This document shows, piece by piece, positions 1 to 51,972 of a stretch of DNA of 51,972 nucleotides. Positions within the stretch are counted from its first letter, which is position 1. Every line of letters starts with the position of its first letter. The stretch spans positions 1 through 51,972 of the forward strand of contig JAJRYR010000036.1 of the NCBI GenBank assembly GCA_024275655.1, given 5' to 3'. The notes under the pieces were generated by a model that had not been told where the DNA came from, made no database searches, and saw only the letters and a list, made by a program, of their open reading frames with translations. This stretch comes from an archaeon (GTDB lineage: Archaea > B1Sed10-29 > WALL01 > WAMD01). A program made the position numbers and the translations under genes.

Positions 1-338
1 ACTAGATCGTACTGGTCCTGGAGCTGGCAGGTGCTGGACTTGAAGCAGTTTGTTGGAGCGCTACTCACTGTACCTCCAGAACTCTCTATTGGGGCACATG
101 TTGCACAGGGTTTTATCTTTCCAGGTGCAGTGGACTGAGTTCCATCGTAGGGAGAATTGTAATCCAGGAGTTCAATTCCTGCAAGAGAACAAGAATACTT
201 GTCCTTTGCAACATTGGTGGAGGTCTTGGCAGGATTCATCAAATTATGAGCAACTAGAATAACCACGACAGCTATTGCCAGGATGGCTGCGAGTATGAGC
301 AAGTACTCCAGTGCTCCTTGACCTTTTCTAGCTTTCAT
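1..338 (-). CDS. Class III signal peptide (archaeal type IV pilin/archaellin-like) protein; 3' end runs off the window
   Basis: The minus-strand ATG at 338 opens a frame with no stop through position 1. That is why it is absent from the ORF track. The N-terminus MKARKGQGALEYLLILAAILAIAVVVILVA is a canonical prepilin-peptidase (PibD/FlaK) substrate motif: K-G-Q/A then a hydrophobic helix. Confidence 0.5.
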   Translation of the reverse strand, partial: MKARKGQGALEYLLILAAILAIAVVVILVAHNLMNPAKTSTNVAKDKYSCSLAGIELLDYNSPYDGTQSTAPGKIKPCATCAPIESSGGTVSSAPTNCFKSSTCQLQDQYDL

Positions 339-393
339 CAGGAAAAGTAATGAAAATGGATTATTTAAATGTAATCCAGAAAGGAAAGAATTA

Positions 394-446
394 GAGGGGG
401 CCCTTAGCGGGCCCCAAGATAGAAGCTCCCTCTCCCCCTTCTCCCC
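394..446. repeat. Copy 1 of a GC hairpin (GGGGCCC-ttagc-GGGCCCC) plus a CT-rich tract ctccctctccccc, in the divergent intergenic region
   Basis: The sequence tagagggggcccttagcgggcccc followed by agctccctctccccc is seen directly. The same two modules recur at 1516-1640. Confidence 0.6.
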
Positions 447-527
447 AGAAAAATTATCATCCTCAGTATATTTATATCTATCAAAATAGTAAAAAAATTT
501 AAACAATTTACTTAACAAAATTAAAAC

Positions 528-1529
528 ATGGGTGGGCTTCTACTTGATTATAACAAAAGACACCTGCTAAAGATATTATGCAAGAATAGTAGAACACCAA
601 TTATAGTACTACAAAAAGAAATTGGGGTCAGCTATCCCACCATAAAACGTTGGCTCACAGAACTAACAAGAACTGGTTTGAAGTTTACAGTTTCGCTAGA
701 CATGACACAACTTGGGTTTTATCACGAATACTTCATAAAAGTTCAGTTAAATGATACTCCTGATCCGAGATCACTAAAAAGTCTATTCGCAGATGATATA
801 TATTCCCAACTTGTAGTTTTAACTGAGGGAGATTTTGATCTGTTTATATGGGCAGTATCTACATCACCAGAAGAATATGAGGAAAAATTTGAAGCAAAGA
901 TTCGAATGGAATTAGACGATTATATAGAAGACTGGGTTGCACATGGTTTGTTGGCAAAAAGACATGGATTCCTACCTATACATCCCAACTTACTAAATAA
1001 ATCAAGTGTGCTAGATGAGATTGATAAAATGCTACTCACCCTCCTCATAAAAAATGCAAGAGTATCTGCAACTAAACTGAGTAAACAATTGGGTCTTTCC
1101 AAACCCGCAGTAATATATAGAATGCAGAGATTGCTTAAATCTGGTATAATCAAACGGTTTACCTGTTATTTACCTGCCTCAAAGATAGGAAGTGTAATTA
1201 TCCGTGGATGGCAGGTGTATGGAAAAAAGGAAGATTTTGAAACCGTGGGAAGGAAAATAACCAAACTCTACAAGGGTGTAAGATTAGCAGATACACTAGC
1301 TTACGCAATTGTACCTGATGGGGGATTAGATAACTTAAACATAGAAACATACTTATCGACAAGAGATATTAAATATATAGAAAGAATTTTGGTGGGTGCT
1401 GGAAAGGTAACAAGAAAACATGAGAAAGCAAGAGTAAAAAAGATACTAAAAGGGGAAATTCCCATACAATTCACAGGATTAGAAGACCTGGAGTTCCTAT
1501 TAAGTCCAGCAGAAATAGGGGGCCCTTAG
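528..1529 (+). CDS. Transcriptional regulator with two Lrp/AsnC-type winged-HTH domains
   Basis: Two segments resemble AsnC-type HTH: LLKILCKNSRTPIIVLQKEIGVSYPTIKRWLTELTRTGL and DKMLLTLLIKNARVSATKLSKQLGLSKPAVIYRMQRLLKSGIIKRF. The last 6 codons lie inside the hairpin repeat copy 2. Confidence 0.5.
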   Translation: MGGLLLDYNKRHLLKILCKNSRTPIIVLQKEIGVSYPTIKRWLTELTRTGLKFTVSLDMTQLGFYHEYFIKVQLNDTPDPRSLKSLFADDIYSQLVVLTEGDFDLFIWAVSTSPEEYEEKFEAKIRMELDDYIEDWVAHGLLAKRHGFLPIHPNLLNKSSVLDEIDKMLLTLLIKNARVSATKLSKQLGLSKPAVIYRMQRLLKSGIIKRFTCYLPASKIGSVIIRGWQVYGKKEDFETVGRKITKLYKGVRLADTLAYAIVPDGGLDNLNIETYLSTRDIKYIERILVGAGKVTRKHEKARVKKILKGEIPIQFTGLEDLEFLLSPAEIGGP

Positions 1530-1640
1530 CGGGCCCCAGGCGGCCAGGCTCACCAAGCCGCTGCTCCGGCTTGCGGGAGCAGCGAGGCCGGCACAAGGCC
1601 GACCGAACTTAGAAAGGCGCTCCCTCTCCCCCACCGGCCC
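1516..1640. repeat. Copy 2 of the hairpin plus CT-tract repeat, here split by a ~75-bp GC-rich insert that contains a 9-bp-stem hairpin (cgctgctcc/ggagcagcg)
   Basis: tagggggcccttagcgggcccc at 1516-1537, then a GC-rich block at 1538-1613, then gcgctccctctccccc at 1614-1634. The GC-rich block is conspicuous in an AT-moderate genome. Confidence 0.55.
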
Positions 1641-1787
1641 TGGTCCTCCCACCTTCTCCATTTCTCCAGGGCCTCATTGTAATTTGTAAGGTTTCTTATT
1701 ATTACAAATTTACGTTACATTTGTCACGTGGAAGATTGGACATATGCCCAATAATATAAAAATAGTCGAGATTTCATAAATTAAACA

Positions 1788-2453
1788 ATGAGTATGAAAG
1801 AGGTTATATTTAGAATACGACATGATGTGGGATGCTGGAGTACACTTACAGAAAATGTTGACTTAGAGTTCAAGGAAACACAAGCACTGGGTAAAATACT
1901 ACCAAGCGGAAAGACGTTTACCTGGCAACAATATGTAGTGTACGATCCTAAAAACGAGTTAGAAGATTGGCTAAATAGGGTAAGGGGTAAAAAAGACTTG
2001 AAAACTATCAGAATAACACCTCTTTCTCAAAGACATAACACTTATCTAGTATACCTTGAGTGGGTTGGACCCACAGTATTTTCAAAGATTACTCAGTATG
2101 GGTTCCAGTTAGCGCCAATAACTGTGAAAGAAGGTTACGAGTTCTGGCATGTTGGGGTAGAGGATCCCAAAAAGTTAGCAGAAATTCTAGAAGACATACA
2201 AGAACTAGGTGAGGTCAAAGTAAAACGTATTGGACATGTAGAGCCTGAAATTTGCACAAATCTACTCACTCCAACACAAGAGAGGATACTAAAATTAGCA
2301 ATAGATCTTGGCTATTACTCCTGGCCCAGAAAAGTCACATTAGAAGAAATAGCTGCTGTGGTAGGTGTTAGTAGACGAGCTGTACAAGAAGCCTTGAGAC
2401 GAGCAGAGACAAAGATTATGAATAAATGGGTAAAAGAGGCTTTAACTAGATAA
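1788..2453 (+). CDS. HTH_10 (Bat-like) family DNA-binding protein
   Basis: The C-terminal segment LTPTQERILKLAIDLGYYSWPRKVTLEEIAAVVGVSRRAVQEALRRAETKIMNKW matches the HTH_10 / bacterio-opsin-activator-type HTH. Confidence 0.55.
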   Translation: MSMKEVIFRIRHDVGCWSTLTENVDLEFKETQALGKILPSGKTFTWQQYVVYDPKNELEDWLNRVRGKKDLKTIRITPLSQRHNTYLVYLEWVGPTVFSKITQYGFQLAPITVKEGYEFWHVGVEDPKKLAEILEDIQELGEVKVKRIGHVEPEICTNLLTPTQERILKLAIDLGYYSWPRKVTLEEIAAVVGVSRRAVQEALRRAETKIMNKWVKEALTR

Positions 2454-3246
2454 ACCCGGCCAGGCCCTTCTTCTCCAGCTCTTCTTTGAGGTTCAGTTTC
2501 ATGAAGTCTCTAGCTGCCAGGCTCCTCACCCCAGTTTTCTCTGCCAGGATTCCTGCCATCTTTTCCGGGCCAAACCTCAACGCCCTCATTCCAAAATGAG
2601 TCAGGATAGCCAGTTTGGGTTTTACTTTAGATACTATCTGTACAGCATCCCCCAAGGTCATTATCTCCCCAAAATGGGATAAGTCAGGTGAAATAGTATT
2701 CAAAATCAAGATGTCCACACCATTGAAGTAATCCTCCATTCCAGGGTAGTAGCAGGTGTCAGAAGTGTATCCTAGTTTCAAATCCTCAAAATCAAACACA
2801 AATCCTATTCCGGTGGGCTCACCGTGAACGGTGCTTGTGAAGGACACTTCAAAGTCCTCAAATTTCTCTTTTCTCCCCGGTTCCGCAACTATCACCCTCT
2901 CAACCAGGGATTTGTGGAAATTTGTTATTCCGGGGGTCTCGTCTTCCCAGCCTTGAATGAACATCCTGCTCCCAACAAGTACTCCCTTCTTCTCTCTAGT
3001 TCCCTCCGTCATGGCCTCTATAACTGCAGGTGCATCGTTGTAGTGATCAGTGTGCTGGTGAGAAACAAATACATACTTAGTTTTCATTGGGCTTTCTTTA
3101 GCTTTCCATGCATTAACCAAAGCTCCAGGACCTGGGTCGCAGTGAATCTGAAATCCATCTCCCTTTAATAGAAATCCCCCAGTCCTTCTCCTCTGGGTTG
3201 AAAGGACAAACCGCCCACCGCCAGTGCCTAGAAAGACCAGTTCCAT
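2446..3246 (-). CDS. Metallo-beta-lactamase-fold hydrolase
   Basis: HQHTDH matches the HxHxDH zinc motif, in an N-terminal MELVFLGTGGG context typical of the MBL/RNase Z-like fold. Confidence 0.65.
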   Translation of the reverse strand: MELVFLGTGGGRFVLSTQRRRTGGFLLKGDGFQIHCDPGPGALVNAWKAKESPMKTKYVFVSHQHTDHYNDAPAVIEAMTEGTREKKGVLVGSRMFIQGWEDETPGITNFHKSLVERVIVAEPGRKEKFEDFEVSFTSTVHGEPTGIGFVFDFEDLKLGYTSDTCYYPGMEDYFNGVDILILNTISPDLSHFGEIMTLGDAVQIVSKVKPKLAILTHFGMRALRFGPEKMAGILAEKTGVRSLAARDFMKLNLKEELEKKGLAGFI

Positions 3247-3285
3247 GAGAGAAATTAGGGTTAGAATAAATAAAAAGCTAAAAGT

Positions 3286-3936
3286 TTAGAGCAATCCTTT
3301 ATGCACCTTTCTCAGCAGCTCCTCAAAGCTCTTACTCTTCTTGTAAGTTTTGTATACCCGAGGTAGCTTTGTCTTCAAGAAATCATAACGCCACTGCTGC
3401 CAAACAGAGGGAATAGTGTAATAATGCTGGAAAATCTTGGCAATAACTTCGGAAAGCTGCCAAATTTCATTCCAATTAGGCAACTTCTTTAATTCATAGT
3501 AATCTATACCATAAATTTCCTTCATGATATCCCAGTAGTGGATATGGAAAAGCTCCTCTGCAATAATTCCCCTATCTCTATTTCCGATTCGGATTCCACT
3601 AGGGTATAAATAACAACCCCTCGTGCCGTACCACACTTGACAAGAATATCTCTTCCTCTGCCATTCAAAGCCCGTAAACTCACTTACCTTCTCAAAAAAT
3701 TCACTTTCAACTGGCCTCCAGTAATCCCTAACAATAACACAAAATTCCTTGTTCAATCTTTCGAAAGTTTTCAAGTGCTTCCTAACGAAATCAGCATCCC
3801 ATCCTCTAATGTCATCGTAATCTGGTCCAAGGCGTTCCCTAAGTTCCCTGGCTGTCATGGGGCGAAAATAGAGCCTTGGCATAATCTTTATTAGCCAACT
3901 GGTATTATTAAAACTTTGTACGGCTATTTTAGTCAA
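3286..3936 (-). CDS. Hypothetical protein (W/Y-rich, no recognised domain)
   Basis: It is a long ORF with coding-like composition. Its promoter region is the 51-bp direct repeat, copy A. Confidence 0.35.
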   Translation of the reverse strand: MTKIAVQSFNNTSWLIKIMPRLYFRPMTARELRERLGPDYDDIRGWDADFVRKHLKTFERLNKEFCVIVRDYWRPVESEFFEKVSEFTGFEWQRKRYSCQVWYGTRGCYLYPSGIRIGNRDRGIIAEELFHIHYWDIMKEIYGIDYYELKKLPNWNEIWQLSEVIAKIFQHYYTIPSVWQQWRYDFLKTKLPRVYKTYKKSKSFEELLRKVHKGLL

Positions 3937-3943
3937 TTTACGA

Positions 3944-3994
3944 GGTCGGAAATCCGACTAAATTTACAGAAAAATGGTCGGAAAACCGACCAAA
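3944..3994. repeat. 51-bp perfect direct repeat, copy A (left flank of ATPase cassette 1); it contains two hairpins, gtcggaaatccgac and ggtcggaaaaccgacc
   Basis: The 51-mer ggtcggaaatccgactaaatttacagaaaaatggtcggaaaaccgaccaaa recurs exactly at 5218-5268. Confidence 0.9.
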
Positions 3995-4028
3995 ATCTAT
4001 AAAAAGAATAAAAAAGATAAACCAATAC

Positions 4029-5213
4029 ATGAACCTAGAGGAAATGAAAAAAACAGCAATAAGGCTAGGGGAAAATGTAAAAAATCTCAAACATAGATAT
4101 GTATTTTTCAGTCTAGTGAATAGACTGTTCAAAGAACCCAGAATAAAGTTGGTGAGAGGTTTTAGAGGATCTGGAAAAACCACCATTCTACTACAAATTT
4201 TTAACAAGTACAGGAAAAGAGCTATGTATCTATCAGCGGATAGCCCTATGATTGCTGGAGAGACATTGTACAATGTTTTAAAAGAAGTAATATCCAGTGG
4301 ATACGACCTTCTCTTGATAGATGAAATACACAGATATCCGCACTGGAGGAGAGACATAAAGGCGATATATGATGAGTTCCCGGAGGTAACTCTAGTTTGC
4401 TCAGGAAGTGCGCCCCTAGCATTTGTACCTGAAAGGAGGGAGGAGGTAATAGATGTTGAGCCAATGGGGTTCAGAGAGTTCTTAGAACTCAAGCATGGGT
4501 TTTCCCTCATTGTGAGGGATGAATGGTTAGATCCAGAAAAAAGCATAGAGATGGTGGCGAGATACTCTCCAAACTTAGAATCTGAATTTAGGGAGTACCT
4601 CCAAGTAGGGGGGTACCCAACTTGTCTAAAGTATGATCTAGACAGTGCAAAAAAAGCTTTATACGCCTCAATAAGAAAGTCCATATATGAAGACACTGCA
4701 AGCATTTTAAAAATGTCTCAAGAAAAAATCTACGCATTAAACAAGATACTAGTATTTCTAGCCACATCAGAACCTGGAGAATTGAGTATCACCACACTAG
4801 CATCTGCCACAGAGCTTTCAAAATCGGTCATATATGAACTTCTAGATGCACTAGAAAAGATGAAGATAATAAGAATTATACGCCCGTACGGACGAGGGGC
4901 AAAACTTATTAGAGGATCTCCAAAAATGTTATTTTACCATCCCAATCTCAGATATGCCATATGTAACGAATTGTCAATTGAACCAAGCATAGGTGCCATT
5001 AGGGAGGAACTCGCAGTTTTCGCCCTTGTCTCCAGGGGATACACGGTGAATACATTAAAGGGGTTGAAGCGTTCCCCTGATTACTATGTGGGTAAACCAC
5101 TAAATATGGTCCTTGAAATTGGGGGTAAGGGAAAGTCCAAAAAACAAATAAAGGGTTACAAAAGAGCAAAGGTTATCAAACCTGATCAATTACTTCTTCT
5201 ATCACTTTTCTAG
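4029..5213 (+). CDS. AAA_14/DUF4143-type P-loop ATPase (paralog 1)
   Basis: Walker A GFRGSGKTT and Walker B LLLIDEIH, with family-typical length and C-terminal region. It is a paralog of the 7865-9106 and 10564-11814 genes. Confidence 0.7.
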   Translation: MNLEEMKKTAIRLGENVKNLKHRYVFFSLVNRLFKEPRIKLVRGFRGSGKTTILLQIFNKYRKRAMYLSADSPMIAGETLYNVLKEVISSGYDLLLIDEIHRYPHWRRDIKAIYDEFPEVTLVCSGSAPLAFVPERREEVIDVEPMGFREFLELKHGFSLIVRDEWLDPEKSIEMVARYSPNLESEFREYLQVGGYPTCLKYDLDSAKKALYASIRKSIYEDTASILKMSQEKIYALNKILVFLATSEPGELSITTLASATELSKSVIYELLDALEKMKIIRIIRPYGRGAKLIRGSPKMLFYHPNLRYAICNELSIEPSIGAIREELAVFALVSRGYTVNTLKGLKRSPDYYVGKPLNMVLEIGGKGKSKKQIKGYKRAKVIKPDQLLLLSLF

Positions 5214-5217
5214 ATTT

Positions 5218-5268
5218 GGTCGGAAATCCGACTAAATTTACAGAAAAATGGTCGGAAAACCGACCAAA
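5218..5268. repeat. 51-bp perfect direct repeat, copy B (right flank of ATPase cassette 1)
   Basis: It is identical to 3944-3994. It starts 4 bp after the ATPase stop and ends at the stop of the 5269-5919 gene. Confidence 0.9.
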
Positions 5269-5919
5269 TTACTCTTTTTTGTGTGCTTTTTCTTGCTTTT
5301 CATTTGTTTCCTGTTTACCTAGTCTTAACGCAATTACTGCCAGCACTGCAATTATCACCAGCCCAGCTATTGCAATCACCAGCACGGAATTGTCCTCAGT
5401 TCCTAGTTCCTGCTCTGGCTGTTCAGATGGTTGAGCAACTGGTAGGGTTGCATTAACCGTTTCCTGAGTTTGCTCTTCTTGGGGCTGGATCTCCTCTGTA
5501 CCAAATATCTTTGCCTCTAGATCTGCCAGAAGTGCATCCATGTCAAATGGTGGGTCTGCATGGCTGGTTAGCCAGTAGTACAACCACTCGTGGTACTGGT
5601 CTACCTTCTGCATTAAATCGTAATCCCCATAGTTCTGCAAGCAGGCCTTTGTGTGAGCCCCACCATAGTACTCTAAAGCTATCACTCTTCCGTTCCAATC
5701 TCCCTCGTTAAAGTTCCACTCCTTCTCTGCCTCCCTTGCTCCCTTCAAAAGGTAATACGTACATTTGTCCCAGACCTTGAACTGTTCATAACACAGACCA
5801 GCGTCAATGTACTTTCCCTGGGTGGCTAGAGAATTGCATTGCTCCAAGCTCTCGTAGGTAACGCCTAAAACCAGGGTTGAAACCAGGATTATGCCCAGCA
5901 AAGCATATACGCATTTCAT
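5269..5919 (-). CDS. Secreted/membrane-anchored hypothetical protein (N-terminal signal peptide, acidic Q/E-rich linker, C-terminal TM anchor)
   Basis: N-terminal MKCVYALLGIILVSTLVLGV and C-terminal VLVIAIAGLVIIAVLAVIAL followed by basic residues. Confidence 0.4.
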   Translation of the reverse strand: MKCVYALLGIILVSTLVLGVTYESLEQCNSLATQGKYIDAGLCYEQFKVWDKCTYYLLKGAREAEKEWNFNEGDWNGRVIALEYYGGAHTKACLQNYGDYDLMQKVDQYHEWLYYWLTSHADPPFDMDALLADLEAKIFGTEEIQPQEEQTQETVNATLPVAQPSEQPEQELGTEDNSVLVIAIAGLVIIAVLAVIALRLGKQETNEKQEKAHKKE

Positions 5920-6989
5920 AGATTAATTTTTGGGTTAAATCTTTTAAAAAACTCTCTCACAGCGTACACTGGATTCTCCGTGAAAATCAGGTCCAGGTCT
6001 GGTGGGAAGCACCTCTTGTAATTCTTCCACTTGTACCTTTCATCCATAAACACAACCACACCGACATCATCTTCATTCCTTATCAGCCTTCCCGCCGCTT
6101 GTATTGCCCTGGCCATTGCCGGGTACAGGTATCCGTAGGTCCAACCAGCCCCAAACTTGTACTCATAGTAATCTATTAGTGCTTTGGTTTCCAGGTCATA
6201 CTCGTTCAGAGGTATTCCGACCACAATCACTCCAACTAGTTCCCTTCCAGGATAGTCCACACCCTCTGCCAGGCTCCCTCCAGCTACTGCTAAGAGCAGG
6301 GCTCCTTCCTCCTTCATCCTCTTGAAAAGGGACAAGAGCTCGTTGGTTTCCTCTGGCTTAGAGGACTCCCTCTGAACCAGCACCTGCCTAGTGGTAGCGA
6401 TGTAAGATCTAATTCCGTGAAGAACATCATAGCTGGGAAAGAAAACCGCAACGTTTCCAGGGATTGCCTCCAGGATCTCTGAGATCTTTTCCCCAATCCT
6501 CTTAAATTCTTCCTCGTTCCTCTTTGAGTATCTGGTGGTGACTCCAGTGTAAACAACATTCAAGCGGTTTTTCTTGGGAAACGGAGACCTGTAAATCTTT
6601 GTTACGGTCCGCTCCGGATCGAAGCCCAGCAAGTCCCGGTACATCTCTAGAGGAACTAGTGTTCCGGACATGGCAATTACTGAGTGGGCAGAATCCATGA
6701 GATCCTGGGTGGCCAGGCTGGGATCCAAGTTCTTGTAAGAGATTGTTATCCCGGTGCCGGTCTTCCACTTCTTTGCTATTCTAATGTAGCTGGGAATTTC
6801 CTCTGACCACAGAGAGAAGAACTTTGCCAATTTCAAGCAGGCGGACTTGTTTCTGTTGGTGGTTTCCAGGTAAACTAGACCCTGGTCGTGGAACTCTCCA
6901 ATCAAATCCTCGTCCCAGCTCGGGAGGTCCGAACTGGAAACCAAAGTCTCTTTTTGGTTTGCCAGCTTCTTTGCCAGGACTTCTTCCAT
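5916..6989 (-). CDS. XPD/Rad3-family helicase, C-terminal part (Helicase_C_2); frameshifted continuation of 7007-7810
   Basis: SGTL motif and the HD2 region (VAVFFPSY...AAGRLIRNEDDVGVVVF). The open frame extends upstream to 7082 as HYSLTGEKAEKEV... and overlaps the N-terminal ORF in another frame. Confidence 0.65.
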   Translation of the reverse strand: MEEVLAKKLANQKETLVSSSDLPSWDEDLIGEFHDQGLVYLETTNRNKSACLKLAKFFSLWSEEIPSYIRIAKKWKTGTGITISYKNLDPSLATQDLMDSAHSVIAMSGTLVPLEMYRDLLGFDPERTVTKIYRSPFPKKNRLNVVYTGVTTRYSKRNEEEFKRIGEKISEILEAIPGNVAVFFPSYDVLHGIRSYIATTRQVLVQRESSKPEETNELLSLFKRMKEEGALLLAVAGGSLAEGVDYPGRELVGVIVVGIPLNEYDLETKALIDYYEYKFGAGWTYGYLYPAMARAIQAAGRLIRNEDDVGVVVFMDERYKWKNYKRCFPPDLDLIFTENPVYAVREFFKRFNPKINL

Positions 6990-7006
6990 AGCCTTGGAAA
7001 GTTTTC

Positions 7007-7810
7007 TCAGATGCTTTTCCAGGTGCTTCGCACCCAGGAGCTTAACTTCCTTCTCTGCCTTTTCACCAGTAAGTGAGTAATGCTAACACTGAGGTGGTTT
7101 CTAACCCTCTCTGGAACGTTGTGTGCCTCATCTATGATAATGACTGAATCTCTCAATGTCTTTTTTGTCTTTATCAGAAAGCTCTCTCTTATTCCAGAGG
7201 AGAGCAAATGGAAGTAGTCTGCTATTATCACCTGGGAGTCTCTAGCTATCTGTGTCATTATCTCATAGGCACAGAGTGGTCGTCTCTCCCCTTCGTATGT
7301 AAACGCTTTGCACATATCCACTAGCTTGTGGGCTGGTGTGACCATTCCATAATTCGCTAGGAGCTTTTCTAAATGAAGTCTTGCTGTCTTCCTCTGGCTG
7401 GGGGTGAATCCTCTCGCCCAAGCGTAGTACGGGCAGGATTCGTTTTTCCTTCTCTTGTTGCAAACCTCGTAGAACTCGTCCACGTCCATGCCTTCCAGCG
7501 AGGGATCAACACATGCATACCTTCTCCCGATTATGTCTGCTGCCCTGAACTTGACCTTGTGCCTTTTTGCGATTCTCTCCAGCTCGTTCACCGCAATTTG
7601 ATGCTGGGATATCTTGGGAGTCAAGAAAAAGACTGTCCCATCGTTTTCCAGGGCCCAGGTGAGGGAAGGTCCCAAGACGGCTGCGGTCTTTCCTATGCCA
7701 GTTGGCGCATGGGCAAGCAAATGCTTACCGCTAGACACGGCCTCCCAAACGTCCATCAAGAACTCTTCCTGGTACTTCCTAGGCCTAGAGTGAGAGAAAA
7801 GGATCTTCAC
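7007..7810 (-). CDS. XPD/Rad3-family helicase, N-terminal part (DEAD_2, Walker A, DEAH box)
   Basis: Walker A APTGIGKT and DEAH box IIIDEAHNV. The ORF ends about 25 codons after the DEAH box. Confidence 0.65.
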   Translation of the reverse strand: MKILFSHSRPRKYQEEFLMDVWEAVSSGKHLLAHAPTGIGKTAAVLGPSLTWALENDGTVFFLTPKISQHQIAVNELERIAKRHKVKFRAADIIGRRYACVDPSLEGMDVDEFYEVCNKRRKNESCPYYAWARGFTPSQRKTARLHLEKLLANYGMVTPAHKLVDMCKAFTYEGERRPLCAYEIMTQIARDSQVIIADYFHLLSSGIRESFLIKTKKTLRDSVIIIDEAHNVPERVRNHLSVSITHLLVKRQRRKLSSWVRSTWKSI

Positions 7811-7864
7811 ATTCTAGTTTTGGAAGAGGAACTATTTAGGGATTGAGGTCGCTGGGCAATTCAG

Positions 7865-9106
7865 TTATTTATATACCTTCGCATTTTTTAGAAGAAGGTT
7901 TATAAATGACTCAATGTCTTCTAGGGTTACTAAATGCTTATCCTTAACCCGTAGCTCATTAGAGGCAGCGTTCAACCCCTTGATCTCCCTAGCCAAGTGG
8001 GGGCCACGGCCAAGGGTTACCTGAACTGTGAAGGTTGGCTTGCCTTCCCTAGCTACAACAAAATCGCATTCGGCATCGTTTGTCCAGTAATAGATCTCAC
8101 TTCCCATCTTAAACAGTTCTATTCCAACCAGGAGTTCTAGAGCTCTGCCCCTATCTGGAGTTGGCCCCCAGCCCACTGCCCACTTGAAGGCTAGGTCAAT
8201 CGGATAAAACTTCCTAGGAAACGCCATCTGGGTTTTCAACGAATGTGCATAACGTCTAACCTCAAACATAACCATAGAATCCTTGAAAGCGTTCACGTAC
8301 TTTTCTGCGGTGTGGTAAGCCATCTTGAACAACTTGGATATCTTGTTCACGGAAATCGGGTTTCCCGCATTTCTCAGCAAATACCTGGCTATTTCATTTG
8401 CCTTGTCTAGATCTAAGTCATGACCAGCGGACACGTCCCTGGCAACTATGCTTTCATAGTACTCAACAGCGAGTTTTCTCTTCGCTGCTTCTGTTTTTTC
8501 CATGAATATCTCGGGGTAGCTACCATAACTCATGAGCTCTTCCATTAAACCTAGCAATGCTTGTCTGTCTCGAGGGTCCACAGGATTTATTCCCCTAATT
8601 CTAGCCGCCTCAAAGAGACTAAAGGGGTAAACTCTAAAGGTGATCGTCCTTCCAGCTAGTCTCCTAGAAAACTGGCTACCCAGCATAGCCAGCGTTGAGC
8701 CAGAAACAACCAGATTTACGGGGTCTCTCTTGTCGTATATTGCCCTAAGGTGCATATCCCACTTTGGCACATTCTGTATCTCATCCAGGAGGATAACTGC
8801 TCCTTTACCTCCTACTTTTTTCGCTTCCTCGTAGACTTTTTTGAAACCTGCTTCTTGTATTTCCGGATCCTCAAAATTAATGTAAACCGCCCTTCTCGGA
8901 TTACTCTGTATCAATTCACTTGCAACCTGGTACATTACTGTTGTTTTCCCTGCTCTCCTAGGACCTATTATCACCTTTATCTTTCTTTTCCCCATCCAAT
9001 CCAGAATTTTCCTGGTAACATCTCTAGGCTCTCCCAGTAGATCGCTAGGAACCTCTCCAACTGTCCACCACGGATTCCATGTCTCTAGAACATCCCTAAG
9101 CGCCAT
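7865..9106 (-). CDS. AAA_14/DUF4143-type P-loop ATPase (paralog 2)
   Basis: Walker A GPRRAGKTT and Walker B ILLDEIQ. The last 11 codons and the stop lie in the 34-bp repeat. Confidence 0.7.
   Translation of the reverse strand: MALRDVLETWNPWWTVGEVPSDLLGEPRDVTRKILDWMGKRKIKVIIGPRRAGKTTVMYQVASELIQSNPRRAVYINFEDPEIQEAGFKKVYEEAKKVGGKGAVILLDEIQNVPKWDMHLRAIYDKRDPVNLVVSGSTLAMLGSQFSRRLAGRTITFRVYPFSLFEAARIRGINPVDPRDRQALLGLMEELMSYGSYPEIFMEKTEAAKRKLAVEYYESIVARDVSAGHDLDLDKANEIARYLLRNAGNPISVNKISKLFKMAYHTAEKYVNAFKDSMVMFEVRRYAHSLKTQMAFPRKFYPIDLAFKWAVGWGPTPDRGRALELLVGIELFKMGSEIYYWTNDAECDFVVAREGKPTFTVQVTLGRGPHLAREIKGLNAASNELRVKDKHLVTLEDIESFINLLLKNAKVYK
7867..7900. repeat. 34-bp perfect direct repeat, copy A (atttatataccttcgcattttttagaagaaggtt), at the 3' end of ATPase paralog 2
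   Basis: It is identical to 9127-9160. Confidence 0.9.
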
Positions 9107-9126
9107 GTTCTATTATTAGTTTTGTC

Positions 9127-9160
9127 ATTTATATACCTTCGCATTTTTTAGAAGAAGGTT
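9127..9160. repeat. 34-bp perfect direct repeat, copy B, between the ATPase paralog 2 start and the stop of the Nre-like gene
   Basis: It is identical to 7867-7900. Read on the minus strand it again encodes ...NLLLKNAKVYK*. Confidence 0.9.
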
Positions 9161-10365
9161 CACATCCACCGTCTCAATGCCTCTCTGGATCTAATCCTAG
9201 CCAACAACTCACTACTCTTTCTCCACTCTCTCTTCACTTCAAGTCTTCTGTCTATCTCGTTCAAAGCTGCCTCCAAAGAATCAAATTTAACCGGCTTTGA
9301 GGCCATGGCCCTCCTAACGTTCTCCCTTATCTGCCAAACACCAACAGGAGCCCAGTACTCTGGGGTTATTTCCCTCACCACCAGGGCTTTTGCTTGCCTC
9401 TTTATTTTGGCTAGATACTCTAGAATTGCCAGCCTGGCTGCGTAGTATGCACCAGTAACATTGTCTGCATAACTGGTCCTTCCCTCGTAGGGCTCGTAGT
9501 CCGCTAGGATTACTGGTCGTTCTCCGCCAGTGACCCATATACAGCCAGGGTCATAGATTTCCACGTTGTCAAATTCCCACTTACCTGGGATCAGTAAGAC
9601 CTCAAACCTGTTGCCCAAATAGTAGCTCTCAAAGAGCAAGTAATCGCCGATCTCCTGAAAGTCCTTTACCCTAGCGATTAATGCCTTTCCCAGGGTATCA
9701 TCTGTCGCAGTGATGCTCCACCTAGTAGGAACTAGTTTTTTATCAATTCCCAAAGTTCCTATGGAAAGCAAGTTCGTGAGTTTGCTAACTGGTACGCCGT
9801 GCTGGTACAAGTAGAACAGAGCTTCTCCCGCCTTCATTTCGTCGTTCACAACTTCATCCACCTTTCTGGGTATCTTCGGGTTGTCCACAAGTTCCAGGCC
9901 CAAAATCTCTCCACTGGGCCCATGGGGAGCAGTGATGTCGTTCCAGGATACTTCGGTCTTAGGCTCTTTCTTGAACGCCAGCTCCATTTCCACGCTATCC
10001 CTTGCCATCACGGCCAATTGCATTTCATACAGGTGCCTGGGTGGATCCTTTGCCCAGTCTATGCGCATTTCCTCTTTTCCCCTTATTAGTTGAGACCTCA
10101 TCTGCAGTATCTCCTCTAGGGACTTTCCATACCAGGCCTCGGGAAGATCTAAAAAACTAGCATCTTCTGTTCTTGCAACCAATGGACCAACAAAAACTTT
10201 TGGATACCCTATCCTCCCAACAAGAACGCTTGGGGGGGAATTGGCATCTATGATCCTGGAGATGCTTTTCAAACTAGCCAAAACCCTAGCTCTCTCTAGC
10301 AGAGGGCATTTAGGCCTCCCACACAAAAGCTTGGTTCCTTTGCACTTAACACAAAGTTCTGGCAC
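9160..10365 (-). CDS. Nre-family (NreA-like) predicted DNA-repair protein with an N-terminal C4 zinc ribbon
   Basis: N-terminus MPELCVKCKGTKLLCGRPKCPLL and ~400 aa length. The assignment is from memory of the Nre_N/Nre_C architecture. Confidence 0.45.
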   Translation of the reverse strand: MPELCVKCKGTKLLCGRPKCPLLERARVLASLKSISRIIDANSPPSVLVGRIGYPKVFVGPLVARTEDASFLDLPEAWYGKSLEEILQMRSQLIRGKEEMRIDWAKDPPRHLYEMQLAVMARDSVEMELAFKKEPKTEVSWNDITAPHGPSGEILGLELVDNPKIPRKVDEVVNDEMKAGEALFYLYQHGVPVSKLTNLLSIGTLGIDKKLVPTRWSITATDDTLGKALIARVKDFQEIGDYLLFESYYLGNRFEVLLIPGKWEFDNVEIYDPGCIWVTGGERPVILADYEPYEGRTSYADNVTGAYYAARLAILEYLAKIKRQAKALVVREITPEYWAPVGVWQIRENVRRAMASKPVKFDSLEAALNEIDRRLEVKREWRKSSELLARIRSREALRRWM

Positions 10366-10388
10366 ACTAGGTTTTTGTTTAACAAGAA

Positions 10389-10446
10389 TTAAATACCTAG
10401 TCTTGCCAAAAATTATTGATGAAAATTGTTAAAACTAGGCACGGCC
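10389..10446. repeat. 58-bp perfect direct repeat, copy A; it carries a truncated copy of the start of the AbrB-like gene (MKIVKTRHG then divergence and a stop)
   Basis: It is identical to 11879-11936. Confidence 0.9.
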
Positions 10447-10518
10447 CAGTTCTTCTGTTGCCTAGGAAAACGGTCAGATATGTCTAAATAAATCCTGGAG
10501 GAAGGTTTTCTGTAAACA

Positions 10519-10546
10519 GAAAGAAATTCAAGGAATTCTTTCTGCT
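10519..10546. repeat. 28-bp imperfect palindrome (gaaagaaattcaaggaattctttctgct), copy A, 17 bp upstream of ATPase paralog 3
   Basis: It is identical to 11825-11852. Internal inverted symmetry runs around the central aa. Confidence 0.85.
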
Positions 10547-10563
10547 AGGAGAAAGAATTAAAT

Positions 10564-11814
10564 ATGGGAAAAACACTAAAATATATCATGGATTTGAAGA
10601 GTACACTAAAGGAGATAATCCTGGAATTTCACGAGAGAGGAATCCCAGAATACATCCACAGAGATATCCCCGTACCTAAACTGAAGAGGATAAATAAAGC
10701 TATAAGTATAGTTGGTCCTAGGAGATCCGGAAAGACATATCTGATGTATCAAATAATGAAGGAAAGAATAAGCGATATTGAAAAGATAGTTTATGTTAAC
10801 CTAGAGGATGACAGGCTCATAGACATAAATGCTAAAAACCTGCGCCAGATACTTGAAGCCTATACAGAGTTGTACCCTGAAAAGACACCTATTGTATTTC
10901 TAGATGAGGTTCAGGTTGTTCTAGGATGGGAAAAATTCGTTAGAAGGCTCGTAGATTCTGGGATAAGGGTGTATATTTCCGGGTCAAGTTCAAAGTTGAT
11001 TGGCAAGGAACTTGCAACAACCCTACGTGGAAGGGCAATAACGGTTAATGTTTACCCGTTGTCATTCAAAGAGTTTCTTAGGTTCAAAGGTGTGAAATTG
11101 GATAAAAACTGGGAGTACACGTCCCAAAGAGTGAAGGTAAAGAGAATGTTTGATCAGTTCATGAAAACTAGCGGGTTCCCAGAGATTGCACTTGAAGGAG
11201 AGATGTCACTGATAGATGACTACTTCAAAACAATATTCTTTAGGGATGTAGTAGAGAGGTATAGAATAAAGAACCTAGATCTCATGGAATTGTTGATGAA
11301 ATACTTGGTAAAAAACTATGCCAGGGAATTTAGCATAAATAGATTCCACAACTTTGCTAGGAGTCTGGGCTACAAATCCAGCACGTCTGTTGTTAGAGAG
11401 TATCTTAGGATGCTCCAAGAATCATATTTTGTACACCTGGCTCCAGTCTGGAGAAAGAGCAAAAAGGAATTTGTTTATTCCAAGAAAAGCTACGTTATCG
11501 ATCACGGCTTTGTTAACTACCTACTCCCAGAAGTGGATCCGGGAAGATTACTAGAAAATATAGTATTTGAGGAACTGGTAAAAAAAGGGGAAACAGTTAG
11601 GTACTACAAAAATGACGGGGAATGCGACTTCATAACAGGTAATCTGGCAATACAGGTGACTTACCGACTAGGAGAGGAAAATAGACAAAGAGAGATAAGG
11701 GGTCTCATGTTGGCAAAGAGCCACACGAGAAGAAGAGGGATAATATTAACGTATGATCAGGAAGAGAGCAATCCAGAAACTGTTCCAGCATACAAGTTTA
11801 TGCTTAGATCATAG
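10564..11814 (+). CDS. AAA_14/DUF4143-type P-loop ATPase (paralog 3)
   Basis: Walker A GPRRSGKTY and Walker B VFLDEVQ. It is closest to paralog 2. Confidence 0.7.
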   Translation: MGKTLKYIMDLKSTLKEIILEFHERGIPEYIHRDIPVPKLKRINKAISIVGPRRSGKTYLMYQIMKERISDIEKIVYVNLEDDRLIDINAKNLRQILEAYTELYPEKTPIVFLDEVQVVLGWEKFVRRLVDSGIRVYISGSSSKLIGKELATTLRGRAITVNVYPLSFKEFLRFKGVKLDKNWEYTSQRVKVKRMFDQFMKTSGFPEIALEGEMSLIDDYFKTIFFRDVVERYRIKNLDLMELLMKYLVKNYAREFSINRFHNFARSLGYKSSTSVVREYLRMLQESYFVHLAPVWRKSKKEFVYSKKSYVIDHGFVNYLLPEVDPGRLLENIVFEELVKKGETVRYYKNDGECDFITGNLAIQVTYRLGEENRQREIRGLMLAKSHTRRRGIILTYDQEESNPETVPAYKFMLRS

Positions 11815-11824
11815 TTTTCATATG

Positions 11825-11852
11825 GAAAGAAATTCAAGGAATTCTTTCTGCT
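11825..11852. repeat. 28-bp palindrome, copy B, 10 bp downstream of ATPase paralog 3
   Basis: It is identical to 10519-10546. Confidence 0.85.
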
Positions 11853-11878
11853 GCAAGATACTTGTGAGTATACAAAGC

Positions 11879-11936
11879 TTAAATACCTAGTCTTGCCAAA
11901 AATTATTGATGAAAATTGTTAAAACTAGGCACGGCC
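11879..11936. repeat. 58-bp perfect direct repeat, copy B; it contains the promoter and the first 10 codons of the 11906-12667 gene
   Basis: It is identical to 10389-10446. Confidence 0.9.
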
Positions 11937-12667
11937 TAGCTGTGGTTCTTCCCAGAGAGATCGTGGAACTGCTAGGGTTAAAGGAAGGGCAGGAGCTGGA
12001 ATTCAAGCACATTTCCGGCAAGGTTTTTGCTCTATTCCCAAAGGAAGCTGGCAAGAAACCATCAGAAAAGAAGGGGAAGGGGCTTACCGAAGAAGAGCTC
12101 AAGGTTCTCAAGAAGTTGAACAAGATTAGGTTCACGGAAAGGACTCCAAAGAAAGTTAAAGACGTGTTAACAAAAGAGGAGTGGGAAGTTCTGAAAGAAC
12201 TACTGAAAAAGAGAGTCATACTGAAGATGGTTCACGGAAAGTACGAAAAGAGCGGGGGAGTCTACTCCATAAGCAGGGAATATTACGGAATGTTAAAAGG
12301 CGTTGAAAAGAAAAAGGAAAAGGACGAAGTGGATGCCCTGGTGGACGTTCTAAAGAGAGACGGCTTCTTCTCAACAAAGGACCAAAAGATAGCAGAAGAA
12401 CTGGCAGAGAGACTAAATACTGAACTGGAACTTGGAGAGGTAGCGGCTGTGAAAAGCTTTGACAAGACATTCTACTTCGTTACAAACCAAACATTAGCAT
12501 CTGTGGGAGACCAGATCAGAAAAGTTCTGAAATCCGGTCCATTGACAGCTGAGGAGATAGCCACCAAACTAAAAAAGGATCCCACGCTAGTGAAGGCCGT
12601 GCTGGAGATACTTAGAGAGTCTGGGGAAGTGATAGAAAAAAGAAAAAATGTGTATTCCCTTGCGTGA
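11906..12667 (+). CDS. DNA-binding protein with an N-terminal AbrB/SpoVT (MazE-like) swapped-hairpin domain and a C-terminal winged helix
   Basis: KIVKTRHGLAVVLPREIVELLGLKEGQELEF resembles the AbrB/MazE fold. C-terminal LTAEEIATKLKKDPTLVKAVLEILRESGEVIEKR is wH-like. Confidence 0.45.
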   Translation: MMKIVKTRHGLAVVLPREIVELLGLKEGQELEFKHISGKVFALFPKEAGKKPSEKKGKGLTEEELKVLKKLNKIRFTERTPKKVKDVLTKEEWEVLKELLKKRVILKMVHGKYEKSGGVYSISREYYGMLKGVEKKKEKDEVDALVDVLKRDGFFSTKDQKIAEELAERLNTELELGEVAAVKSFDKTFYFVTNQTLASVGDQIRKVLKSGPLTAEEIATKLKKDPTLVKAVLEILRESGEVIEKRKNVYSLA

Positions 12668-13037
12668 TACTATGAAAGGTTTGATCGTGCTGTATGGGGA
12701 GGAGGACCCTGAAAAGGTCCTGAAAGAAGCAATGCAGTTCGACTACGTGATCCTATTCCACGCAATAGATCAAGAGCTGTTCTCGGACATTCCTCAACTA
12801 AAATTCGCATCCATGCTGAGCAAAACAGAAGAGATGATAGACGAGCTGGAAGTTGAACTAAGAAAAAAGGGAATACTGGTAAAAGTTGAAAGCAAGTGGG
12901 GTCCGCTGGGAGAGGAAGTGAAGAACGCGATCAAGCTCTGGGAACCAGATAAAGTTCTAGCATTCAAGTCAGATTCGGACATAGGAAAGAAAGCCAGTGA
13001 GATCCTAGGGGGAATCAAGGGATTGTTACTTGTTTAA
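12648..13037 (+). CDS. Hypothetical protein (possible alternative start at ATG 12672)
   Basis: ORF with coding-like composition. No confident domain match. Confidence 0.3.
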   Translation: MCIPLRDTMKGLIVLYGEEDPEKVLKEAMQFDYVILFHAIDQELFSDIPQLKFASMLSKTEEMIDELEVELRKKGILVKVESKWGPLGEEVKNAIKLWEPDKVLAFKSDSDIGKKASEILGGIKGLLLV

Positions 13038-13898
13038 TCCCAGTATCTTGCAGAAAGCACAAACCTCCTGGCTAGTGGGCTCCCCGCACACTTTGCATTC
13101 ACCAAGTTCTTGGGTGGACACTGGATAATCAAAGCGTTCTATGCTCTTTATCATGGCTAACTTAAACCCCGGGTGCTCATTCTCTATCATTTCCACAATT
13201 GGTTTCCATTTTGCTGGTTGAGAATACCTGCACTTGTATCCCGGCAAATCATAGCCATGGGCAACTAAGTACATCGTGTTCTCCTTTTCCGTTCTCTCAA
13301 ACAATGGTTTTATCCTCGTTAGAAGCTTCCCCTGGCCAGGGAGAATTGGTTTTTGCTTTGCAATCCAGTCCCAGTGCTGTGAGAGCCAATTCTTGAAGAA
13401 GTTCTCCACTTGGTCGTCCAGGTTGTGGCCAGTGGCTAGCTTGTTTGCTCCCAGCTCTCTAGGAATGCGATTCATCAGGTATCTCTTTATTATCCCGCAC
13501 ACGCTGCATGGGGGCCTGGATCCCTTCCTAAATTCCGGAAGAGACCTTCCCAGCTCCTTCTTCAAATCGTAAACATACAACTCCATTCCCAGATCCCTAG
13601 AAAACTTTTCCACAACCTTCCTGGCCTCCTGGGAAGATCCTGGAATTCCTAGATCTATGTGGAACATGAACACATCCACATCAAACTCTCTCTGGTACTG
13701 GGAAAAGAAGACTGCTAGAGCGAGAGAGTCCTTCCCTCCAGAAATGGCCAGAGCTATTTTATCTCCAGGTCTAGTGAGCTTTTTGGTGAAATCCCTGGTC
13801 TTCTCGTAGTACCACTGGACGTAATGCTCTGCACACAATCTCTTCTTGTAAACTGGTAGCTCTAGGATTGCCTCCTTACTACAAACAGAACATCGCAT
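13026..13898 (-). CDS. ttuA: TtuA/NcsA-type tRNA 2-thiolation PP-loop ATPase
   Basis: PP-loop SGGKDS, N-terminal CxxC...CxxH and C-terminal CxxC...CxxC zinc fingers, and the central CSVC cysteines. It has clear similarity to Pyrococcus TtuA. Confidence 0.6.
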   Translation of the reverse strand: MRCSVCSKEAILELPVYKKRLCAEHYVQWYYEKTRDFTKKLTRPGDKIALAISGGKDSLALAVFFSQYQREFDVDVFMFHIDLGIPGSSQEARKVVEKFSRDLGMELYVYDLKKELGRSLPEFRKGSRPPCSVCGIIKRYLMNRIPRELGANKLATGHNLDDQVENFFKNWLSQHWDWIAKQKPILPGQGKLLTRIKPLFERTEKENTMYLVAHGYDLPGYKCRYSQPAKWKPIVEMIENEHPGFKLAMIKSIERFDYPVSTQELGECKVCGEPTSQEVCAFCKILGLNK

Positions 13899-13930
13899 AG
13901 AATAAGTTTTGAGTGAGGGGGTTTATTATT

Positions 13931-14299
13931 CTAGCCCCTTTCCTTGTAGAAATGCACCACCTTGCCCGGCTTGAACTCTCTCTTCAGCGCCTCAAATGCC
14001 TCCCAGGTCTGTTCCTCACTGGAACAGGTGAAGACATCCAAGGCCAGGTAACCGTGTTCTGGCCAAGTGTGAATGGAGATGTGCGATTCCTCAAGGAGAA
14101 CAAAACCAGTAACTCCATGAGGCTCGAATTGGTGATAGTGGGAACGAATAGGTGTCAGCTTAGCATCTTCAACAGCTTTCTCCAGAACTCTCCTAACAGA
14201 GGAGACGTTCTTTAGCAAATCGGGGTTCACATCATAGAACTCAGCCAAAATATGCCAACCTACTGTCATCTTTACCACCTTTTTCTTTTTTCCCTCCAA
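13931..14299 (-). CDS. speH: S-adenosylmethionine decarboxylase proenzyme (pyruvoyl-dependent, SpeH type); probable true start at M11 (14269)
   Basis: The motif FVLLEESHISIHTWPE...LDVFTC is the archaeal/bacterial class 1 AdoMetDC signature, including the serine cleavage site. Confidence 0.8.
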   Translation of the reverse strand: MEGKKKKVVKMTVGWHILAEFYDVNPDLLKNVSSVRRVLEKAVEDAKLTPIRSHYHQFEPHGVTGFVLLEESHISIHTWPEHGYLALDVFTCSSEEQTWEAFEALKREFKPGKVVHFYKERG

Positions 14300-14506
14300 A
14301 CCCCTACCGGGGATTGGTTACATCACCTCTCCTTTTGGCCTAGAGTTGACTAGGCCTTTTTAGGTAAATCTCAGCGCAATTTATTTTTTCAGGAAGGATT
14401 TTTAAAAGTTTCGGAAATGTTCCCCAGTGCTCGGAGGTTATCAAGAAAACTCAAAAATTACTAATCAAAAACTAAAACTATACGAAATTCTCCGTTATTT
14501 TGTGAA

Positions 14507-15040
14507 ATGCAAGGTATTTTGGGGAAATCTTTATTAACAAGGAAGCTCTTAGTTAAATTGATGTTGTTGTTCACAACCCTGGATCTATTGATAAGCGCGC
14601 TTAGTTTCATACTTGGTAGCATATTCGTGATATCAGGAGTGTATAACGATGATGATCTTCTGGCAAGTGTGGGTGGGATATACCTCCTCACGATGGCCCC
14701 GCATTTGATAGCAGCATTTGGCCTTAGAACGGAGTTCATGTGGTTCCAGGTCTTTACTAGGTTGCTAGCATTCATCCTAGGTCTGTACATCGCTGGGAAT
14801 ATCATCTGGCTCATCGGGGAGAGAAGAGCCTTACTGGAGAGGATAAAGAACTTGAACGAACTAGAGAAATATGCAAAGGAATGCTACCTCAAGGGTTACA
14901 TATCAGAGGATAGGTTAAAGGAAGTTCTATTTGAGCTGGGTCTTCAGAGAAAGGAATTAATGTTGCTGGCAAAAAGGAGGCCATTAAAGGAAGTTTGCCC
15001 GGTGATTATACGAAACTGGTTTGGGCTGAAGACCAGCTAG
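14507..15040 (+). CDS. Membrane protein with a C-terminal SHOCT-like coiled segment
   Basis: Multiple TM helices followed by ...YISEDRLKEVLFELGLQRKEL. Chosen over the antisense ORF 14461-14814. Confidence 0.35.
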   Translation: MQGILGKSLLTRKLLVKLMLLFTTLDLLISALSFILGSIFVISGVYNDDDLLASVGGIYLLTMAPHLIAAFGLRTEFMWFQVFTRLLAFILGLYIAGNIIWLIGERRALLERIKNLNELEKYAKECYLKGYISEDRLKEVLFELGLQRKELMLLAKRRPLKEVCPVIIRNWFGLKTS

Positions 15041-15280
15041 TTACTTCTTCTCTATCATATCGTCCAGTATCCTGACCACTAACAGGAATATTGCGATGTA
15101 TATCGGGTAATAGAACGGGCTCCTAAGGCCCAGGTACTTCACTGATGGATAGGTGTACAATCCGTAGAACTCTCCGATTATTATCATGCCAAAAATGAAA
15201 ATGGCTGCGAATGTCAACAGGTCCTCTATTCCCTCTGTAATGTGTTTCACGGTTTTCGCAAGACCTCCAAGCAATCCCAT
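15041..15280 (-). CDS. Small membrane protein (2 TM)
   Basis: Hydrophobic 79-aa ORF. Confidence 0.3.
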   Translation of the reverse strand: MGLLGGLAKTVKHITEGIEDLLTFAAIFIFGMIIIGEFYGLYTYPSVKYLGLRSPFYYPIYIAIFLLVVRILDDMIEKK

Positions 15281-15374
15281 GGTTGTATTATGCTAGTGTC
15301 TAGTTATTAAAACTTGTGGTTTTTTCCTAGCTACTAGTGAAATTATTTTAAATGAGGGTGGAGATAAAGATTGC

Positions 15375-15557
15375 ATGGCAATAATGAGCTTGGAAAACCT
15401 GAAAAGGAATATGAACGTAGGTTGGCTGTTGTTGATAGTGTTCTTGGTGTCCATGATGGTAATATTTTTGTTAACTAATCCGCAGATGCCACTCGGGGCT
15501 GCCATGTACGGAACAGCCCTTGTATTGCTGTTAATTGGGTTATCACTAGAGGGATAA
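15375..15557 (+). CDS. Small membrane protein (2 TM)
   Basis: Hydrophobic 60-aa ORF immediately upstream of 15560. Confidence 0.25.
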   Translation: MAIMSLENLKRNMNVGWLLLIVFLVSMMVIFLLTNPQMPLGAAMYGTALVLLLIGLSLEG

Positions 15558-15559
15558 TT

Positions 15560-16036
15560 ATGGGCATATACCTCATCTTTAGTATAGGACTATTGTGTGT
15601 TGGAAGTTTATTCGGTTTTTTGGGTTTTAGGAATAGATCACTGTTCCTGGCACTTGCCAGTATAACGGTAATTTCCTTTTCATTGCTTGGGATAGTGCAT
15701 TCCATACAAGTAGGTATGCTGTTTATAGAGATACCCTTGATGCTCATAGCGTTCGGGTTTTCTTTGTACATGTTGTACTACGGGTGGTACATAGAGAAGG
15801 TGGTTGTGGATGCTACAAAGGACAAGATATCAAAACTGAGAAGGGAGATAACTCTAGTGGAGCAGGACTACATAGAAGGTAGGGTGAAGAAAGAAGAGAT
15901 GATGGAAGAGATAAAGAAACTGCAGGATAGGATAGATGAGCTGGAAAAATTTTTGGATGAAAGGGGAAAGACCCCAAACTTCTTCAGATTCTTTACCAGG
16001 GAAAGTTGTTTAACAAGGGAACTAGAACGAAAATGA
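15560..16036 (+). CDS. Membrane protein with a C-terminal coiled-coil/SHOCT-like tail
   Basis: Three TM helices followed by EQDYIEGRVKKEEMMEEIKKLQDRIDELEKF. Confidence 0.35.
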   Translation: MGIYLIFSIGLLCVGSLFGFLGFRNRSLFLALASITVISFSLLGIVHSIQVGMLFIEIPLMLIAFGFSLYMLYYGWYIEKVVVDATKDKISKLRREITLVEQDYIEGRVKKEEMMEEIKKLQDRIDELEKFLDERGKTPNFFRFFTRESCLTRELERK

Positions 16037-16074
16037 TATAAATCACTCTTTGTAAAATAATCCCTGCGGAAACT

Positions 16075-16152
16075 GGGCGTGTAGCTCAGCCAGGATAGAG
16101 CGGGGGCCTTCTAAGCCTCAGGTCGGGGGTTCAAATCCCCCCACGCCCACCA
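16075..16152 (+). tRNA. tRNA-Arg (anticodon TCT), CCA encoded
   Basis: Hand-folded cloverleaf: acceptor GGGCGUG/CACGCCC, D stem GCUC/GAGC, anticodon stem GGGGC/GCCUC with loop CUUCUAA, T arm GGGGG-UUCAAAU-CCCCC, discriminator A, then CCA. Confidence 0.9.
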
Positions 16153-16184
16153 GATTTTTATTTCTGGGTTTTATCTTCTAGAAT

Positions 16185-16661
16185 ATGATCCTCATGTCCT
16201 GGAACGTAAATGGGATCAGGGCTTGCTATAGAAATGGGTTTCTAGATTTCTTGAAGAAGTACAAACCATAATTCGACAGGGAAATCCACAAATACCTGGA
16301 CGAGCTGAGGAAGAAAAAGCCTGTGGTCTCGACTGGTGACTTTAACGTTGCCCACAGGGAGATCGATCTAGCAAACCCAAAACAGAATGTTAAGAACGCC
16401 GGGTTCACTCCAGAGGAGAGAGCATGGATGGACGAATTCCTCTCAGACGGTTGGGTTGATACGTTCAGATTATTCATGAAAGAGGATGGATATTACACTT
16501 GGTGGACATACAGATTCAATGCTAGAGCTAAGAACATAGGATGGCGTATCGATTACTTTATAGTTTCAGAGGATCTAGCCCCCAGGGTGAAGAGAAGCTG
16601 GATCCTCTCAGAGGTCTATGGCTCGGATCACGCACCTATTGGCCTAGAACTGGAAGTATGA
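16185..16661 (+). pseudogene. xth: Exodeoxyribonuclease III (Xth, AP endonuclease) remnant with an internal ~100-aa deletion and an in-frame TAA
   Basis: ATG 16185 gives MILMSWNVNGIRACYRNGFLDFLKKYKP*. The same frame then continues FDREIHKYLDELRKKKPVVSTGDFNVAHREIDLA...WILSEVYGSDHAPIGLELEV. These are the N-terminal and C-terminal conserved blocks of ExoIII. The middle third is missing. Confidence 0.65.
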
Positions 16662-16664
16662 TTG

Positions 16665-18320
16665 TCATAGTAATCTCTCATATTTCACTCTCCCATTGGC
16701 TTCAGAAGCTAACTTGAACCCCTTCTTCTCCAGTAGTTTCCTAACAGCAACATTACCCTTAAAAGTCTCTGCATATATCCTGAGTCTTCTATCTGGTTGT
16801 TTAAGTAAGGAATCTAATAGTCTAGACCCCAGCCCCTTTCTACGATAATTACTGTGTACACCTATCCCAAGCTCGACTGTATTCTTATCCTTGAAGACCA
16901 AGTTAGCAAATCCAACAACAGCATTTTTGCCCAAATCCCTAGCAATGACAACAATACCTGTCTCTAGCTCTTTCATTTTTAGAAGAGACGTTGCTAAGTC
17001 ATTGCAATCCCTAATTGACATATTGCTTGTCTCTTTTAAGTTGTTACATAATCGGACCAAACTTGGAAAGTCTCTATAACTGGGGGTATCAATGATTATT
17101 GGGTCTACATGCGTTCTATAATAGTAATGGATCAAATACTTTAGAGTCTCATTTACAAACTTACAAAAGTCCTCATCAATTATGCCTACTTTTCCTGTTT
17201 TTAATAAAGCATGGTATGGACAAACTCCACCACATATACCCAATGCTGGACAAGACAAACATTTCTCATAATTAATAGTGGCAATATTCCGTATCTTCTC
17301 TAGTGATTTCTTATAATCCGAGATATTAGAGAAAACAAAGCCTGGTGTACCTTCAGCAACAAATGCTTGGCATCCTCCGATATTTCCATCAGGACCAAAA
17401 TCTATTGCTTGAAATGCAATCCAAGGACAATCAAAAAACTTGAACCTTTCTTCTAGAAAGGCCTTTAATCTTCTAAAACTTCTATCTTCATACATGCCCA
17501 ATTGTATGGCTCGTACCATCGCTTTATACAAAAAGTAGGCAGTAGTCTTAGGATCTGGAGATAACCTGTCATTATAACCTGTCCTAAGCATGATATTAAA
17601 TCCAAATCCTTTCACGCCCAGAGAATGGAAAAAATCAACAATATCTGGCAACCTATAAACGTTATGTGTGTGTATGGTGGCAGATATGTTAACATTAACG
17701 CCCTGGGCCTTAAGTATCGCTATGCCCCGAAGAGCATCGTAAAAAGCCTTCTCTCCTTTAGGATATATCCTATGGGTATTATCAAAGAATCCGCCATCCA
17801 GAGATACAGATACTTGGGTATTTGTCTCATAAACTTTTTCTGCAAACTCTCTATCAACAAGCGTGCCATTTGTTATTATTTGCTTTTTTATGGTATTATC
17901 AAGATTCTCTAAGAAATAGTAAAGAACGTCCTTGTTTGTAAGGGGGTCCCCCCCATAGAAAACAACTTTTTCAGGTTTAATGGTATTTAAGGTAGTTAAT
18001 ACTCTCTGTGCTGTCTCCATATCCATAGATTTTCTTCTCGCAATTGGTTCAATATAACAATACTCACAAGCCAAATTGCAATTGCCGGTTAAAACAACAT
18101 AAGATATGTATGGTCTGAAGTTCCTATTTCTGATTTTGTGTACTCTATGACTATCTGAATCGGACAAATGTAGTACCCTAGAAACCTCTACCTCAAAATT
18201 TGACTTTATTCTCTCAAATTCATCTAAAGTAAAATATACCTTCTTCAACGTCAAGTTGTCTATTACTGCTACATATCCTGCTCCAGGATTATAAAGGACA
18301 TACAATCGCTTACTCATCAT
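16665..18320 (-). CDS. Radical SAM / SPASM-domain peptide maturase fused to a C-terminal GNAT acetyltransferase
   Basis: The radical-SAM motif is CNLACEYC (Cx3Cx2C). The SPASM motif is C-x2-C-x5-C-x3-C in CLSCPALGICGGVC, with upstream CPW...GGC. The C-terminal ~110 aa have GNAT motif A, RRKGLGSRLLDSLL. There is an N-terminal ~85-aa RRE-like extension. Confidence 0.75.
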   Translation of the reverse strand: MMSKRLYVLYNPGAGYVAVIDNLTLKKVYFTLDEFERIKSNFEVEVSRVLHLSDSDSHRVHKIRNRNFRPYISYVVLTGNCNLACEYCYIEPIARRKSMDMETAQRVLTTLNTIKPEKVVFYGGDPLTNKDVLYYFLENLDNTIKKQIITNGTLVDREFAEKVYETNTQVSVSLDGGFFDNTHRIYPKGEKAFYDALRGIAILKAQGVNVNISATIHTHNVYRLPDIVDFFHSLGVKGFGFNIMLRTGYNDRLSPDPKTTAYFLYKAMVRAIQLGMYEDRSFRRLKAFLEERFKFFDCPWIAFQAIDFGPDGNIGGCQAFVAEGTPGFVFSNISDYKKSLEKIRNIATINYEKCLSCPALGICGGVCPYHALLKTGKVGIIDEDFCKFVNETLKYLIHYYYRTHVDPIIIDTPSYRDFPSLVRLCNNLKETSNMSIRDCNDLATSLLKMKELETGIVVIARDLGKNAVVGFANLVFKDKNTVELGIGVHSNYRRKGLGSRLLDSLLKQPDRRLRIYAETFKGNVAVRKLLEKKGFKLASEANGRVKYERLL

Positions 18321-18335
18321 TCATCAACACAAAAT

Positions 18336-18545
18336 TCAGTCGTCACTAACACAGACACAGTCACAGTCGCAGTATGATCCACCGCCGCAGTCACAATCCC
18401 CACTACAATCCCCATAATCACAATCGCTACACACATCACAATCCAAACCTACAAAAACTTTTGTCCATGTCTCAGGTTTTGACACATACATATGAAACAT
18501 CCCCACGATATTATTTACCTTTTGGACTTTAAATAACTTTCTCAT
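18336..18545 (-). CDS. Candidate RiPP precursor peptide: 34-aa leader plus a 35-aa Cys/Asp-rich core
   Basis: It lies 15 bp upstream of the rSAM/SPASM gene and is co-oriented with it. The core DCDVCSDCDYGDCSGDCDCGGGSYCDCDCVCVSDD has 10 Cys and 11 Asp in repeated DC dipeptides. Confidence 0.55.
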   Translation of the reverse strand: MRKLFKVQKVNNIVGMFHMYVSKPETWTKVFVGLDCDVCSDCDYGDCSGDCDCGGGSYCDCDCVCVSDD

Positions 18546-18668
18546 GATTAGACAATCCTATTAAGGATATACTAAAAAGCGCTGGATCCACTTCGGGCTA
18601 GCAGTTCGATTCAGACAAGACTAGCGAAAACAAAATCTTTAAAAACTGGTTTTTCGTTATTTACAAAC

Positions 18669-18962
18669 ATGGGACTGGGAAACTTTGGTCAGAAGCTGGT
18701 TGCGTCTGCTAAGCTTTCTAGCATGGAGAAATATGGCTGGGCATACATGGAAGACTATCTGATTGTGAGAGAGAACCTGGCAGGAGAAGTGCAAATAGAA
18801 GAACTGGGAGACGGCAGAATTAGAGTGACATACAACGGCAGAACCTTTGAAGTCAAGATTAGAGACTGGGCAGGGAAGTCAATGGAGAAAGCTGGAAAGC
18901 CAAAGATAATATCTGGAGAAAGACAGGGTTGGGTTTCCATCTGGGACGTGAACCGCCACTAA
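18669..18962 (+). CDS. Hypothetical small protein
   Basis: ORF divergent from the RiPP-like operon. Confidence 0.3.
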   Translation: MGLGNFGQKLVASAKLSSMEKYGWAYMEDYLIVRENLAGEVQIEELGDGRIRVTYNGRTFEVKIRDWAGKSMEKAGKPKIISGERQGWVSIWDVNRH

Positions 18963-21334
18963 ACCTTTATTCTGACTGGTTCTCCTGTTAGTGCATTCAC
19001 ACATACCCTACTCTCTTTACCCTTTGAAACAAGCTTGAAAACATACACCGGCATGTATATGGTTTCCACGGACTCTACCTTGGTCTCTCCGAATATCTCA
19101 GGAACATCGCTAACATACTCTAAGCCAACATTCGGTCTCTTTATCCTAGCTCTATCCAATTCCTGCATTACCAAATAGGTCTCCAAACCTGTAAATGGCA
19201 GTGTATCAATTCTAGTAGGCAGATCAAATTTCTTTGCCAAGTAGTACTCCTTGCCACGCGAAGTTTTTTCATATTTCACTACTCCTCTCTCAACCAGCTC
19301 TTCAGCTTTCATTCTTGCGGTGGTGTCTGTAACACCAATAGCTGCTGCCAACGCTCTGGCGGATGCCTTCTTCCCTTTCATGAGAGCGATTATCACTCCC
19401 CTCTGACTTCTATCCAGTTTTGCAAATAAAGACAATCCCCTGGTCCTAGAAAGCTTACCCCTATCTAGGTAAAGCAACTCCCCAGTGATGCCATCCACGT
19501 AACAAACACTTTTCTTGTAGCCTCCCTTCTCAAACAGCTTGTAGTTCACCTTGTAAACTGGCCAGTACTCCAAACTGTACCCTGCAATCATCTCCTCCGA
19601 CCCAAACAATCCAAGAAACTTCTTCTTCCTCAACTTCTCCACGATCTCGTACGCCTGCCTCTCCGTGAGCAAGGGCTTGAAAGCTCTTATGCTGGTTACT
19701 TCTTCCTTGGTCTCCTTGGGAACTAGGTCTTCCTCCAAAACCTCCTCCACCTTCTCTTCCTTCTCCAAAGCTAGATAACCATCCTCAGAGACGTATCCTT
19801 CGTCCAAAAGCCTTGAGATGACATCTGAGGGATCTATCTTTGTCTTGTACCTCTTGTTTATGGTTTTAACTATCTCCTTCAAAGTACTCTCATGAATCCT
19901 CTTCCTATCTGCAATGTGCTTCTTTATCATTTTGAGCAAGGCCTCAAACACTTGCTCCTGGTCCATTGGCGTCTCCATGTCCACGCTACGGGATTCCCTT
20001 CCCTCGTGTTGTGAGAATCTAGGTCTAACTTTGAGCACGAATGCTCTACTTGTGTGATCACTCCTATCTCCAACAATACAGTGACCAATTGGCAAAGTCT
20101 TTATGAACCTAGGATTTTTGTACTCCGAGGGGATCATGGTGGGCATTCTCTTCATAACTGCCTTTATGTCATCATCAAAAACAAGTTTATGGCAAAGGAG
20201 AATATCCAACTGGGAGAGAACATGAGTGTCTATTGCTCCCGGTTGCTGGGTTGCAAAGACAAGGCTACATCCTGGCCTTCTTCCTTGTTTCACATATTCA
20301 GTCAACGGATCAGTGGCGGGCGTCTTTTTCCCACCACTGGGAATGAGAGTGTGAGCCTCATCTATGAAAAGCCACACTGGAGGTATGTTTGCCTCCAACT
20401 CATCTATATCTGCAAACTTTTTCATACTGGTTTGCCTGGCGGCCAACTTTCTAGCCTGGAGTATTTTCCTAGCCAATATCCCAATAACCAGGCTGGTAAC
20501 ATTCTCCTCTAAAAATGAAACATCTATAACTGAAATTTCTCCTTCTCTAGCAAGCTCTATCAGACTGGTTCCCTCTTCGGTGAATATTCCCCAACCCTTT
20601 GCCGCCTCAAACCTAGATATCAAGGCTCTCCTGGAATCTGCCTTAAATCCTTTTTTGGCAGAGGCCAATTCTTTATCTTTTTCTAGGCAGTGTATCAAAT
20701 CGTCTAAGCTATAGGTCTCCGGTTTTGGTTTCACTTTCTTGCCATCTACAGTCTCGTAACCTTCTTTGACCTTGTGTATAACCTTTTCTAGAAGAAGGCC
20801 TGTGGGTGAGAACCTATCTATGTCAAATGTCAAGCACCAATCATCCACAGTCAAATCTGCTGGCCTCAAAGCGAAGGTTTTGTCATAAGTGCCCTTTGGG
20901 AGCTGTTTCCTCACGCCATGAGGAACAAAAACAGTTACGTGATCCACTCCCTTGGGCATTAAACCCATGCGAATTAGCTCATCAACTTCTTTCTCATCCT
21001 GGTTCGGATACTTCATTGACCAGTAAATCCCTATCGGATCAATGATTATGCTGGCCACGTTTGGATTCTTGAAAACTAGCTCTTCAGCGATAACCCCCAA
21101 GGAGTAACTTTTTCCAGAACCTCTGGCCCCTACAATGAATATGACGTGCGGGGCGATGGCATCCAAGTAAACTGGTTTCCCGTAACCTTCCTCCTCTGAC
21201 AGTATCCCAAGGAGCAAAGCTCCTTCCTGACCGTACTTCTCGTGAATGCTCTTGGAACGGCCAATGAATATCGCTGTCTCTGCCTCATCGGACAGGGCCT
21301 CTAACTTCGTATTTGGTTGTGGTTTAAACTCCAT
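18959..21334 (-). CDS. HerA/FtsK-like (DUF87-type) P-loop ATPase with a C-terminal winged-helix region
   Basis: Walker A GARGSGKS, Walker B WLFIDEAH and the ATQQPGAID motif typical of HerA/VirB4-like ATPases. C-terminal ...RGVIIALMKGKKASARALAAAIGVTDTTARMKAEELVERGVV is wHTH-like. Confidence 0.55.
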   Translation of the reverse strand: MEFKPQPNTKLEALSDEAETAIFIGRSKSIHEKYGQEGALLLGILSEEEGYGKPVYLDAIAPHVIFIVGARGSGKSYSLGVIAEELVFKNPNVASIIIDPIGIYWSMKYPNQDEKEVDELIRMGLMPKGVDHVTVFVPHGVRKQLPKGTYDKTFALRPADLTVDDWCLTFDIDRFSPTGLLLEKVIHKVKEGYETVDGKKVKPKPETYSLDDLIHCLEKDKELASAKKGFKADSRRALISRFEAAKGWGIFTEEGTSLIELAREGEISVIDVSFLEENVTSLVIGILARKILQARKLAARQTSMKKFADIDELEANIPPVWLFIDEAHTLIPSGGKKTPATDPLTEYVKQGRRPGCSLVFATQQPGAIDTHVLSQLDILLCHKLVFDDDIKAVMKRMPTMIPSEYKNPRFIKTLPIGHCIVGDRSDHTSRAFVLKVRPRFSQHEGRESRSVDMETPMDQEQVFEALLKMIKKHIADRKRIHESTLKEIVKTINKRYKTKIDPSDVISRLLDEGYVSEDGYLALEKEEKVEEVLEEDLVPKETKEEVTSIRAFKPLLTERQAYEIVEKLRKKKFLGLFGSEEMIAGYSLEYWPVYKVNYKLFEKGGYKKSVCYVDGITGELLYLDRGKLSRTRGLSLFAKLDRSQRGVIIALMKGKKASARALAAAIGVTDTTARMKAEELVERGVVKYEKTSRGKEYYLAKKFDLPTRIDTLPFTGLETYLVMQELDRARIKRPNVGLEYVSDVPEIFGETKVESVETIYMPVYVFKLVSKGKESRVCVNALTGEPVRIKV

Positions 21335-21410
21335 GCTAGTGTTTTGGTAAATGTGAAATAAAATAGTAACACAAACCTAGCAAAATAAAAATCCCCAGAA
21401 AGTAATTCTA

Positions 21411-22601
21411 GTGATGCCAGTAAAGGTCAAGAGATTCAGTGCCAGGAGAATGGCCAGGATAAAGGACCTGGTGGAGACGATACCGAAGGAGCTAGTAAGG
21501 GAAAAATTGAGGTATGATGTTCTAAACGAACTTGCCAGGAGGCACGGGATTGACTACGAGACCCTCAAAAGGGACTTGTACATCCTAGCGTATGCTTTCT
21601 TTCCCAAAAAAGTAGGGACATCAGAAAAACAGGTCCCGATTGTGGAGGTGCCCAAAAACCTCAGAGCAGATGTGAAAACATTAAGGGAATTTGCTAGGAA
21701 GGGGAGTATTGATCCAGAGAAGGCAAGAAAGGCTGCCCAGGCGTTCCTGGAACATGCTCCCTGGGTTGACGTGGAAAGAATAACAAGGGAGCACGGGATA
21801 AAGGATGAGGAGATAATTCAAAGGGCAAGGGAGATTAGCAAGTGGTTGGAAAGGGTGTACACTACCAGAATGTACGGGTGGAAGGTTCATCCAGCAAAAG
21901 CTTATGCATTTGCTTGGAACCTGATGGGAAGGAAGATACACCAAGAACTAGAAAACGCCAGGGAGCTAGTTGAGAAGCTCTACCCAATTGCAGGGAAAAT
22001 AGCTGGTGGGAAAAAACTAACAAAAAGAGAAAAAGAGTTCTTGAGAAAACTAAAAATAACTGAGACAGAGGTGTTAGCGCATATAAACCCAGAGGAGAGT
22101 TTAACAGAAAACCTAAAGAGCATGTACCTAAGAGTTCTTGATCACAACGTGAATTACGCAAAGGCCATGCACTGGTATGAAAACGCAAAGGCCATGCACA
22201 TAAACTTGTACAGGGAAGTAAGGGATAAATTAGATCAGTTAGGCAGGGCACCGCCTGCTCCTCCAGGAAGCATAAGGAGCTCAAGGGTCTTCAAGCTAGG
22301 AGACAAAATTGAGAATGCATACAAGAACATCGCCAGGTGGCCACATTCACCAAAAGTCAAACCTAGGGATTTTCCAAGGTACTTCAAAGAGCTCGTCAGG
22401 GAGGTATATGAATCTCACTACAATCCAAGAACATATTCATTTGAAAATCTCCCGCCTGGCTTTGAAGGGGAGGTGACAAAGAGATTAGCAATAATTGGGC
22501 ATTATATACACCAGGGAAACAAGGTGTACTCGCGGGTAAAGGAAGCAGAGAGGAATAATCCCATCCTGGCGTGGATCGTGAAGAGGAATAGGAAGAGGTG
22601 A
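21411..22601 (+). CDS. Hypothetical basic protein; it contains an internal 15-bp tandem duplication (..NYAKAMHWYENAKAMH..)
   Basis: ORF divergent from the DUF87 ATPase. The duplication is at ~22158-22200. Confidence 0.35.
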   Translation: MMPVKVKRFSARRMARIKDLVETIPKELVREKLRYDVLNELARRHGIDYETLKRDLYILAYAFFPKKVGTSEKQVPIVEVPKNLRADVKTLREFARKGSIDPEKARKAAQAFLEHAPWVDVERITREHGIKDEEIIQRAREISKWLERVYTTRMYGWKVHPAKAYAFAWNLMGRKIHQELENARELVEKLYPIAGKIAGGKKLTKREKEFLRKLKITETEVLAHINPEESLTENLKSMYLRVLDHNVNYAKAMHWYENAKAMHINLYREVRDKLDQLGRAPPAPPGSIRSSRVFKLGDKIENAYKNIARWPHSPKVKPRDFPRYFKELVREVYESHYNPRTYSFENLPPGFEGEVTKRLAIIGHYIHQGNKVYSRVKEAERNNPILAWIVKRNRKR

Positions 22602-22619
22602 TGGGACATAATCGTTGGT

Positions 22620-23471
22620 GTGGATCCTGGCACAACCGTGGGGCTAGCTGTTCTTGATTTCAATGGAAAGATTCTCCTTTTGAAGAGCAAAAAAGGGATG
22701 GGAATCGACAAGGTAATCCTAGAAATAGAGAGAATTGGAAAACCAATAGTTATTGCAACAGATAAATCAGACCCTCCTGAGATGGTGCGAAAGCTAGCTG
22801 CGAACTTTGGTGCAATACTGTTCTCACCAGAAGAGGACCTAAGTGTAGAATTCAAAAAGGAGATCGCCAGGGAATACAGGATCAAAGATGACCACCAAAG
22901 GGATGCCCTGGCTTCTGCGATGTACGCCTACAAAAAGTTGAAACCCAAAATAGAGAAAGTCAGGGCAGAACTGAAAGAAAGGGAAAATGAGATTATAGCG
23001 AGAGTTATCAAAGGGGAGGCCATTGCCAGGGCTCTGGAAATGGAAGAAAAGGAAAAGAGAAAGAGCGTGGAGGAAGAATTGAAGGCACTAAAAAAAGAGG
23101 TTGAAAAGAGCAAGAGACTGATAAGAGAACTAAAAAAGAGGTTGAAGCAGAAGCCCAGGGTCATACTAATAAAAGAGCTAGAGCAGTCCAAGGCGAAGAC
23201 ACTTGCACTGGAAAAAGAAATAAAGGCACTGGAAAGGGAAAAGAAAAAACTTGAAGAGGAACTGGACAAATTGGGAAGATTGCTAAAAGAAGCCGTTACC
23301 GGCGATATAGATATTTTCTACAAGGAGGTACCCAGTGATTACATAGTTCTTGCCAAAGTGGGCGAGGTATTCTTTGCTAGGGAAAGATCTAAGCACTCGG
23401 AAATTGGAGAGGAAGAACTGGAGCGGTTGATAGAAGAATATAGAAAGAAGAAAGTTAAATCAAGTAATTAA
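22620..23471 (+). CDS. RuvC/YqgF-like (RNase H-fold, DUF460-like) N-terminal domain protein with a long K/E-rich coiled coil; GTG start
   Basis: IVGVDPGTTVGLAVLDFNGKILLL resembles the first beta-hairpin and catalytic Asp of YqgF/RuvC-type nucleases. Residues 100-230 are heptad-rich. Confidence 0.3.
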   Translation: MDPGTTVGLAVLDFNGKILLLKSKKGMGIDKVILEIERIGKPIVIATDKSDPPEMVRKLAANFGAILFSPEEDLSVEFKKEIAREYRIKDDHQRDALASAMYAYKKLKPKIEKVRAELKERENEIIARVIKGEAIARALEMEEKEKRKSVEEELKALKKEVEKSKRLIRELKKRLKQKPRVILIKELEQSKAKTLALEKEIKALEREKKKLEEELDKLGRLLKEAVTGDIDIFYKEVPSDYIVLAKVGEVFFARERSKHSEIGEEELERLIEEYRKKKVKSSN

Positions 23472-23610
23472 CTATAACGACCAGTAGAATGAAGCCCACT
23501 GCAAATATCACTACTGTCTCTGGTTTTACCTCTATGCCTCCTCCAGAGACATCAAAATACCTCATCAATCCTGCAGATGAAACAGGTCCTTGAACCTTTT
23601 CTTTTGCCAT
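23455..23610 (-). CDS. Preprotein translocase subunit Sec61-beta (archaeal SecG/Sbh1); absent from the ORF track because it is under 60 aa
   Basis: Minus-strand MAKEKVQGPVSSAGLMRYFDVSGGGIEVKPETVVIFAVGFILLVVIVNYLI* carries the conserved SSAGLMRYFDE motif plus a single C-terminal TM. Confidence 0.65.
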   Translation of the reverse strand: MAKEKVQGPVSSAGLMRYFDVSGGGIEVKPETVVIFAVGFILLVVIVNYLI

Positions 23611-23614
23611 TCAA

Positions 23615-25315
23615 TCACCCCAATCTAATTTTGCCCTTCTTCCTTTTTAATACTACAAAGTACGCAACCACCGCAATAATAACAATGAACAAGAATCCAA
23701 CAAATAACAGCAACCCCACGGCAACTAGCAACCAGAACGTTGGGATATTGGATATGTCCAGGGAGAATGATGGCCCGCTACCTTTAATCCCCAGGTAGTA
23801 AGTGCCATTCTTGTTAAAAACTTTCAGATAGTTTGTCCCAGGAACTAGTGTTATGCTTCCAGATTTTGGAACGTAGTCCGGTTCGCATGCGTTCTCATTG
23901 CAGATTTCCACTTTAACGGGATATCCCTTTGCATTCAGATAAGCTTGTATGTACTCTGCTTTCAGAGTTACTTCAGAATCAGAGGTATACTCGATTATCT
24001 CAGAACTGCCATTCTCTACCTTTTTGGAAGCAACTTCATCCAGCAGTCCCGCACCAGGACCAATATCCTTGATTAAGTGGCAGTTGACACACATGTAACC
24101 TGGTTCTACAGATGCGTTATCATCGCACTCTTCTGACCCTGCAACTATTCCATCACCACATATGGGTTGCATGGACTTACAATCGCTAGAACACTTGAAC
24201 CCCAAAGGAACGTTGTTGCCATCACACAGCTCTCCTTCTACAACCATCCCATCGCCACATATAGGGACTAAGGATTTACAATCACTGGAACATTCATACC
24301 CTGGTTTCACACTTGAACCGTCGCAGACCTCACCATCAACTACTTTCCCATCGCCACACACCGGTTCTAGCTTGCAGTCCTCGGTGCACTTGAATCCATA
24401 TGGTACACCATCATTCCCATCACATTCCTCATTTTGCCCTAGCATATTTGGGGTCTGCTTGATGCCATCCCCACAGTATGCTGGAGCTGGTAGGTACTTG
24501 CCATCTTCAACATCGTACACGTGATCCAACGGAAGCGAGTAGGATACTGTCTCATTTGCATCATATATCTTGATGTCAGATATTTTCCATAAGTATTCCC
24601 TGTTGTTCTCTATGTCCGCACCCATTATAACCAGGGTCAGATTGTCCCTCATACACTCTCCCGCATCTATTTTCATAACAACTGTGTGCCACTTCTCCTG
24701 CTCTATTGGCTCGGAATCGTACTTGTTCACAGCCCCGGCGTCGCCAAGTGCCTTCCCGTCAAACAGCCAACCCTTGTACGTTGTTTCAGACATGCAGTAA
24801 ATGTACTTGTCCAATGGGCCTATGTAGTTACATTCCACGTGAATGTGGCACATCTCACCATTCAACGGGAACCAGGAAAATGAATCTGGATTAAACCCTG
24901 GGTTCTCCAAGCTGGTGCCATTGTTTCCAAAGTACAAGAAGGAGAAAATGTTCGGCCCATCGTTTGCGGGTTCCTCTCCTGCTGCATTCCCTGCATTCCC
25001 CAAATCAAGATCAATGTTTGGAGCATAGACCCAAACCTTGAAGGATATGTAAAACTCGTCCGCAGGTGGGTGTGGGATAACCTTCCATATCCTCCAAATG
25101 CCCGTGAACTCGTCAGAGGTTTTCACTTCTAGGTATAAGCCTTGGTCAGGATCATATTTAAGCTGCCTATCAACATAGCCATCTCCATTGGCGAAGTGGA
25201 CTGTCTTGAATTGCCAGTCAGTACCCAAGTACTGGGAGTAGTTCAACCCATAAGCCAACACACCTAAGAACAACAGCGAGAGTATAGCATATCCCCTGAC
25301 ACTCATTTTTATCAC
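23615..25315 (-). CDS. Surface protein with a signal peptide, 4-5 tandem myxococcus-type cysteine-rich repeats (DUF4215-like CGDGxxxxxExCDxG) and a C-terminal TM anchor
   Basis: Repeats CGDGKVVDGEVCDGSS..., CGDGMVVEGELCDGNN... and CGDGIVAGSEECDDNA... lie at ~24070-24500. C-terminal hydrophobic helix plus KRKKGKIRLG. Confidence 0.6.
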   Translation of the reverse strand: MIKMSVRGYAILSLLFLGVLAYGLNYSQYLGTDWQFKTVHFANGDGYVDRQLKYDPDQGLYLEVKTSDEFTGIWRIWKVIPHPPADEFYISFKVWVYAPNIDLDLGNAGNAAGEEPANDGPNIFSFLYFGNNGTSLENPGFNPDSFSWFPLNGEMCHIHVECNYIGPLDKYIYCMSETTYKGWLFDGKALGDAGAVNKYDSEPIEQEKWHTVVMKIDAGECMRDNLTLVIMGADIENNREYLWKISDIKIYDANETVSYSLPLDHVYDVEDGKYLPAPAYCGDGIKQTPNMLGQNEECDGNDGVPYGFKCTEDCKLEPVCGDGKVVDGEVCDGSSVKPGYECSSDCKSLVPICGDGMVVEGELCDGNNVPLGFKCSSDCKSMQPICGDGIVAGSEECDDNASVEPGYMCVNCHLIKDIGPGAGLLDEVASKKVENGSSEIIEYTSDSEVTLKAEYIQAYLNAKGYPVKVEICNENACEPDYVPKSGSITLVPGTNYLKVFNKNGTYYLGIKGSGPSFSLDISNIPTFWLLVAVGLLLFVGFLFIVIIAVVAYFVVLKRKKGKIRLG

Positions 25316-25360
25316 TGGGTTTAGTTTGTAAAACTAGGGGTTTTTATTATTTGTCCCTCA

Positions 25361-26614
25361 CTAGAAGAGACCAACTTTCCTATTGATTATTTCCTCTGTG
25401 AGTGAATCCACATTCTCCAGCATTGCATCCGCCAGATATTTTAACTCAGATTCTAGGTTAGACAGTTTCATTCCCTCTTCAGGAACTACCCTTAAATTTG
25501 CCACCAGGGGCTGGTCTATTGGTTTTCCTATTTGGGAAAGAAGGACAGTCTCGACAAATTTTATTCCAGAGATCTCTTCCACGGCTCTTCTGGAAATTTC
25601 ACTCGCCAAAACATTGTACAACTTTCCCACATGATTTACTGGGTTCTTCCCAGCTGTGGCTTCCATACTCATAAACCGGTATGGTGTTATCAGGCCATTT
25701 GCTCTGTTTCCCCTTCCGACCTGCCCATCATCTCCGGCCTCTGCCGACAACCCGGTGACCGTCAGATACACCTCTCCTTTTTCTGGGTCGTCTGCAGTGT
25801 TCACAAAAAACTCTGCATTTACTCCCAACCTTCCAGCCAGCCTTCCTAAATCATTAATAACCTTTTCTTTGTATTCCAAATAGTGATCCAAATCTGGAAC
25901 GTACTTGGAAACAAATGCAACTGCCACAGTAACCTTATATTCCTCTCCAGCTCTCACCCCCATAACCTTTACATCCTCCCCCACCCAGGGATTTCTGGAG
26001 TGGTACTCTTCCGAATTCAAGAACCTCTCAACCTCTAGAACCAATTTCTCCAGTCCATTCAGCGGATAAAATCCAACCCCAAAGCTCGTGTCATTTGCAA
26101 GTGGTTTTGTGCTAGTTCTGGAAAACAAGGATGTCAAATCCACTGATCCCGGTCTTATGTGGACATCCAGGTCCACGTCTATCTCTGGATCCAAATTTCT
26201 AAAGTTCCTAGAAAGGTAATCGTAAGCTGCCTTCCTGGCTATCTCATCCACAGGGACAGTCTTGTCCCCTGCTATCTTGGTCGCCCTCCCAGCCGGGATA
26301 ATCTTTATCGGGGAAATGACCTCTCCCCCTCCAAGCTCTGGCTTGGCCTCTCCACCCACCAGCAAGCCCTTATCAACGTTGTGGTGGAGGATGGTGCCAA
26401 AATTATCCAGGTAGTATTTGCTTAGCGCTATGCTTATCTCCTCAGCAATCCCATCACAGATTGAATCCGGATGCCCCAGCCCCTTTCTCTCCACAATCTC
26501 CACTCTGGGCCTGTAAGGCACCAACCTCTCAACAACTATGTTTCTTCCAGCCATGCTAGGATAACACAAAACAATTTTATATAATGCACTCGTTATTGGT
26601 GTTGGTGGTGACAA
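25361..26614 (-). CDS. mat: Archaeal-type S-adenosylmethionine synthetase (MAT); probable true start at M21 (26554)
   Basis: [17 protein letters not shown] plus length and overall pattern of the archaeal MAT family. Confidence 0.8.
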
Positions 26615-27171
26615 TGATCGGTCTAATAATAGCAGGTATAATTATTCTAGTTGTGATCATTTGTGTAGCATGGGTGATCAGCCTATACAACAAACTAGTG
26701 TCACTGAACAATGCAATAGAAAACACGTTCCACCAGATACAGGTAGCAATGAAGAAAAGACTGGACATGATAGGGCAATTGGTAGACACCACAAAGAGCT
26801 ATCTGAAGTATGAAAAAAGCATATTCACAGACGTCACCAAACTAAGAACCACGCCTTTAATGACCCCTGAAGATATAAAGAAAGCAAATGACATGGCCAC
26901 TGCAATCCTGGGAAGAATATTCGCAGTGATGGAAAACTATCCAAAAGTCCAGGGTATTGAGGCTGTGAAGCAGTTGCAAACTAGCATACAAGAAGTGGAG
27001 GCAGAGATTGCAAGATTGAGATACCTGTACAACGACCAGGTGCAAAGTTTCAATGTAACAATCCAGGTATTCCCGAACAACATAATCGCCGGAATGCTAG
27101 GATTCACAAAGAAGCCATATCTAGAGTTTGGCGAGGAAGTGAAGAAGAGGCCAGACACTGCAGTGTATTAA
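26584..27171 (+). CDS. LemA family protein
   Basis: N-terminal TM then LYNKLVSLNNAIENTFHQIQVAMKKRLDMIGQLVDTTKSYLKYEK, matching the LemA consensus. Confidence 0.7.
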   Translation: MHSLLVLVVTMIGLIIAGIIILVVIICVAWVISLYNKLVSLNNAIENTFHQIQVAMKKRLDMIGQLVDTTKSYLKYEKSIFTDVTKLRTTPLMTPEDIKKANDMATAILGRIFAVMENYPKVQGIEAVKQLQTSIQEVEAEIARLRYLYNDQVQSFNVTIQVFPNNIIAGMLGFTKKPYLEFGEEVKKRPDTAVY

Positions 27172-27228
27172 CTCCTACCCTTGGCTTTCAGGGGAAAGAG
27201 TTTAAAATAGGGTTGGATTAACTTTACT

Positions 27229-28956
27229 GTGAACGCAAGGAATGCCCTGGCAATACTGATGCTTGTATTTCTGATAGTGGCAGTTTCTAGCTTAGTGGCA
27301 ACTATATTTGCATTGCCATTCCTGATCTTTCTCGTTATTTTCGTTCTCGCATTTGCGAGACCATCAAAGTACGACTTGAACAGATTGAGGGCCGGGCTAG
27401 GTTTAAACGAAAATCAGGCAGTGGCCTTGATAGTTGTGATACCCGTGATCACCTATCTGGTGCTATCCAGTCTTGGCATTGCACTGATGCTACCAGGCGA
27501 GAGAATAATCAACCCATATGTGATATACGTCAGCTATGCTGGTAACAACACACTGACCATCGAGGAAACACTTGAATACCGGCTAAGTGGGGAAGAACTG
27601 GCAACGGAGATAGGAAGGTACCTGGACTCCAGTGTGCAAGACTTGAAAATAACTTGCCCCATTGGCATGAATCCCTTCCACTATTCATTCTGGAAAGATG
27701 GGGAGAGGATAAAAGCAGGATGTAGGAATCTTGAGGGGCATATGGGTCCTGGCCAGTATGAACTCAGGATAAAATACCGTGTAACCCCTGAATTCGTATG
27801 TGACGATGAGAAGTGTTTGACAGAGTTGGACATGGGGTATCTAGAGCTTGACGCTGCCAATGTGCAGGTACATTCAAACAGATTAGAGTCCTGGTTAGCC
27901 CAGCCCCCCTACATAAAAGCCGAGAGGGATTTCAAACTTTACGTGCTTGCCCCCAGTTATCTAGTATCTGGCCTAAAAGTTGAAAGGGTTGTAGTCCCAA
28001 AAAACCTGGCCAACTTGATTGAAAATCACATATTCCTTACCGGTTTGGGTATCGTGGGGGCGAGTGTTCTAATGGTATTGGTCATATACCTGCTACTAGG
28101 AAAGGAGATCAGCTTCAGGGACATACCTAGATTCTTGCCCAGAATACCCAAGAAAAGAAAACCATACGAGGTAAATCTCTTATTCTACGGTGATCCTGAC
28201 AAGGTGGAGGACGGTGCCATAATTGCAACCATACTGGATTTGGCCAGGAGGGGATACTTGAAACTGGAAGAAGAAAGGATAGTATTCACAAACAAATCTC
28301 CAAACAAACTAGACGAATACGAGGGCAAGGTTTACTGGACGCTAAGAAAACTTGCAGAGGAGACCGGTTCCAGAAAAGTTCTGAACATGGAGAAATTCAG
28401 AAGAAAAATACAAAAGACGGGGGACATAACCTGGCTCACGTTCATAAAAGATATATTGGAAGAATTGTACATAGTTGAGAGAATCCCAAGGGCCTACGAC
28501 AAGACAGGTAGATACTTGGCTATCGCGGTTTTTGTTTTCTTGGGCGCCATCGGCGTGTGGTTTGGAACTAACGTAGAGTACATAAACCATCTGTGGCTGG
28601 GTTACACACTTATAGCCAGTGGAGTTGCAGGGATACTGGCAATCCTCACCTTCGATGTTTATGCACTGGGTAGGTACCTACCAGAGTACGCCAGGGAAAG
28701 ATGCGAGTGGAGCTCCTTCAGGAGAGTCCTAAATGAGTATGCCCTGATAAGGGAACACGCCAGAACACCAGAAGAACTGGAGGAATGGCTCATATATGCA
28801 AACGCTCTAGGTATGCCCAGTAATGTCGAGAAGGTTGTGGAAGATTCCAAGGCAAAACTGCCCAACATCACCCCCGACTACCAGCTTCTCGCGCCTTCTT
28901 TCCTAATAGAGATAATAAAGGCGAGGATTGAGGAGTTAAAATCAGGAAGGCATTAA
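27229..28956 (+). CDS. Polytopic membrane protein, DUF2207-like (the usual LemA genomic partner)
   Basis: TM helices at both ends with a large exoplasmic domain between them. It is adjacent to LemA. Confidence 0.4.
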   Translation: MNARNALAILMLVFLIVAVSSLVATIFALPFLIFLVIFVLAFARPSKYDLNRLRAGLGLNENQAVALIVVIPVITYLVLSSLGIALMLPGERIINPYVIYVSYAGNNTLTIEETLEYRLSGEELATEIGRYLDSSVQDLKITCPIGMNPFHYSFWKDGERIKAGCRNLEGHMGPGQYELRIKYRVTPEFVCDDEKCLTELDMGYLELDAANVQVHSNRLESWLAQPPYIKAERDFKLYVLAPSYLVSGLKVERVVVPKNLANLIENHIFLTGLGIVGASVLMVLVIYLLLGKEISFRDIPRFLPRIPKKRKPYEVNLLFYGDPDKVEDGAIIATILDLARRGYLKLEEERIVFTNKSPNKLDEYEGKVYWTLRKLAEETGSRKVLNMEKFRRKIQKTGDITWLTFIKDILEELYIVERIPRAYDKTGRYLAIAVFVFLGAIGVWFGTNVEYINHLWLGYTLIASGVAGILAILTFDVYALGRYLPEYARERCEWSSFRRVLNEYALIREHARTPEELEEWLIYANALGMPSNVEKVVEDSKAKLPNITPDYQLLAPSFLIEIIKARIEELKSGRH

Positions 28957-30797
28957 CCTAGCCTCTCTAGCTCCTCCCTGACCAGCTTGGCAATTAACTT
29001 CCCGTCTATCTTGCCCCTCAACTTCTTCATAACCTCTCCCATTGCCACCGCGAACGGATTTCTCTTCTCTTTTATGTCAGGTATTCCTTTGATCACATCG
29101 CTAACTATCTGCCTAGCCTCTTCTGGACTCATTCCCTTGAACTTCTCCAAAACATCAATATCCCCACTCCTCGCAAGTTCTGATATCGCATCTGGAATTG
29201 CCTCCTTGGGGATTTTTGCCTTAAACAACGCAATCCAGTGCTCGTCTGCTAGCCTGTCCACTGGAACGCCCTCCCTCGCCAAAGCCCTCCTGGTGTTCAC
29301 CAAAGTTGAAGCCACCAGTTTGGGATCTGCATCGGTGTCCTTTACAATCCTATCAAACAGAACGAACTCTCCACTATTGACCAACCCCTGAACTAAATCT
29401 TCAGGGATGCCCGTCCCCCTCAACCTTTCCTCTGTTTCCTCTGGAAGCTCGGGTACTCCAATCTTCTCCCACATCTCTTGCGGGATCAGGAACGGCAGCA
29501 CATCTGTCTCTGGATACATTCTAGCTGCTCCTGGCATGGGCCTCATATAACTTGTGTTTCCATCTGGAAGGGCCTTTCTAACCTCCTCCGGAACACCATC
29601 AAACAACACATTTATCCTTTCCACAGCAAACCTCAATGCAAGCTTGGCCTTGCTTTCATCTGATGCCACAATAACAAAAGCATCTGAATCTGAAATCCCC
29701 AACCTGGATCTAATTCCTGCCAACTCCTCCTGGGATATGGGGTACTTGGCCAGGTCTTCATCAGAGTGTATTACCCCGCCAACTCCTGCCTTCTTAGCAT
29801 AGTCCGAAACCTCAGTGCCCACTCTCCTACCTGGCTGAACCTCAATACCCAGAATGCCCTTAAATCCTGGGAGCTTAATCCCTAGGACTGCTTTTGCTTT
29901 CTTTAGGAACCTACACTTTGAATTTGAGAATATGTCTGTTAAAACCACGGGTTCTGGATTTACCTTGTGGAGCCCTCTACTCTCCAGTTCCTTCTTGACC
30001 TCCAAGAGCTTCTCCTGCCTCATCACTTCCCTTCTTATCAGCTCTGGGATCAAATCCAAGTCCTGGGCACCCTTTATCTCTACCCTGGCCCCTCCTGGGA
30101 CTGAAAGATTGATATCCTGCCTTATGGTTCCCAGTCCCCTTTTAACCCTACCAGTGGCCCTCAGAAGCTTCCCAATCCTAAAAGCTATGTCTCTGGCCTG
30201 CTCAGGAGTAACGCCCTCTATGACTCCTGTGGAGAGCTCAACCAATGGAATGCCCAACCTATCCAGCCTGTACACAACCCTATCTCCCCTCTTCTCAACT
30301 ATGAACGCAGATTCCTCCTCCAAGTATATGGTGGGAATCGTTATTCTCTTATCAAAAAGCTCAAACCACCCATCCCTGGCTATGAGCATGGTTCTCTGAA
30401 ATCCAGTTGTGTTAGAACCATCTATCACTATCTTCCTCATTGGATGGACTTCATCCACAGGCTTTGCGTTGAATATCTTAGCTATCTGCAAGGCAATTTC
30501 CAACGCTTCCCTGTTCACGTCATGTGGGGGCTCCTCGTCCAACTCAACCAGGCAACTAGAATTCCTGGGGGCATGATACTCATAGAACCTTCCAGAAAAG
30601 TACTCCGACAGTGCAGCTCTGTCTAGCCCTCCCATCTCACTGGCCACTGGCCTAAGCCTTCTAGTAACCACAACCTCCGGTCCACTGGCCTCCTCACTGG
30701 GACAAGAACAGAACAACTTGTGAGTGTCCAACCTCTGGTGTATTTCAAACCCTATCCTGAAATCCATATACTCACCTAGAATAATTACACTACTCAA
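28953..30797 (-). CDS. gatE: Glutamyl-tRNA(Gln) amidotransferase subunit E
   Basis: IGFEIHQRLDTHKLFCSCP, SCLVELDEEPP and MRKIVIDGSNTTGFQRT are GatE signatures. The ~610 aa length separates it from GatB. Confidence 0.8.
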   Translation of the reverse strand: MSSVIILGEYMDFRIGFEIHQRLDTHKLFCSCPSEEASGPEVVVTRRLRPVASEMGGLDRAALSEYFSGRFYEYHAPRNSSCLVELDEEPPHDVNREALEIALQIAKIFNAKPVDEVHPMRKIVIDGSNTTGFQRTMLIARDGWFELFDKRITIPTIYLEEESAFIVEKRGDRVVYRLDRLGIPLVELSTGVIEGVTPEQARDIAFRIGKLLRATGRVKRGLGTIRQDINLSVPGGARVEIKGAQDLDLIPELIRREVMRQEKLLEVKKELESRGLHKVNPEPVVLTDIFSNSKCRFLKKAKAVLGIKLPGFKGILGIEVQPGRRVGTEVSDYAKKAGVGGVIHSDEDLAKYPISQEELAGIRSRLGISDSDAFVIVASDESKAKLALRFAVERINVLFDGVPEEVRKALPDGNTSYMRPMPGAARMYPETDVLPFLIPQEMWEKIGVPELPEETEERLRGTGIPEDLVQGLVNSGEFVLFDRIVKDTDADPKLVASTLVNTRRALAREGVPVDRLADEHWIALFKAKIPKEAIPDAISELARSGDIDVLEKFKGMSPEEARQIVSDVIKGIPDIKEKRNPFAVAMGEVMKKLRGKIDGKLIAKLVREELERLG

Positions 30798-30814
30798 TTT
30801 AAAATTAGTAACAT

Positions 30815-31375
30815 CTAGTCGATATCCAGCGCCTTCATCAAATCATCCACAAGGGCGTACAACTCCTCTAGGCTCCCTGTGTCGTTGTTTATGAAATACT
30901 GGGCCATCTCAAATACTTCTCCCATCTTCTTCAAGTTAAAATCCCTTCTATCTCTCTCTATGAACTCCTCAAATGTGGGGCAGCATTCTTCCCTGGCCCT
31001 CACCCTCTCATACCTTATCTCAGGAGGAGCGGTGACTAGCACAAGGATAAATCTTCCATCCCTCTTACGTATATATTCTACTTCCTCGGGGCTTCTAAAA
31101 TTTGGAATCACAATCCTCTTTGGTTTTTCCTTTGCTATTTTTTCCCATAATCTCCTTGCTAAAACGTCCATCCCACCTTCCTTCCTCAATTCATCCCCCA
31201 AACTACTCAAATTCATTTTATTGGGCTCTATGCCTCTTTTCATGGCTTCCTCAATTAAAATGTCCGTGAAGGAGAACTTCTTGAATCCATACCTCTTAAC
31301 AAGATAATCAGCAACCGTATCCTTTCCTGCCCCTGCAGGGCCGCATATGCCAATCGTGAGCATTGTTTCAGCCAT
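30815..31375 (-). CDS. P-loop nucleotide kinase (UPF0200/dephospho-CoA-kinase-like); the track ORF 30815-31459 is trimmed to M29
   Basis: Walker A GICGPAGAGKDT followed by a kinase-like core. Confidence 0.45.
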   Translation of the reverse strand: MAETMLTIGICGPAGAGKDTVADYLVKRYGFKKFSFTDILIEEAMKRGIEPNKMNLSSLGDELRKEGGMDVLARRLWEKIAKEKPKRIVIPNFRSPEEVEYIRKRDGRFILVLVTAPPEIRYERVRAREECCPTFEEFIERDRRDFNLKKMGEVFEMAQYFINNDTGSLEELYALVDDLMKALDID

Positions 31376-31424
31376 GTGTTTAATTATGGTGCGATTTTTT
31401 AAAAGCTTAACTGAACTGTACGTC

Positions 31425-32216
31425 TCAACAAAGTATTCTATCTGGGTACCCGTGTCCAAGGGTTACTACATGCCAGAGAGCCAGCTTTATCTGGCCTAGC
31501 AGGGGAATGTCAAATATGGCCTTCCCTATAACTGCGTTCTCTGGAACAGGAGTGGAGATGCACCCTGGCCAGTTTTTATCCCTAGGTAGCTGGCAGATAT
31601 CTGTTATGTTATCAGATAACTCCATACATCTCAAGTACTGCCCTTCCTTTACCCACTGGGCACAATCTATCTTGGCGGCATCTGGTATGGGATTTGCATC
31701 ACCCTTGGTTATGAAGTAATGCTTTCCATCGGATGTCATAACCTTAGCTATTACCCTATGTATGATCTGGTTTCCATTTATTGGAGAGATGTAAACAATC
31801 ACGTCCCCTTTCTTGGTAACATTCACCACCCGGGGACTTCCATCTGGGAATATTAACTGTCTAGTCTGCTCAAATCTATTGTTGGGAACTATCTTGAAGT
31901 ACACGTCAGTGGTGTTCAAAACCACCAATGGCGCACGGATATCATCAAAGCTAGTCCCCTTCAGAACGATTATGTCCCCTACTTGATAAGTTCCTGCCAT
32001 TGAACAACTCTGAACTATCACCGCTGGGGGATTTGCGCCAAGCAATGCAGGAAGCACAACATAGTATATCAACGCAGCGATTAAGAATCCAAATGCTATA
32101 TCTACTAGTTCTCCCTTCCAACCTGAAAGACCATATTTCTCTTTTATCCTCGAAGCTAGATCAAATTTTGCTAAGAACAATTTTACTTTATCAAGCGTAT
32201 TCTTGATCCCCATCAT
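31425..32216 (-). CDS. Signal peptidase I (S26 family, Sec11/archaeal type)
   Basis: N-terminal TM, SCSMAGT (box B Ser), IIHRVI (box D) and ITKGDANPIPD (box E GDN). Confidence 0.6.
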   Translation of the reverse strand: MMGIKNTLDKVKLFLAKFDLASRIKEKYGLSGWKGELVDIAFGFLIAALIYYVVLPALLGANPPAVIVQSCSMAGTYQVGDIIVLKGTSFDDIRAPLVVLNTTDVYFKIVPNNRFEQTRQLIFPDGSPRVVNVTKKGDVIVYISPINGNQIIHRVIAKVMTSDGKHYFITKGDANPIPDAAKIDCAQWVKEGQYLRCMELSDNITDICQLPRDKNWPGCISTPVPENAVIGKAIFDIPLLGQIKLALWHVVTLGHGYPDRILC

Positions 32217-32800
32217 GCTCTCCTCCTACTCTGGCCTAGAGTGATTGCTGACGCCACTAAGTGGGATATCCTGAGACTCTCTGGGATGTTTCCAGTTTTT
32301 ATGCTTATTTCTATTAGTTCCCTGGCATCCTTCTTGCTTATACCTGTTTTTTGGAAATACAGCTTTCCCCTGTTTCTGGGAATAGAATACAACCTACCTG
32401 CAGCCCGAATCCTCCTAAACTTCTCCTTTCCATTCGGTACTTTATTCAATGCTCTCTCTATCTTCTCCATATCTGGGACTTTCCTGAGAACAACAATTAC
32501 AGGCAATCCGGTCTCCTCAGATAATTCCCTTATATCTACTGTGTTGAAACCTCCCAGCGTTACTCCCTTCAAGAACACGACTTTTAATGTGTCCTTAAAC
32601 TTTGAACTGTTCACTAGCTCAACTAGCTTCCGGGTTGCCTCATCTCCATCCACAGATATTTTATCAAAGAGAAACCCCTCTATCAAGTCATTGCCCCTGA
32701 CAACGCATCCTACCAGTACCGTGTTCTTGTCAGACTTCTTGAAGAAACCGTCATCAAAACCGATCTGCCTTATGAGCGGCTTCATTTTAGACAACTTCAC
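32213..32800 (-). CDS. UPF0215/DUF99-like archaeal protein
   Basis: Weak family resemblance from memory. It sits in the conserved neighbourhood next to rpoL-csl4. Confidence 0.35.
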   Translation of the reverse strand: MKLSKMKPLIRQIGFDDGFFKKSDKNTVLVGCVVRGNDLIEGFLFDKISVDGDEATRKLVELVNSSKFKDTLKVVFLKGVTLGGFNTVDIRELSEETGLPVIVVLRKVPDMEKIERALNKVPNGKEKFRRIRAAGRLYSIPRNRGKLYFQKTGISKKDARELIEISIKTGNIPESLRISHLVASAITLGQSRRRA

Positions 32801-33090
32801 TTCTTTTTCTTTCCCTTTTTCTCTTTCTCTTCAGTCATCTTCAACAGTCCCTTAAACTCTTCTTCAATCGTTTTAACGGTTTTGCTAAGTGCTGTCCACG
32901 GAGACCCTCTCTTGGTTCGGATGTACAATTTTGCGTTGCCTATCAATGGATGCTCCTTATCATATACAGCGAAATCCACATTTGGATCCTGGAGCAAAGC
33001 CCAGGCCACCAGTGCCGGAAAGCTGTGCTCCTCCCCTTCTATCTCAATTATGAGCTCCTTTTCCTTTTCCTCTACCACTTTCAGCTTCAT
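32797..33090 (-). CDS. rpoL: DNA-directed RNA polymerase subunit L (Rpo11)
   Basis: LIIEIEGEEHSFPALVAWALLQDPNVDFAVYDKEHPLIGNAKLYIRT matches RpoL/Rpb11. It overlaps csl4 as in the conserved archaeal csl4-rpoL pair. Confidence 0.7.
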   Translation of the reverse strand: MKLKVVEEKEKELIIEIEGEEHSFPALVAWALLQDPNVDFAVYDKEHPLIGNAKLYIRTKRGSPWTALSKTVKTIEEEFKGLLKMTEEKEKKGKKKK

Positions 33091-33655
33091 AAAGTATCCC
33101 TCCTACCTTTCCGTATTCTATTGAGATTTTCCTCCTTTCCAAATTTCCACAGTTCTCGCAAACAAGCACTCCTTTCTTAAGTACAAGCGGGTGCCTGCAC
33201 TGAGTGCAGAATGCCTTAACCACACCCAGGTCTGATGCCCTGGTTGTCAATGTAACTGTGAATTGTGTTATTTCTATTATCTTGACCTTAACTATGTCTC
33301 CTGTTCTGAACTCATCCCTCATGTTCTTCACAAACCCTCTCTTGACTTCGGAGATTGGTATCACGTGTGTAACTGGTCTAGGGACATAGTAAAACTGGTC
33401 TATCTTCCTGGGCAGGATATCTACTATTGCAAAGTTATCTGACACCTGTGCAATGGTACCGTAGGCGGTCATTCCCCTCTTGTAGAATAAGGGGATCCTG
33501 GTCTTCACCTTTACCCTCACTTCCCTCTTGTGCAAGTCCTTTTCTAACTCCCCAATGTTGGAAGAGTAAACATTACCACTATCTGAATATGTCCCAAATC
33601 CTGGGATAAATTCCTCCTCATATCCTATGAACTCTCCGGGTACTACTGGTTCCAT
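33044..33655 (-). CDS. csl4: Exosome complex RNA-binding protein Csl4 (S1 domain plus C-terminal zinc ribbon)
   Basis: N-terminal VVPGEFIGYEEEFIPGFGTY and C-terminal CTQCRHPL...CENCGN. Confidence 0.65.
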   Translation of the reverse strand: MEPVVPGEFIGYEEEFIPGFGTYSDSGNVYSSNIGELEKDLHKREVRVKVKTRIPLFYKRGMTAYGTIAQVSDNFAIVDILPRKIDQFYYVPRPVTHVIPISEVKRGFVKNMRDEFRTGDIVKVKIIEITQFTVTLTTRASDLGVVKAFCTQCRHPLVLKKGVLVCENCGNLERRKISIEYGKVGGILYEAESGRGKGKGAHN

Positions 33656-33727
33656 ACTATCACCAAAAGGAGCATAAGTTTATGCACATAGATAGTATTT
33701 AAATTTAGTGGAAGGATTAAAACTATT

Positions 33728-34540
33728 ATGTTCGACATGATACTCCACCCGAAGACAGCTGAAAAAAAGCCTAGCGAGCTGCTCTTGTTTGCTCTGGCTC
33801 TTGGCATAGTGTCTAGTTGGTTAGCTATGGTTATAAGCAGGAACGGCGATGCTGGGCACCTAACTGTGGCGCTCATGTGTATAGGGGCGGCACCCTTAAT
33901 AGTGCACTTGATCTGGCTGGAGGAGAGAAAGGAGGAACAATTAAAGGGTGCGTTTTTGGAGAGGCACTGGCCGCTTATACAAGCATATGGTGCATTCTTC
34001 GTGGGGACTGTGCTAGCAATCTCCATGGTCTACGTTTTGCTTCCAGATTCACTGTCCCAAACAGCGTTTGCATCACAAATTAACGAGTTGAAAGCGATAA
34101 GAACTCTTGCCATTCAAGGAAATGCAGTATCCGGAGGGTGCGACTTTCTCTGTATACTATCCAACAATCTCCAGGTCCTGTTGTTTGTGTTGATATTCTC
34201 CTTCATATATGGGGCGGGAGCCATATACGTTATAACCTGGAACGCCAGTATTGTGGGCGTGTTGATAGGGGTGACCACAGAAGAGCTTGCGAGAAATATG
34301 GGTGTGCATGAATCGATCGCTTACCTGTTATCCCTCCCCATATCATTTGTCCGATTGATACCTCACGGCATATTTGAGATAACTGGATATCTAATTGGCG
34401 GTCTGGCAGGAGGTATGCTCTCCGCAGCAATAATGCGGGGTCACCTAAAGGAGAAAAGAATACTCCTGGACATAGCTGGAATGATAACCTTAAGTGTCAT
34501 TCTCATAATCATTGGTGCATTCATAGAAACACTGGGCTAA
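33728..34540 (+). CDS. Polytopic membrane protein (SpoIIM/DUF95-like)
   Basis: 6 predicted TM helices. Weak family resemblance. Confidence 0.3.
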   Translation: MFDMILHPKTAEKKPSELLLFALALGIVSSWLAMVISRNGDAGHLTVALMCIGAAPLIVHLIWLEERKEEQLKGAFLERHWPLIQAYGAFFVGTVLAISMVYVLLPDSLSQTAFASQINELKAIRTLAIQGNAVSGGCDFLCILSNNLQVLLFVLIFSFIYGAGAIYVITWNASIVGVLIGVTTEELARNMGVHESIAYLLSLPISFVRLIPHGIFEITGYLIGGLAGGMLSAAIMRGHLKEKRILLDIAGMITLSVILIIIGAFIETLG

Positions 34541-34976
34541 ACAAGCTAGCACGTGTCATTGCAAAAACGAACAAAAAAGCTAGGAGATTCCCTAGATAGA
34601 GTGCAGGTATCGCTTTTTTCTCTTCTAGGCCTAGGATCAAAGCTCCCAACGTGCCAGTGTACAACCCACTACCTGGGAGAGGAATTGCCACAAACAACAT
34701 TAAACCCCAAAAACCGTACTTGTCCACATATTTAGATACCTTTGCACGTATTGTCATCACCTTTCTCTGTACGAATTTGAGTTTCATGAATTTCTCAAGA
34801 ATATACTCAAACCCCAGATAAACCAGTGGTACTATTGCCATGCTGACAATAAATGGAAGGACATAACCCTCAAACCAGCCCAACCCACGAAAGCTAGAAT
34901 ACAGCACTGCTCCCCTAACTTCAATCCCAGGAATGACTGCGAGCAAGAGTGGTATTAAGAACTCGGGGATGGACAT
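34521..34976 (-). CDS. Small polytopic membrane protein
   Basis: 4 TM helices, 151 aa. Confidence 0.3.
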   Translation of the reverse strand: MSIPEFLIPLLLAVIPGIEVRGAVLYSSFRGLGWFEGYVLPFIVSMAIVPLVYLGFEYILEKFMKLKFVQRKVMTIRAKVSKYVDKYGFWGLMLFVAIPLPGSGLYTGTLGALILGLEEKKAIPALYLGNLLAFLFVFAMTRASLFSPVFL

Positions 34977-34983
34977 AATCAGA

Positions 34984-36057
34984 TCACTTCTTTGTTGTTT
35001 TGGATTTTGATTTTGTCTTTCTAACTGTTCTTGGTTTTACGCTTTTCTTTAGGAAGTGTTTCATGTGTTTCTCTGACTTTGATAGCATCTCCTTCTCTTC
35101 CCTCACAAACTCCTTGAACTGCTTTCTTAGATCTCTCTCAACTTCCCGATAATCCTTGCCAGTTATCCCTGCTATCCTCTCTGCCATTTTACTCAGCTCT
35201 ACCGGGAAAAGAATCTTGCTGGATTTTCCTTCTGCCACCTTCTTCAATGCTTCAAGGTACAAGTATTGCAATGCTGGCTCATTGAGCTTTCCTGCTGCCT
35301 CTCTCACGGCATCTATTCGTATGGCATTCGCGAGTGCCTCTTGCTCTGCTGCCTTTTTGTATTCCTCCGCCGCCTTTTTCTTATGCATAGCATCCATAAC
35401 TTCCTCTGGCAGTTTCACTTCCTTTATTTCAACCTTCTCAATTTGTACTCCCCAATCTTCTGCTAAATCCATCAGTCCCTTGGAAACTAGCTTGTTTATT
35501 TTATCAATATTAGAGATAACTTCTGATAGCGTCATCTTACCTATAACATCTCTCAAGTGGGCATACGTGGCGCTGACGGCAGCTTCTCTGTAATCCCTTA
35601 CTTCCAAAACTGCCTTTTTTACATCCACGACCTTAAGATATATTATAGCATCAATCGTGAGCTCGATTTCGTCCTTGGTCACCACCTTTTGCTTGGGCAC
35701 ATCTATGGTCTGCACTCGTGTGTCTATGATCACTGCCTCATCAATGAACGGAATGAGAACTCTCCAACCTGGACCGTATATATCCAGAAACTTACCCATT
35801 CTAAATACAACGGCCCTTTCGTAATCCTTTATCTCTATGACAAAGGGAGGCATCTTCAGGTACAATAAACCTAAAAAGAACATAATTCCCAGAAGGAGAG
35901 CCAATTCCTCGATTATGTTGAGATAAAATAGAGTGAACAATGCCAAAATACCAAAAACAACTATCACAAGAAAAACAAATACATCCCGCTTATCATCCTT
36001 CTTTTTAGACTTCTTCTTGGGGAGCTTCATAGCTATCACATATTTAAATCCCGCCAC
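34984..36057 (-). CDS. SPFH/Band 7 (stomatin/prohibitin-like) protein
   Basis: N-terminal TM then ERAVVFRMGKFLDIYGPGWRVLIPFIDEAVIIDTRVQTIDV and a long C-terminal coiled coil. Confidence 0.75.
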   Translation of the reverse strand: MAGFKYVIAMKLPKKKSKKKDDKRDVFVFLVIVVFGILALFTLFYLNIIEELALLLGIMFFLGLLYLKMPPFVIEIKDYERAVVFRMGKFLDIYGPGWRVLIPFIDEAVIIDTRVQTIDVPKQKVVTKDEIELTIDAIIYLKVVDVKKAVLEVRDYREAAVSATYAHLRDVIGKMTLSEVISNIDKINKLVSKGLMDLAEDWGVQIEKVEIKEVKLPEEVMDAMHKKKAAEEYKKAAEQEALANAIRIDAVREAAGKLNEPALQYLYLEALKKVAEGKSSKILFPVELSKMAERIAGITGKDYREVERDLRKQFKEFVREEKEMLSKSEKHMKHFLKKSVKPRTVRKTKSKSKTTKK

Positions 36058-36082
36058 CCTATATAAAACCTAGTGTTGTGTT

Positions 36083-36289
36083 ATGGCGAAGAAGGTTAAT
36101 ACCCTGGTAATAACCGTTGATAGGGATGATGACCTAGGGAAGAAAACAAACCTAGCTGGACCCATAGTGGGGGAAAAAGCATGCATAAAGGCAGCTGAAA
36201 CCCTAGCCATTGCTGACCCTGGAGAGTCGGATGCAAATGCAATGTTTGCTGCAATAAAAGCATATAGAGAACTAAAGGAATTGGGATAA
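36083..36289 (+). CDS. N-terminal segment of a DUF373-like gene, ending at an in-frame TAA
   Basis: Same reading frame as 36293-37357, separated only by TAA-AAC. It shares the NTLVITVDRDDDLG motif with EIAIITGHPSRG of the next ORF. Confidence 0.4.
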   Translation: MAKKVNTLVITVDRDDDLGKKTNLAGPIVGEKACIKAAETLAIADPGESDANAMFAAIKAYRELKELG

Positions 36290-36292
36290 AAC

Positions 36293-37357
36293 GTGGAAAT
36301 AGCCATAATAACCGGACATCCAAGCAGGGGGATAAAAGCAGATAGAGAGGTTGCAAGACAGTTGGAAGAGCTAAAAGAAAAATTTGGGTTTGAGGAGGTC
36401 GTACTGGTTAGTGATGGTGCAGACGACGAGCAATTGATACCCGTCATCCAGGGGATAACGCGGATTGCAAATATCCAGAGAGTGGTTATAAAGCAGTCAC
36501 AAGCCATAGAGAGCTCATTTTACCTGCTGAAGGAAGTGCTGAAAGACCCCCATTTTGCTAGGATTATATTCGGTCTTCCTGGGATCGCACTGGTGATTTA
36601 TGCTATTGTATATTTACTTGGAATCGAAAGGCTTTCTTTCAATGTGATAATAGGGCTCATAGGAGCTTACTTGATAATGAAAGGGTTTGGAATAGAGGAC
36701 TCAATAATGAAGTGGTTATCCTCATTCAAGAAGACCACCAGCATTGAAAGAGCTAGCTTTCCCTTGTACATTTCCTCTCTGCTAGTCATTCTGTTGGCCA
36801 TATGGTCAGGAATGGATGCATCCAATTACTTCTCAAGGCAATTGGCAGTACTCGGAGAATCAAATACGGTAATACCTGCTATTGCATTCATTAGCGGTGC
36901 ACTGGGTCTGTTAACATTGGCAATACTACTATTTTTTGCCGGGAGAATCGTGGACATGTACCATAGAGGAGAAGTGCTCCAAATAAGGAGATACGCTAGG
37001 TCTTTAGTTACTACAATTGCAGCGTATTTAATTCTGGAGGTAGCGATAAAGTTCTTCATAGCCTGGACTTCCAGGTTAATCAGCGGTCCAACATTCCTAG
37101 ACATCCTAATAATGGTCATTCTAGCCGTGCTAATAACCTTCCTTGGCTTCTCCCTGATTGCAGGTATTTACAAAAAACTAATCGTGAGACACATAAAGAA
37201 AGGTATGATCGTGAAAAGAGATGGGAAAGAGATTGGAAAGGTGGCCGGCGTAGATGGAAAGAAGGGAATCATACACATAACTACTGAAGAAAAGCGGATT
37301 AGCATCCCCATAACCAAAATTGAATTCCTAGGTCAGGGGGAAATAGAGATCCTCTAA
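36293..37357 (+). CDS. DUF373-like archaeal membrane protein (GTG start as called)
   Basis: Cytoplasmic N-domain, then 6-7 TM helices, then a C-terminal beta-rich domain. Confidence 0.45.
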   Translation: MEIAIITGHPSRGIKADREVARQLEELKEKFGFEEVVLVSDGADDEQLIPVIQGITRIANIQRVVIKQSQAIESSFYLLKEVLKDPHFARIIFGLPGIALVIYAIVYLLGIERLSFNVIIGLIGAYLIMKGFGIEDSIMKWLSSFKKTTSIERASFPLYISSLLVILLAIWSGMDASNYFSRQLAVLGESNTVIPAIAFISGALGLLTLAILLFFAGRIVDMYHRGEVLQIRRYARSLVTTIAAYLILEVAIKFFIAWTSRLISGPTFLDILIMVILAVLITFLGFSLIAGIYKKLIVRHIKKGMIVKRDGKEIGKVAGVDGKKGIIHITTEEKRISIPITKIEFLGQGEIEIL

Positions 37358-37393
37358 CTCATTCTTATAAATCCCTCCTACCTAGTTATAGAC

Positions 37394-39475
37394 ATGAGAG
37401 TTTCCCATTTACTAGCGGGGATTTTGATTCTGGCAACAGCCCTAGCGATAAACCCGTCAATAGTCACTAGACTAGAAGCGAACGTGTACATAACTGGCGA
37501 GTTGGAGGTAAATGGGGATATCCAGTACATAGATCTTAACCTCACAATACCTCAAAACACGACCAACCAGCTTTCTATTTGTAATGCTACTTTGATAGAT
37601 GTGGATGGAGTTAAGATGGCCCACCTACACTTTGAAAATCCTTCTGGTACAATTAGATACAAAATAGTGTGCCAGGTAGAGACAAGTGAACAGATAACCA
37701 CCAGCCTGCCAAGGAACTACGACACCGACGAGTACCACGAGTACACTCTGCCAAGTGAAGGAGTACCTAGTGACGACCCCCAGATAAAAGAATTGGCTGA
37801 AAGCATAGTGGCTGGCAGTGCATCTGATTTTGAAAGACTGGCTAGATTAACACAGTGGGTACACAACTACATAAATTACGATGAGTCAGTAACTGGTGAT
37901 TATCTAGATACATACACAATACTGAGCAAAAGAAAGGGAGTGTGTGTTGAGTATGCCACTCTGTTTGTTACCCTCGCGAGAGCTTTAGGTTATCCGACTA
38001 GATTCGTTGGGGGAATAGCGTACGGTGACCAAGGTCCAACCGGCCACATGTGGGCGGAGGTGTATCTAGGGAAGTGGGTCCCATTTGATCCCACATGGAA
38101 CCTGGGAGGAAGTCTAGACGCGACACATATTTCATTTTACAAAACAAGGTACAGAGCAATAGAATCGAAAATAAAATACGTAGGTACTGGAGGATATGTT
38201 AACTGGGAAACGACAACATCTGAAGAGGGGTTCAATTCAGGACTAGGAGATATCGTGATAGATTACATGGAAACTGGGGACTACCCTGTAGAATACAAAA
38301 CTTACATGCCTGCGAAGAAAATCGGATTTTCCTCCTCGACGTTTGTGCTGTTGAACTTAACCACAGACAGATACCTTGTAGTGCCAATCACCATAACAGA
38401 ATGCTCGGGATCAGAGGACATTGTGGACATACCCAATAAAACGGTCACAATTCCCTTGGAACCGAATGTGCCAAAACTAGTTTACTGGAAGGTGTACTCT
38501 AACAAATTGGATCCAAAATACATTTATACCTGTCCATTAACCATAAACTCCGCGTTTCTAGAAACTTCCAGCCTGGATCTGCAAATACTCTCCATGCTAG
38601 TCCCCTCATTTGAAGTTTCTGTATCAAATTCCAAGCCCATATTAGACGAAAATTTCTATGTTTATGTTGAATCCAAAGACTCTCTCAAATTTTATGCTGT
38701 CTACAATGATCAGCTCGAGGAAGGATACGGAACTGATGTCATACTTGGATTTACCGCGAACAAACTAGGAACATCCAACCTAGTTGTCACATCCAGCAAG
38801 GGGGGTGTGATAGAGATACCCATTTCAACCTCTGCACCTGAGGGACTTTCCATATCTAGGGTACTGTACCCCAAGGCCGTGATAGTGGGGCAAACTGAGA
38901 CAATTCAGGTATTGCTTTCCAATCCATCCAAAACTGCTGTACCTGTCACGATATATCTCACCAATGATGGAAAAATCACTAAAAAGATATTGAAGTTGAG
39001 CGAGAACAAGATAGTATCCTTCAATGTGACATTCAACACCCCTGGATATCATCAACTTGTCATTGAGCTGGAGGGCGGAGGAGTGTATGACAGAAAGACT
39101 GCAATGATAAAGGTGGTGGAAAGGCCTGATATTGCTATAACAAAACAGCAAATTGTTGGTGATTTCATAATCCTAGATCTCAATGTTTCTGGTGATCCTG
39201 TTAACCCACAAATAACCATAGATGGAAAACCGTATACGTTCTCGGAGCATTTCAAGGCAAGATTGGACTCTGGAAAACACCTTATATCCATCATGTGGGA
39301 AGACGAACTTGGAAATACATACAAGAAAGAACTGAGTATAGATATTCAGTCATCCGAAATAAGTAACCTCAATATGTTTATGCTAATCTTTATTCTAATG
39401 TTGGCGGTTGCGTTGGTACTAGTAATAATAGCAATACTACTCATAGTAAAAACAAAACCAAAAGTGGCTCAGTAG
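37394..39475 (+). CDS. Secreted, membrane-anchored transglutaminase-like cysteine protease domain protein
   Basis: Signal peptide. Core GVCVEYATLFVTLARALGYPTRFVGG...TGHMWAEVYLGKWVPFDPT supplies the Cys-His-Asp. C-terminal TM. Confidence 0.7.
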   Translation: MRVSHLLAGILILATALAINPSIVTRLEANVYITGELEVNGDIQYIDLNLTIPQNTTNQLSICNATLIDVDGVKMAHLHFENPSGTIRYKIVCQVETSEQITTSLPRNYDTDEYHEYTLPSEGVPSDDPQIKELAESIVAGSASDFERLARLTQWVHNYINYDESVTGDYLDTYTILSKRKGVCVEYATLFVTLARALGYPTRFVGGIAYGDQGPTGHMWAEVYLGKWVPFDPTWNLGGSLDATHISFYKTRYRAIESKIKYVGTGGYVNWETTTSEEGFNSGLGDIVIDYMETGDYPVEYKTYMPAKKIGFSSSTFVLLNLTTDRYLVVPITITECSGSEDIVDIPNKTVTIPLEPNVPKLVYWKVYSNKLDPKYIYTCPLTINSAFLETSSLDLQILSMLVPSFEVSVSNSKPILDENFYVYVESKDSLKFYAVYNDQLEEGYGTDVILGFTANKLGTSNLVVTSSKGGVIEIPISTSAPEGLSISRVLYPKAVIVGQTETIQVLLSNPSKTAVPVTIYLTNDGKITKKILKLSENKIVSFNVTFNTPGYHQLVIELEGGGVYDRKTAMIKVVERPDIAITKQQIVGDFIILDLNVSGDPVNPQITIDGKPYTFSEHFKARLDSGKHLISIMWEDELGNTYKKELSIDIQSSEISNLNMFMLIFILMLAVALVLVIIAILLIVKTKPKVAQ

Positions 39476-39580
39476 TTACTCCTGGTCATCACCCTTCAGC
39501 CTGGGGCGATGTCATCATTGCCAGCTAGTTTTTGTTTTGGGTTAATATAAGAGTTACAGTAAAATTGTCCCACTAACTAA

Positions 39581-39928
39581 TCACAACTCCAAAACTTTCT
39601 CCATCTTCTTTATCAATCTCTTTTTCTCTGGGCAGTCTACCAGTGCCTCTTTTATGACATCCAGTATTGTCCTAACAGGAATGATTTTCACCTTGCCCAC
39701 CTTCTCTTTGGATAAAAAAACATCGTCCCTATTGGCTTCTGGAATGATAACCCTTTTTATACCTGCCTCTATAGCGGCCTCTATTTTTGGTGTCACTCCA
39801 CCAACAGGTAAAACTTCGCCTCTAATGCTGAGAGATCCTGTCATAGCGATGTCCTGCCTAACTGGGATCCCCTCAAGTGCGGAGATGACTGAAGTGGCCA
39901 CGCTAACCGAAGCGGAGTCCCCTTCCAC
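39581..39928 (-). CDS. lonB: LonB protease, C-terminal proteolytic segment (catalytic Ser and Lys); same frame as 39980-41518
   Basis: [16 protein letters not shown] holds the catalytic Ser and [16 protein letters not shown] the catalytic Lys. GTG as called. The frame is open upstream to the TAG at 39980. Confidence 0.8.
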
Positions 39929-39979
39929 ACCCTCATACGTCTGTAGGAACTGTATATGAATGTCCTTACCAGCTAAACC

Positions 39980-41518
39980 CTAGCCCTTATATTTCTTTAC
40001 TATTGCGGAAACATTCAACACCGCTTCCTTCGCTATCTCCCCCAATTTTCCAGTAGCAATTATCTTTCCTTCCTTTGACTGAGATGGGGAGATGTTTGCC
40101 TCTATTGGAAGCACAAGCCCACCATTACCAAGAACAGCCAATCCATTTACCCTTCCTATCCTCTTCCCCTTGGTAATCAATACCTCGTACTCTTTCCTTT
40201 CCTCTATGTACTTGTCAGCCACTTGCTCTTCTAGAGTTTTAGCTAACCCCCTGGCCTCCTCAACATCCTCTGGAAGTACATATTGGTGTCCCTTTGCATT
40301 TGCAATATCCCCTGCGGCTCTAACCAATCCACCCAGATCCCTAAGTTTCAAAGTTAGTCTATTCTTCCTTCCAGCCCTTCTCTTGGCCTCTAGAATTATG
40401 AGCTCTACAGCCTCCTTGGTAAAATGAGGTATCTTGCCATCCTTCACTACTTCTTGGGCAACGAACCTAACCAGCTTTCTTCGGTTCTCTGGCGTGTCGG
40501 GCATGGTATCGTTCAAATAGATCTCGTATCCGTATCCTCTAATCCTTGACCTCAATGCAGGATGCATCTTTTTTAAATCAATCTCGTTTCCAGCCGCCAC
40601 CAGAATAAAGTCACAGGGGACAGGTTCCGTTCTTACCATGGCTCCGCTGCTCAATTCGCTTTGGCCAGTTATGGGGAATTTCTTCTCTTGCATGGCAGTC
40701 AGCAAGTCCTGCTGGGATTTGGGGCTCAAGGTTGCAATCTCATCTATGAACAGCACGCCCTTATGTGCTCTGTGTATCATACCTGGAACCACTCGCATGT
40801 GTGCTGGGGTTCCAAGGCCTGCGGACTGCAAGGGGTCGTGCTTAACATCTCCAAGCAACGCTCCTGCCTTTGCGCCAGTGGCATCTACAAAAGGAGCCAT
40901 GGTCTTTCCGGAATTGTCTATAAGAAGCTTGGGTGCCATGCTCTTTTCTGGATTGGTGGCCCTCACCTGCGTGGAGAGGATAACTCCTATCCCCAATAGA
41001 CCGGCCACAACCAGTGAAGCAGCAGCCATAGTTTCACTGACCCAGCCCATAGACAACATTATCCATGGAAGGGTCAACAGCACCAAAAGTATGAGTGTTG
41101 CTCCAAACCTAGAATTCGCAGTTTCTGAAAGTTCCTTCATCCTCTCTTGTTCCACTATCTTCCTTCCTTCTCCAGCTGGAACAGTTTTTATTTTAGGGGT
41201 ATTTGGATCTATCGGATTTGGATAAACTAGTATATCCTCCAGCTCAGTTACAGGCAAAAGCTCTGCCATTGCCTGAGCCAGCATGGATTTTCCAGTTCCA
41301 GGCTCACCCAATAGGAAGACATTCCTTCTTTGCCTCGCTGCCTTCTTTACTATCTCCACAGCGTGATCCTGTCCAATTATCTGGTCTATCAATTTTTTGG
41401 GGACGGGTATTTCCTCGGTTGTTTTGAAATCCCAGTCAACCACATATCCATTTCCAGCGCTATTTTCGCCTCTAGTTGAAACCTCCTCCCTAGACCGCTT
41501 GACCTTTCTCTTGACCAT
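39980..41518 (-). CDS. lonB: Membrane-bound archaeal Lon protease LonB, AAA+ module plus the start of the protease domain, terminated by an in-frame TAG
   Basis: Walker A GEPGTGKS. The two-TM insertion inside the AAA domain is the LonB hallmark. The ORF ends ...SAIVKKYKG*, mid-protease domain. Confidence 0.85.
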   Translation of the reverse strand: MVKRKVKRSREEVSTRGENSAGNGYVVDWDFKTTEEIPVPKKLIDQIIGQDHAVEIVKKAARQRRNVFLLGEPGTGKSMLAQAMAELLPVTELEDILVYPNPIDPNTPKIKTVPAGEGRKIVEQERMKELSETANSRFGATLILLVLLTLPWIMLSMGWVSETMAAASLVVAGLLGIGVILSTQVRATNPEKSMAPKLLIDNSGKTMAPFVDATGAKAGALLGDVKHDPLQSAGLGTPAHMRVVPGMIHRAHKGVLFIDEIATLSPKSQQDLLTAMQEKKFPITGQSELSSGAMVRTEPVPCDFILVAAGNEIDLKKMHPALRSRIRGYGYEIYLNDTMPDTPENRRKLVRFVAQEVVKDGKIPHFTKEAVELIILEAKRRAGRKNRLTLKLRDLGGLVRAAGDIANAKGHQYVLPEDVEEARGLAKTLEEQVADKYIEERKEYEVLITKGKRIGRVNGLAVLGNGGLVLPIEANISPSQSKEGKIIATGKLGEIAKEAVLNVSAIVKKYKG

Positions 41519-41570
41519 CTTATCACCAAAACTAGAACCGCCAATTATTTATTGTATTCAGTATAATAAA

Positions 41571-42533
41571 ATGCTTGTGTTGCTGGTTTATCTCTCAGGA
41601 GAAGGCAATGGATTTCTAGGTAGAGTAGAGATAGAGGAACTGGGGAAAGCGTATCACTGTCCAGTGAGAGCGAAGGAAAGACTAGCTCTAGTGGAGGATT
41701 GTGGAAAGGATTTCGTGTGGAGATTGGCGTATGCAAAACTTGCTGGAAAGATAATATCAGAAGGAAACCTGGGCGAAATAGAAGTATTGATGGCGGATCC
41801 CTATTTTAAAGAGGACCACACTGGCTTTGCAGTTAATGTTTGGAAGCTAAATACAGAAGTGGATAGCTCTGAGTTAAAGAAAAAATTTGGGGACTTGATT
41901 TCTGGGAAGCCGAATCTGAGCAACCCCAGGGAAATATTTGATCTATTTGTTAAGGAAAAACGCATTTGGATAACAAGAAGGATTTGGGAGAACGATCCGA
42001 AGGACTTTGCTGGGAGGCACCCTCAGAGGAAACCTGTTTTCCATCCAACAAGTCTAAAACCAAAGATCGCCAGGTGGCTGATCAATCTATCCGGGCTAAA
42101 ACCTGGACAGAGCCTCTTAGACCCCTTCTGCGGTGTTGGAGGCATACTGGTTGAAGCCGGCCTGCTGGGGATAAAATCCACTGGAGTGGAATTGGATAAA
42201 CGCTGGGCAGAGGGAGCGAGAAGGAACCTGGAATACTATGGAATAGAGAATGCTAGGATAATAAATGGGGATTTCTTCAAGTGGGAGAACGGCCAGTACG
42301 ACGCCATTGTAACTGACTTGCCCTATGGAAGGAGCTCAAAGATGCGGGGGGAGATGCTAAACTTCTATGGGCAGGCATTTGAAAAATTTGCAGAACACTC
42401 AAACAAAGCAGTTATAATGGGTCCCATGGACTTAGAAGCGACTCTAAAAAGATGTGGATGGAATGTAAAAAGAAAACTCTCACTTCCAGTCCATAAGAGC
42501 CTGAAAAGGTGGGTTCACATCTGCCTGCGATAG
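41571..42533 (+). CDS. THUMP-domain tRNA guanine-N2 methyltransferase (Trm11/Trm-G10 family); the track ORF 41397 is trimmed to the ATG at 41571 to remove overlap with lonB
   Basis: SAM motif I DPFCGVGGILVEA and motif IV DLPYG. Confidence 0.55.
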   Translation: MLVLLVYLSGEGNGFLGRVEIEELGKAYHCPVRAKERLALVEDCGKDFVWRLAYAKLAGKIISEGNLGEIEVLMADPYFKEDHTGFAVNVWKLNTEVDSSELKKKFGDLISGKPNLSNPREIFDLFVKEKRIWITRRIWENDPKDFAGRHPQRKPVFHPTSLKPKIARWLINLSGLKPGQSLLDPFCGVGGILVEAGLLGIKSTGVELDKRWAEGARRNLEYYGIENARIINGDFFKWENGQYDAIVTDLPYGRSSKMRGEMLNFYGQAFEKFAEHSNKAVIMGPMDLEATLKRCGWNVKRKLSLPVHKSLKRWVHICLR

Positions 42534-42904
42534 ATCTCCCAGTACTTTCTCACTTGCCTGCTGGTCACTTTCCATTTCCCAAAGTGCCTGTGGGACACCA
42601 ACGCCCCAGAAAAGCTCTTAGGTATGTGCAACAATTCATGGATGATTGTCTTTTCCTTTTCCTCCCGAGGGAGCTTATCAAACCTTTCCGAGATAACCTC
42701 TATAACATAGCTGGGTTCCCAGTCAAAGGCCACCTGGAAAACCCTAGACAATCCCCATATTCTAGCTAGGGCTCTAGATTTGCTGCCCCTGCTCCTCACG
42801 AACCTGACTCTAGACAGATCTATGTGGTCCCATCCCAGCTTATCAACTATGTCCTTAGCTAGAATTGCCAGGTCTGGAGCTGGTTCAAATTTTATCTTGC
42901 TCAT
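42515..42904 (-). CDS. Putative zinc metallopeptidase (HExxH; SprT/DUF45-like)
   Basis: TIIHELLHI motif. Confidence 0.35.
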   Translation of the reverse strand: MSKIKFEPAPDLAILAKDIVDKLGWDHIDLSRVRFVRSRGSKSRALARIWGLSRVFQVAFDWEPSYVIEVISERFDKLPREEKEKTIIHELLHIPKSFSGALVSHRHFGKWKVTSRQVRKYWEIYRRQM

Positions 42905-42996
42905 AAACTCACATCCGACAAGTGCCGATTCTAGGATTTGGTATCAGCAATATTTAATAAGGGGTACAATAAAAATTTGGCTGAGGTGATAAACGA

Positions 42997-44106
42997 ATGC
43001 TGGGGTTGACACCACTTGCAGAAAAGGCGATAAAAAAATTGAAGGAAGTTCACAAACCCGAAATAGACAAAAGATTAAGAGCTGCCCTAGAGAAAGAAAG
43101 AGAGTACATACCAAACGACCATCCTCTATTCCACGATGTTATTGATAAGTTGCTGGACTTCAACATGCGAGGTGGAAAGCGATTAAGGCCATCATTCATT
43201 GTGGAGGGGTATAGGTGTGTTGGTGGAAAGGACATGGATGCCATTTATGATGCCAGCCTGGTTATTGAAGGTAGCGAGGCCTGGCTCCTAATTCACGATG
43301 ACATAATGGATGATGACACCCTGAGAAGAGGGAAACCAACGATGCATGTCATGTACGAAAATGAACTCAAGAAGAGGGGTGTCCAGTTACCTCCAGAAAA
43401 GCTGAAACACATGGGGATATCCCTAGGCATGACCGTGGGGGATCTGCAAGCTGTTCTCACATACGAATGGCTGACAAAACCAGACTTTCCCAGGGAGCTG
43501 AAAGAAAAGGCACTGCAGAGGTATAACTTGGTCTTGAGATTAACTTGCTACGGGCAGATCCTAGATGTCATGGCCGAAACTATGCCACCAGAAGAAATCA
43601 AAGAGGAGGACGTGCTGCTGATTCACAGCTTGAAAACAAGCGCATACACATTGTGGGGTCCCCTTCAGATAGGCGCAATATTGGGGAATGCCACAGACAA
43701 GCAACTGGAAATCTTCTACAACTATGGCTACCCACTCGGTATAGCATTCCAGCTCCAAGATGACATTCTAGGTCTGTTTGGTGACGTCAAGAAAACTGGA
43801 AAACCTGCCCATTCAGACCTAAAAGAAGGAAAAAGAACCTTGTTGATAATCAAAGCTCTGGAAAATGCAACACCAGAGCAAAAGAAGAGATTACTTGAGA
43901 TATGGGGGAACAAGAACTTAACAGACGAGGATGCAGAGGAAGCTAGGGAGATAGTAAGAGAAACTGGCTCACTGGATTACAATAGAGAGCTAGCAAGAAA
44001 GCTGGCAGAAGAAGGGATGGCCGCAATGGAAGCCGCAGACTTTGATCCAGAGGGAAAAGAGTACTTGCTGGGAATTGCAGAGTTCCTCATAAACAGGGAG
44101 GTCTAG
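42997..44106 (+). CDS. trans-Isoprenyl diphosphate synthase (geranylgeranyl diphosphate synthase-like)
   Basis: FARM LIHDDIMDDD and SARM FQLQDDILG aspartate-rich motifs. Confidence 0.75.
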   Translation: MLGLTPLAEKAIKKLKEVHKPEIDKRLRAALEKEREYIPNDHPLFHDVIDKLLDFNMRGGKRLRPSFIVEGYRCVGGKDMDAIYDASLVIEGSEAWLLIHDDIMDDDTLRRGKPTMHVMYENELKKRGVQLPPEKLKHMGISLGMTVGDLQAVLTYEWLTKPDFPRELKEKALQRYNLVLRLTCYGQILDVMAETMPPEEIKEEDVLLIHSLKTSAYTLWGPLQIGAILGNATDKQLEIFYNYGYPLGIAFQLQDDILGLFGDVKKTGKPAHSDLKEGKRTLLIIKALENATPEQKKRLLEIWGNKNLTDEDAEEAREIVRETGSLDYNRELARKLAEEGMAAMEAADFDPEGKEYLLGIAEFLINREV

Positions 44107-45365
44107 GTTACTAGTCTTCCCCTTGTAAGCAGGTAGGGTGTGATCAAATCACCCCACCTATAATCTTCTTTGCTCGCAAGTTCTACTTGCGAGAGCACAT
44201 CAAACAAGTTCCCCACAAATACGCACCCTTTAACCGGGATTCTCTTTTCCCCATTTATCAGTATTCCATGATCAACGGTTAATGTGAAATCTCCAGTCTT
44301 CTCATTTATGGTGTGGTACCCCATCAAGGATCTCAATACTATGCAGTTGTCCCAACCATCCATGCTCTCCCTATCTGGGAAATCCACAACTATGTTAGTA
44401 ACATCTATTGATATCTTTGATCCTCCGTGCCTGAATCCATTTCCGGTGGATTCTGCCCTAACTTTCGTGGCGGTTATAGTATCATAAATAAAAGTTTTCA
44501 AAACGCCCTTATCTAACAACACCTTTTTCTTTGTCGGGACTCCTTCATCATCACTCGAAGTTGAACCTGGGAAATAGGGGATCCAGGGGTCCTCAACTAT
44601 TGTCAATTCCCCTAGAACTTTTTTACCAAGCTTTCCTGTCCAGGGACTGGTCTTCCTCCTCACCTCATCCCCATCAATCCAGTCCAGGATAACAGACAAA
44701 AACTCGTCAATTATGTCTGGATGCAAAGCAATCTTTCCATCCCACCCCATCTTTTTTGCCTTTGAGTTCTCAACAGCTTCCCTCCCCGCGTTTTTCCCCA
44801 GTTCTCTTGGAGCAAAATCTAGAACTCCTGACTCCCAAAAATCAAATCCTGAGCCAGTTCCTCTTTTTGCTCCAAATCCAAGAGATATTCCATTCTCCTT
44901 GTCAGAAAAGTTCACACCATTTGAATTTTCTATATATGTGTGGGTTTCACTAACACTGACCTCGCCCTGCATTGGTTCTGCCCCAGTCTCCTTTATTCCA
45001 TCTATACCCTCAAGAACTATATTCACAAGGTCTGCGAACTCCAGCTCAGAGACCTGCTTTGACCAGGTTTTCACCTTCTGGTAATCTTTCTTTTCTGGAA
45101 AGTGATAGCCCTTTACAGGTTCTGTGTACTTGGTCATTTTGACTGCACTCTTCAATGCTCTATCAAATTCCTTCTCTAGGTCAAAGGAGACCATTGAAAC
45201 TCTCCCCTTCACATTCAGCCTAAGTCCATATCCTTGAAATATCTTCTCCAAACCTGCCTCTATCATGTCCCTATTATACCTAGCCTCAATTGTTCTCCCT
45301 TTCATGAAAAATATCTCTGCCTCCCCAAACCTCTCTGCCCTTCTGAGCATTGATTCCAAGCTCAT
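44103..45365 (-). CDS. pmbA: TldE/PmbA-family metalloprotease subunit
   Basis: Paralog of the upstream TldD with PmbA/TldD fold features. Overlapping stop and start suggest an operon. Confidence 0.65.
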   Translation of the reverse strand: MSLESMLRRAERFGEAEIFFMKGRTIEARYNRDMIEAGLEKIFQGYGLRLNVKGRVSMVSFDLEKEFDRALKSAVKMTKYTEPVKGYHFPEKKDYQKVKTWSKQVSELEFADLVNIVLEGIDGIKETGAEPMQGEVSVSETHTYIENSNGVNFSDKENGISLGFGAKRGTGSGFDFWESGVLDFAPRELGKNAGREAVENSKAKKMGWDGKIALHPDIIDEFLSVILDWIDGDEVRRKTSPWTGKLGKKVLGELTIVEDPWIPYFPGSTSSDDEGVPTKKKVLLDKGVLKTFIYDTITATKVRAESTGNGFRHGGSKISIDVTNIVVDFPDRESMDGWDNCIVLRSLMGYHTINEKTGDFTLTVDHGILINGEKRIPVKGCVFVGNLFDVLSQVELASKEDYRWGDLITPYLLTRGRLVT

Positions 45366-46720
45366 CCCAGCAACACCTCTTTAACAAAAACGTGTGGTCC
45401 CCCATCCCCTACTGGGACGCTTTGCCCGAATTTTCCACAAAGACCTGCTCCCCCAACCTTCAAGTCTTTTTCCACTTTCTCAACATTGTGGAGTATATCT
45501 AAAAAGTTCCCGGAAAAGGTAACATCTCTTAACATCTGCTTTATTTCCCCATCTTCTATCCAATAGCCATGCTGGGCTGTGAACTGGAAGAACCCAGAGT
45601 TTGGATCAGTACTTCCCCCAGTAGAGCTGTATATGTAAACCCCTTCCTTTATATCTTCCAGCATTTCCTCTAGTGAATAATCTCCCTTCTCAAAGAATGT
45701 GTTGCTCATCCTAACCAGCGGAAATCTTGAGACCCCACCGGCCCTAGCATTTCCAGTAGATCTAGTCCCCAACTCGCTGGCCGTTTCCCTTGAGTGCATG
45801 AAGCCCTTCAAAACCCCACTTTCTATCAAAACCGTTCTTTGACCAGGGACGCCCTCATAATCATAGCCATAGCTACCATAACCTCTCGGGATAGTCGCGT
45901 CATCAATTATGGTCACGTGTTCTGACCCTATCCTCTTTCCAAGCTTATCCTTGAGTATTGAGGTTCCATTTACGATTTCGTCCGCTTCGCAGGCATGGCC
46001 GACTGCCTCATGAGCAAAAACTCCTGCTGCATGGGGATCTAGGATCGCGGGGTACTTACCAGCCGGAGCTCTCTTTGCCTTCAATAGGTTTTTGGCATTG
46101 TTCACTGCTTCTTGGAACTTTCCATCTATCTTGTCAAATATCTCAAGGCCATAAAGGCCTCCAATCGATTCAAATGCAGATATAACAAAGTTCGATTTGG
46201 CTGTTGCGGATAGGAATATTCTAGTCCTGGGATACGACTGGGAAATGAAGGCCCCCTCCGTATTCAAGTAAAGCCGTTTAGCCTTCACATCAACATAATA
46301 AATTTGGATGTCCTTCACCTTACTAGGTATCTCTAAAGATCTGTAGGTCTCCTGTACCAATCCTGCCTTCTCGTCAATGCTCACGTCCAAGCTCTTCCTG
46401 GGTCTAACAACCCACTTGTCCTGGTAGACCTTCTCTTTTGAAAGCTTTGATCTCATGGGCCTTGGATTTGCCTTTGCTAGCTTTACTGCCTCCTTTAATA
46501 CTAGCTCCCAGTTCCTTGGATCAGTTGAGAAGGAAAAGCCAAAAGAGCCTTTAATCAAAACTCTAATTCCTATTCCAACATTTGCAGAAACCATAAGGTC
46601 CCTCACATTTCCATTTTCGAGCAATACCTTGTTCCTCCAGCTTCTCAACAAATTTGCCTCTGCAAATTCGTACCTCTCTAGTTCCCTCTGAAGCTTGTCA
46701 AGATCTAGACCAAAATCCAT
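45362..46720 (-). CDS. tldD: TldD metalloprotease
   Basis: FAHEAVGHACEAD is the HExxxH TldD signature. Confidence 0.75.
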   Translation of the reverse strand: MDFGLDLDKLQRELERYEFAEANLLRSWRNKVLLENGNVRDLMVSANVGIGIRVLIKGSFGFSFSTDPRNWELVLKEAVKLAKANPRPMRSKLSKEKVYQDKWVVRPRKSLDVSIDEKAGLVQETYRSLEIPSKVKDIQIYYVDVKAKRLYLNTEGAFISQSYPRTRIFLSATAKSNFVISAFESIGGLYGLEIFDKIDGKFQEAVNNAKNLLKAKRAPAGKYPAILDPHAAGVFAHEAVGHACEADEIVNGTSILKDKLGKRIGSEHVTIIDDATIPRGYGSYGYDYEGVPGQRTVLIESGVLKGFMHSRETASELGTRSTGNARAGGVSRFPLVRMSNTFFEKGDYSLEEMLEDIKEGVYIYSSTGGSTDPNSGFFQFTAQHGYWIEDGEIKQMLRDVTFSGNFLDILHNVEKVEKDLKVGGAGLCGKFGQSVPVGDGGPHVFVKEVLLG

Positions 46721-46752
46721 ACCAGAATAACTCAGAAGAAGTTAATAAGTTT

Positions 46753-46826
46753 TGGAGCGGGGGCTGGGATTTGAACCCAGGTCCTCCGGTCTGCAGCCGG
46801 ACGCATAGCCCCTCTGCCACCCCCGC
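46753..46826 (-). tRNA. tRNA-Cys (anticodon GCA), CCA encoded
   Basis: Minus-strand fold: acceptor GCGGGGG/CCCCCGC, anticodon stem UCCGG/CCGGA with loop CUGCAGA, T arm CUGGG-UUCAAAU-CCCAG, discriminator U, then CCA. Confidence 0.9.
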
Positions 46827-46830
46827 ACCG

Positions 46831-46866
46831 ATTTATTTTTGTCATAACTGGTTAAAAAGGTTTTAT
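46831..46866. promoter_or_regulatory. tRNA-Cys promoter (BRE/TATA ctttttaa ~27 nt upstream of the tRNA 5' end on the minus strand); it is copy 1 of a ~36-bp direct repeat
   Basis: atttatttttgtcataactggttaaaaaggtttta lies immediately 5' of tRNA-Cys. It is nearly identical to 47317-47354. Confidence 0.6.
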
Positions 46867-46869
46867 AGC

Positions 46870-47139
46870 TCACTTATAAACATTTTTTCTCTTGCCTATT
46901 TTTACAATGATGATTATTTCTTTACTAGGGTATACTCGGAACAAGATTCTGTACTTCCCAACCCTCAAGCGATAGGTGTGTTGCCAACCTTCCATTTTGA
47001 TTACATCCAGATTAATAAAAGGAAATTCCCGTAATTGATTGATCTTCTCCAAAATTCGTGATCTAGTTCTCGGAGGAATACTCTTCAACTCAGAATGTGC
47101 TCGAGGTAAAAAGCGAATCTCAAATACCATATAGCTCAA
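46870..47139 (-). CDS. relE: RelE/ParE-family type II toxin (TTG start as called; internal ATG at 47130)
   Basis: ...WQHTYRLRVGKYRILFRVYPSKEIIIIVKIGKRKNVY is the RelE/ParE C-terminal signature. Confidence 0.75.
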   Translation of the reverse strand: MSYMVFEIRFLPRAHSELKSIPPRTRSRILEKINQLREFPFINLDVIKMEGWQHTYRLRVGKYRILFRVYPSKEIIIIVKIGKRKNVYK

Positions 47140-47140
47140 C

Positions 47141-47315
47141 TCATGAGCTCATCAAGAGAAACTAGCTTCTTTAGTTTCCCCATTCTAACTAGCTCATCTG
47201 CCTCCATCAACCTTTCGACTTCATCAAGTGTCAAGAATCTATCCTCAACCAGCTCAAATAGTTTATCCAATTTCATCTCAATTTGAGTTAACTTTTTTTC
47301 TACATCCACTACCAT
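47141..47315 (-). CDS. Putative cognate antitoxin (58 aa; not in the ORF track)
   Basis: Minus-strand MVVDVEKKLTQIEMKLDKLFELVEDRFLTLDEVERLMEADELVRMGKLKKLVSLDELMS*. Its TGA stop abuts the toxin start in the classic antitoxin-toxin order. Confidence 0.45.
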
Positions 47316-47316
47316 G

Positions 47317-47354
47317 ATTTTATTTTTGTCATAACTGGTTAAAAAGGTTTTTAT
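47317..47354. promoter_or_regulatory. Copy 2 of the tRNA-Cys promoter repeat, 1-2 bp upstream of the antitoxin ATG (predicting a leaderless TA transcript)
   Basis: attttatttttgtcataactggttaaaaaggttttta differs from copy 1 by only two 1-nt indels. Confidence 0.6.
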
Positions 47355-48643
47355 GCTTTTTTGTTCACTTCTGGAACCTCTTGTTTTTGTCCGCTCGGCA
47401 ATGACCTGCCCAAGAAATACACTCCAACAACTGTTGCAATTATTGAAAATAAAATCACTGCGAGAACTATTGGGGAAAAGCTCCTGAGGATCGTCAAAAT
47501 GTGTTCATCTGTGACAGACTGGGACAGCACAGAATAGGGCATTTGGGATATAACCGCTGCAGCTAGTCCTCTGGCCATCATAACACTAATGAAGTTTTTC
47601 TCTTTGTCAGTGATGTTTGTTTTAAACATGGAAATGTAGACTGCGAGTGTCCTCACAATGAGGAACAGCAGAACCAAAAGTAATCCTATTCCTAGATACG
47701 CGAGGTTTGAAAAGTCAAACATCACACCCAAGTAAACAAAGAAGAAGGATCGGATAAAGAAGTTCAGCTCAGAATAGAATATCTTCTCCCCCCTGGTTAT
47801 CCTGACACCCTCTGGTATCTTTATAACTTTTCTTATGGTATTTATGTTCCCCAGTACAAGACCAAATGTTAGAGCTGCTATTGCTCCTGCCCCACCAATG
47901 AATTCAGTGAAGACGTAGAGTAAAAGCACAATCGTGAAATCCAAGAGGTAGGATCTAACTTCCTTCTCTATCTCCCTCAGCAAGAATAACCATAGCAACG
48001 CTCCAACAAGTCCTATGGTTATTCCAATCGAGAATGCTGCAGTTATGCTCTTGAATGCCGTGAGCACATCAGTGGTTCCAGTCTGCAAAACATCCAAAAT
48101 CGCTATGGCAAACACAATCACGAATATATCTGTGGCTGTGGACTCAACCGTAAGTATTGACTTTAAATAATCCGAGACCTTCAACCTGGTCACTATTGGG
48201 ATTATAACACCTGAACTCGTTCCTCCAACAGCCACACCCAAAAGCAGCCCATACATAACTGGCCAACCAAGTATCGCAGATGTTATACCTGCAGTAATGA
48301 GTGCAGTAAACAGAAATGCCACCAGTGTCAGAAGGGTCCCCCTGAACACTCCCTGGGAGAATGCAATCAAATCGAACTCCATCCCCGAATTGAAAAGGAT
48401 CATTATCAACGCCAAGGCCCCAAACGGCCCAGCAAAGCTGACTAGCATGCTTTTCTGCTCAGGCCCAAGTAGAAAAGATAGACCTATACCCAACAAAAGC
48501 AACCATATTATATCAGGTATGCTTGTTTTTTTGAAGATTACCTGGCCAGCAAATCCCAATAACAATATTACAGATGCTAGGAAAAATATCGCGAGTGTTA
48601 GCGTGTCCATAATTGGATTAACGAATAGTTGATTTTTAAGCAT
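47351..48643 (-). CDS. Monovalent cation/proton antiporter (CPA1/NhaP-like)
   Basis: ~12 TM helices, 430 aa, with a G-rich transporter core. Confidence 0.45.
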   Translation of the reverse strand: MLKNQLFVNPIMDTLTLAIFFLASVILLLGFAGQVIFKKTSIPDIIWLLLLGIGLSFLLGPEQKSMLVSFAGPFGALALIMILFNSGMEFDLIAFSQGVFRGTLLTLVAFLFTALITAGITSAILGWPVMYGLLLGVAVGGTSSGVIIPIVTRLKVSDYLKSILTVESTATDIFVIVFAIAILDVLQTGTTDVLTAFKSITAAFSIGITIGLVGALLWLFLLREIEKEVRSYLLDFTIVLLLYVFTEFIGGAGAIAALTFGLVLGNINTIRKVIKIPEGVRITRGEKIFYSELNFFIRSFFFVYLGVMFDFSNLAYLGIGLLLVLLFLIVRTLAVYISMFKTNITDKEKNFISVMMARGLAAAVISQMPYSVLSQSVTDEHILTILRSFSPIVLAVILFSIIATVVGVYFLGRSLPSGQKQEVPEVNKKA

Positions 48644-48691
48644 TTCCTGTTGAAGACAAATTTTTAATAGTATACCTTCCTTATTCCCACT

Positions 48692-50911
48692 ATGTACAAA
48701 TCTTTGGGATTCGGACTGATCGTGTTGATTATGGTTCCTCTAGTCACAGCTCAAACACTGAATGCTACCCTCTCTCCAGATGATCTATGGTTCATTCCCG
48801 GGGAATCCAAGGATTTCACAATCAAGGTAACTAATGTCAACCACACCACATTTAACGCAACCATTTACATAAAATCCCTCAACACTAGCGTGTTCCTGGT
48901 GAACAATTCCTACCTGGCCAAAGTACAGATAGTGAACTGGGGAGTTGGGGAGAGCTACAACCTTCCAATAAATATAACCTTCCTTAACAATGCATCGTTG
49001 GGGGTAAGGGAGCGCCTAAAAATTAAGATCTACGATGATGCAAACACCTCTGCTCCGATATTTGAAAAATACTGGTATGTCAAAACTGTGTATCCTTCAG
49101 ATATCACGTACACATTAACCGCAAAAATGGTGAATACTTCAAGCGTATCCATCACCGTAAACTTCCCAGATGAAAGGAATTCCTCTAGTTTGACCAACAA
49201 CCAAACAAAGGACCTGTTTGTATCCTGGGCAAAAATTATCGATCCTTCCTCCAATAGTGTAATAGCAGCAAACTCCTCAAATGGTCTTTCGCTCGAATTG
49301 AATTTGACTGGAAGATTGGGCAAGTACGATATAGTTTATGGCGTGAATACAACAGATGGAAGGTACTCTATTGAAAAAGACAATACCGTGTATTTGTTGT
49401 ATTCTCTGTGTTTTGTAAATGTCACAGCGAAGTGGCTTGGTGAGATCAACTATTACTACCCTCTTGATGGCCCTGTGATTGGGGGAACTAAAATTTGCAT
49501 TGAAGGAAACGTGTTCTACGACAAGGTATTTCCACTGGGGAGGTTCGGGGAAAAATATGTGTTGAATATGGAAATTAAAAACGGGACAAACGTGCTCCAG
49601 AATTTCTCCTTAACGAGTACAGACGGCCACTTCATAAAATGTTTCAATGCTCCAACGCAAAATGGTAACTACACCATCTCGCTTTCTGCATCTGGCCTAA
49701 ATAATTTATCAACAAACTACCAGATTAAATTAGAAGTGAACAACATAATCGAATATGTTCCCACACAGGTGGAAAAGGTCTTGGAAAACATCAAGATCAG
49801 CCAAAAAGGAAATATCCTGGTATTGAGAAACGAAAACCCATTCAATATAACTGGAGAGTTGTATGTCTGGGAAGAAGATGATGAATACATCCACTTCAAT
49901 CTAAGCTCAATGAACGGAACCGAAGTAAAATTAGTTGCCTCTAAGAACAACGAAATCCCAATAAACATCTCCGTCCTCCCCAATGTCCCACCTGGATACT
50001 ACAAACTAAAATTCACTTTGAAAACGACCCTGGGGGATCTGAACTTCACTGGGACCTACCAGGTAAAAGAGAGCTTTCCTAGCAACAAGGCAACATACAA
50101 GAGATATTTTGAGCAGGGAGTAAATAAAACTAGAGTAACGATCCTGGTCCACAATGGATACGCATATCCTGTGAAGGGAACAATAACTGAAACAATTCCC
50201 AAGAGCATTGCAAACTCTCTATCCTTTTTAGAACCAGACAATGAAACGAAATCAGCTGCAAGGTTGTGCTCACAACAACCAGATACTCTAGAGTGTATAA
50301 GAGAATTCGCAATAACAACAAAGGACTGCGGCATATGTACCACAGACACCTGCTGGGAACTGTGTATTCAATCGTACCTGGAGTCACCTGGAAACAAAAC
50401 TTACCCCATTGTATTCATGCAAATGCCAAAAGTCTTGGAAGAAGATCCGGTGGTTTCTTGGAAGGTAAATGTTCCTCCAGGAAACGACATTAGAATAGTT
50501 TACATTATAGTGAACAAAACTGTGAATCCATCTACATTCCCAAACTTGCAAGCTTCCCTAAAAGTGGAAAAACCAGTACAAAACCAAACAGCCCCACAGA
50601 ATATCTCGCAACCTGAACTTGTTGTCTATGAAAAGAAACCAAACAACACGTGGGTGTGGGTAATTGTATTACTTGTATTAGTTGGTATTGGTGGCGGCGC
50701 ATACTACTTCATGGTGCTGAAAAAGAAGGAAAAGAAAAAGGTGGAAACTGTTGAAGAAAAACCAGTGGGGGTTGAACCTCCAGAGGAGATTGAACCTAAG
50801 GAGGTAGAGAAAGAGGAAGAGAGAGGAGAAAAGACCAAGGAGAAGAGCGAAGAGAAAAAGGAGCCAAGTCCTGAAGATGCATTTAAGACCATCGGAAAAG
50901 GTTTCGTGTAA
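48692..50911 (+). CDS. Cell-surface (S-layer-like) glycoprotein: signal peptide, dense N-x-S/T sequons, C-terminal TM and K/E-rich tail
   Basis: Over 40 NxS/T sequons, N-terminal MYKSLGFGLIVLIMVPLVTA and C-terminal WVWVIVLLVLVGIGGGAYYFMVL followed by a charged tail. Confidence 0.45.
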   Translation: MYKSLGFGLIVLIMVPLVTAQTLNATLSPDDLWFIPGESKDFTIKVTNVNHTTFNATIYIKSLNTSVFLVNNSYLAKVQIVNWGVGESYNLPINITFLNNASLGVRERLKIKIYDDANTSAPIFEKYWYVKTVYPSDITYTLTAKMVNTSSVSITVNFPDERNSSSLTNNQTKDLFVSWAKIIDPSSNSVIAANSSNGLSLELNLTGRLGKYDIVYGVNTTDGRYSIEKDNTVYLLYSLCFVNVTAKWLGEINYYYPLDGPVIGGTKICIEGNVFYDKVFPLGRFGEKYVLNMEIKNGTNVLQNFSLTSTDGHFIKCFNAPTQNGNYTISLSASGLNNLSTNYQIKLEVNNIIEYVPTQVEKVLENIKISQKGNILVLRNENPFNITGELYVWEEDDEYIHFNLSSMNGTEVKLVASKNNEIPINISVLPNVPPGYYKLKFTLKTTLGDLNFTGTYQVKESFPSNKATYKRYFEQGVNKTRVTILVHNGYAYPVKGTITETIPKSIANSLSFLEPDNETKSAARLCSQQPDTLECIREFAITTKDCGICTTDTCWELCIQSYLESPGNKTYPIVFMQMPKVLEEDPVVSWKVNVPPGNDIRIVYIIVNKTVNPSTFPNLQASLKVEKPVQNQTAPQNISQPELVVYEKKPNNTWVWVIVLLVLVGIGGGAYYFMVLKKKEKKKVETVEEKPVGVEPPEEIEPKEVEKEEERGEKTKEKSEEKKEPSPEDAFKTIGKGFV

Positions 50912-50914
50912 TTT

Positions 50915-51376
50915 TTACAAAACATGTTTATGCAAGATATACTCGTTTGGTTTGAGAACCTCCAATCCCTTCTGTTCTAGATAGTTCTCCAGTCTCGCTG
51001 TGTACAAGTGGTGCCTGTCTAAAGTGATAACTCCCTTCAAACCGTAATGCTCCGCAGCCGCAATCAGAACTGCATCGCTTGGGTCTGGGACTAACTTCAG
51101 CAACTCTGGATCAAATCCTATCTCATACTCCTTCTCCCCTTTCCAGTCCCCGGGTTTTACTCCAGTAATCAGGATATGGGAGGGATCTAGATTATTCATT
51201 AACTTCCTATAAACATGATGAGCCGCCCTATGCTTCAGTTCTTCCAATGTAAAATCAGTTACTCCCAGTTTTGGGTCTCCCTCAATCAAAGCCTTGTAAA
51301 TTTTGTGTGGTGCACCCTTTCCTTCCCATCCATTGATTATAACGCAGGTATCCACCAACCACTCCATTTCAAACAC
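50915..51376 (-). CDS. PIN-domain protein (VapC-like nuclease fold)
   Basis: LVDTCVII near the N-terminus (first acidic residue) and AVLIAAAEHYGLKGVITLDRH toward the C-terminus. Confidence 0.4.
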   Translation of the reverse strand: MFEMEWLVDTCVIINGWEGKGAPHKIYKALIEGDPKLGVTDFTLEELKHRAAHHVYRKLMNNLDPSHILITGVKPGDWKGEKEYEIGFDPELLKLVPDPSDAVLIAAAEHYGLKGVITLDRHHLYTARLENYLEQKGLEVLKPNEYILHKHVL

Positions 51377-51541
51377 CAGTCAGCTGACCCTCTTGTCATC
51401 ACGGATCAGCACTCATAAGGCTCATCATCCTGGCATTAGATTTTTCCCGTACTAGGATAAAAACCTAGTCGGCAAATTTCCAAACCAGGTAAAAAGCTAA
51501 CCCTATGAGGAGTATTACCACAATTATTGCCAAGTACTCCA

Positions 51542-51972
51542 TCATCTCCTTTCCCTCCTAGGACAAAATTCTACCTCACACTTCTCACATATTATTTTTC
51601 TCTTCTTTGGATCTGGAGTTACAACCTTCATATCAGCAACTAGAGATGACACAAATCTTATCTCGTCCTCCTCCAATCCTGGCTCGTACACAATTAATGC
51701 AGATCCTTGATCATAGTACACTGTCCTTATCTTTACTCTTTTTCTTAGATAGTCTAGAACCTTCAAAAGATTCGCCTGATCAGCCCTAAACTCTAGTACT
51801 TCATAGCCAAGTATAGGGGCTATGTCTGCTATATCTGGTCTTGGCTTCAACCTAGCAAACAACTCTCGCAAAACAAAATCTCTCTCGACTTTAGACACAA
51901 ATGCATACATGGTTTTCCTGTCCACCCCTAGAACATCTGCAACAACCTTTATGGGAATCTCAAAATCCCTGG
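51542..51972 (-). CDS. Hypothetical protein with an N-terminal HTH; the 5' end runs off the window
   Basis: The frame stays open upstream of the called start to the window edge (…RDFEIPIKVVADVLGVDRKTMYAFVSKVERD), an HTH-like segment. A possible 26-aa TM micro-ORF is coupled at its stop (ATGA at 51540). Confidence 0.35.
   Translation of the reverse strand, partial: RDFEIPIKVVADVLGVDRKTMYAFVSKVERDFVLRELFARLKPRPDIADIAPILGYEVLEFRADQANLLKVLDYLRKRVKIRTVYYDQGSALIVYEPGLEEDEIRFVSSLVADMKVVTPDPKKRKIICEKCEVEFCPRRERR

Follow-up and report, generated by a model that had tools for sequence, protein, structure and literature searches.

Homologous direct repeats at both ends of an archaeal ATPase gene suggest a mobile single-gene module

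A 51-nt sequence, GGTCGGAAATCCGACTAAATTTACAGAAAAATGGTCGGAAAACCGACCAAA, stands exactly twice in the archaeal contig analysed here (51,972 nucleotides, hereafter “the window”), once at each end of a single ATPase gene (ATPase 1), and homologous direct repeats of 30-62 nt occupy the same two positions at 20 of 29 further loci carrying members of its subfamily. We favour a reading that we regard as probable, in which a mobile single-gene module has the two 51-mers as its terminal direct repeats and neither of them is target DNA. The comparisons that speak for it concern the conserved architecture of the repeat, its specificity for the subfamily, the boundaries of the unit, its presence and absence with a single repeat left behind, and the concerted evolution of the two copies.

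Both copies are identical at all positions and keep the distances given in the original prediction, namely 34 nt from the first copy to the ATG of ATPase 1 and 4 nt from its stop codon to the second (Table 1). The suggested search for further copies found no third one in the window at up to 3 mismatches (0 matches are expected by chance, from 100 shuffles), and in the 613 kb of loci retrieved all repeat matches adjoin a subfamily ATPase gene. The stop codon of the ORF at 5269-5919 (-) adjoins the second copy, and the ORF at 3286-3936 (-) starts beyond the first; the latter gave no Pfam or PADLOC match, nor was a homologue present in any locus retrieved. The two palindromes announced earlier are present in each copy, and their conserved two-site layout is that of putative protein-binding sites, as had been proposed; the motif GTCGG-N-CCGAC is confined, within the window, to the two 51-mers. 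The TATA-like box following the upstream copy is likely the promoter of a leaderless ATPase 1 mRNA, and its layout recurs at 13 homologous loci. The whole unit has terminal inverted ends of 6-10 bp, TTTGGTCGG...CCGACCAAA (GGTCGG/CCGACC). The 51-mer folds into one long hairpin (-12.7 kcal/mol, z = -5.6); nonetheless, arm covariation is weak, the GTCG/CGAC core being nearly invariant and the innermost pair often mismatched, so that a conserved nucleic-acid hairpin is not claimed. An Rfam scan matched two tRNAs alone, and thus no known RNA in the repeats.

Table 1. Repeats, promoter elements and genes discussed in the text (positions in the window).
Feature	Position	Strand	Remarks
Putative upstream terminal repeat, 51 nt	3944..3994	+	Exact repeat; 32-nt phasing and position relative to the ATG conserved across the subfamily
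Distal palindrome GTCGGA-aa-TCCGAC	3945-3958	+	Within the upstream 51-nt repeat
Proximal palindrome GGTCGG-aaaa-CCGACC	3976-3991	+	Within the upstream 51-nt repeat; GTCG motifs 32 nt apart
TATA-like box TATAAAAAG	3998..4006	+	Begins 31 nt before the ATG; just outside the repeat
ATPase 1, 394 aa	4029..5213	+	STAND/ORC-like NTPase, winged helix, C-terminal PD-(D/E)XK-type domain (DUF4143, below cut-off); PADLOC PDC-S01 class
Putative downstream terminal repeat, 51 nt	5218..5268	+	Exact repeat, 4 nt past the ATPase 1 stop
ATPase 2 downstream 37-nt repeat	7864..7900	-	Hairpin ACCTTC-N13-GAAGGT and TATATAAAT; single copy in L011
ATPase 2 upstream 37-nt repeat	9124..9160	-	Begins at the last base of the Nre stop codon
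ATPase 3 outer repeat, copy 1	10389..10449	+	Duplicate of promoter and first 10 codons of host gene 11906-12667
ATPase 3 upstream 28-nt hairpin repeat	10519..10546	+	Followed by TATA TTAAATA (10557-10563)
ATPase 3 downstream 28-nt hairpin repeat	11825..11852	+	10 nt past the stop of ATPase 3 (10564/10588-11814)
ATPase 3 outer repeat, copy 2	11879..11939	+	Functional promoter and 5' end of AbrB/MazE-like gene 11906-12667
33-nt repeat with tRNA-Cys promoter	46832..46864	-	Perfect pair with 47319-47351

Regarding the encoded protein, the AAA_14/DUF4143 identity initially given to ATPase 1 stands for its AAA_14 part (Pfam, E = 2e-21), whereas the DUF4143 match reaches 23.4 bits, under the cut-off of 28.1; AAA_14 lies above its cut-off in all three ATPases of the window, and DUF4143 in ATPases 2 and 3. 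The PDC-S01 profile of PADLOC matches the three proteins (E = 6e-30, 1e-83 and 7e-96), and DUF4143 has been placed in PD-(D/E)XK (PMC3424549). PDC-S01-type ATPase-nucleases are reported to rank with the most common candidate defence genes of prokaryotes, their abundance being particularly high in archaea, and most such candidates still await validation (PMC12988326). The window ATPases have the domain make-up given in that work (an ATPase fused to a PD-(D/E)XK domain) and are candidate defence genes. They depart from the class in that the flanking repeats are specific to the ATPase 1 subfamily, with none of this kind at 31 distant AAA_14 ATPase loci (0/31); flanking-repeat architecture is not mentioned in the PDC-S01 literature found. 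A sequence search against solved structures returned marginal P-loop matches at best, while IMG/VR scans with all three ATPases gave no match, and hence no evidence for a viral carrier.

The 29 subfamily loci belong to other DPANN (Micrarchaeota-like) contigs with unrelated contexts, and the subfamily members are 41-79% identical in amino acid sequence. Homologue names indicate a DPANN affiliation (Micrarchaeota, Diapherotrites) for the window as well. The repeat, which scores far above shuffles, has its upstream copy 18-62 nt ahead of the ATG and its downstream copy at -30 to +29 nt from the stop codon. It is composed of two palindromic sites with a phase of 32 nt, the proximal one abutting the TATA box; half-sites are GTCG, GTTTCC or TTGCGG, and both the phasing and the TATA at -28 to -31 are conserved, the distal site being non-palindromic in one clade. 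The window 51-mer and the repeat of L027 agree at 88% over 49 nt with proteins just 46% identical, and the core CCGAC-N18-GTCGG of the 58-mer of L005 matches the window 51-mer as well. Loci without the pair retain the upstream element alone, together with its phasing and TATA. Identity between the copies of a locus varies from 100% to about 85%, and mismatches fall mostly in spacers and loops, rarely in arms. At the orthologous loci L018 and L019, and likewise in the near-identical cassettes of L015 and L017, spacer variants are common to both copies within a genome and different between genomes; judged by these sequences, the pair of copies evolves in concert.

Such conservation could also be expected if the repeats were purely regulatory and non-mobile, that is, one operator placed at both gene ends to form a loop, to act as a roadblock or to insulate a toxic nuclease gene, with the absences described below being deletions. 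Archaeal operators of the Lrp/FFRP type consist of regularly spaced palindromic boxes directly upstream of BRE/TATA. The subfamily repeat resembles them in its A/T-rich palindrome centres and in a centre-to-centre distance of about three helical turns, and differs in repeating the composite site at the 3' end of the gene. The conservation of phasing and arms in both copies agrees with a regulatory role, as does the persistence of the pair, with concerted evolution, at orthologous loci over about 25% nucleotide divergence (L018/L019, window/L012). We nevertheless consider this explanation unlikely, on the grounds of where the units are found. The cassettes of L020 and L047 share 87.7% identity across 1313 nt, a stretch that opens with the first base of the upstream repeat and closes 4 nt beyond the downstream one, and their flanks of 0.5-3.9 kb are unrelated; homology limited in this way marks repeat-gene-repeat as the transferred unit, clean boundaries on both sides coming from this one pair only. 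L015 and L017, at 95% identity, have left flanks that are unrelated to each other. Among the 18 repeat-bearing loci compared, flanking genes match in two pairs only, whereas the repeat-less members L033, L040 and L041 have flanking genes in common pairwise. Furthermore, the three cassettes of the window, all within 8 kb, are missing altogether from relatives at 91-95% nucleotide identity.

Perfect repeats also call for a technical explanation, according to which the chromosome would hold one 51-mer and the ATPase would come from a mis-threaded assembly loop, either a separate circle of 1,274 bp or a collapsed repeat. When a perfect repeat is longer than k, the integrated form and a solo site plus circle give the same de Bruijn graph, and Logan contigs of 1275-1329 nt do span from mid-repeat to mid-repeat, whereas the ends of Logan contig L093 are uninformative. 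These contigs of about 1.27-1.33 kb represent graph loops only, and no circular or tandem intermediate was seen among the data searched. In ten family loci the two copies show 1-5 mismatches and every variant is connected to its own flank; the integrated form is therefore real in the family. Moreover, the same layout appears in independent NCBI, JGI and ENA assemblies, and within the window the two copies of the 37-nt pair, as well as those of the pair of about 60 nt, differ by one base. An artefact is thus highly improbable.

Two further ATPases of the window are bracketed by other repeats, as the original prediction had noticed; local direct repeats 14 nt or longer number 8 in the window against 0.5 expected. 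ATPase 2 (7865-9106, -) lies between 37-nt repeats, the downstream one coding for its final 11 codons and stop, and has its TATA in the region of the upstream one, about 25 nt before the ATG (9106); distant relatives showed no such 37-mer downstream of Nre. ATPase 3 (10564-11814, +), whose true start is probably the ATG at 10588, has an inner pair of 28 nt, with a homologous 49-nt pair around its ortholog in L012 (81% amino acid identity), and an outer pair of about 60 nt. The outer pair is host-derived, since it duplicates the promoter and codons of host gene 11906-12667, of which homologues exist in L001, L011 and L012. A RelE/ParE-like toxin-antitoxin insert of two small genes, read from the translation by eye, is enclosed by a 33-nt pair elsewhere in the window (insert at 46865-47318).

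The behaviour of these sites in relatives bears on the origin of the repeats. L011 (93-95% identity) has clean single-repeat sites at the positions of ATPases 2 and 3, the single copy of the outer repeat combining the left flank of copy 1 with the right flank of copy 2. In L004, the closest relative contig (91-94% nucleotide identity to the window), the homologue of gene 5269 is followed by one 51-mer-like element, and there is no ATPase. These sites support the claim that the ATPase behaves as a cassette. The L004 copy is inverted in its interior with respect to the window copies and has a degenerate second palindrome, and gene 3286 is absent along with the ATPase; consequently, L004 is not a simple product of repeat-by-repeat deletion from the window arrangement. 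The empty site foreseen earlier, with gene 5269, one 51-mer and gene 3286 in succession, was not found. No 51-mer-like element occurs in the corresponding spacer of the more distant relatives L005-L008, and in L009 the site matching the cassette of L005 bears no solitary element. Contigs retrieved with XPD as query come from distant relatives only (at most 78% amino acid identity), which are too diverged for an empty-site test, the differing genes there showing merely variable positions.

The earlier interpretation of the 51-mers as a duplicated host spacer, a very long target duplication or an attL/attR pair, supposes that a promoter-bearing ATPase fragment entered a pre-existing host spacer and caused 51 nt of target to be duplicated. 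Each of the three ATPases has a single-copy site in close relatives (that for ATPase 1 being the degenerate one of L004), host promoter and first codons are carried by the outer repeat of ATPase 3, and the tRNA-Cys promoter by the 33-nt repeat; indeed, the repeats of ATPase 2 (37 nt), the outer ones of ATPase 3 (about 60 nt) and those of the toxin-antitoxin insert (33 nt) fit this process and may be host-derived target duplications. The process is documented in bacteria, and the corresponding survey contains no archaeal case (PMC2853133). For the 51-mer we consider it unlikely. ATPases of the subfamily are flanked by homologous repeats at many loci of unrelated context, and the repeats lie inside the transferred unit, with homology between L020 and L047 ending at the outer repeat edges; the L005-L008 spacer lacks such an element and the L004 copy is inverted inside; and in repeat-negative members the element is retained upstream, as a control region belonging to the gene. 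These observations speak against the duplicated spacer.

By analogy, the nearest precedent for the module proposed here is still the insertion with long target duplication of restriction-modification genes, reportedly described by Nobusato and co-workers in 2000. Both concern nuclease-encoding genes of defence type, bounded by direct repeats above 30 bp and with no transposase or integrase; in the known system a related genome has one copy at the empty site, and the repeats allow amplification or loss. Compared with the criteria of Furuta et al. (2010; PMC2853133), direct repeats above 30 bp and no mobility gene are found here (51/51 nt around a single ATPase gene); a one-copy empty site is seen cleanly in L011 for the 37-nt repeats and those of about 60 nt, and at the 51-mer site only in the altered form of L004; and the repeat is not host target DNA in the case of the 51-mer. 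In the precedent the repeat is a unique host target, whereas the 51-mer family is conserved with its gene, has a fixed architecture and lies inside the transferred unit.

Other known elements resemble the module in part. LTRs, solo LTRs and the direct terminal repeats of T7-like phages provide an analogy of form only, a unit bounded by identical direct repeats that contain or abut a promoter, and LTRs also recombine to a solitary copy; nonetheless, the module is 1.3 kb with one gene, and has no reverse transcriptase, packaging machinery or sign of an RNA or concatemer intermediate. Integron cassettes (attC) and the pdif modules of Acinetobacter plasmids have in common with it the palindromic sites bounding exchangeable genes or small gene sets. 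Their sites are recognised by one common recombinase, unlike those of the module, which are specific to a gene family and show no attC core motifs, XerC/D-type 11-6-11 sites or array. That the module is itself an integron cassette, a two-MITE composite or an IS200/IS605-like hairpin element mobilised in trans is exceedingly improbable. The hairpin-capable repeats and inverted ends of 6-10 bp would suit such elements, and integrons are reported in DPANN archaea (PMC9668308). Yet no attC R''/R' core sites (RYYYAAC/GTTRRRY) occur in or beside the 51-mer, and the repeats bracket isolated single genes scattered between core genes instead of standing in arrays; in one clade the distal site is not even palindromic. 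No solitary dispersed copies of the MITE/REP type were found away from ATPases in the 52-kb window or the 613 kb of loci. As for a classical IS or DNA transposon, the short inverted ends are present, but a transposase is lacking, and the junctions of L020, L047 and the window show no short target duplication that would be consistent among them. An integrase-mediated element is disfavoured as well, as the one gene of the module is the ATPase, not a recombinase, and the tRNA genes of the window lie elsewhere.

Under the preferred reading of the 51-mers as terminal repeats, the unit would comprise repeat, promoter, ATPase/nuclease gene and repeat. The repeat would be a composite of two palindromic sites with half-sites 32 nt apart (three helical turns), a layout typical of cooperative binding by a dimeric or oligomeric DNA-binding protein, which may be the winged-helix part of the ATPase itself or a host regulator. 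In STAND proteins, winged-helix domains frequently do not act as sequence-specific DNA binders. The upstream copy, ending at the BRE/TATA of the leaderless gene, would be its native operator, and the downstream copy, right at the stop codon, a duplicate of that operator, gene conversion presumably keeping the two alike. Recombination between direct repeats 1.27 kb apart would make the gene pop out and leave one copy, which fits the single-copy sites in close relatives, and the whole repeat-to-repeat unit would turn up at new genomic places. A bolder version, speculative and in our view unlikely, treats the unit as a novel kind of mobile element, autonomous and with a single gene, the ATPase moving its own gene. 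The STAND-type ATPase with its PD-(D/E)XK domain would recognise the two palindromic sites and nick at the outer edge of each; fill-in after nicks staggered by about 50 nt would yield two repeat copies from one, by analogy with T7 concatemer junctions; and the ATPase would excise, linearise and re-insert its own gene.

For metagenome assemblies, perfect repeats of this kind imply graph loops, in which ATPase genes end up fragmented or mis-threaded. Experiments can build on a DNA ligand and unit ends that are defined, and on predicted excision products. Long-direct-repeat mobility of nuclease genes would be extended to archaea, in a variant where the repeat belongs to the element and not to the target. 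The ATPase 1 subfamily acquires a cis-architecture that is both precise and conserved, with a two-site palindromic element at either gene end in fixed register with promoter and stop codon, together with direct comparative evidence that repeat-gene-repeat is what moves and gets lost. Should the self-mobilising version be true, part of the PDC-S01 class would be selfish elements rather than, or besides, immune genes.

The 51-mer that brackets ATPase 1 is real and is present as two exact copies; no third copy was found in the window at ≤3 mismatches, none being expected by chance. The spacing first reported (34 nt before the gene and 4 nt after it), both palindromes and the adjacent ORFs were all correct on re-examination. 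The ATPase 1 product matches AAA_14 (E = 2e-21), DUF4143 weakly, and the PADLOC candidate system PDC-S01 (E = 6e-30). Local direct-repeat pairs are far over chance in the window (8 vs. 0.5 expected), and several flank other genes, including the two further AAA_14/DUF4143 ATPases (ATPases 2 and 3). The three ATPases are just 25–30% identical where alignable, with no alignment between ATPase 1 and ATPase 3, and are therefore not recent copies of each other.

Features located in the window and, where an L number is given, in comparison loci
Feature	Position	Strand	Remark
51-mer, copy 1	3944-3994	+	exact match
51-mer, copy 2	5218-5268	+	exact match
ATPase 1 ORF	4029-5213		
37-nt repeat pair		-	flanks ATPase 2 (7865-9106)
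28-nt pair and ~60-nt outer pair		+	flank ATPase 3 (10564-11814)
33-nt repeat pair and insert	46832-47351		flanks small insert at tRNA-Cys promoter
22-nt repeat pair			flanks HTH gene
GC-rich hairpin repeat	395-438, 1517-1632		around HTH_24/AsnC-type regulator gene 528-1529
XPD helicase gene	5916-7810	-	ORFs 5916-6989 and 7007-7810
52-nt motif, three copies	24120-24369		inside ORF 23615-25315 (-)
L004 51-mer-like element	L004 2289-2345		aligned with window 5218-5268
L012 hairpin repeats	L012 8572-8620, 9878-9926		beside ATPase 3 ortholog
L025 73-nt repeat	L025 3723-3795, 5174-5246		
Variable gaps between core genes	L001 5493-12150		
Variable gaps between core genes	L009 2944-3927		
Variable gaps between core genes	L012 4141-5565, 7706-8530, 11516-12714		

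Repeats of this kind travel with ATPase 1 homologues (the subfamily), of which 94 proteins were aligned and for which JGI metagenomes were scanned. Among 29 loci (those with sufficient flank, plus three from NCBI/ENA), 20 carry a direct repeat of 30–62 nt scoring far over shuffles, the upstream copy ending 18–62 nt 5' of the ATG and the second starting within a −30 to +29 nt interval around the stop; a comparable repeat is found in none of 31 loci of distant AAA_14 ATPases (24–30% identity). The subfamily repeats are mutually homologous across loci and, throughout 613 kb of fetched sequence, occur only beside subfamily ATPase genes. In L005 and L006, for instance, an ATPase sharing 45% identity with ATPase 1 occupies a different site, between tRNA synthetase and glucose-6-phosphate isomerase genes; the direct repeats on either side of it are perfect, 58 nt long, and have a core, CCGAC-N18-GTCGG, with homology to the 51-mer. 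Only two pairs of repeat-bearing loci have matching flanking genes (L018/L019 and L019/L047), and the repeat-less L033, L040 and L041 share theirs pairwise. The subfamily ATPase of L025 has a GC-rich, imperfect 73-nt direct repeat that is not of the usual double-palindrome type and ends 184 nt upstream of the start.

The original prediction took the repeats for one host spacer duplicated around an insert, as a long target duplication or an attL/attR pair. Two loci of one metagenome (L020 and L047) have unrelated flanks and are 87.7% identical across 1313 nt, from the first base of the upstream repeat to 4 nt past the downstream one; likewise, the modules of L015 and L017 are 95% identical beside unrelated left flanks. 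The repeats therefore lie within the transferred unit. Thus, a duplicated host spacer fails for the 51-mer, and the subfamily repeats appear, from these alignments, not to be derived from target DNA. The junctions of these compared modules show no consistent short target duplication.

The view of the ATPase gene as a cassette is borne out by these repeat–gene–repeat units and by close relatives, which are known from short contigs. L004 (GCA_027000005.1; 91–94% nucleotide identity to the window) has the order XPD, gene-5269 homologue, 101-nt spacer and metallo-beta-lactamase-fold (MBL) gene, without ATPase 1. In L011 (GCA_053993375.1; 87–95% identity across three aligned blocks), XPD immediately follows Nre and the gene-11906 homologue adjoins Nre, ATPases 2 and 3 both being absent; between them, the nearest known relatives thus lack all three ATPases. 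L011 has the 37-mer and the ~60-nt outer repeat in single copy, the latter bordered on its left by the flank of window copy 1 and on its right by that of copy 2. Empty sites with a single repeat do exist in relatives, in line with the original prediction, but for ATPase 1 the site is not a simple one: the L004 element, immediately past the gene-5269 stop codon, keeps the outer arms TTTGGTCG ... CCGACCAAA in position, yet compared with the window copies it has a reverse-complemented interior and a degenerate second palindrome, and gene 3286 is also missing. In a more distant lineage (L005–L008), gene 5269 adjoins the MBL gene with no 51-mer-like element between them. Named homologues of Nre and the ATPase belong to Micrarchaeota, Diapherotrites and other DPANN archaea. 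The gaps between the same conserved core genes (MBL, XPD, Nre, the AbrB-like gene and TtuA) are occupied in each lineage by other single genes, such as a molybdopterin oxidoreductase, a radical SAM gene, a serpin, AbiEii and several unknowns, and are general hot spots of gene turnover.

The outer ATPase 3 repeat is host-derived, because it includes the TATA box of a conserved AbrB/MazE-like host gene together with its first ten codons. The 69 nt past its first copy (10450-10518) read as degenerated 5' coding sequence of gene 11906 that continues the repeat, giving a 22-codon pseudo-ORF (MKIVKTRHGPVLLLPRKTVRYV*), with identity dropping sharply from 98% to roughly 50%. Since XPD carries a separate TATA of its own, 25 nt upstream of its start, the solitary 37-mer of L011 bears an orphan TATA and resembles a footprint more than a host promoter. 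The perfect 33-nt repeats surround a 454-nt insert lying precisely where a gene end meets the tRNA-Cys promoter; its two small minus-strand ORFs resemble an antitoxin and a RelE/ParE-like toxin. A TATA-like box within the repeat lies 24 nt upstream of the ATG of the first ORF and 27 nt upstream of the tRNA. Around the regulator gene, the hairpin repeat (AGGGGGCCCTTAGCGGGCCCCA plus a C-rich tail) has its second copy split by a very GC-rich 72-nt segment (1539-1610), and the regulator's stop codon falls in the hairpin loop of that copy.

Once in place, repeat pairs can persist. L018 and L019 are orthologous (colinear over 2.8 kb, 75% nucleotide identity, ATPases 81% identical) and both have the pair, with spacer variants common to both copies of a genome and different between genomes, as in L015 and L017. 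Window ATPase 3 and its L012 ortholog (81% amino acid identity, same position beside Nre) both have a homologous hairpin repeat pair. Pairs can therefore be long-lasting and are homogenised by recombination between copies; differences between copies lie mostly in spacers and loops. The L012 loops are approximately reverse complements (7/9 positions); here and in the L004 interior, the sequence enclosed by inverted arms seems to undergo inversion.

Each subfamily repeat copy comprises a distal and a proximal site of one half-site type, which by clade is GTCG/CGAC, TTTCC(G)/(C)GGAAA or TTGCGG/CCGCAA, with a half-site start-to-start distance of 32 nt in nearly all loci and both copies. A TATA-like box begins at the end of the proximal site, 28–31 nt upstream of the ATG in most loci (range 19–42), a geometry expected for a leaderless archaeal gene and suggestive of promoter function. 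The A-rich strand is the ATPase sense strand in both copies. Repeat-negative members such as L040 and L041 keep an upstream two-site element with the 32-nt spacing; hence, the upstream copy is read as the control element of the gene itself, with the downstream copy as its duplicate. Single strands of the 51-mer and the 58-mer can each fold into a single long hairpin (−12.7 and −12.9 kcal/mol, respectively; z about −5). Since the distal site is non-palindromic in one clade and the innermost arm positions are often mismatched, we read the sites as putative protein-binding sites rather than an obligatory hairpin; binding sites, as originally suggested for the palindromes, are likely given this two-site architecture.

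A perfect repeat longer than the assembler k-mer gives the same graph for an integrated gene and for a free circle plus a solitary site, so integration of ATPase 1 in the window contig rests on the assembler. Two Logan contigs, L095 (1275 nt) and L098 (1329 nt), both start mid-repeat, the former ending mid-repeat and the latter in the last bases of the downstream copy. Ten family loci have imperfect repeats, each variant tied to its own flank, so the integrated form exists in the family. Many hits for this gene family lie on contigs of 1257–1463 nt, about repeat-to-repeat length like L095 and L098; such recurrent contigs in short-read assemblies are the signature of a repeat-induced graph loop, and frequent fragmentation or misplacement of subfamily genes in metagenome bins is to be expected. 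Separately, the window XPD is split by a 1-nt deletion (GGTGAA-AAGG) near 7040-7045 relative to L004 and L011, reflecting either a pseudogene or a sequencing error; XPD is one ORF in L011 and L001, and ends at the contig edge in L004. The 52-nt motif recurs with a 99-nt period, probably as a repeated 33-residue protein unit.

On the best-supported reading, the ATPase 1 unit is a module of one gene between terminal direct repeats, each of which would act as a two-site operator of its ATPase gene; the pair could undergo gene conversion, as well as pop-out of the gene with one copy left behind. The nearest described phenomenon is the "insertion with long target duplication" of restriction-modification genes (PMC2853133). 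The outer ATPase 3 repeat and the tRNA-Cys insert may be genuine cases of it, possibly together with the 37-mer. Among mobile nuclease-gene cassettes with long direct repeats, the ATPase 1 unit would be an archaeal case whose repeats belong to the element and resemble operators.

Follow-up and report, generated by a model that had tools for sequence, protein, structure and literature searches.

Direct repeats as candidate ends of an excisable single-gene PDC-S01 ATPase cassette in an archaeal genome

A direct-repeat pair at the two ends of an ATPase gene

Why should an ATPase gene be bounded by two identical direct repeats, one of which is read as the gene's own last codons? This question is raised by a locus within the 51,972-nt stretch of archaeal DNA analysed here (the window). 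The 34-mer ATTTATATACCTTCGCATTTTTTAGAAGAAGGTT occurs there at exactly two sites, 7867-7900 and 9127-9160, as the original prediction had described; no third site was found in the window with up to three mismatches allowed, and the count was 0 in 100 dinucleotide shuffles of the window. Accepting one mismatch, the repeat stretches to 37 nt, which gives a downstream (3') copy A at 7864-7900 and an upstream (5') copy B at 9124-9160, both on the minus strand. Copy B, with the minus-strand reading AACCTTCTTCTAAAAAATGCGAAGGTATATAAATGAC, touches the stop codon of an Nre-family gene with its outer edge, 9160 being the last base of the Nre TGA. Copy A corresponds to codons 403-413 (NLLLKNAKVYK) of the ATPase ORF 7865-9106 (minus strand), followed by its TAA stop (7867-7865), and the same peptide results when copy B is translated in the ATPase frame. 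The repeat pair, its placement against the two stop codons and the shared peptide had been predicted and are confirmed. Between the repeat with its TATA box and the ATG is a 17-nt spacer (9107-9123, minus strand), an unrepeated part of the cassette interior. One repeat, the spacer and the gene together make up a cassette length of 1,260 bp.

The two copies have the same architecture, a dyad-symmetric element (ACCTTC-N13-GAAGGT) and then a TATA box. On the minus strand, the palindrome arms of copy B lie at 9159-9154 and 9140-9135 and its TATA-like box, TATATAAAT, at 9135-9127, the centre of the box being about 25 nt from the ATG at 9106 as read from the sequence. Copy A has the same palindrome and TATA box, and together with the preceding ATTTATA it forms a palindrome with 14-nt arms. 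As a DNA hairpin, copy A is predicted to fold at −6.6 kcal/mol (z=−5.3), and copy B has z=−3.3. The dyad symmetry is conserved, with 66.7% paired in register versus at most 48.5% when slid. A covariation test of the palindrome gave no statistical support, the observed score being reached by 139 of 500 shuffles, and we therefore claim no covariation-supported structure and argue for a role as structure or binding site from the conservation of dyad symmetry only. Neither the palindrome nor the TATA box had figured in the original prediction, and the same is true of the concerted evolution of the copies and the family membership of the ATPases described below.

The cassette gene (7865-9106, minus strand) encodes a 413-aa AAA_14 and DUF4143 protein that belongs to the PADLOC family PDC-S01 (PDLC04787, E=9.6e-84, residues 27-400), and Pfam assigned 112 bits to AAA_14 (cut-off 27) and 48 bits to DUF4143 (cut-off 28). 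In fold the protein is an AAA+ ATPase of the STAND/Orc1-like type and not a recombinase; it has a winged helix and, at its C terminus, a PD-(D/E)XK-like domain. A sequence search of solved structures with this protein gave no match, and exact look-ups of the window's ATPase and Nre proteins found neither recorded. The repeat-encoded tail is the lowest-confidence part of the structure model, with pLDDT dropping from 78 to 39, and it has no clear alignment to PxWKWLL, the usual end in the PDC-S01 family. PDC-S01 (COG1373), an ATPase fused to a PD-(D/E)XK domain, is very abundant, enriched in Archaea and a computational candidate without experimental validation (PMC12988326; PMC3424549), and it is reported to rank fourth in frequency among the putative defence systems of prokaryotes (PMC12988326). 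The anti-phage role of the cassette protein is a putative one, a candidate defence function assigned through this computationally defined family.

The repeat belongs to the cassette and its copies evolve in concert

Homologues were sought in metagenomes with the clade alignment as query. Seven further loci have a repeat pair (L016, L018, L019/L020, L025, L109, L110 and L111), with proteins of 38-74% identity. Their repeats are 35-56 nt long and homologous to the window repeat, consisting of the palindrome and then TTTTTAAAT, and they are placed in the same way, one copy 3-30 nt 5' of the ATG and the other covering the last ~11 codons. The neighbouring genes at these loci are unrelated (UbiA, ASCH, peptidase M24, DUF2207, tRNA synthetase, HinfI), and in alignments of the window, L016, L018 and L019 similarity faded out no more than a few bases from the outer edges of the repeats. 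Across the window and ~0.9 Mb of fetched loci, the only other copies were found in ATPase cassettes of the same clade, plus one solo copy in L105; a common motif beside unrelated genes, as the repeat might have proved to be, was not seen there. The repeat thus accompanies the gene into eight unrelated neighbourhoods, showing that it belongs to the cassette and not to the site, and this supports the att-like site carried by the cassette that the original prediction had offered as one of two readings. Among viral contigs, four distant homologues were found, none with flanking repeats, and in other clades the presence of repeats varies among close relatives.

The two copies also stay alike over evolutionary time. 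Each 5' copy differs from its own 3' partner by 1.25 mismatches per 34 nt versus 9.36 from non-partners, and the nearest copy is the own partner for seven of the eight 5' copies (permutation p=6e-5). Of the 56 third-codon positions that vary in the 3' copy, 53 have their variant mirrored by the non-coding 5' copy, and together these patterns show concerted evolution of the pair.

The second reading in the original prediction was that copy B is the 3' stub of an upstream ATPase copy since lost, a relic of local tandem duplication. The in-frame peptide of copy B agrees with this, tandem ATPase paralogues are known at L019, L032, L035 and L050, and a tandem or circular ancestor would explain the promoter over the gene's own 3' end. 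However, the ‘degenerate similarity’ that had been reported beyond the core is at chance level: when the 60-nt stretches beyond the two copies were aligned locally and compared with shuffles, p was 0.085 for one side and 0.21 for the other, and since there is no significant similarity outside the repeat we dropped a longer decayed duplication or conversion tract. No further ATPase-derived sequence lies beyond the 37 nt of copy B, which instead adjoins a native Nre end (Nre_C was matched to residue 399 of 401). Moreover, the same two-copy layout is kept, with concerted evolution, in eight lineages down to 38% protein identity, whereas a one-off stub would be expected to decay on its own. A tandem relic of recent local origin is in our judgement highly improbable.

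Occupied and empty sites

Relatives differ in what lies between the two host genes that flank the cassette. In the window these are the Nre-family gene (Nre_N and Nre_C, 9160-10365, minus strand) on the left and an XPD-type helicase (5916-7810, minus strand), split into ORFs 7007-7810 and 5916-6989, on the right. A search of genome contigs with Nre found only relatives at ≤42% identity. In the close relative L105, the Nre protein is 98% identical in amino acids to that of the window, the DNA of the locus is 86-95% identical and XPD is a single intact gene of 631 aa. The order in L105 is the Nre stop, one repeat copy and XPD, with L105 bases 7104-7147 aligning to both window copies, and this single copy at an otherwise empty site also favours the att-like reading. 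The more distant relative L113 has no repeat, with 1 nt from the Nre stop to the XPD start, and no palindrome and TATA motif follows Nre in outgroups. Because the outgroups are without the motif, the repeat at the Nre-XPD site is derived, which fits either a scar left by a cassette or a landing pad, and we infer that the window and L105 differ through loss in L105 or re-gain in the window.

Two sibling cassettes lie nearby, and the predicted set of three ATPase paralogues, each with its own repeat pair, is borne out (perfect pairs of 51, 34 and 28 nt). Sibling cassette 1 (3944-5268, plus strand) has a strongly palindromic 51-nt pair at 3944-3994 and 5218-5268 (hairpin z=−5.6) around an ATPase gene at 4029-5213. 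A segmental duplication around it was rejected on comparing its two flanking 216-aa ORFs, which are unrelated; a 216-aa ORF beside cassette 1 is an orphan for which no homologues were found. Sibling cassette 3 (10382-11939, plus strand) contains an ATPase gene at 10564-11814 within an inner 28-nt palindromic pair (10519-10546 and 11825-11852), itself enclosed by an outer 68-nt pair of 94% identity (10382-10449 and 11872-11939). The outer repeat consists of the promoter and first 10 codons of a host AbrB-like gene, and the empty site in both L105 and L113 has a single copy of it. The window's two cassette 3 junctions are those expected had a circle from an L106-like donor integrated in the Campbell manner, and cassette 3 follows the same loop-out and loop-in logic as the Nre-XPD cassette. 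In its L106 orthologue both copies keep their stems although the loops have diverged, which speaks for the importance of both palindromes.

Host sequence is also duplicated at L035, where nested repeats of a host promoter and 5' coding sequence surround two ATPases that are 31% identical. The bounding repeats are host-derived at the cassette 3 outer pair and L035, and probably also at L031 and at a toxin-antitoxin cassette in the window at 46.8 kb. At the latter, by eye, the 33-nt repeat appears to resemble a tRNA-Cys promoter; at L031, a 1,921-nt contig, a 64-nt terminal overlap likewise appears to resemble host gene sequence. The L031 overlap and L017, a Logan contig with both of its ends inside repeats, would fit circles or population polymorphism and are explained equally well by assembly breaks at repeats, and we excluded both as evidence.

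Host-derived repeats such as those of the cassette 3 outer pair and L035 fit target duplication better than an element-borne repeat, which raises the question of whether the Nre-XPD pair arose similarly. On such an account, 37 nt of host promoter DNA would have been duplicated when a promoterless, stopless ATPase unit inserted by staggered cut and fill-in, as with CRISPR spacer integration or casposons, and L105 would be the unoccupied target. The empty site with exactly one copy is consistent with this, as are the duplicated host sequence around other cassettes, including the apparently host-derived 33-nt and 64-nt repeats just mentioned, and the poorly modelled tail that aligns badly to the PxWKWLL end. 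Yet the same repeat, including its loop bases, accompanies orthologues in seven other genomes with unrelated flanks, and in three of these the downstream gene is convergent, so that no host promoter is expected there. Nothing like the repeat follows Nre in outgroups, one solo copy is all that was found in the related sequence examined, and the account would require a host TATA box to have lain about 25 nt from the ATG in each of eight independent insertions. We give target-site duplication some weight here and consider it unlikely.

Could the repeats instead be purely regulatory, both copies serving as operator or terminator-promoter modules for the same factor, for example by looping or insulating a toxic gene, with no role in mobility? 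Their likeness would then be kept by selection or gene conversion, and L105 would represent an ordinary deletion between repeats. The palindrome does adjoin the TATA box, the stems AGAAAGAA and TTCTTTCT are retained in both copies of the L106 cassette 3 orthologue while the loops have diverged, and the modelled Orc1/Cdc6-like AAA+ and winged-helix architecture would suit the binding of such sites. Selection on binding sites, however, needs no mirroring of synonymous and loop variants between partners such as that seen at 53 of 56 positions, and cassette homology stops at the repeat edges in unrelated contexts. Gain or loss exactly at the repeat for two neighbouring cassettes, and a family-wide excess of flanking repeats that includes non-palindromic ones (see below), also speak against a purely regulatory duplicate, which we consider improbable.

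A proposed loop-out and loop-in of the cassette, and its relation to known systems

We favour, with a probability of about 0.6, the reading that the 34-nt repeats are att-like or solo-LTR-like ends of a discrete, excisable 1,260-bp single-gene cassette. The upstream copy would supply the promoter of the ATPase gene, with the palindrome placed for binding of a regulator, probably the ATPase's own winged helix, and the same bases in the downstream copy encode the last 11 codons and stop. Since the copies are direct and 1,260 bp apart, they should behave like attL and attR or the LTR pair of a provirus. Recombination between them would loop out the gene as a circle and leave one ‘solo’ copy in the chromosome, and in the reverse reaction the circle, itself a presumed intermediate, would return at a solo copy. 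A screen of the cassette and of all large ORFs of the 52-kb window for recombinase, integrase and transposase domains found none, and the default candidate is therefore homologous recombination by the host over 34-56 nt of identity; the cassette's own wHTH-nuclease could act as a helper enzyme. Recombination between repeats covers loss and re-gain at sites that hold a repeat, not arrival with both repeats in eight contexts. A tandem or circular ancestor may lie behind the overlap of the promoter with the gene's own 3' end.

The excisable-cassette reading resembles attL/attR elements and solo LTRs in its direct repeats at the ends and in the one copy kept at the empty site, as seen between the window and L105. 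It further shares with these systems a promoter in the upstream copy, the end of the transcription unit in the downstream copy and partners that are more alike than orthologous copies in other elements. In contrast to both, there is no integrase or reverse transcriptase, the cargo is a single 1.2-kb gene and the repeats are 34-56 nt and partly coding. No integrase or recombinase is encoded by the cassette, whose sole gene product is the STAND/Orc-like AAA+ protein with its PD-(D/E)XK-like domain. Integron cassettes, including archaeal ones, and Acinetobacter pdif modules are likewise small, often single-gene and recombinase-less units with palindromic sites that cluster, and both can form circles. 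An integron cassette carries a single attC with RYYYAAC/GTTRRRY cores and lies next to IntI and attI, whereas each cassette here has two identical, lineage-specific copies, with no attC cores seen in the 37-nt repeat and no integrase domain found in the large ORFs of the 52-kb window, and an integron gene cassette was rejected. We also rejected a Xer/dif module (IMEX, pdif), which has a 28-bp site with two ~11-bp arms and a spacer of 6-8 bp (11-6-11 in pdif); here the ACCTTC/GAAGGT arms (extendable to 14 nt in copy A) are 13 nt apart.

A classical transposon or IS was rejected, no terminal inverted repeats having been found, and the direct repeats being 34-56 nt, variable in length by locus and following the gene. 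IS200/IS605 and palindrome-associated transposable elements (PATEs) share similar same-strand hairpins near both ends and cargo that can be mobilised in trans, but here the repeats duplicate each other exactly and take in coding sequence; moreover, the precise excision of such elements leaves no hairpin, whereas L105 keeps a full repeat copy, and the window has no TnpA (Y1) or TnpB, so they too were rejected. CRISPR spacer integration and casposon duplications share a palindromic repeat of ~30-40 nt on both sides and a single repeat at the empty site. Here, however, Cas1 and an array are both absent, a 1.2-kb gene takes the place of the ‘spacer’ and the repeat follows the gene, not the locus, between genomes. 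A CRISPR array, with at least three regular repeats and short spacers, was rejected for two copies 1,260 bp apart, and Rfam searches at gathering and permissive thresholds returned two tRNAs as their sole matches, with no match to a CRISPR direct repeat.

A bolder version would make PDC-S01 genes a new class of autonomous single-gene mobile elements, with protein-driven excision and duplicative re-insertion. The palindrome in the terminal repeats would be recognised by the Orc/STAND-like ATPase-wHTH-nuclease encoded between them, which would drive excision of the circle; cuts flanking the circle's single repeat, followed by fill-in, would regenerate the repeat at both ends, and the circle might briefly replicate as a minimal replicon. 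If true, this would account for why boundaries are clean at unrelated sites, why the copies evolve in concert as LTRs do and why the family is so abundant, and a very common ‘defence candidate’ would be at least partly a selfish element. We regard this version as quite unlikely.

Returning to the excisable cassette, if PDC-S01 genes are bounded by their own palindromic repeats, they would have a mobility handle that makes them excisable and re-insertable as single-gene cassettes without an encoded recombinase. The palindrome would then be a likely DNA-binding site of the protein, as predicted from sequence, and caution would be needed in counting every PDC-S01 copy as a defence system. Were the pattern due to nothing more than recombination between chance duplicates, it would nonetheless account for how rapidly small archaeal genomes gain and lose these genes. 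The literature that we searched on PDC-S01, DUF4143 and AAA_14 makes no mention of flanking direct repeats, cassette boundaries or presence and absence at repeats. A repeat ahead of the ATG that recurs across or beyond the stop codon offers a signature for delimiting cassettes and finding empty sites.

The pattern extends across the family. A flanking repeat (score ≥20) was present at 27 of 91 non-redundant PDC-S01-like ORFs versus 3 of 303 control ORFs (Fisher p=5e-16). That the family spreads as small repeat-bounded cassettes is suggested by the 34-nt repeats, which travel with their gene, change in concert and coincide with its presence or absence in relatives. Strongly palindromic sequences made up 48% of the family's flanking repeats versus 15% of control segments, and the excess includes non-palindromic repeats.

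The repeat pair of cassette 2

The 34-mer ATTTATATACCTTCGCATTTTTTAGAAGAAGGTT occurs as two copies, at 7867-7900 (copy A) and 9127-9160 (copy B), with no third in the 51,972-base window when up to three mismatches are allowed, and it had no occurrence in 100 dinucleotide-preserving shuffles. The pair, which grows to 37 nt at one mismatch (7864-7900 and 9124-9160), encloses a 413-aa ORF on the minus strand (7865-9106). As stated in the original prediction, copy A supplies the last 11 codons (NLLLKNAKVYK) and the TAA stop of this ORF. The gene upstream (9160-10365, minus strand) encodes a complete Nre_N+Nre_C protein, and the final base of its TGA stop is where copy B ends. The prediction also held in that the other two paralogues of the window each own private repeats: a perfect 51-nt pair lies around the cassette 1 ATPase (4029-5213, plus strand), and a perfect 28-nt pair, nested within a 68-nt pair, around that of cassette 3 (10564-11814, plus strand). 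The degenerate similarity described outside the 34-mer core did not stand out from shuffled sequence (p=0.085 and 0.21).

Read on the coding (minus) strand, the cassette 2 repeat is AACCTTCTTCTAAAAAATGCGAAGGTATATAAAT, in which a palindrome, ACCTTC-N13-GAAGGT, is followed directly by TATATAAAT. The A/T box of copy B has its centre some 25 nt from the ATG (9106). In archaeal promoters such spacing is the TATA box geometry of a leaderless or short-leader mRNA, and the palindrome of the upstream copy is placed so that a regulator there would compete with TFB/TBP. The identical bases serve as codons in copy A, with the stop codon within the A/T box. Copy A and the preceding ATTTATA form a palindrome with 14-nt arms (-6.6 kcal/mol as DNA, z=-5.3), and cassettes 1 and 3 likewise have strongly palindromic repeats (z=-5.6 and -4.1). 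No Rfam family was matched by the repeats of any of the three cassettes.

Gene and repeat in related genomes

The closest homologues of the cassette 2 ATPase come from other metagenome-assembled archaeal genomes, at identities of 74% (P0002), 64% (P0003), 55% (P0007), 54% (P0008), 44% (P0011), 41% (the protein of locus L025) and 38% (P0015), and the nearest named relatives of both this ATPase and Nre are Candidatus Diapherotrites, which makes a DPANN archaeon the probable source of the window. The homologues have unrelated neighbours: a small MCM winged-helix ORF and UbiA, a deaminase and ASCH, a second ATPase and peptidase M24, a metallophosphatase and DUF2207, SHMT and a tRNA synthetase, and a HinfI restriction-modification pair. 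We found that all these loci carry a 35-56-nt direct repeat whose 5' copy ends 3-30 nt ahead of the ATG and whose 3' copy spans the last ~11 codons and the stop. These repeats are homologous to the window's, with the palindrome centred at the same position and then TTTTTAAAT. When the window was aligned with L016, L018 and L019, three of the fetched loci, similarity was lost within a few bases outside both repeats, and the conserved unit is therefore repeat-spacer-gene(repeat). The cassette 2 repeat belongs to the gene rather than to the site. At three of the eight loci the gene downstream runs convergently, so the 3' copy is not generally a host-gene promoter. That the pair is purely regulatory, as the promoter-like placement of the upstream copy might invite, is decidedly improbable.

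The two copies resemble each other more than either resembles other elements. Own 5' and 3' partners differ at a mean of 1.25 of 34 aligned positions, against a mean of 9.36 for a 5' copy and the 3' copies of other elements, and the own partner was nearest for 7/8 5' copies (permutation p=6e-5). At positions variable among 3' copies the 5' copy equalled its partner in 152/160 cases (non-partners, 54%), and at the third-codon positions among them in 53/56. To judge from these alignments, a single ancestral duplication with independent drift would not yield such partner likeness; that copy B is the stub of a local tandem duplication, as its repetition of the gene's last codons had first suggested, is highly improbable. 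Either the copies are regenerated from one another on cassette movement, in the manner of LTRs, or they are repeatedly homogenised by conversion. The dyad symmetry of the palindrome is conserved (66.7% of cells paired in register versus at most 48.5% when slid); a formal covariation test of the palindrome was not significant.

A search with Nre returned a 98%-identical orthologue on JBMYCC010000037.1 (L105), a close relative whose DNA is 86-95% identical to the window and two clean indels apart from it. L105 7104-7147 aligns to window 9161-9118 and also to 7901-7858, and L105 5815-5875 aligns to both copies of the cassette 3 68-nt repeat. The order in L105 is Nre TGA-AACCTTCTTCTCAAAAATGCGAAGGTATATAAATGAC-TGAACTGCCC...XPD, a junction made of copy B's left flank, one repeat and copy A's right flank, and its XPD is intact (631 aa). 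Cassette 2 is a discrete unit with its own boundary repeats, gained or lost exactly at the repeat. A regular-expression search of all loci fetched did not find the repeat motif after Nre in more distant relatives, and it is therefore derived here in the lineage of the window and L105; in L113 (Nre 70%), 1 nt separates the Nre stop from the XPD start. The simplest reading is that the repeat came to the site together with the cassette and that L105 is the solo state after copy-copy recombination; the L105 repeat could equally represent the landing pad for the window's re-acquisition of the cassette.

Downstream of cassette 2, the XPD-type helicase of the window (5916-7810, minus strand) lies in two ORFs, of 267 aa (DEAD_2) and 357 aa (HBB+Helicase_C_2), whereas L105 and L113 each encode the orthologue as one gene (631 and 630 aa). 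A single gap interrupts the blastn alignment with L105, so the split reflects either a frameshift, a pseudogene or an error of assembly.

The ATPase and a candidate mechanism

All three window ORFs encode AAA_14 + DUF4143 proteins and match PDC-S01, a PADLOC candidate single-gene defence family, of which the cassette 2 protein is clearly a member (E=9.6e-84). DUF4143 is classed as a PD-(D/E)XK domain with function unassigned (PMC3424549). PDC-S01, an ATPase fused to a PD-(D/E)XK domain, is not validated; it ranks fourth among the commonest putative prokaryotic defence systems and is enriched in Archaea (PMC12988326). We found no description of flanking repeats in this family in the literature searched, which covered sources other than subscription journals. 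An AlphaFold2 model of the cassette 2 protein from 78 homologues was confident (pLDDT 93.6), with its lowest confidence in the repeat-encoded tail (pLDDT 78 falling to 39). The structures closest to the model are those of STAND NTPases (plant resistosomes, CED-4, Avs5) and of Orc1/Cdc6 bound to origin DNA. The protein is therefore a STAND/Orc-like AAA+ ATPase that has a winged helix and, at its C-terminus, a nuclease-like domain.

We favour, at a probability of roughly 60%, an att-like or solo-LTR-like reading of cassette 2 as a whole, in which it works like the attL/attR pair of integrative elements or an LTR pair. The upstream copy would be the promoter/operator of the ATPase, recombination between the copies would excise a 1,260-bp circle and leave a solo copy behind, circles may re-enter at homologous sequence, and cycles of excision and re-entry, or gene conversion, would hold the copies identical. 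Host homologous recombination would be the default enzyme, with the cassette's wHTH-nuclease as a possible helper. That the ATPase-nuclease, with DNA-bound Orc1/Cdc6 among its structural neighbours, mobilises the cassette itself through the terminal repeats is distinctly unlikely; in domains and modelled structure it has no likeness to a recombinase or transposase. Neither cassette 2 nor any other large ORF in the window encodes a recombinase.

As a recombinase-less single-gene module with palindromic ends, cassette 2 is similar to integron cassettes and pdif modules. It is without the attC cores and IntI of an integron cassette, and its repeat is without the 11-6-11 Xer site of a Xer/pdif module. 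Nor does it have the terminal inverted repeats and short fixed TSD of a classical transposon, precise excision of the IS200/IS605 kind, or the Cas1 and array of CRISPR.

Flanking repeats across the family and the window

We surveyed 96 PDC-S01-like ORFs with usable flanks, from a metagenome scan and look-ups, comparing 520 nt around the start with 550 nt around the stop and counting a direct repeat at a score of at least 20. A flanking direct repeat was present in 32/96 (27/91 with duplicates removed) versus only 3/303 control ORFs (250-600 aa, same loci; Fisher p=5e-16). These lineage-specific repeats measure 22-151 nt, and 13 of 27 are strongly palindromic (z<-2) compared with 15% of control segments. 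One kind lies tight against the gene, is often palindromic and overlaps the start or stop; the other lies 100-380 nt off and resembles duplicated host sequence, as at L035 and in the cassette 3 outer pair, a resemblance also seen by eye at L031 and L074. At L035, two tandem ATPases only 31% identical are flanked by nested repeats that consist of a host promoter and the start of a host gene's coding region, the overlapping pairs being 1-57 / 2832-2888 (57 nt) and 1400-1450 / 2799-2849 (51 nt), 96% each. This pattern would fit two insertions, one after the other, at a single site, with the target duplicated each time. For cassette 2 itself, target-site duplication of a host motif is unlikely but worth weighing, with these host-like repeats on one side and the homologous repeats at unrelated sites on the other. 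In other clades near-identical genes differ in having repeats, and an element-borne repeat is therefore firmly shown for the cassette 2 clade only, and more weakly for cassette 3.

At L032 (4934-10745), four PDC-S01-like ATPase genes stand in tandem, and short tandem repeats of the GGTGACT/GGTGGAAC type fill the spacers between them. The flanking repeats of two 79%-identical ATPases (L094 4592-4666 / 6231-6305 and L098 137-181 / 1846-1890) are both long palindromes with differing arm sequences and a central GATAGAG in common, a hint that in another clade the loop is conserved as the stems change. The two ends of the 1,921-nt contig L031, which hold a single ATPase gene between them, share a 64-nt direct overlap, and both ends of L017, a 1,287-nt Logan contig, fall within the repeat pair of the L016 cassette, whose copies have only 27 exact bases in common. 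Either could be a circle, a population polymorphism or simply an assembly break at repeats.

The empty state at cassette 3, one promoter and the AbrB-like gene beside Nre, is common to L105 and the outgroup L113 and is therefore ancestral. The two window junctions are asymmetric. Copy A at cassette 3 consists of the recipient's left flank, a 58-nt core and then a diverged AbrB stub (MKIVKTRHG-PVLLLPRKTV...) that is closer to the AbrB of L106 (LAVLLP), a locus with a cassette 3 orthologue, than to the window's own (LAVVLP). Its copy B starts with ACAAAGCTTAA, which in L106 closes a 274-aa gene lying upstream of AbrB, and then runs on as the recipient's AbrB. These junctions are what a single crossover between a circle excised from an L106-like donor and the recipient's homologous promoter region is expected to produce (Campbell-type integration). 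The ATPase within this unit retains its own 28-nt palindromic pair, and the orthologue at the same locus in L106, 73% identical in DNA, is flanked by a homologous pair of 49 nt. The stems AGAAAGAA/TTCTTTCT are kept in both L106 copies despite diverged loops, so both palindromes appear to be under selection.

The stub ORF MKIVKTRHGPVLLLPRKTVRYV (10419-10487, ending in a stop) has its first 10 codons identical to the AbrB-like gene 11909-12667; the remainder is a diverged, L106-like AbrB N-terminus, as if imported from a foreign donor with cassette 3. At the Nre/AbrB locus of L106 and L107, a near-identical promoter motif, ACAAGRATTAAATACCTAG, precedes successive same-strand genes (AbrB-like, a 274/278-aa gene and the ATPase), at L106 7698-7716, 8547-8565 and 9948-9966 and L107 5486-5501 and 6349-6364, and it looks as though every gene insertion there duplicated the promoter.

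Beside cassette 1, the 216-aa ORF 3286-3936 (minus strand) has no homologue but itself among 5.8 billion proteins; ORF 5269-5919, on the other side, is no relative of this ORF and matches no Pfam family. One of the only three control ORFs with a flanking repeat is ORF 528-1529 (333 aa, HTH_24/AsnC-type winged helix), bracketed by a perfect 22-nt GC-rich hairpin repeat, AGGGGGCCCTTAGCGGGCCCCA (395-416 / 1517-1538), and an adjacent 86% repeat (417-438 / 1611-1632). One repeat copy overlaps its stop, a layout as in the ATPase cassettes, and a GC-rich segment (~1539-1660), odd in an AT-rich genome, follows. A perfect 33-nt direct repeat (46832-46864 and 47319-47351), non-palindromic (z=+1.1) and resembling a duplicated tRNA promoter, flanks a ~450-bp two-ORF minus-strand module that resembles a RelE/ParE-type toxin and a small antitoxin. 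The module sits between tRNA-Cys (46753-46826, minus strand) and the point where a Na+/H+ exchanger gene stops (47351), and it seems to represent a second type of accessory cassette with flanking repeats in this genome.

Follow-up and report, generated by a model that had tools for sequence, protein, structure and literature searches.

The window analysed here is a 51,972-nt stretch of archaeal contig JAJRYR010000036.1, in which an ATPase gene lies between two copies of a 58-nt direct repeat, next to an AbrB/MazE-like gene. The initial annotation called this unit cassette 3, an apt label as cassettes 1 and 2 of the window are likewise repeat-bracketed ATPases. Its features are given below, with L numbers for the loci fetched for comparison.

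10389..10446, + strand: outer direct repeat, left copy, 58/58 identical to 11879-11936, with a host-derived TATA box (TTAAATA) and the first 9 AbrB-like codons
10419..10487, + strand: truncated remnant of the AbrB-like 5' end, 22 codons and then a stop, translation MKIVKTRHGPVLLLPRKTVRYV*
10506..10557, + strand: cassette terminal repeat, left copy, with two dyads and the 28-mer at 10519-10546; conserved in L017, L022, L024 and L113
10506-10523 and 10538-10555, + strand: the dyads TTTTCT-N6-AGAAAG and CTTTCT-N6-AGAAAG, respectively, within the left terminal repeat
10558..10564, + strand: TATA box of the cassette itself (TTAAATA), 30 nt upstream of ATG 10588, a spacing shared by L017, L022 and L024
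10588..11814, + strand: ATPase with AAA_14 and DUF4143 domains (Pfam 1e-37 and 5e-16), a PADLOC PDC-S01 candidate defence gene (4.5e-96); listed ORF start 10564
11815..11852, + strand: cassette terminal repeat, right copy, partly decayed, with the 28-mer 11825-11852 intact and the first and last half-sites lost
11853..11878, + strand: spacer separating the right outer repeat from the cassette, the final 13 nt of which correspond to the L017 sequence upstream of the AbrB TATA box (p = 0.008)
11879..11936, + strand: right copy of the outer direct repeat, which supplies the AbrB-like gene with its working promoter and 5' end
11909..12667, + strand: AbrB/MazE-like gene, 252 aa (Pfam PF04014), a host gene syntenic in all relatives

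The cassette holds a single ORF, the ATPase. Its true start is probably ATG 10588 and not 10564, since the orthologues are 407 aa long and begin MDLK and since TTAAATA lies at -30 of this ATG, as TATA-like motifs do at about -30 of many start codons in the window. All three window ATPases strongly match the family known as PDC-S01, as AAA_14 (PF13173) plus DUF4143 (PF13635) and as COG1373, 'predicted AAA+ ATPase'. The AAA_14 domain scores 129.5, 112.4 and 76.6 bits (Pfam gathering cut-off 27), the PADLOC PDC-S01 models match at E = 4.5e-96, 9.6e-84 and 5.7e-30, and DUF4143 reaches 59.3 bits in ATPase 3 and 48.3 bits in ATPase 2 (cut-off 28.1), with ATPase 1 below the cut-off at 23.4. PDC-S01 has been described as a single-gene candidate defence in which an ATPase is fused to a PD-(D/E)XK domain, embedded in other systems, and as the fourth most common 'defence' of prokaryotes, enriched in archaea (PMC12988326; bioRxiv 10.1101/2024.01.29.577857). 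Its antiviral role is reported as candidate only (PMC12988326). The searchable literature on PDC-S01 or AAA_14-DUF4143 makes no mention of flanking direct repeats, cassette boundaries or excision.

DUF4143 has been placed in the PD-(D/E)XK superfamily (PMC3424549). In the window ATPase clade the nuclease motif lacks the canonical E-x-K: Asp347 is invariant (E-C-D-F) and the next motif reads I-Q-V-[T/C/S], in which Q and V are almost invariant and a lysine is absent. The structure model of ATPase 3 (pLDDT 90.7) is STAND- or archaeal-AAA+-like, and among known folds it comes closest to STAND immune NTPases and not to recombinases. Compared with STAND NTPases and the archaeal AAA+ proteins SSO1545 and PABY2304 (PDB 2fna, 2qen), the window ATPase is short, has no sensor repeats and carries a C-terminal restriction-endonuclease-like domain. 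A sequence search of solved structures with the ATPase returned only P-loop matches to RecA, an NCBIfam search nothing informative, and exact look-ups of the window's own proteins no recorded match. The closest relatives of the ATPases are 81% and 74% identical, with no near-identical extra copies.

The outer 58-mer is host DNA: it holds the TATA box of the AbrB-like gene, which is leaderless, and that gene's first 9 codons. The perfect repeat claimed from the first inspection is borne out at 10389-10446 and 11879-11936, and the pair extends to 68 nt at 94% identity. Its TATA-like element stands, while the 10 AbrB-like codons ascribed to it number 9. The upstream truncated copy of the gene is likewise present, with 9 identical codons and an ORF of 22 codons instead of the proposed 10 and 19. 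The AbrB-like gene had been given a 'leader' and a start at 11906; it starts at ATG 11909 with TTAAATA at -30 and is thus leaderless. With the outer repeat on both sides, the insertion therefore leaves the AbrB-like gene its promoter and an intact 5' end. The 58-mer forms no hairpin on folding (z about 0). Outer and inner repeats are separated by 59 nt on the left and 26 nt on the right; for the left gap, comparison with a decayed remainder of the duplication gave no significant similarity (p >= 0.17). We also rejected the idea that the 58-nt duplication continues into AbrB coding sequence: the remnant peptide is AbrB-like, but local nucleotide alignments give p = 0.17-0.7.

Inside this host-derived layer lies a second pair of repeats. 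The identical 28-nt sequences described in the initial annotation are confirmed at 10519-10546 and 11825-11852, with exactly two matches in the window even at three mismatches and none in 100 shuffles, and their spacings to the listed ORF 10564-11814 (17 nt to the start, 10 nt after the stop) are correct. As a palindrome the 28-mer does form a hairpin, but an imperfect one that is unexceptional alone (z = -1.8); it occupies the middle of a larger element of about 50 nt (10506-10557), for which folding gives a two-tier hairpin (z = -3.4). The left terminal repeat abuts the cassette TATA box, and the right copy begins directly after the stop codon. CTTTCT-N6-AGAAAG half-sites are almost invariant across 9 copies, and the second dyad has inverted arms of 8-9 nt around a spacer of 6 nt. 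The possibility that the palindrome is a generic terminator found throughout the genome does not hold, as the element consists of conserved dyad sites and occurs nowhere else in the window. Rfam gave no credible RNA family match in 3800-12100, and a promoter and terminator scan was uninformative because its models are bacterial-type and the host is an archaeon.

The terminal repeat is found around orthologous ATPases of 57-81% identity in three genomic contexts that are unrelated to one another. At L113 (57% aa identity, different neighbours) a 54-nt repeat pair carries the same dyads, and both L024 and L113 have the ATPase unit inside unrelated flanks. As the terminal repeat accompanies ATPase orthologues into unrelated contexts, it belongs to the cassette. 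Positions 10506-11852 are the exact extent of homology to L017 (3028-4381) and L024 (197-1552). The hairpin-bounded ATPase unit proposed at the outset is thus a discrete module, present also in L113.

An ATPase-free orthologous AbrB-like locus, which the initial annotation had proposed to look for, is found in the close relative L016. Its AbrB-like protein is 99% identical, the ATPase is absent, one 58-mer copy is kept, and Nre and the AbrB-like gene lie 53 nt apart. Around cassettes 2 and 3, L016 aligns to both window flanks, the repeat region matching both window copies each time. The ATPase is absent in 2/5 related lineages, contrary to the possibility that the locus is syntenic in all relatives; AbrB-like orthologues were found in L016, L017, L021 and L022. 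A genome-collection scan with Nre returned, among the matches listed, only proteins of 37-42% identity, too distant for synteny. The names given to relatives of Nre and of the ATPase suggest that the host is a DPANN-like archaeon. Two more distant lineages carry the ATPase at the same Nre/AbrB site, and divergence is alike for the ATPase (79-81% aa) and for Nre (72-73%) and TtuA (70-71%). The shared site and an ATPase divergence that tracks the host genes argue that the cassette is old at this locus. A loss in L016, by recombination of one 58-mer with the other, is the most likely event, more so than a recent gain in the window. The initial picture of an insertion into the AbrB-like 5' region with a 58-bp duplication thus stands for the module, not for a recent gain.

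Three other units of the window have the same layout.

3944..5268, + strand: cassette 1, a perfect 51-nt repeat (3944-3994 and 5218-5268) around the ATPase 4029-5213
7864..9160, - strand: cassette 2, a 37-nt repeat (7864-7900 and 9124-9160, 36/37 identical) around the ATPase 7865-9106
46832..47351, - strand: ParE toxin-antitoxin unit, a perfect 33-nt repeat (46832-46864 and 47319-47351) with the toxin at 46870-47139 and the antitoxin at 47136-47315, adjoining tRNA-Cys

A wHTH gene in the window is bracketed likewise, and no two of the five bracketed units have related repeat sequences. In cassette 1 the 51-mer is almost the whole host intergenic region, with a terminator-like hairpin and a TATA-like element, and the toxin-antitoxin 33-mer forms no hairpin (z = +1.1). 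The repeat of cassette 2 includes the last 11 codons of its own ATPase together with a TATA-like box. In five lineages with five different neighbour sets, a second copy of the cassette-2 gene's 3' end lies 3-31 nt upstream of that gene's ATG; the copies are 96-100% identical, and lineage-specific variants are present in both. L016 has a solo cassette 2 repeat that reads NLLLKNAKVYK*, the conserved C-terminus of all cassette-2 orthologues (47-74% identity). This solo repeat encoding an ATPase C-terminus is a footprint of loss. The cassette-2 locus of L107 was rejected as a source of an orthologous empty site in the window, as synteny spans the neighbouring genes only.

We then asked how often genes of this family are bracketed, scoring a flanking direct repeat of at least 40 bits and using the neighbouring genes in the fetched loci as controls. 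Flanking repeats were found at 29/86 ATPase genes and 4/322 control genes (p = 7e-18), an enrichment of about 30-fold, and in the metagenome loci alone at 18/74 and 2/129, respectively (p = 3e-7). The 34% of bracketed genes mixes mechanisms: L030, L080 and L066 are arrays sharing one repeat, or insertions between pre-existing internal repeats. Duplications measure 33-58 nt in the window and up to 170 nt at other loci.

We propose, with a probability of roughly 0.55, that these units are repeat-bracketed cassettes without an integrase, subject to loss, and probably to regain, through repeat-by-repeat recombination. The proposal starts from what is seen directly, namely the architecture, the single-repeat empty allele, the inner repeat that travels with the cassette, the cassette 2 footprint and the family-wide enrichment of bracketing. 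Cassette 3 would have two layers, an inner terminal repeat owned by the cassette and an outer repeat of host DNA. Recombination between repeat copies, by looping-out or by unequal crossing-over between genome copies, would delete the cassette precisely, and the reverse reaction at the remaining single copy would restore it. Excision and restoration at the repeats would make gene presence switchable and hold the two copies identical. The winged-helix domain of the STAND-like ATPase that the cassette encodes would bind the dyads; the left terminal repeat would serve as an operator and the right one as an insulator or terminator, or as a pairing site.

Several observations sit less easily with recombination at the repeats. 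The 58-mer is perfectly identical though the cassette looks old, which requires gene conversion or recent re-integration, and in L017 and L022 the equivalent outer repeats span just 11-18 nt. The origin of cassette 2 repeats that carry the gene's own 3' end at five loci is not accounted for by simple recombination at a pre-existing site. The 59-nt and 26-nt gaps between the inner and outer repeats of cassette 3 also count against the proposal.

The most credible alternative, although unlikely, is that the cassettes mobilise themselves: the ATPase, with its winged-helix and PD-(D/E)XK-like parts, would bind its own dyads and itself catalyse excision and insertion. Widely staggered cuts in the target (and the circular donor), once filled in, would leave long repeats that vary in length. 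The repeats of each ATPase lineage contain a palindrome of their own (CTTTCT-N6-AGAAAG; GGTCGG-N3/4-CCGAC; ACCTTC-N13-GAAGGT; GTTCA-N6-TGAAC), DUF4143 is classed in a nuclease superfamily (PMC3424549), and the family is known as 'embedded' inside other operons (bioRxiv 10.1101/2024.01.29.577857). IS1634 and IS1549, related to IS4, offer a precedent for long variable target duplications of 8-514 bp (PMC2266710), but they have a DDE transposase, inverted terminal repeats and multiple copies, and the window cassettes have none of these. Insertion sequences and transposons in general have a transposase gene, terminal inverted repeats, short target duplications of fixed length and several identical copies; the units here have variable repeats of 33-58 nt and no transposase domain in the scanned ORFs. 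Self-mobilisation is also at odds with the nuclease motif of the clade (D...Q-V-[TC], without lysine), with folds closest to STAND immune NTPases instead of recombinases, and with the lack of identical multi-copy spread and of consistent terminal inverted repeats. As a general feature such inverted repeats were rejected, only cassette 1 having a 5-nt match at its ends. Furthermore, a ParE toxin-antitoxin pair, a DUF2283/DUF4258 pair and the wHTH gene are bracketed likewise without an ATPase, and the segments between outer and inner repeats clash with precise end cleavage. Were it nevertheless true, which we doubt, PDC-S01 genes would be autonomous, integrase-free single-gene mobile elements, a new class, and their frequent embedding inside other operons would be accounted for.

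Next in likelihood, and improbable, is that the repeats are purely regulatory (copies of an operator, insulator, terminator or promoter) and kept alike via gene conversion, the relative having undergone an ordinary deletion and the 58-mer being an incidental duplication. Left repeats do abut or contain TATA boxes and right repeats do follow stop codons, the conservation of the half-sites resembles that of protein-binding sites, and inheritance of the ATPase looks vertical. Against this stand two independent precise losses in L016, each exactly at a repeat pair, and the same cassette types in unrelated contexts. Neither the 58-mer nor the 51-mer duplication has an obvious regulatory reason other than insertion, and the enrichment over neighbouring genes is about 30-fold.

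We give slightly less credence still to a host or trans-acting site-specific recombinase, XerA-like or an integron-type tyrosine recombinase, working on the dyad or hairpin repeats as on attC or in pdif/IMEX. The terminal repeat and the cassette 1 51-mer are attC-like two-tier hairpins (6-bp stem, 3-5-nt internal loop, 8-9-bp stem), the second dyad has the geometry of a recombinase core site, cargo genes of different kinds are bracketed, and L030 and L080 are arrays with one shared repeat. The repeat differs in every window cassette, however, and one recombinase therefore cannot recognise all of them. The 58-mer and the toxin-antitoxin 33-mer also lack the hairpin, the identical stretches of 25-58 nt are not a short crossover core, no GTTRRRY/RYYYAAC boxes were seen by eye in the repeats examined, and none of the 37 window ORFs scanned against Pfam (most ORFs of at least 100 aa) contains an integrase or transposase domain.

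Known recombinase systems show the same mixture of likeness and difference. Integron cassettes (attC) resemble the units here in being single genes with imperfect-palindrome hairpins of two-tier fold at their boundaries and with defence and toxin-antitoxin cargo. Here, in contrast, the scanned window ORFs include no IntI, there is no attI platform, the cassettes are dispersed and lack R'/R'' core boxes, the same repeat stands on both sides of one cassette, and the outer repeats are host-derived. Att-flanked islets and tyrosine-integrase elements, like IMEX and pdif modules, have direct repeats of tens of nucleotides around accessory DNA; att-flanked elements share the one-copy empty site seen in L016, and their repeat may include a host gene end, leaving the gene intact. 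They differ in that here an integrase is absent from both the cassette and the scanned window ORFs, each cassette carries just one gene (0.5-1.5 kb) and has a repeat of its own, and some repeats are the cargo gene's own 3' end. In IMEX/pdif the same dif-like 28-nt site flanks every module, whereas the five window units share no repeat.

That metagenome assembly of mixed strains produced the repeats is very improbable: the window and the relatives alike are contigs assembled from metagenomes, but the NCBI MAGs L017, L018, L022 and L107 agree with the Logan raw-run assemblies L019, L020, L023 and L108, repeat lengths of 25, 27, 33, 37, 51, 56 and 58 nt are not k-mer sizes, and several repeat pairs contain mismatches.

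The repeat bracketing bears on how PDC-S01, which is among the most abundant candidate immune genes of bacteria and archaea, is to be read. About a third of its sampled members, a mix of mechanisms, are bracketed; some of the repeats are owned by the gene and co-evolve with it, and relatives show precise loss. Being 'embedded in defence loci' may reflect insertion behaviour as much as defence function. Long duplications that preserve neighbour promoters suggest an integrase-free insertion route, the dyads are candidate protein-binding sites, and the repeats predict circular or tandem intermediates and an on/off presence of the gene. Cassettes 1 and 3 also differ from their surroundings in composition, with a GC content of 0.37-0.40 against 0.46-0.49 in their neighbours.

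The ATPase gene of cassette 3 lies within two nested pairs of perfect direct repeats, located where the initial annotation had placed them:

10389-10446 and 11879-11936: outer repeat, 58 nt, perfect
10519-10546 and 11825-11852: inner repeat, 28 nt, perfect
Between the repeats: a sole gene, an AAA_14 and DUF4143 ATPase by domain match

No further copy of the 28-mer was found in the window at up to three mismatches, and 100 shuffles likewise gave none. The truncated upstream ORF has 22 codons rather than the 19 previously reported. The most likely starts are ATG 10588 for the ATPase and ATG 11909 for the AbrB-like gene; TTAAATA is found at -30 of both, making the two genes leaderless. The window is an entire 52-kb contig from a metagenome-assembled archaeal genome, as three features indicate: many start codons in the window have a TATA-like box about 30 nt before them, the housekeeping genes are archaeal (GatE, archaeal AdoMet synthetase, LonB, Nre, Elp3-like) and relatives of the window's ATPases carry the names Micrarchaeota, Nanoarchaeota and Diapherotrites.

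Homology between the window and orthologous loci spans exactly 10506 to 11852, beginning and stopping in a repeat of about 50 nt of which the 28-mer is the centre. The same unit is present in L024-L026 (ATPase 78% identical) and in L113 (57% identical, with paired repeats of 54 nt that are 91% identical), comparison loci whose flanks are unlike the Nre/AbrB locus. Judged by these comparisons, the inner palindrome is part of the cassette. The nested architecture proposed earlier is thus real, with an inner layer made of the cassette's own ends and an outer layer of duplicated host DNA, cassette 3 being placed within a duplicated host promoter.

In nine aligned copies of the terminal repeat, the half-sites TTTCT, AGAAAGA, TCTTTCT and AGAAAGA are almost invariant while the spacers are free; together they form two dyads, CTTTCT-N6-AGAAAG. 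The left terminal repeat continues into the cassette's own TATA box, and the right one, which has lost its outer half-sites in the window, starts immediately after the stop codon. As single-stranded DNA the terminal repeat is predicted to form a two-tier hairpin (z = -3.4 to -3.7); for the 58-mer no folding was found (z = 0). The ATPase's own winged helix probably binds the dyads, given that palindromes differ from one ATPase lineage to the next, that the half-sites are conserved in an operator-like manner and that the promoter is overlapped by the left copy.

The Nre/AbrB site is empty in L016 (contig JBMYCC010000037.1), whose AbrB-like homologue is 99% identical to the window protein. Its genes run XPD - Nre - AbrB-like, and a gap of only 53 nt lies between the last two. 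The window aligns to L016 in three blocks of 86-95% identity, and at both block junctions one L016 stretch matches both window repeat copies (58-mer, cassette 3; 37-mer, cassette 2). L016 therefore lacks both ATPases and retains exactly one copy of each repeat. The Nre/AbrB site is also empty in L021, a more distant relative. The metagenome yielding L021, ERZ23495180, is also the source of L113, in which an ATPase of the cassette-3 type, its terminal repeats intact, occupies a locus unrelated to Nre/AbrB. The XPD-type helicase gene is intact in L016 (631 aa); in the window (5916-7810, minus strand) a frameshift between ~7025 and 7073 splits it into ORFs 7007-7810 and 5916-6989, a sign of a pseudogene or of misassembly.

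The initial annotation had suggested insertion of the ATPase with a 58-bp duplication. Duplicated host DNA is indeed present, but a recent gain is made less likely by orthologues at host-like divergence in two more lineages. In these lineages (L017-L020 and L022-L023), an ATPase gene also occupies the Nre/AbrB site; its product is 81% and 79% identical to ATPase 3, and the same comparisons give 72-73% for Nre, 70-71% for TtuA and 83-86% for AdoMetDC. This similarity in divergence looks like vertical descent, and the empty L016 site is therefore best read as a loss, the two 58-mers having served as the ends of a precise deletion. In support of this deletion, the 13 nt directly upstream of the right 58-mer in the window match what precedes the AbrB TATA box in L017 (p = 0.008). 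Alternatively, cassette 3 may have recently re-integrated in the window's lineage, which would account for its perfect 58-mers as against the short outer repeats of L017 and L022, where the equivalent is only 11-18 nt of promoter consensus. L017 also has an additional gene at 4388-5255, separating the ATPase cassette from the AbrB-like gene. Its 274-aa product has no Pfam match, and the gene has a copy of the promoter consensus, ACAA[GA]G[AC]TTAAATACCTAG, on either side.

Other units in the window are also bracketed by repeats:

3944-3994 and 5218-5268: perfect 51-mer around a further, very divergent ATPase (cassette 1)
46832-47351: ParE toxin and 59-aa antitoxin with a perfect 33-mer, between a Na+/H+ exchanger gene and tRNA-Cys
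395-416 and 1517-1538: 22-nt GC-rich hairpin repeat AGGGGGCCCTTAGCGGGCCCCA around the gene for a wHTH (AsnC-type) regulator of 333 aa

The 51-mer is nearly the whole host intergenic region. It includes, for the gene that ends at 5269, a terminator-like hairpin and, some 30 nt ahead of the gene start at 3936, a TATA-like element, so that each neighbour of cassette 1 retains its signals. The TATA-like box of the 33-mer is at the right distance from both the antitoxin start and the tRNA. A second common motif, GCTCCCTCTCCCCC, follows both 22-nt copies around the wHTH gene, separated from the right copy by a GC-rich, hairpin-rich insert of about 72 nt (1539-1610). In relatives, a DUF2283/DUF4258 pair is likewise bracketed.

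The 37-mer of cassette 2 takes in the end of the ATPase gene itself: its last 11 codons and the stop. Orthologues (47-74% identity) all end in NLL[TL]KNAKV[FY]K or a close variation on it, and in five lineages with five sets of neighbours a second copy of the gene's 3' end is found 3-31 nt ahead of the ATG. The copies are 96-100% identical within a genome and differ between genomes, with lineage-specific variants found in both copies; the repeat is therefore cassette-derived and evolves in concert. The solo repeat in L016 still encodes NLLLKNAKVYK*; it therefore cannot be naive target DNA and is instead a footprint of loss. Two different AAA_14/DUF4143 cassettes adjoin one another in locus L110 (1642-4260), and each has a separate pair of 55-56-nt repeats; the repeat of the first includes the start codon and first 8 codons of the gene, that of the second the last 13 codons.

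We surveyed 80 metagenome loci encoding family members 31-41% identical to ATPase 3. An exact direct repeat of at least 21 nt lay within 350 nt of both gene ends in 12 of 71 loci; in the control, repeats of at least 20 nt occurred in 10 of 724 shifted placements. A sensitive same-strand comparison of all fetched loci, with flanking repeats scored at 40 bits or more and other genes of at least 200 codons as controls, found repeats around 29 of 86 ATPase genes versus 4 of 322 others (Fisher p = 7e-18), and around 18/74 versus 2/129 in the metagenome loci alone (p = 3e-7). Repeats are typically 30-170 nt long and often consist of an intrinsic-terminator hairpin or of the adjoining gene's 5' end; the 131-nt repeat of L096 is an apparent glycosyltransferase 5' end, as judged from the encoded motif. 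The repeat-bracketed set is heterogeneous. In L030 (1-5678; three ATPases) and L080 (2600-6340; one ATPase and other genes), copies of one shared 60-140-nt repeat separate the genes in an array-like manner, and the L066 ATPase is flanked by internal repeats that pre-existed in a host gene.

All three window ATPases match the PADLOC models of PDC-S01, a single-gene candidate defence family defined by its embedding in other defence systems (bioRxiv 10.1101/2024.01.29.577857). It is reported to be the fourth most common prokaryotic defence and to be archaea-enriched, though a candidate only (PMC12988326). DUF4143 has been placed in the PD-(D/E)XK superfamily (PMC3424549); in this clade the aspartate of the nuclease-like motif is invariant, and the next motif is Q-V-[T/C], the lysine being absent.

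We favour a model in which a cassette would be deleted by recombination between its two repeat copies, through looping-out or unequal exchange between chromosome copies. The reverse reaction at the single remaining copy would restore it, and repeated cycles of loss and restoration would homogenise the repeats. This model does not account for first entry into a new site, the making of long duplications or the 59-nt and 26-nt segments between outer and inner repeats. A self-mobilising mechanism is unlikely; the ATPase apparently combines nucleotide-binding, lid, winged-helix and nuclease-like regions, a layout more in keeping with an immune sensor-effector than with a recombinase. That the repeats, one of which overlaps a promoter, are purely regulatory is about as unlikely; as the alignments show, the apparent losses of cassettes 2 and 3 in L016 fall exactly at the repeat pairs. 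A trans-acting recombinase is similarly unlikely; a Pfam scan of 37 window ORFs found no integrase or transposase domain. Agreement between independent assemblies excludes an assembly artefact.

The gene family and excisable islands between direct repeats are already known. In the searchable literature we found no account of PDC-S01 / DUF4143 genes as repeat-bracketed single-gene cassettes, of lineage-specific terminal dyad repeats on them or of the single-repeat footprints they leave. By their defining tests, insertion sequences, integron cassettes, integrase-borne elements and Xer-exploiting modules do not include these cassettes. The sole precedent found for long, variable-length duplications on insertion is IS1634/IS1549 (PMC2266710), which, unlike anything encoded by the ORFs scanned here, inserts by a DDE transposase. 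The importance of the cassettes lies in the abundance of the PDC-S01 family and in predictions that are directly testable.

GC content is 0.37-0.40 in cassettes 1 and 3 (3800-5200, 10200-12000) versus 0.46-0.49 in flanking host genes, and barely below host in cassette 2 (0.44-0.45). Elsewhere in the window, the gene for a DUF4215 protein (23615-25315, minus strand, 566 aa) contains three tandem 99-nt coding repeats at 24120-24369.

Follow-up and report, generated by a model that had tools for sequence, protein, structure and literature searches.

A rare archaeal peptide-maturase gene pair related to known RiPP systems, with a radical-SAM/SPASM enzyme fused to a GNAT acetyltransferase

Radical-SAM/SPASM maturases that act on Cys-rich peptides are already known from SCIFF, ranthipeptide, sactipeptide, and FibroRumin systems. 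QhpD makes thioethers between Cys and Asp or Glu. PapB likewise joins the sulfur of Cys to Asp or Glu by thioethers and accepts Cys-Xn-Asp substrates with n = 0 to 6 (PMC9413430). Archaeal radical-SAM RiPP clusters have been flagged in bulk by genome mining, and the number of archaeal RiPP products identified is small (PMC12144867). Our literature search found no paper on FibroRumin or TIGR04136, and a search for radical-SAM-SPASM-GNAT fusions in RiPP biosynthesis suggested none, as judged by titles and abstracts.

Here, we describe a locus within a window of 51,972 nucleotides (the whole stretch of DNA that was analyzed), which is archaeal by its GatE and LonB. The closest named relatives of this GatE are 48 to 50% identical and are spread over several phyla. 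Two co-oriented ORFs on the minus strand, of 69 aa (18336..18545) and 551 aa (16665..18320), are separated by 15 nt, as described in an earlier note on this DNA. The features of the locus are as follows.

18492..18545, minus strand: 5' extension of the 69-aa ORF, probably untranslated; non-homologous to the related locus L010
18527..18536, minus strand: TATA-like TTATTTAAAG within the 5' extension, a putative promoter element
18501..18506, minus strand: GTGGGG, Shine-Dalgarno (SD)-like element, 9 nt before the M19 ATG
18336..18491, minus strand: precursor peptide gene, 51 aa plus stop, with the M19 start assigned by homology with L010 and by conserved N termini; predicted leader MYVSKPETWTKVFVGL, then a 35-aa core DCDVCSDCDYGDCSGDCDCGGGSYCDCDCVCVSDD (10 Cys, 11 Asp)
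18321..18335, minus strand: 15-nt spacer ATTTTGTGTTGATGA from the peptide stop to the maturase start
16665..18320, minus strand: whole maturase gene, 551 aa plus stop (N-terminal domain, radical SAM, SPASM, GNAT)
18111..18320, minus strand: N-terminal domain (residues 1 to 70), the presumed leader-docking domain
17451..18107, minus strand: radical-SAM core (residues ~72 to 290), with C81-x3-C85-x2-C88 to hold the SAM-cleaving [4Fe-4S] cluster and a GGDP/GGEP motif
17106..17429, minus strand: SPASM domain (residues ~298 to 405) with seven Cys, assigned from invariant Cys and fold matches
16668..17099, minus strand: C-terminal GNAT domain (residues ~408 to 551), with acetyl-CoA motif A, R493-R-K-G-L-G

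The peptide and maturase ORFs share one reading frame, and the 15-nt spacer suggests co-transcription and translational coupling of the two genes. The spacer of L010 is identical to that of the window, and the other related loci also have a short spacer and the same orientation. A tRNA-Arg gene adjoins the locus, a degraded exoIII gene is present, and the GC content is 0.37 to 0.38 at the locus versus 0.42 to 0.47 in the flanks. A mobile element was considered and rejected: the tRNA has no att-like repeat, IMG/VR holds no relatives, plasmid relatives are only about 25 to 28% identical, and L010 shares both flanks with the window. A defense system was also rejected, as the resemblance to viperin and HerA given by PADLOC is no more than generic.

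The last 35 residues of the peptide comprise 10 Cys, 11 Asp, 5 Gly, 4 Ser, 3 Val, and 2 Tyr, and this composition count bears out the earlier description of a Cys/Asp/Gly/Ser core with seven DC dipeptides. Cys and Asp, which together make up 60% of the core, occur in a conserved pattern. Their spacing is irregular (0 to 3 residues, or alternating), with no CX3D repeat. The six frames of the whole window hold 571 segments of 40 aa or more that lack a stop; of these, the peptide is the extreme outlier, with 10 Cys and 9 Asp in a 35-aa stretch, and the runner-up has 7 Cys. In L010, the closest relative (93% identity), nucleotide homology to the window begins exactly at the M19 ATG (18491), and the DNA further upstream is unrelated. 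All complete homologous peptides have the N terminus M-[YIF]-[VI]-S-[KQ]. It coincides with the first ATG/GTG for L007, L010, and L017; for L020 it is found at M4, an internal Met. Because the L010 homology begins at M19 and the N-terminal motif is conserved among homologues, the precursor is most likely 51 aa from M19, not 69 aa, and the first 18 residues of the longer reading are probably not translated. The 69-aa length and the hydrophobic/basic leader given in the earlier note are thus probably wrong; the leader is ~16 aa and opens with the family motif M-[YIF]-[VI]-S-K-P.

Database searches with the peptide itself retrieved little. The window peptide had no match in NCBIfam, including TIGR04135 even at E ≤ 10. 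A precursor profile built from four precursors and searched against 5.8 billion proteins matched solely the already known 33-aa fragment from L008. The peptides of L007, L017, L020, and L021 were without a TIGR04135 match (cutoff, 45 bits) at E ≤ 0.01; bacterial control peptides scored 50.8 and 67.3 bits, and a third (L003) scored 25.9 bits, below the cutoff. Small-ORF calling is too patchy for a peptide homology route, with gene callers having truncated or missed the peptide in several loci.

These gaps in gene calling, together with the absence of the peptide from the protein database and the compositionally simple DNA, would fit a small ORF that is no gene but a low-complexity TGTGAY repeat, open by chance. 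However, the frame, the Cys/Asp pattern, and the nonrepetitive leader motif persist in independent loci of the core clade, six or seven in number, in which enzyme identity over the catalytic region falls as low as ~44%. Clear archaeal TATA boxes (TTTATATA/TTTATATT) lie upstream of the peptide genes of L010 and L021, where SD elements also precede the ORF. Between the window and L010, the peptide gene differs by 14 synonymous and 6 nonsynonymous codon changes, none of which replaces a Cys or an Asp; changes in Cys and Asp codons are exclusively synonymous. Across four loci, both synonymous codons are used in 11 of the 16 invariant Cys/Asp columns. By this codon evidence, purifying selection protects the Cys and Asp codons. 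The comparative data have effectively refuted a chance ORF, which we regard as scarcely credible.

An exhaustive HMM search recovered only about 15 cluster representatives of the radical-SAM-GNAT fusion among 1.84 billion. A co-oriented Cys-rich peptide gene lies directly upstream of the enzyme in eight of eight related loci with readable upstream DNA (L010, L009, L007/L008, L017, L020, L019, and L021). Because this pairing recurs in every related locus examined, the pair is a rare, uncharacterized relative of known RiPP systems. Enzyme identity to the window over the catalytic region runs from 96% down to 44% in the core-clade loci and is lower for P0255 of L021. The six or seven closest peptides share the motifs M-[YIF]-[VI]-S-K, CxxC[DE][YW]x[DW]CGG, and DCDCxC. 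In L017, leader Lys5 is replaced by Gln, and the core of L021, the most distant fused relative, is Asp-poor. A stretch of 7 G interrupts the peptide ORF of L007/L008, possibly through an error of assembly or because the gene there is a true pseudogene. Cys-rich peptides are likewise encoded upstream in unfused relatives (bacterial FibroRumin loci and L013 to L015). The loci with readable context (the window and L017) are archaeal. Scans for further loci returned only an already known contig from metagenomes and only bacterial FibroRumin loci from genomes.

The proposal that GNAT fusions form one clade proved partly true. Ten fused proteins fall into one clade together with two unfused or truncated members; outside it, P0255, P0260, and P0287 group together, and the nearest neighbors of P0254 and P0253 are mainly unfused. 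This grouping, taken from a neighbor-joining tree and pairwise identities, is not robust. Of 14 full-length fused homologues, 13 retain an intact acetyl-CoA motif.

The surroundings of these loci also bear on a different role for the peptide, that of an unmodified, metallothionein-like metal- or Fe-S-binding peptide, with the radical-SAM-GNAT enzyme acting on another substrate and the adjacency reflecting co-regulation only. CxC and CxxC spacing, as found here, is metallothionein-like, and no protease or exporter is linked to the peptide. SufBD, SufC-like, and NBP35/ParA-like genes lie within 4 kb in L007, and a cation-efflux gene lies near L014. Relatives come from metagenome samples, at least two of them labeled REYS20, a label from which metal-rich hydrothermal vents are guessed. 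However, the immediate upstream pairing holds in eight of eight loci whose neighborhoods are otherwise unrelated, and the spacers are short enough for translational coupling. Moreover, the leader motif is conserved specifically in the fused family, and every one of the nearest enzyme families consists of peptide maturases whose Cys-rich substrates are encoded alongside. We therefore consider an unmodified metal-binding peptide improbable.

AF2 modeled the maturase with a mean pLDDT of 91.5, and its nearest solved folds are CteB, anSME, ChlB, and TigE. Pfam Radical_SAM (PF04055) matches residues 75 to 220 at 67.7 bits (cutoff, 29.5), and C81, C85, and C88 of the CX3CX2C motif are invariant in 65 homologues. 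The same holds for the seven SPASM cysteines (C298; C317, within GNIGGC; C354-x2-C357-x5-C363-x3-C367; and C386), which by their conservation imply two auxiliary [4Fe-4S] clusters. Both Cys motifs had been correctly read in the earlier note, as had the C-terminal GNAT, for which Pfam Acetyltransf_1 matches residues 455 to 535 at 47.1 bits, above its cutoff, and both motif A ([RQ]-x-x-G-x-[GA]) and a complete fold are present. Against curated models, the GNAT shows generic similarity, the best being RimI-like (30.7 bits versus a cutoff of 86.4). The N-terminal domain consists of three beta-strands (residues 6 to 11, 16 to 21, and 27 to 31), a long helix (32 to 50), and a short helix. An RRE-like extension had been proposed here, and the winged-helix fold of an RRE has three strands and three helices; sequence searches gave no PqqD/RRE match in Pfam (E ≤ 1) or, for residues 1 to 70, in NCBIfam (E ≤ 10), and a model of the isolated domain gave no significant match.

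Among NCBIfam models, the maturase scored highest against FibroRumin TIGR04136 (149.8 bits; E = 1e-43), AmcB (110 bits), and PapB (102.6 bits), with CbpB after these. The TIGR04136 cutoff of 400 bits was not reached (a true member used as a control, P0021, scored 776.5 bits), nor was the cutoff of 340 bits for the PapB-family model NF047865. The ranthipeptide membership initially suggested is thus not supported, and FibroRumin is the closest family. The same is true of the suggested SCIFF class: the 25 best matches of the window protein do not include the SCIFF maturase model TIGR03974, against whose cutoff of 425 bits the fused relative P0246 scores 75.3. The anSME model TIGR03942 gave 71.5 bits (cutoff, 349), less than FibroRumin, AmcB, or PapB; the enzyme is thus closest neither to anSME nor to cofactor enzymes. 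The nearest curated families of the fused relatives P0246 and P0255 are likewise peptide maturases, with PapB second-best for both. Because the enzyme fails every curated family cutoff, its chemistry is not transferable by homology.

One variant keeps the same cassette but has the enzyme make a triceptide-like cyclophane, in which a C-C bond links the conserved aromatic residue to the residue at +2 in [YW]-x-[DW], leaving the cysteines free or in disulfides and metal-binding. However, a Cys-rich core is the one feature that unites all members of the enzyme family, with or without the fusion and from archaea as well as bacteria. Most of the positions that do not vary within the core clade are Cys, and the maturase is far below the cutoffs of AmcB and the other cyclophane models. 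A cyclophane product is, in our estimate, unlikely.

Our preferred reading, to which we assign a probability of roughly 0.6, is that the two genes are co-transcribed and form a self-contained RiPP cassette in an uncultivated archaeon. The first gene would supply the 51-aa precursor, with its ~16-aa leader and 35-aa Cys/Asp core, and the N-terminal beta-sheet/helix domain of the second gene product would dock the leader. The radical-SAM/SPASM portion, which would carry two auxiliary [4Fe-4S] clusters besides a single SAM cluster, would then remove hydrogen atoms from the core by means of 5'-deoxyadenosyl radicals. Cys sulfurs would subsequently be bridged to carbons of nearby residues as thioethers, iteratively and at up to about 9 to 10 Cys. 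In the Asp-rich clade, Asp beta-carbons would be the likeliest acceptors, following the example of PapB and QhpD; the data fit alpha-carbon (sactionine) links equally well. Adjacent or near-adjacent Cys/Asp pairs are feasible substrates because PapB accepts n = 0 to 6 (PMC9413430), but Asp as an obligatory acceptor is unsupported by the family comparison, since FibroRumin and L021 cores are Asp-poor.

The GNAT domain would acetylate an amine of the same peptide from acetyl-CoA, the best guesses being the alpha-amine of the conserved Met-aromatic/aliphatic N terminus or leader Lys5, possibly for maturation or self-protection. Given that no dedicated protease or exporter is linked to the cassette, the product may retain the leader and function intracellularly, which is also the suspicion for the SCIFF cassette. 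We note that a missing protease and transporter would be unusual for a secreted RiPP. The product may be a compact, acidic metal- or redox-active peptide.

A precursor could also be sacrificial, yielding a small cofactor or metabolite by the logic of PQQ or mycofactocin, with a few residues cross-linked and the rest degraded. However, accessory peptidases or oxidases are linked in none of the loci, and conservation covers the full 35-aa core rather than a short C-terminal stub; we hold a sacrificial precursor to be highly improbable.

Overall, the compact peptide-plus-maturase locus of the earlier note is upheld by the pairing, the enzyme families, and the selection on the peptide, and none of the outcomes named there as counting against it, such as an absence of the pairing elsewhere, was found. 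A bolder extension of the RiPP cassette is doubtful but worth stating. By itself, the fused enzyme might turn the 51-aa peptide into a mini-protein that is acetylated, strongly acidic, and hyper-cross-linked, its 35 core residues holding up to about 9 to 10 Cys-derived bridges, possibly with Cys-Asp links at spacings so far not known from nature. It might thereby define a new, mainly archaeal RiPP class made by a single bifunctional polypeptide. The role of its product might be to handle metals or redox at hydrothermal vents, not to act as an antibiotic. If true, this would make it the first radical-SAM RiPP from archaea that is accessible to experiment.

What sets the pair apart is a core with 60% Cys and Asp in a conserved pattern, an acetyltransferase permanently fused to the maturase (two modification steps per polypeptide), and a very narrow distribution. 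Because the cassette is only ~1.9 kb and has two genes, it lends itself unusually well to heterologous reconstitution, which would reveal the chemistry of the whole uncharacterized FibroRumin-related family. The fused enzyme could also serve as a compact tool enzyme for cross-linking and acetylation.

Finally, the locus can be placed among the known systems. It resembles FibroRumin in gene order, in which the radical-SAM/SPASM gene is immediately preceded by one or two genes for precursors of ~50 aa, and in cores that carry Cys at alternating positions (e.g., CTGCMCNCRCSCSGG and CACVACNSCTCACSC). In contrast, FibroRumin maturases are ~30% identical to that of the window and lack the GNAT. FibroRumin cores carry Ser, Thr, Ala, Asn, and Arg where the archaeal core has Asp and end in an acidic-aromatic tail (DFEWE) absent from the archaeal peptide; the leaders also differ, and the fetched loci are all bacterial (gut, rumen, and related sources). 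The PapB/freyrasin system shares a radical-SAM/SPASM enzyme and a substrate that, here, is made of Cys and Asp, but PapB is without a GNAT and the archaeal core has no regular Cys-X3-Asp repeat. SCIFF and its maturase CteB are more remote, with 16 to 18% identity, a different peptide family, and no GNAT. Unlike the GNATs of other RiPP pathways, such as the C-terminal domain of MccE and the lasso-peptide acyltransferases, the GNAT described here is fused to the radical-SAM/SPASM maturase itself.

The two ORFs of the cassette, which runs on the minus strand, were read from the window as follows.

18336..18545, minus strand: small ORF, 69 aa as read
16665..18320, minus strand: enzyme ORF, 551 aa, 15 nt downstream of the small ORF

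In the small ORF, the C-terminal 35 residues, DCDVCSDCDYGDCSGDCDCGGGSYCDCDCVCVSDD, contain seven DC dipeptides and are made up of Asp (11), Cys (10), Gly (5), Ser (4), Val (3), and Tyr (2). Of the other stop-free segments of 40 aa or longer, taken from all window frames, none approaches this composition; the runner-up has 7 Cys and 0 Asp per 35 residues. The enzyme contains the motifs C81-x3-C85-x2-C88 and C354-x2-C357-x5-C363-x3-C367 and matches Pfam Radical_SAM (residues 75-220) and GNAT (Acetyltransf_1, residues 455-535). ORF reading, motif positions, and Pfam matches thus bear out the earlier description of both ORFs, their spacing, the Cys/Asp core with its DC dipeptides, the rSAM and SPASM motifs, and the GNAT domain. 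In a 65-sequence alignment, the three SAM-cluster Cys are invariant, as are C298, C317, C354, C357, C363, C367, and C386; the SPASM motif is therefore complete, and its seven Cys imply two auxiliary [4Fe-4S] clusters. A confident AlphaFold2 model (mean pLDDT, 91.5) comprises an N-terminal unit (residues 1-65) built from three strands plus one long helix, a radical-SAM barrel followed by the SPASM domain, and a complete GNAT domain (residues 408-551). Its solved-structure matches, each with two values, are CteB, a thioether-forming SCIFF maturase (32.3; 380), anSME (31.1; 326), ChlB (31.0; 326), and TigE (29.4; 364).

Comparison with L010, the locus of the closest relative (enzyme 96% identical at the protein level), revises the start of the peptide. 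The DNA of the two loci is 93% identical over an alignment that opens at the Met19 ATG of the 69-aa ORF (18491) and runs through the enzyme gene into the downstream flank. Directly upstream of this ATG, window positions 18492..18632 (141 nt) are unrelated to L010 positions 87..396 (310 nt), and homology returns at 81% past this segment. The L010 peptide ORF begins MYVSKPE, with TTTATATA and the Shine-Dalgarno element GGGTGA ahead of it, and the other complete homologous peptides start MYISK, MFISQ, and MIISK (the last from M4). Therefore, the precursor is most likely 51 aa long (18336..18491), and the first 18 residues of the 69-aa ORF are probably untranslated; the earlier note's 69-aa start, with its "hydrophobic/basic" leader, is probably wrong. 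The window has a GTGGGG element 9 nt ahead of the Met19 ATG, and we infer a promoter upstream of the peptide gene. The TATA-like TTATTTAAAG, located within the 69-aa ORF, is weaker than the canonical box of L010; given this and the divergent upstream DNA, expression may differ between strains. Translational coupling of the precursor gene to the enzyme gene is suggested. The peptide and maturase ORFs (16668..18491, minus strand) share one reading frame, separated only by TGA-ATT-TTG-TGT-TGA-TGA, a spacer identical in L010. Because the two genes are in different frames in L009, another relative, the common frame is probably a coincidence and not a sign of read-through fusion.

In every locus with readable upstream DNA, a co-oriented Cys-rich ORF lies directly upstream of the enzyme gene. 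The peptides of the related loci are as follows.

L010: MYVSKPERWEKVFVGLDCDVCSDCDYEDCGGDCDCEGGSYCDCDCVCVGDD
L009 (cut by the contig end): ...SKSLEPTDVCQSCDYGDCGGDCDCGGGSYCDCDCSCSVKED
L007/L008 (broken by a run of 7 G): MYISKSEKLEEFNKMDPDDLCSVCDYTDCGG(Q)CDCDCGDTICSDCDCDCVCTGPND
L017: MFISQPVPIKKLDDTTMDVCDVCDYSWCGGKPDVNGDDCDCICIGSD
L020: (MGK)MIISKPIKYRVGEISDICSECEWDWCGGHCDCSGGSDCDCDCSCIGPSD
L019 (cut by the contig end): ...SCGGEDCDCLCFGSQL
L021 (most distant locus): MRFLVISKEGTAAHDCGTCGICNCYPDPDSCHVSNITVRASPA

Core-clade peptides share an N-terminal M-[YIF]-[VI]-S-[KQ]-[PS], a CxxC[DE][YW]x[DW]CGG motif, and DCDCxC-x-G close to the C-terminus. The window and L010 peptide genes differ by 14 synonymous and 6 nonsynonymous codon changes, with no replacement at Cys or Asp; across four loci, both synonymous codons are used in 11/16 invariant Cys/Asp columns. 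Since the Cys/Asp codons vary only synonymously, a DNA repeat artifact was ruled out as the origin of the small ORF, and the peptide is, judging from its codons, under protein-level purifying selection. Selection is shown on Cys, Asp, and the N-terminal leader motif. Neighbors of the gene pair are otherwise unrelated across loci, with no recurring protease, transporter, or regulator; the functional unit is thus predicted to be a two-gene cassette. In the 51%-identical relative, the 7-G run (L007 ~9887..9893, and the same place in L008) splits the precursor ORF into two frames; once one G is removed, the ORF encodes an uninterrupted 56-aa peptide. The run may reflect a sequencing error, mark a pseudogene, or act as a slippery homopolymer, and both assemblies may stem from the same reads.

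Fused enzymes are rare. Besides one fragment, a word-indexed search covering 5.8 billion proteins retrieved just three fused relatives of full length (96%, 51%, and 46% identity); the remaining matches were ~30%-identical unfused enzymes, including a CPR-bacterial member. Searching 1.84 billion cluster representatives exhaustively with an HMM added about ten full-length fusions (P0246-P0251, P0253-P0255, P0260, and P0287) and fragments. Ten fused proteins, whose catalytic regions are 38 to 57% identical to that of the window protein, form one clade; P0255, P0260, and P0287 cluster together, and the nearest neighbors of P0254 and P0253 are mainly unfused, in a neighbor-joining tree that is not robust. 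Cys-rich peptides (e.g., ...VKCCGCRGGF, ...CQGSCSSCTACSGPCACNCHH..., and ...CAGMCRGSCSCPTGHCRCRIS...) likewise lie directly upstream of unfused rSAM/SPASM relatives lacking the GNAT (L013, L014, and L015; ~30-34% identical), one of which its source assigns to Pacearchaeota. Together with the CPR-bacterial member, these relatives point to a much larger uncharacterized superfamily, one whose CxC-type RiPP cassettes occur in both archaea and candidate-phyla bacteria.

By its gene content, the window, which spans an entire NCBI contig of 51,972 bp, is archaeal: it encodes GatE (659 bits on TIGR00134), archaeal LonB, and an archaeal-type methionine adenosyltransferase, along with a DUF460 protein and a HerA-like ATPase. 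The closest named relatives of GatE are 48 to 50% identical and span several phyla; eight further sequences reach 62 to 78%. L017 has an archaeal context (CDC48, tRNA-intron endonuclease, and SAMP2), L021 has an archaeal-type TATA box, and the host of the cassette family is archaeal wherever context is readable. Two relatives come from metagenome samples labeled REYS20, a label that we read as denoting hydrothermal vents. The GC content of the cassette locus is 0.37-0.38, versus 0.42-0.47 in the flanks. A mobile element was rejected: the analysis found no att-like repeats, viral relatives, or close plasmid relatives, and the flanks are common to L010.

Several neighboring features were also recorded.

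16075..16152: tRNA-Arg(TCT), adjoining the next gene
16185..16661, plus strand: degraded exonuclease III (Xth-type) gene
18669..18962, plus strand: 97-aa ORF, no family match, divergent from the peptide gene and sharing its intergenic region
18959..21334, minus strand: HerA/DUF87-type ATPase, 791 aa
21411..22601, plus strand: 396-aa ORF, no family match
23615..25315, minus strand: 566-aa protein with DUF4215 Cys-rich repeats (three DNA repeat copies spaced 99 nt, 24120..24369)
44103..46720, minus strand: TldD gene (452 aa) and adjacent 420-aa ORF, presumed to be its PmbA partner

The exonuclease III remnant (159 aa; full-length proteins have ~250 aa) retains a 28-aa N-terminal piece (MILMSWNVNG...), has an in-frame stop at 16269, and lacks ~90 aa of its middle. 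It converges on the maturase gene, 3 nt from the maturase stop, and L010 has the same 3' end. C-terminal HTH matches of the ATPase are weak, all below Pfam cutoffs, and PADLOC returned only generic HerA similarity for this region. In E. coli, maturation of microcin B17 involves leader processing by TldD/PmbA proteases; these common housekeeping genes lie ~26 kb from the cassette, and we claim no link.

Besides motifs for one SAM cluster and two auxiliary clusters, the enzyme has an acetyl-CoA-binding GNAT that is intact. The leader would dock on its N-terminal domain, the rSAM/SPASM domain would iteratively build thioether bridges from core Cys, and the GNAT would acetylate an amine on the same peptide. 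Because the leader motif is located at the very N-terminus and the Met-aromatic/aliphatic start resembles NatC/E/F-type substrates, N-alpha-acetylation of the precursor is suggested. Lys5 of the 51-aa precursor is another candidate, against which counts its replacement by Gln in L017; an immunity role like that of MccE is possible. As for the sulfur acceptor, Asp C-beta is attractive because Asp is nearly as abundant as Cys, the two are conserved together, and PapB tolerates Cys-Xn-Asp with n = 0 to 6 (PMC9413430). The Asp-poor cores of FibroRumin and L021 count against it, and alpha-carbon (sactionine) links to any residue are equally possible. Cyclophane chemistry would fit the aromatic-x-[D/W] triplet conserved in 7/7 cores readable there and the enzyme's similarity to AmcB (HMM) and ChlB (structural), but we consider it improbable. 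With no protease or exporter linked, the product may stay intracellular with its leader; we speculate that it is a metal- or redox-active peptide.

Taken together, comparative genomics supports the finding as real and upholds the central claim of the earlier note, a compact RiPP-like cassette whose maturase is an rSAM/SPASM-GNAT fusion. The ORF start, the RRE label of the N-terminal extension, and the ranthipeptide assignment in that note call for correction or stay tentative. Archaeal rSAM RiPP clusters have already been flagged in bulk by genome mining, although few of their products have been identified (PMC12144867), so the finding is moderately surprising; the cassette is small and directly testable. 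In NCBIfam, the top-ranked model is the FibroRumin maturase (TIGR04136; 149.8 bits, E = 1e-43, cutoff 400), followed by AmcB (110.2, cutoff 425), PapB (102.6, cutoff 340), CbpB (99.3, cutoff 375), and anSME (TIGR03942; 71.5, cutoff 349), all far under the curated cutoffs; a true FibroRumin maturase scored 776 bits. Peptide maturases thus rank ahead of anSME, and the PapB score does not sustain the proposed ranthipeptide assignment. The TIGR04135 precursor model was passed by 2/3 bacterial FibroRumin peptides tested and by none of the archaeal peptides tested. Therefore, the cassette would operate like FibroRumin, SCIFF, or ranthipeptide cassettes and, on these scores, belong to none. FibroRumin appears to be without known chemistry, as a literature search turned up no paper mentioning the name. 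The bacterial FibroRumin loci examined have one or two ~50-aa precursor genes directly upstream of the maturase, as in the window, and Cys at alternating core positions (e.g., CTGCMCNCRCSCSGG and CACVACNSCTCACSC), but these cores are Asp-poor, in contrast to the Cys/Asp core described here. The comparison supports a rare sister family of the FibroRumin system, distinguished by an Asp/Cys core and a fused acetyltransferase.

Follow-up and report, generated by a model that had tools for sequence, protein, structure and literature searches.

An in-frame TAG in the membrane lonB gene of a Micrarchaeota contig is an ordinary, non-programmed point lesion

Archaeal membrane LonB proteases (MEROPS S16, TIGR00764), described from T. 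onnurineus (TonLonB, PDB: 3K1J and 4ZPX) and A. fulgidus (PDB: 1Z0W), combine Walker A and Walker B motifs, separated by a hydrophobic insert, with a LonB LID domain and with a Lon_C domain that carries a Ser-Lys dyad. LonB is essential in H. volcanii, the one archaeon where this was tested (PMC4343526). A gene with all these features was found in the 51,972-nucleotide stretch of DNA analyzed here, named the window (assembly GCA_024275655.1, contig JAJRYR010000036.1), a contig assembled from metagenome data of an uncultured archaeon. Its product matches archaeal LonB from end to end and shows 65-69% identity to Thermococcus LonB; however, its frame is broken by a TAG at codon 513, which is found in no other LonB examined.

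An in-frame UAG within a conserved enzyme gene is shared with the methanogens and other archaea that decode this codon as pyrrolysine. The locus also resembles young single-lesion prokaryotic pseudogenes: it carries one disabling substitution, the rest of the gene is intact and conserved, and more single-lesion genes lie close to it.

Architecture of the interrupted lonB gene

The read-through product of the complete lonB frame (645 aa) matches TIGR00764, the archaeal LonB equivalog model with a cut-off of 516.6 bits, with 949 bits and in a single stretch (positions 3-607 of 608) that spans the TAG, whereas the 512-aa ORF alone reaches 733 bits and covers only positions 3-479 of the 608. Pfam Lon_C also spans the TAG (residues 436-627, E = 2.5e-35), and the Pfam LonB_AAA-LID and AAA_32 domains are present. 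This profile continuity over the TAG far exceeds chance. Furthermore, an intact 645-aa ortholog (P0001) shows 96% amino acid identity to the LonB of the window. An earlier note, made from the sequence, had described two lonB ORFs in one frame that are separated by a TAG and 17 Lon-like sense codons, and both the translation and TIGR00764 agree with it.

The AAA+ module contains the Walker A and B motifs, with a putative membrane-spanning insert between them (Table 1). In 3K1J, the crystal construct of T. onnurineus LonB, the two mutated sites appear as Ala, and Ser535 and Lys578 align with them; this locates the catalytic Ser and Lys downstream of the TAG, as the earlier note had claimed. The A. 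fulgidus protease-domain crystal construct aligns to residues 443-641. According to the alignment to solved LonB structures, the TAG is inside the Lon protease fold, 22 residues ahead of the catalytic Ser, and no domain border is found there. The earlier note had placed it between the AAA+ module and the catalytic segment; this has to be corrected, as it is about 75 residues into the protease domain (Lon_C starts at residue 436). The TAG separates the Lon_C dyad from the AAA+ module, and a single polypeptide would carry both only in the case of an erroneous TAG or of readthrough.

Translation that stops at the TAG would produce a 512-residue protein with the AAA+ module and the membrane anchor intact and an incomplete protease fold without Ser535 and Lys578. 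Such a truncated protein is predicted to be proteolytically dead, as the earlier note had proposed, and its fate would probably be that of an unstable product. There is a remote chance that a split or truncated LonB is functional, either with the 512-aa protein acting alone as an unfoldase or chaperone, or together with a C-terminal fragment translated from the GTG at 39928. The 512-aa ORF does encode the whole AAA+ module, membrane anchor and LID domain, and the codons past the TAG are still under purifying selection; however, the measured constraint is the history before the lesion. In addition, the break is within the protease fold and away from a domain border, and the downstream ORF would begin only ~95 residues into the protease domain. 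Ahead of GTG 39928 there is a single purine-rich motif, at a distance of 1-2 nt that is probably too short for a ribosome-binding site, and the arrangement is found in no relative, being absent from all 163 loci.

Table 1. Coordinates in the window of the lonB features and of the other interrupted genes
Feature	Position	Strand	Description
Complete lonB frame	39581..41518	minus	645 sense codons, one internal TAG and a terminal TGA
Upstream ORF, 512 aa	39980..41518	minus	AAA+ module, membrane insert and first ~75 protease-domain residues
Walker A, residues 71-78	41285..41308	minus	Motif GEPGTGKS
Hydrophobic membrane insert, residues 138-182	40973..41107	minus	Between Walker A and B, as is typical for LonB; aligns with the 4ZPX membrane-anchor region
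Walker B, residues 255-260	40739..40756	minus	Motif VLFIDE
Internal TAG, codon 513 of 645	39980..39982	minus	CAG (Gln) in sister genomes
In-frame sense codons (17) between the TAG and the next ORF start	39929..39979	minus	Identical or near-identical in orthologs
Downstream ORF, 115 aa	39581..39928	minus	GTG start; holds Ser535 and Lys578
Catalytic Ser535	39914-39916	minus	Aligned to 3K1J mutant site
Catalytic Lys578	39785-39787	minus	Aligned to 3K1J mutant site
Divergent patch, ~310 nt	39689..40000	minus	77-79% nucleotide identity to sisters; flanks 90-95%
DUF373 membrane-protein gene	36083..37357	plus	In-frame TAA at 36287-36289
XPD/Rad3 helicase gene	5916..7810	minus	Interrupted by loss of 1 nt at the A-run 7060-7063
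Exonuclease III-like remnant	16185..16661	plus	28 N-terminal codons and an in-frame TAA (16269-16271), followed by no more than the C-terminal third of the domain

Codon 513 in relatives and selection past the TAG

The two nearest relatives show CAG (Gln) at lonB codon 513, and the loci L081, L082 and L083 all have CAG; the codon context is GGC TAG GGT in the window, GGC CAG GGT in L083 and GGG CAG GGT in L081. Because the two closest relatives have CAG, the stop is read from the codons as a single C to T change (CAG to TAG), a disabling lesion in relation to the intact 645-aa orthologs P0001 and P0010. No stop codon was found in the 140-aa lonB segment of any of the 163 orthologous loci, and codon 513 falls in a linker where the aligned residue varies (K/R/E/T/Q and others). 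An apparent second split lonB, in L083, is merely a scaffold gap of Ns. The comparison of this codon among orthologs, which the earlier note had suggested, gave CAG in the nearest relatives.

The part of lonB after the TAG shows a dN/dS of 0.05-0.06 in relation to sister genomes and is under strong purifying selection, so that the lesion, if it is real, must be very recent. This constraint reflects the history before the lesion and has no power for very recent events. The earlier note would have abandoned its reading if orthologs ended at the same point and the C-terminal ORF were degenerate, and neither was observed. Furthermore, there is no excess of amino acid changes on the branch of the window (57 changes in 3,189 columns, and 70 in the sister). 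The divergent patch begins ~20 nt upstream of the TAG, and the raised divergence of these last ~310 nt is mostly synonymous (dS of 1.2 against 0.36, dN/dS of 0.06). Relaxed selection after the TAG was discarded, since the divergence is mostly synonymous and adds no distance to the outgroup. The patch is probably a recombination tract and not degenerate sequence; no better donor was found among 166 loci.

In the lacI gene of E. coli, Coulondre and Miller reportedly observed amber hotspots at CCAGG, produced by 5-methylcytosine deamination. The inferred ancestral GGC-CAG-GG of lonB holds CCAGG, and deamination of the inner C would turn this into the CTAGG of the window. However, there is no sign of cytosine methylation here: CCWGG is not depleted (observed/expected of 1.06), and no DNA cytosine methyltransferase was identified within the window. 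A methylation-driven hotspot is unsupported.

TAG as a terminator and the possibility of readthrough

TAG terminates 13 of the 47 long ORFs in the window, and the genes ended by it include those of AdoMet decarboxylase, AdoMet synthetase and two AAA_14 ATPases. These are the speH, MAT and two ATPase genes for which the earlier note had called TAG a common terminator. At the same terminal position, orthologs show TAA instead of TAG in tldD (44103-45365) and TGA in ORFs 41397-42533 and 14507-15040, while the reverse swap (TAA/TGA against TAG) is found for 47351-48643 and 33728-34540. From these stops, TAG can be taken as an ordinary terminator in the lineage, interchangeable with TAA and TGA and neither avoided nor ambiguous, and the view that genome-wide amber recoding is unlikely holds. 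We assign a negligible probability to reassignment or expansion of the amber codon in this archaeon, to pyrrolysine or to a different amino acid; the in-frame lonB TAG itself is the sole evidence for it. Against it, Pfam domains finish at TAG-terminated C-termini, as in AdoMet_dc (107 of 107 positions, finishing at residue 122 of a 122-residue protein), and the second in-frame stop of the contig is a TAA. The 52-kb window and the sister contigs gave no tRNA with a CUA anticodon, suppressor tRNA or Pyl tRNA, and pyl genes (pylSBCD) are likewise absent from the window. In pyrrolysine decoders the situation is different: here TAG is a frequent and interchangeable terminator, the window has neither tRNA-CUA nor pyl genes, and the lonB TAG is absent in orthologs and has no structure downstream.

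Site-specific readthrough of the UAG, programmed or leaky, would give some full-length active LonB, and we regard it as highly improbable. All 132 codons past the TAG are undamaged, keep the frame and are wholly LonB-like, the interrupted position is variable and probably in a surface-exposed linker that would tolerate any residue, and reviews make the case that recoding allows the expression of some interrupted archaeal genes (PMC8211752). However, relatives do not share the stop (both of the nearest have CAG, and none of the 163 orthologs has a stop). Neither a PYLIS-like nor another structure was found past the TAG: the minimum free energy of the RNA is -37.4 kcal/mol, where shuffled sequences average -38.1 (z = 0.2), and 114 of 200 shuffles fold as well as the sequence. 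In addition, no suppressor tRNA is present in the window or sister contigs, and UAG readthrough would leave the in-frame TAA, the frameshift and the deletion of the contig unrescued. We know of no defined sequence context for archaeal stop readthrough. Taken overall, recoding of the lonB TAG is very unlikely.

Other broken genes and the origin of the lonB TAG

Besides lonB, the contig shows other interrupted genes (Table 1), which the earlier note had not seen and which are the most telling context for the lonB TAG. The TAA of the DUF373 gene is at a site with GAA in L081 and L082 and Glu in L001, and represents a second nonsense lesion on the contig. The site of the XPD deletion reads GTGAA-AAGG in the window and GTGAAGAAGG in the sister, and the intact ortholog has 631 aa. 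The Exonuclease III-like (ExoIII) gene appears to have lost its middle part; its 28-codon piece is probably the N-terminus of the same gene, as read from an SWNVNG motif with no scored match. In the sister assembly GCA_053993375.1, lonB, DUF373 and XPD are all intact, and in the window the other ~45 genes show full-length Pfam coverage. A suspected in-frame TGA at 22599-22601, which would join ORF 21411-22601 to a DUF460 gene, was discarded because stand-alone homologs of this upstream ORF (395 and 381 aa) align with it from end to end. The mechanical screen gave further ORF pairs in one frame, and these are neighboring genes or opposite-strand shadow ORFs.

Because an in-frame TAA, a 1-nt deletion and a truncated ExoIII are also on the contig, the breaks are not specific to TAG, and two or three conserved genes besides lonB are damaged. 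With three further broken genes of other lesion kinds, one of them inferred, no special decoding is needed, and the lonB lesion is ordinary gene damage or sequence error. The earlier note had left three options: sequencing or assembly error and a recent nonsense mutation both remain, while site-specific readthrough is disfavored by the non-conservation, the absent structure and the other lesions.

An error, with CAG and an intact LonB in the organism and a T that comes from low coverage, a damaged template or imperfect MAG polishing, has a considerable probability, somewhat under even. It would extend to the DUF373 TAA and the missing XPD base, with C deamination and G oxidation as the types of damage. 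C to T and G to T changes are classic damage-type artefacts, and both are found here. The three single-base lesions are within 52 kb, in genes that are otherwise 96-100% conserved with their orthologs and strongly constrained, and the XPD indel falls at an A-run. Furthermore, related MAG contigs in the same collections show very low k-mer coverage in their names (cov 1.6-2.9), lonB is in two or three pieces in other MAGs, and the base has no confirmation from a second assembly. Exact look-up of the 512-aa product gave no other contig, and its protein cluster has one member from one contig. The exact DNA pattern with Y at the site had no match in the JGI metagenomes, no metagenome contig exceeded 78% in a protein-guided scan, and a C-terminal 156-aa query had a ~100% match only to the 115-aa ORF of the window itself. 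A single assembly supports the base, with no independent population copy in the protein collection or the JGI metagenomes. On the other hand, about 4% of random substitutions are estimated to make stop codons, so two nonsense codons produced by random error would imply ~50 substitution errors in 52 kb, which is improbable for a short-read contig of this length with sufficient depth. Long reads, with their error profile, would have left many more frameshifts than the one observed, and the internal deletion of ExoIII is not a base-calling error.

The reading we prefer, with about an even chance of being correct, is a real and very recent nonsense allele of lonB in the sampled Micrarchaeota (DPANN) population. 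One C to T change would have turned the Gln codon into TAG in a canonical archaeal membrane lonB, as one of several recent gene-inactivating lesions on the contig, and the T would be present in the DNA of the cells and not in the assembly alone. Two nonsense changes, one frameshift and one deletion are the typical mix of pseudogene formation, the ExoIII remnant is hard to obtain from base-calling error, and the lonB stop is a single C to T step from CAG with no stop in the 163 orthologous loci. Against a recent allele, the three point lesions are single and in genes without other decay (dN/dS of 0.05-0.06 past the lonB TAG), and several independent recent knock-outs are unusual under normal selection and resemble consensus errors. 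The essentiality of LonB in H. volcanii (PMC4343526), the dependence of the base on one assembly and the fragmented lonB ORFs of other MAG assemblies also count against it. Unlike young pseudogenes in general, the lonB lesion is known from the assembly alone, and the sequence past it shows no measurable relaxation of constraint yet and no acceleration in relation to the outgroup; this unrelaxed selection fits only a very recent lesion or an artefact.

Before recoding is invoked for an in-frame stop in a MAG, the lesions along the whole contig should be weighed. It is unlikely, although conceivable, that the lesions are real and mark an early burst of inactivation in a hydrothermal-vent Micrarchaeota lineage, or that LonB is kept active via low-level UAG readthrough. 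If the burst is true, two DNA-repair genes (XPD helicase and the ExoIII AP endonuclease) would already have been struck together with the normally indispensable LonB, and the lost base-excision repair could itself explain the C to T and G to T changes that create stops. If the TAG is real, no membrane ATP-dependent protease would be left to this DPANN archaeon, as archaea have only this one, and the case would be of modest interest for genome reduction in symbionts.

The interrupted lonB frame and its product

Translation and the ORF list bore out the arrangement described in the earlier note, a lonB frame with a single in-frame TAG in which two ORFs share one frame, parted by the TAG and the 17 sense codons that precede the GTG of the 115-aa ORF. 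The read-through LonB matches TIGR00764, the archaeal LonB equivalog, in one stretch (positions 3-607 of 608, 949 bits, cut-off 516.6), and the match of the 512-aa ORF alone stops at profile position 479; the continuous match over the TAG shows that the interrupted frame is no chance arrangement. The catalytic residues are downstream of the TAG, as claimed, with Ser535 and Lys578 aligned to the two mutated positions (Ala) of the T. onnurineus LonB structure 3K1J. The TAG precedes this dyad and does not mark the border of the AAA+ module and the protease: Pfam Lon_C spans LonB residues 436-627, the protease domain of A. fulgidus known from its crystal structure covers residues 443-641 by alignment, and the TAG is about 75 residues into the protease fold, 22 residues ahead of Ser535.

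The window is one whole contig (51,972 bp) of a metagenome-assembled genome at NCBI, and the 512-aa and 115-aa products each form a single-member cluster in the protein collection. That they represent a functional split or truncated LonB is highly unlikely, since the 115-aa ORF lacks the first ~95 residues of the protease domain, which would leave it unable to give a folded domain, and it appears to have no credible ribosome-binding site spacing.

Coordinates of lonB, the other broken genes and further genes of the window
Feature	Position	Strand	Remarks
lonB	41518..39581	minus	645 sense codons, one internal TAG (39982..39980, codon 513), terminal TGA
Upstream lonB ORF	39980-41518	minus	512 aa
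Downstream lonB ORF	39581-39928	minus	115 aa, GTG start, frame of the upstream ORF
DUF373 membrane-protein gene	36083-37357	plus	in-frame TAA 36287-36289 (KELG*NVEIAI)
XPD/Rad3 helicase gene	7810..5916	minus	DEAD_2 ORF and HBB/Helicase_C_2 ORF in different frames
Exonuclease III-like remnant	16185-16661	plus	adjoins tRNA-Arg 16075-16152; in-frame TAA 16269-16271
AAA_14 ATPase paralog	4029-5213	plus	
AAA_14 ATPase paralog	7865-9106	minus	also DUF4143 domain
AAA_14 ATPase paralog	10564-11814	plus	also DUF4143 domain
MazE-like antitoxin domain protein	11906-12667	plus	
HerA-like ATPase gene	within 18959-23471	minus	791 aa
'Phage metallopeptidase' family protein	42515-42904	minus	98% conserved in sister genomes
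PIN-domain protein	50915-51376	minus	

The changed codon and the use of TAG in the lineage

Uncultured Micrarchaeota (DPANN) found in deep-sea hydrothermal samples come nearest to the window, the closest being the loci L081, L082 and L166 (from GCA_053993375.1 and one Logan run), together with the ENA scaffold L083. As a protein, LonB is 96% identical to its closest relatives, and nucleotide identity with them across 13 kb of conserved gene order is 85.6%, which makes them sister species from populations other than that of the window. At the interrupted codon, GGC TAG GGT in the window stands against GGC CAG GGT in L083 and GGG CAG GGT in L081; judged from these sisters, a single C to T transition turned a Gln codon into the stop. 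Orthologs further removed show P, Q, H, A, G or K at codon 513, and across 163 orthologous loci of genome and metagenome collections the column holds K/R/E/T/Q/A/G/I/D/V/H. The ortholog comparison proposed in the earlier note thus gave CAG in the sisters and no stop (0/163), either in this column or elsewhere in the surrounding 140-residue segment, and by this alignment the lonB stop is unique to this contig among the 163 loci, at a variable linker position.

Amber hotspots at 5-methylcytosine are reportedly known in E. coli lacI, and the inferred ancestral change at lonB, CCAGG to CTAGG, is similar; the window shows no depletion of CCWGG (observed/expected 1.06) and no gene for a DNA cytosine methyltransferase, so this likeness is a mere remark. 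Over the whole window the tetranucleotide CTAG is over-represented (observed/expected 1.54), GCGC, TCGA and CGCG are depleted (0.57-0.69), and CCWGG and GGCC are neutral.

TAG terminates 13 of the 47 long ORFs of the window. The tldD-like gene (44103-45365) ends in TAG here and in TAA in L081, while the methyltransferase gene (41397-42533) and the gene at 14507-15040 end in TAG here and in TGA in the outgroup L001 and in L166, respectively, all at the same end residue; conversely, the genes at 47351-48643 and 33728-34540 end in TAA here and in TAG in relatives. Furthermore, the AdoMet decarboxylase domain finishes exactly at the C-terminus set by TAG. The only tRNAs in the window are tRNA-Arg(TCT) and tRNA-Cys(GCA), sister contigs contribute no others, and a Pfam survey of all long ORFs in the window found no pyl-related genes, so neither a suppressor tRNA nor a pyl cluster was found there. 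TAG is therefore read as a stop and no sense codon in this lineage, in line with the earlier view that genome-wide amber recoding is unlikely, and amber reassignment has a close to negligible probability.

Other broken genes and variable regions of the contig

Stops with long open frames on both sides were screened for, and the Pfam coverage of each long ORF was checked; three more broken genes besides lonB came to light. In the DUF373 gene, the TAA site is GAA in L081 and L082 and Glu also in L001, the 68 residues ahead of it are identical to L081 and the flanks are 100% conserved; orthologs have 424-425 aa, and the joined product matches the DUF373 profile in one stretch (2-330 of 335). The XPD gene is 98% (aa) and 95.8% (nt) identical to an intact 631-aa ortholog in GCA_053993375.1, and the only gap in the alignment is 1 nt deleted in the A-run 7060-7063 (window GTGAA-AAGG vs GTGAAGAAGG). 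The exonuclease III remnant shows 28 N-terminal codons (MILMSWNVNGIRA...), the TAA, and then only profile positions 140-225 of 225, the C-terminal third; about 100 residues appear to be deleted, the 28-codon piece being assigned to the N-terminus of the same gene by motif reading, with no scored match. The sister assembly GCA_053993375.1 has intact orthologs of all broken genes except this remnant. The TGA that parts ORF 21411-22601 from the DUF460 gene is no further lesion, given that full-length homologs of the upstream ORF exist as separate proteins.

The lesions of these four different genes thus differ in kind (TAG, TAA, frameshift and probable deletion), which is the main argument against a peculiarity of decoding that concerns TAG alone. 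A review of archaeal recoding (PMC8211752) notes that some interrupted genes of archaea are expressed, and cites an annotated frameshift that vanished upon resequencing. Programmed or leaky readthrough of the lonB TAG is nevertheless very unlikely: the stop is absent from the 163 loci, the 136 nt around and after it are no more stably folded than shuffled sequence (z = 0.2), and the lesions extend beyond TAG. Recoding interpretations are not supported.

The gene order that the window shares with the sister contig L166 ends precisely at the tRNA-Arg beside the exonuclease III remnant. The AAA_14 genes at 7865-9106 and 10564-11814 are insertions in relation to L166, which has the Nre gene right beside XPD, and may be mobile or variable genes. 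The HerA-like gene adjoins a 396-aa protein of unknown function with few homologs (28 among 1.8 billion representatives) and a coiled-coil protein with DUF460 (RNase H-fold), in what may be a small nucleic-acid-processing cluster. Long shadow ORFs lie opposite conserved genes, among others at 36070-36507 (minus, overlapping the DUF373 gene in its 5' part), 40638-41225 (plus) and 39654-39959 (plus), and their conservation in relatives follows solely from that of the real gene on the other strand.

Selection and the origin of the TAG

After the TAG, dN/dS is 0.063 and 0.052 against two sister sequences and dN to L001 is 0.183 for the window and 0.190 for L081; in a relative-rate comparison of seven proteins (3,189 columns), 57 amino-acid changes were specific to the window and 70 to the sister. 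Neither measure detected relaxed selection or a gross substitution excess on the window branch, so the lesions either arose very recently or are absent from the DNA of the cells, two cases this test cannot separate because the nearest relative is far (dS 0.4-1.2). None of the 163 loci ends at the point of the TAG, and the sequence past it is intact in the window and under constraint (dN/dS about 0.05-0.06).

A patch of ~310 nt (roughly 39689-40000), beginning ~20 nt upstream of the TAG and spanning the lonB segment just past it, is 77-79% identical to sister genomes, with flanks at 90-95%. Its divergence is mainly synonymous (dS 1.2 vs 0.36), the residues it encodes all occur in functional LonBs, and no better donor was found among 166 loci. 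It is read as one of many mosaic, recombination-like tracts, with decay ruled out on these figures. Nucleotide identity to the sister genome in the conserved block 33700-46900 is strongly mosaic (66-95% in 300-nt windows), as though related vent Micrarchaeota recombined often.

We give about an even chance to a real, recent nonsense allele: two nonsense changes, a frameshift and a deletion are the typical mix of pseudogene formation, two stops by random substitution errors would require very frequent errors, and the exonuclease III deletion is no base-calling error. These same points weigh against a consensus or assembly error, which is a serious possibility at somewhat below an even chance, as three single-base hits fall in constrained genes that show no other damage, LonB is an essential protein of H. 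volcanii (PMC4343526) and the base has no independent support beyond one assembly. Fragmented lonB ORFs also recur in MAG data at differing positions; two unrelated MAG contigs have lonB called in three pieces (L164, 1900-3756) and in two (L165, 1909-3804).

Translated as written, lonB would halt at codon 513, giving a product whose AAA+ module, membrane insert and LID domain are complete and whose protease domain stops short of the catalytic dyad. In every tested respect other than its interrupted frame the gene is a standard archaeal LonB, and the lesion is an ordinary finding that fits a single-hit pseudogene or a sequence error.
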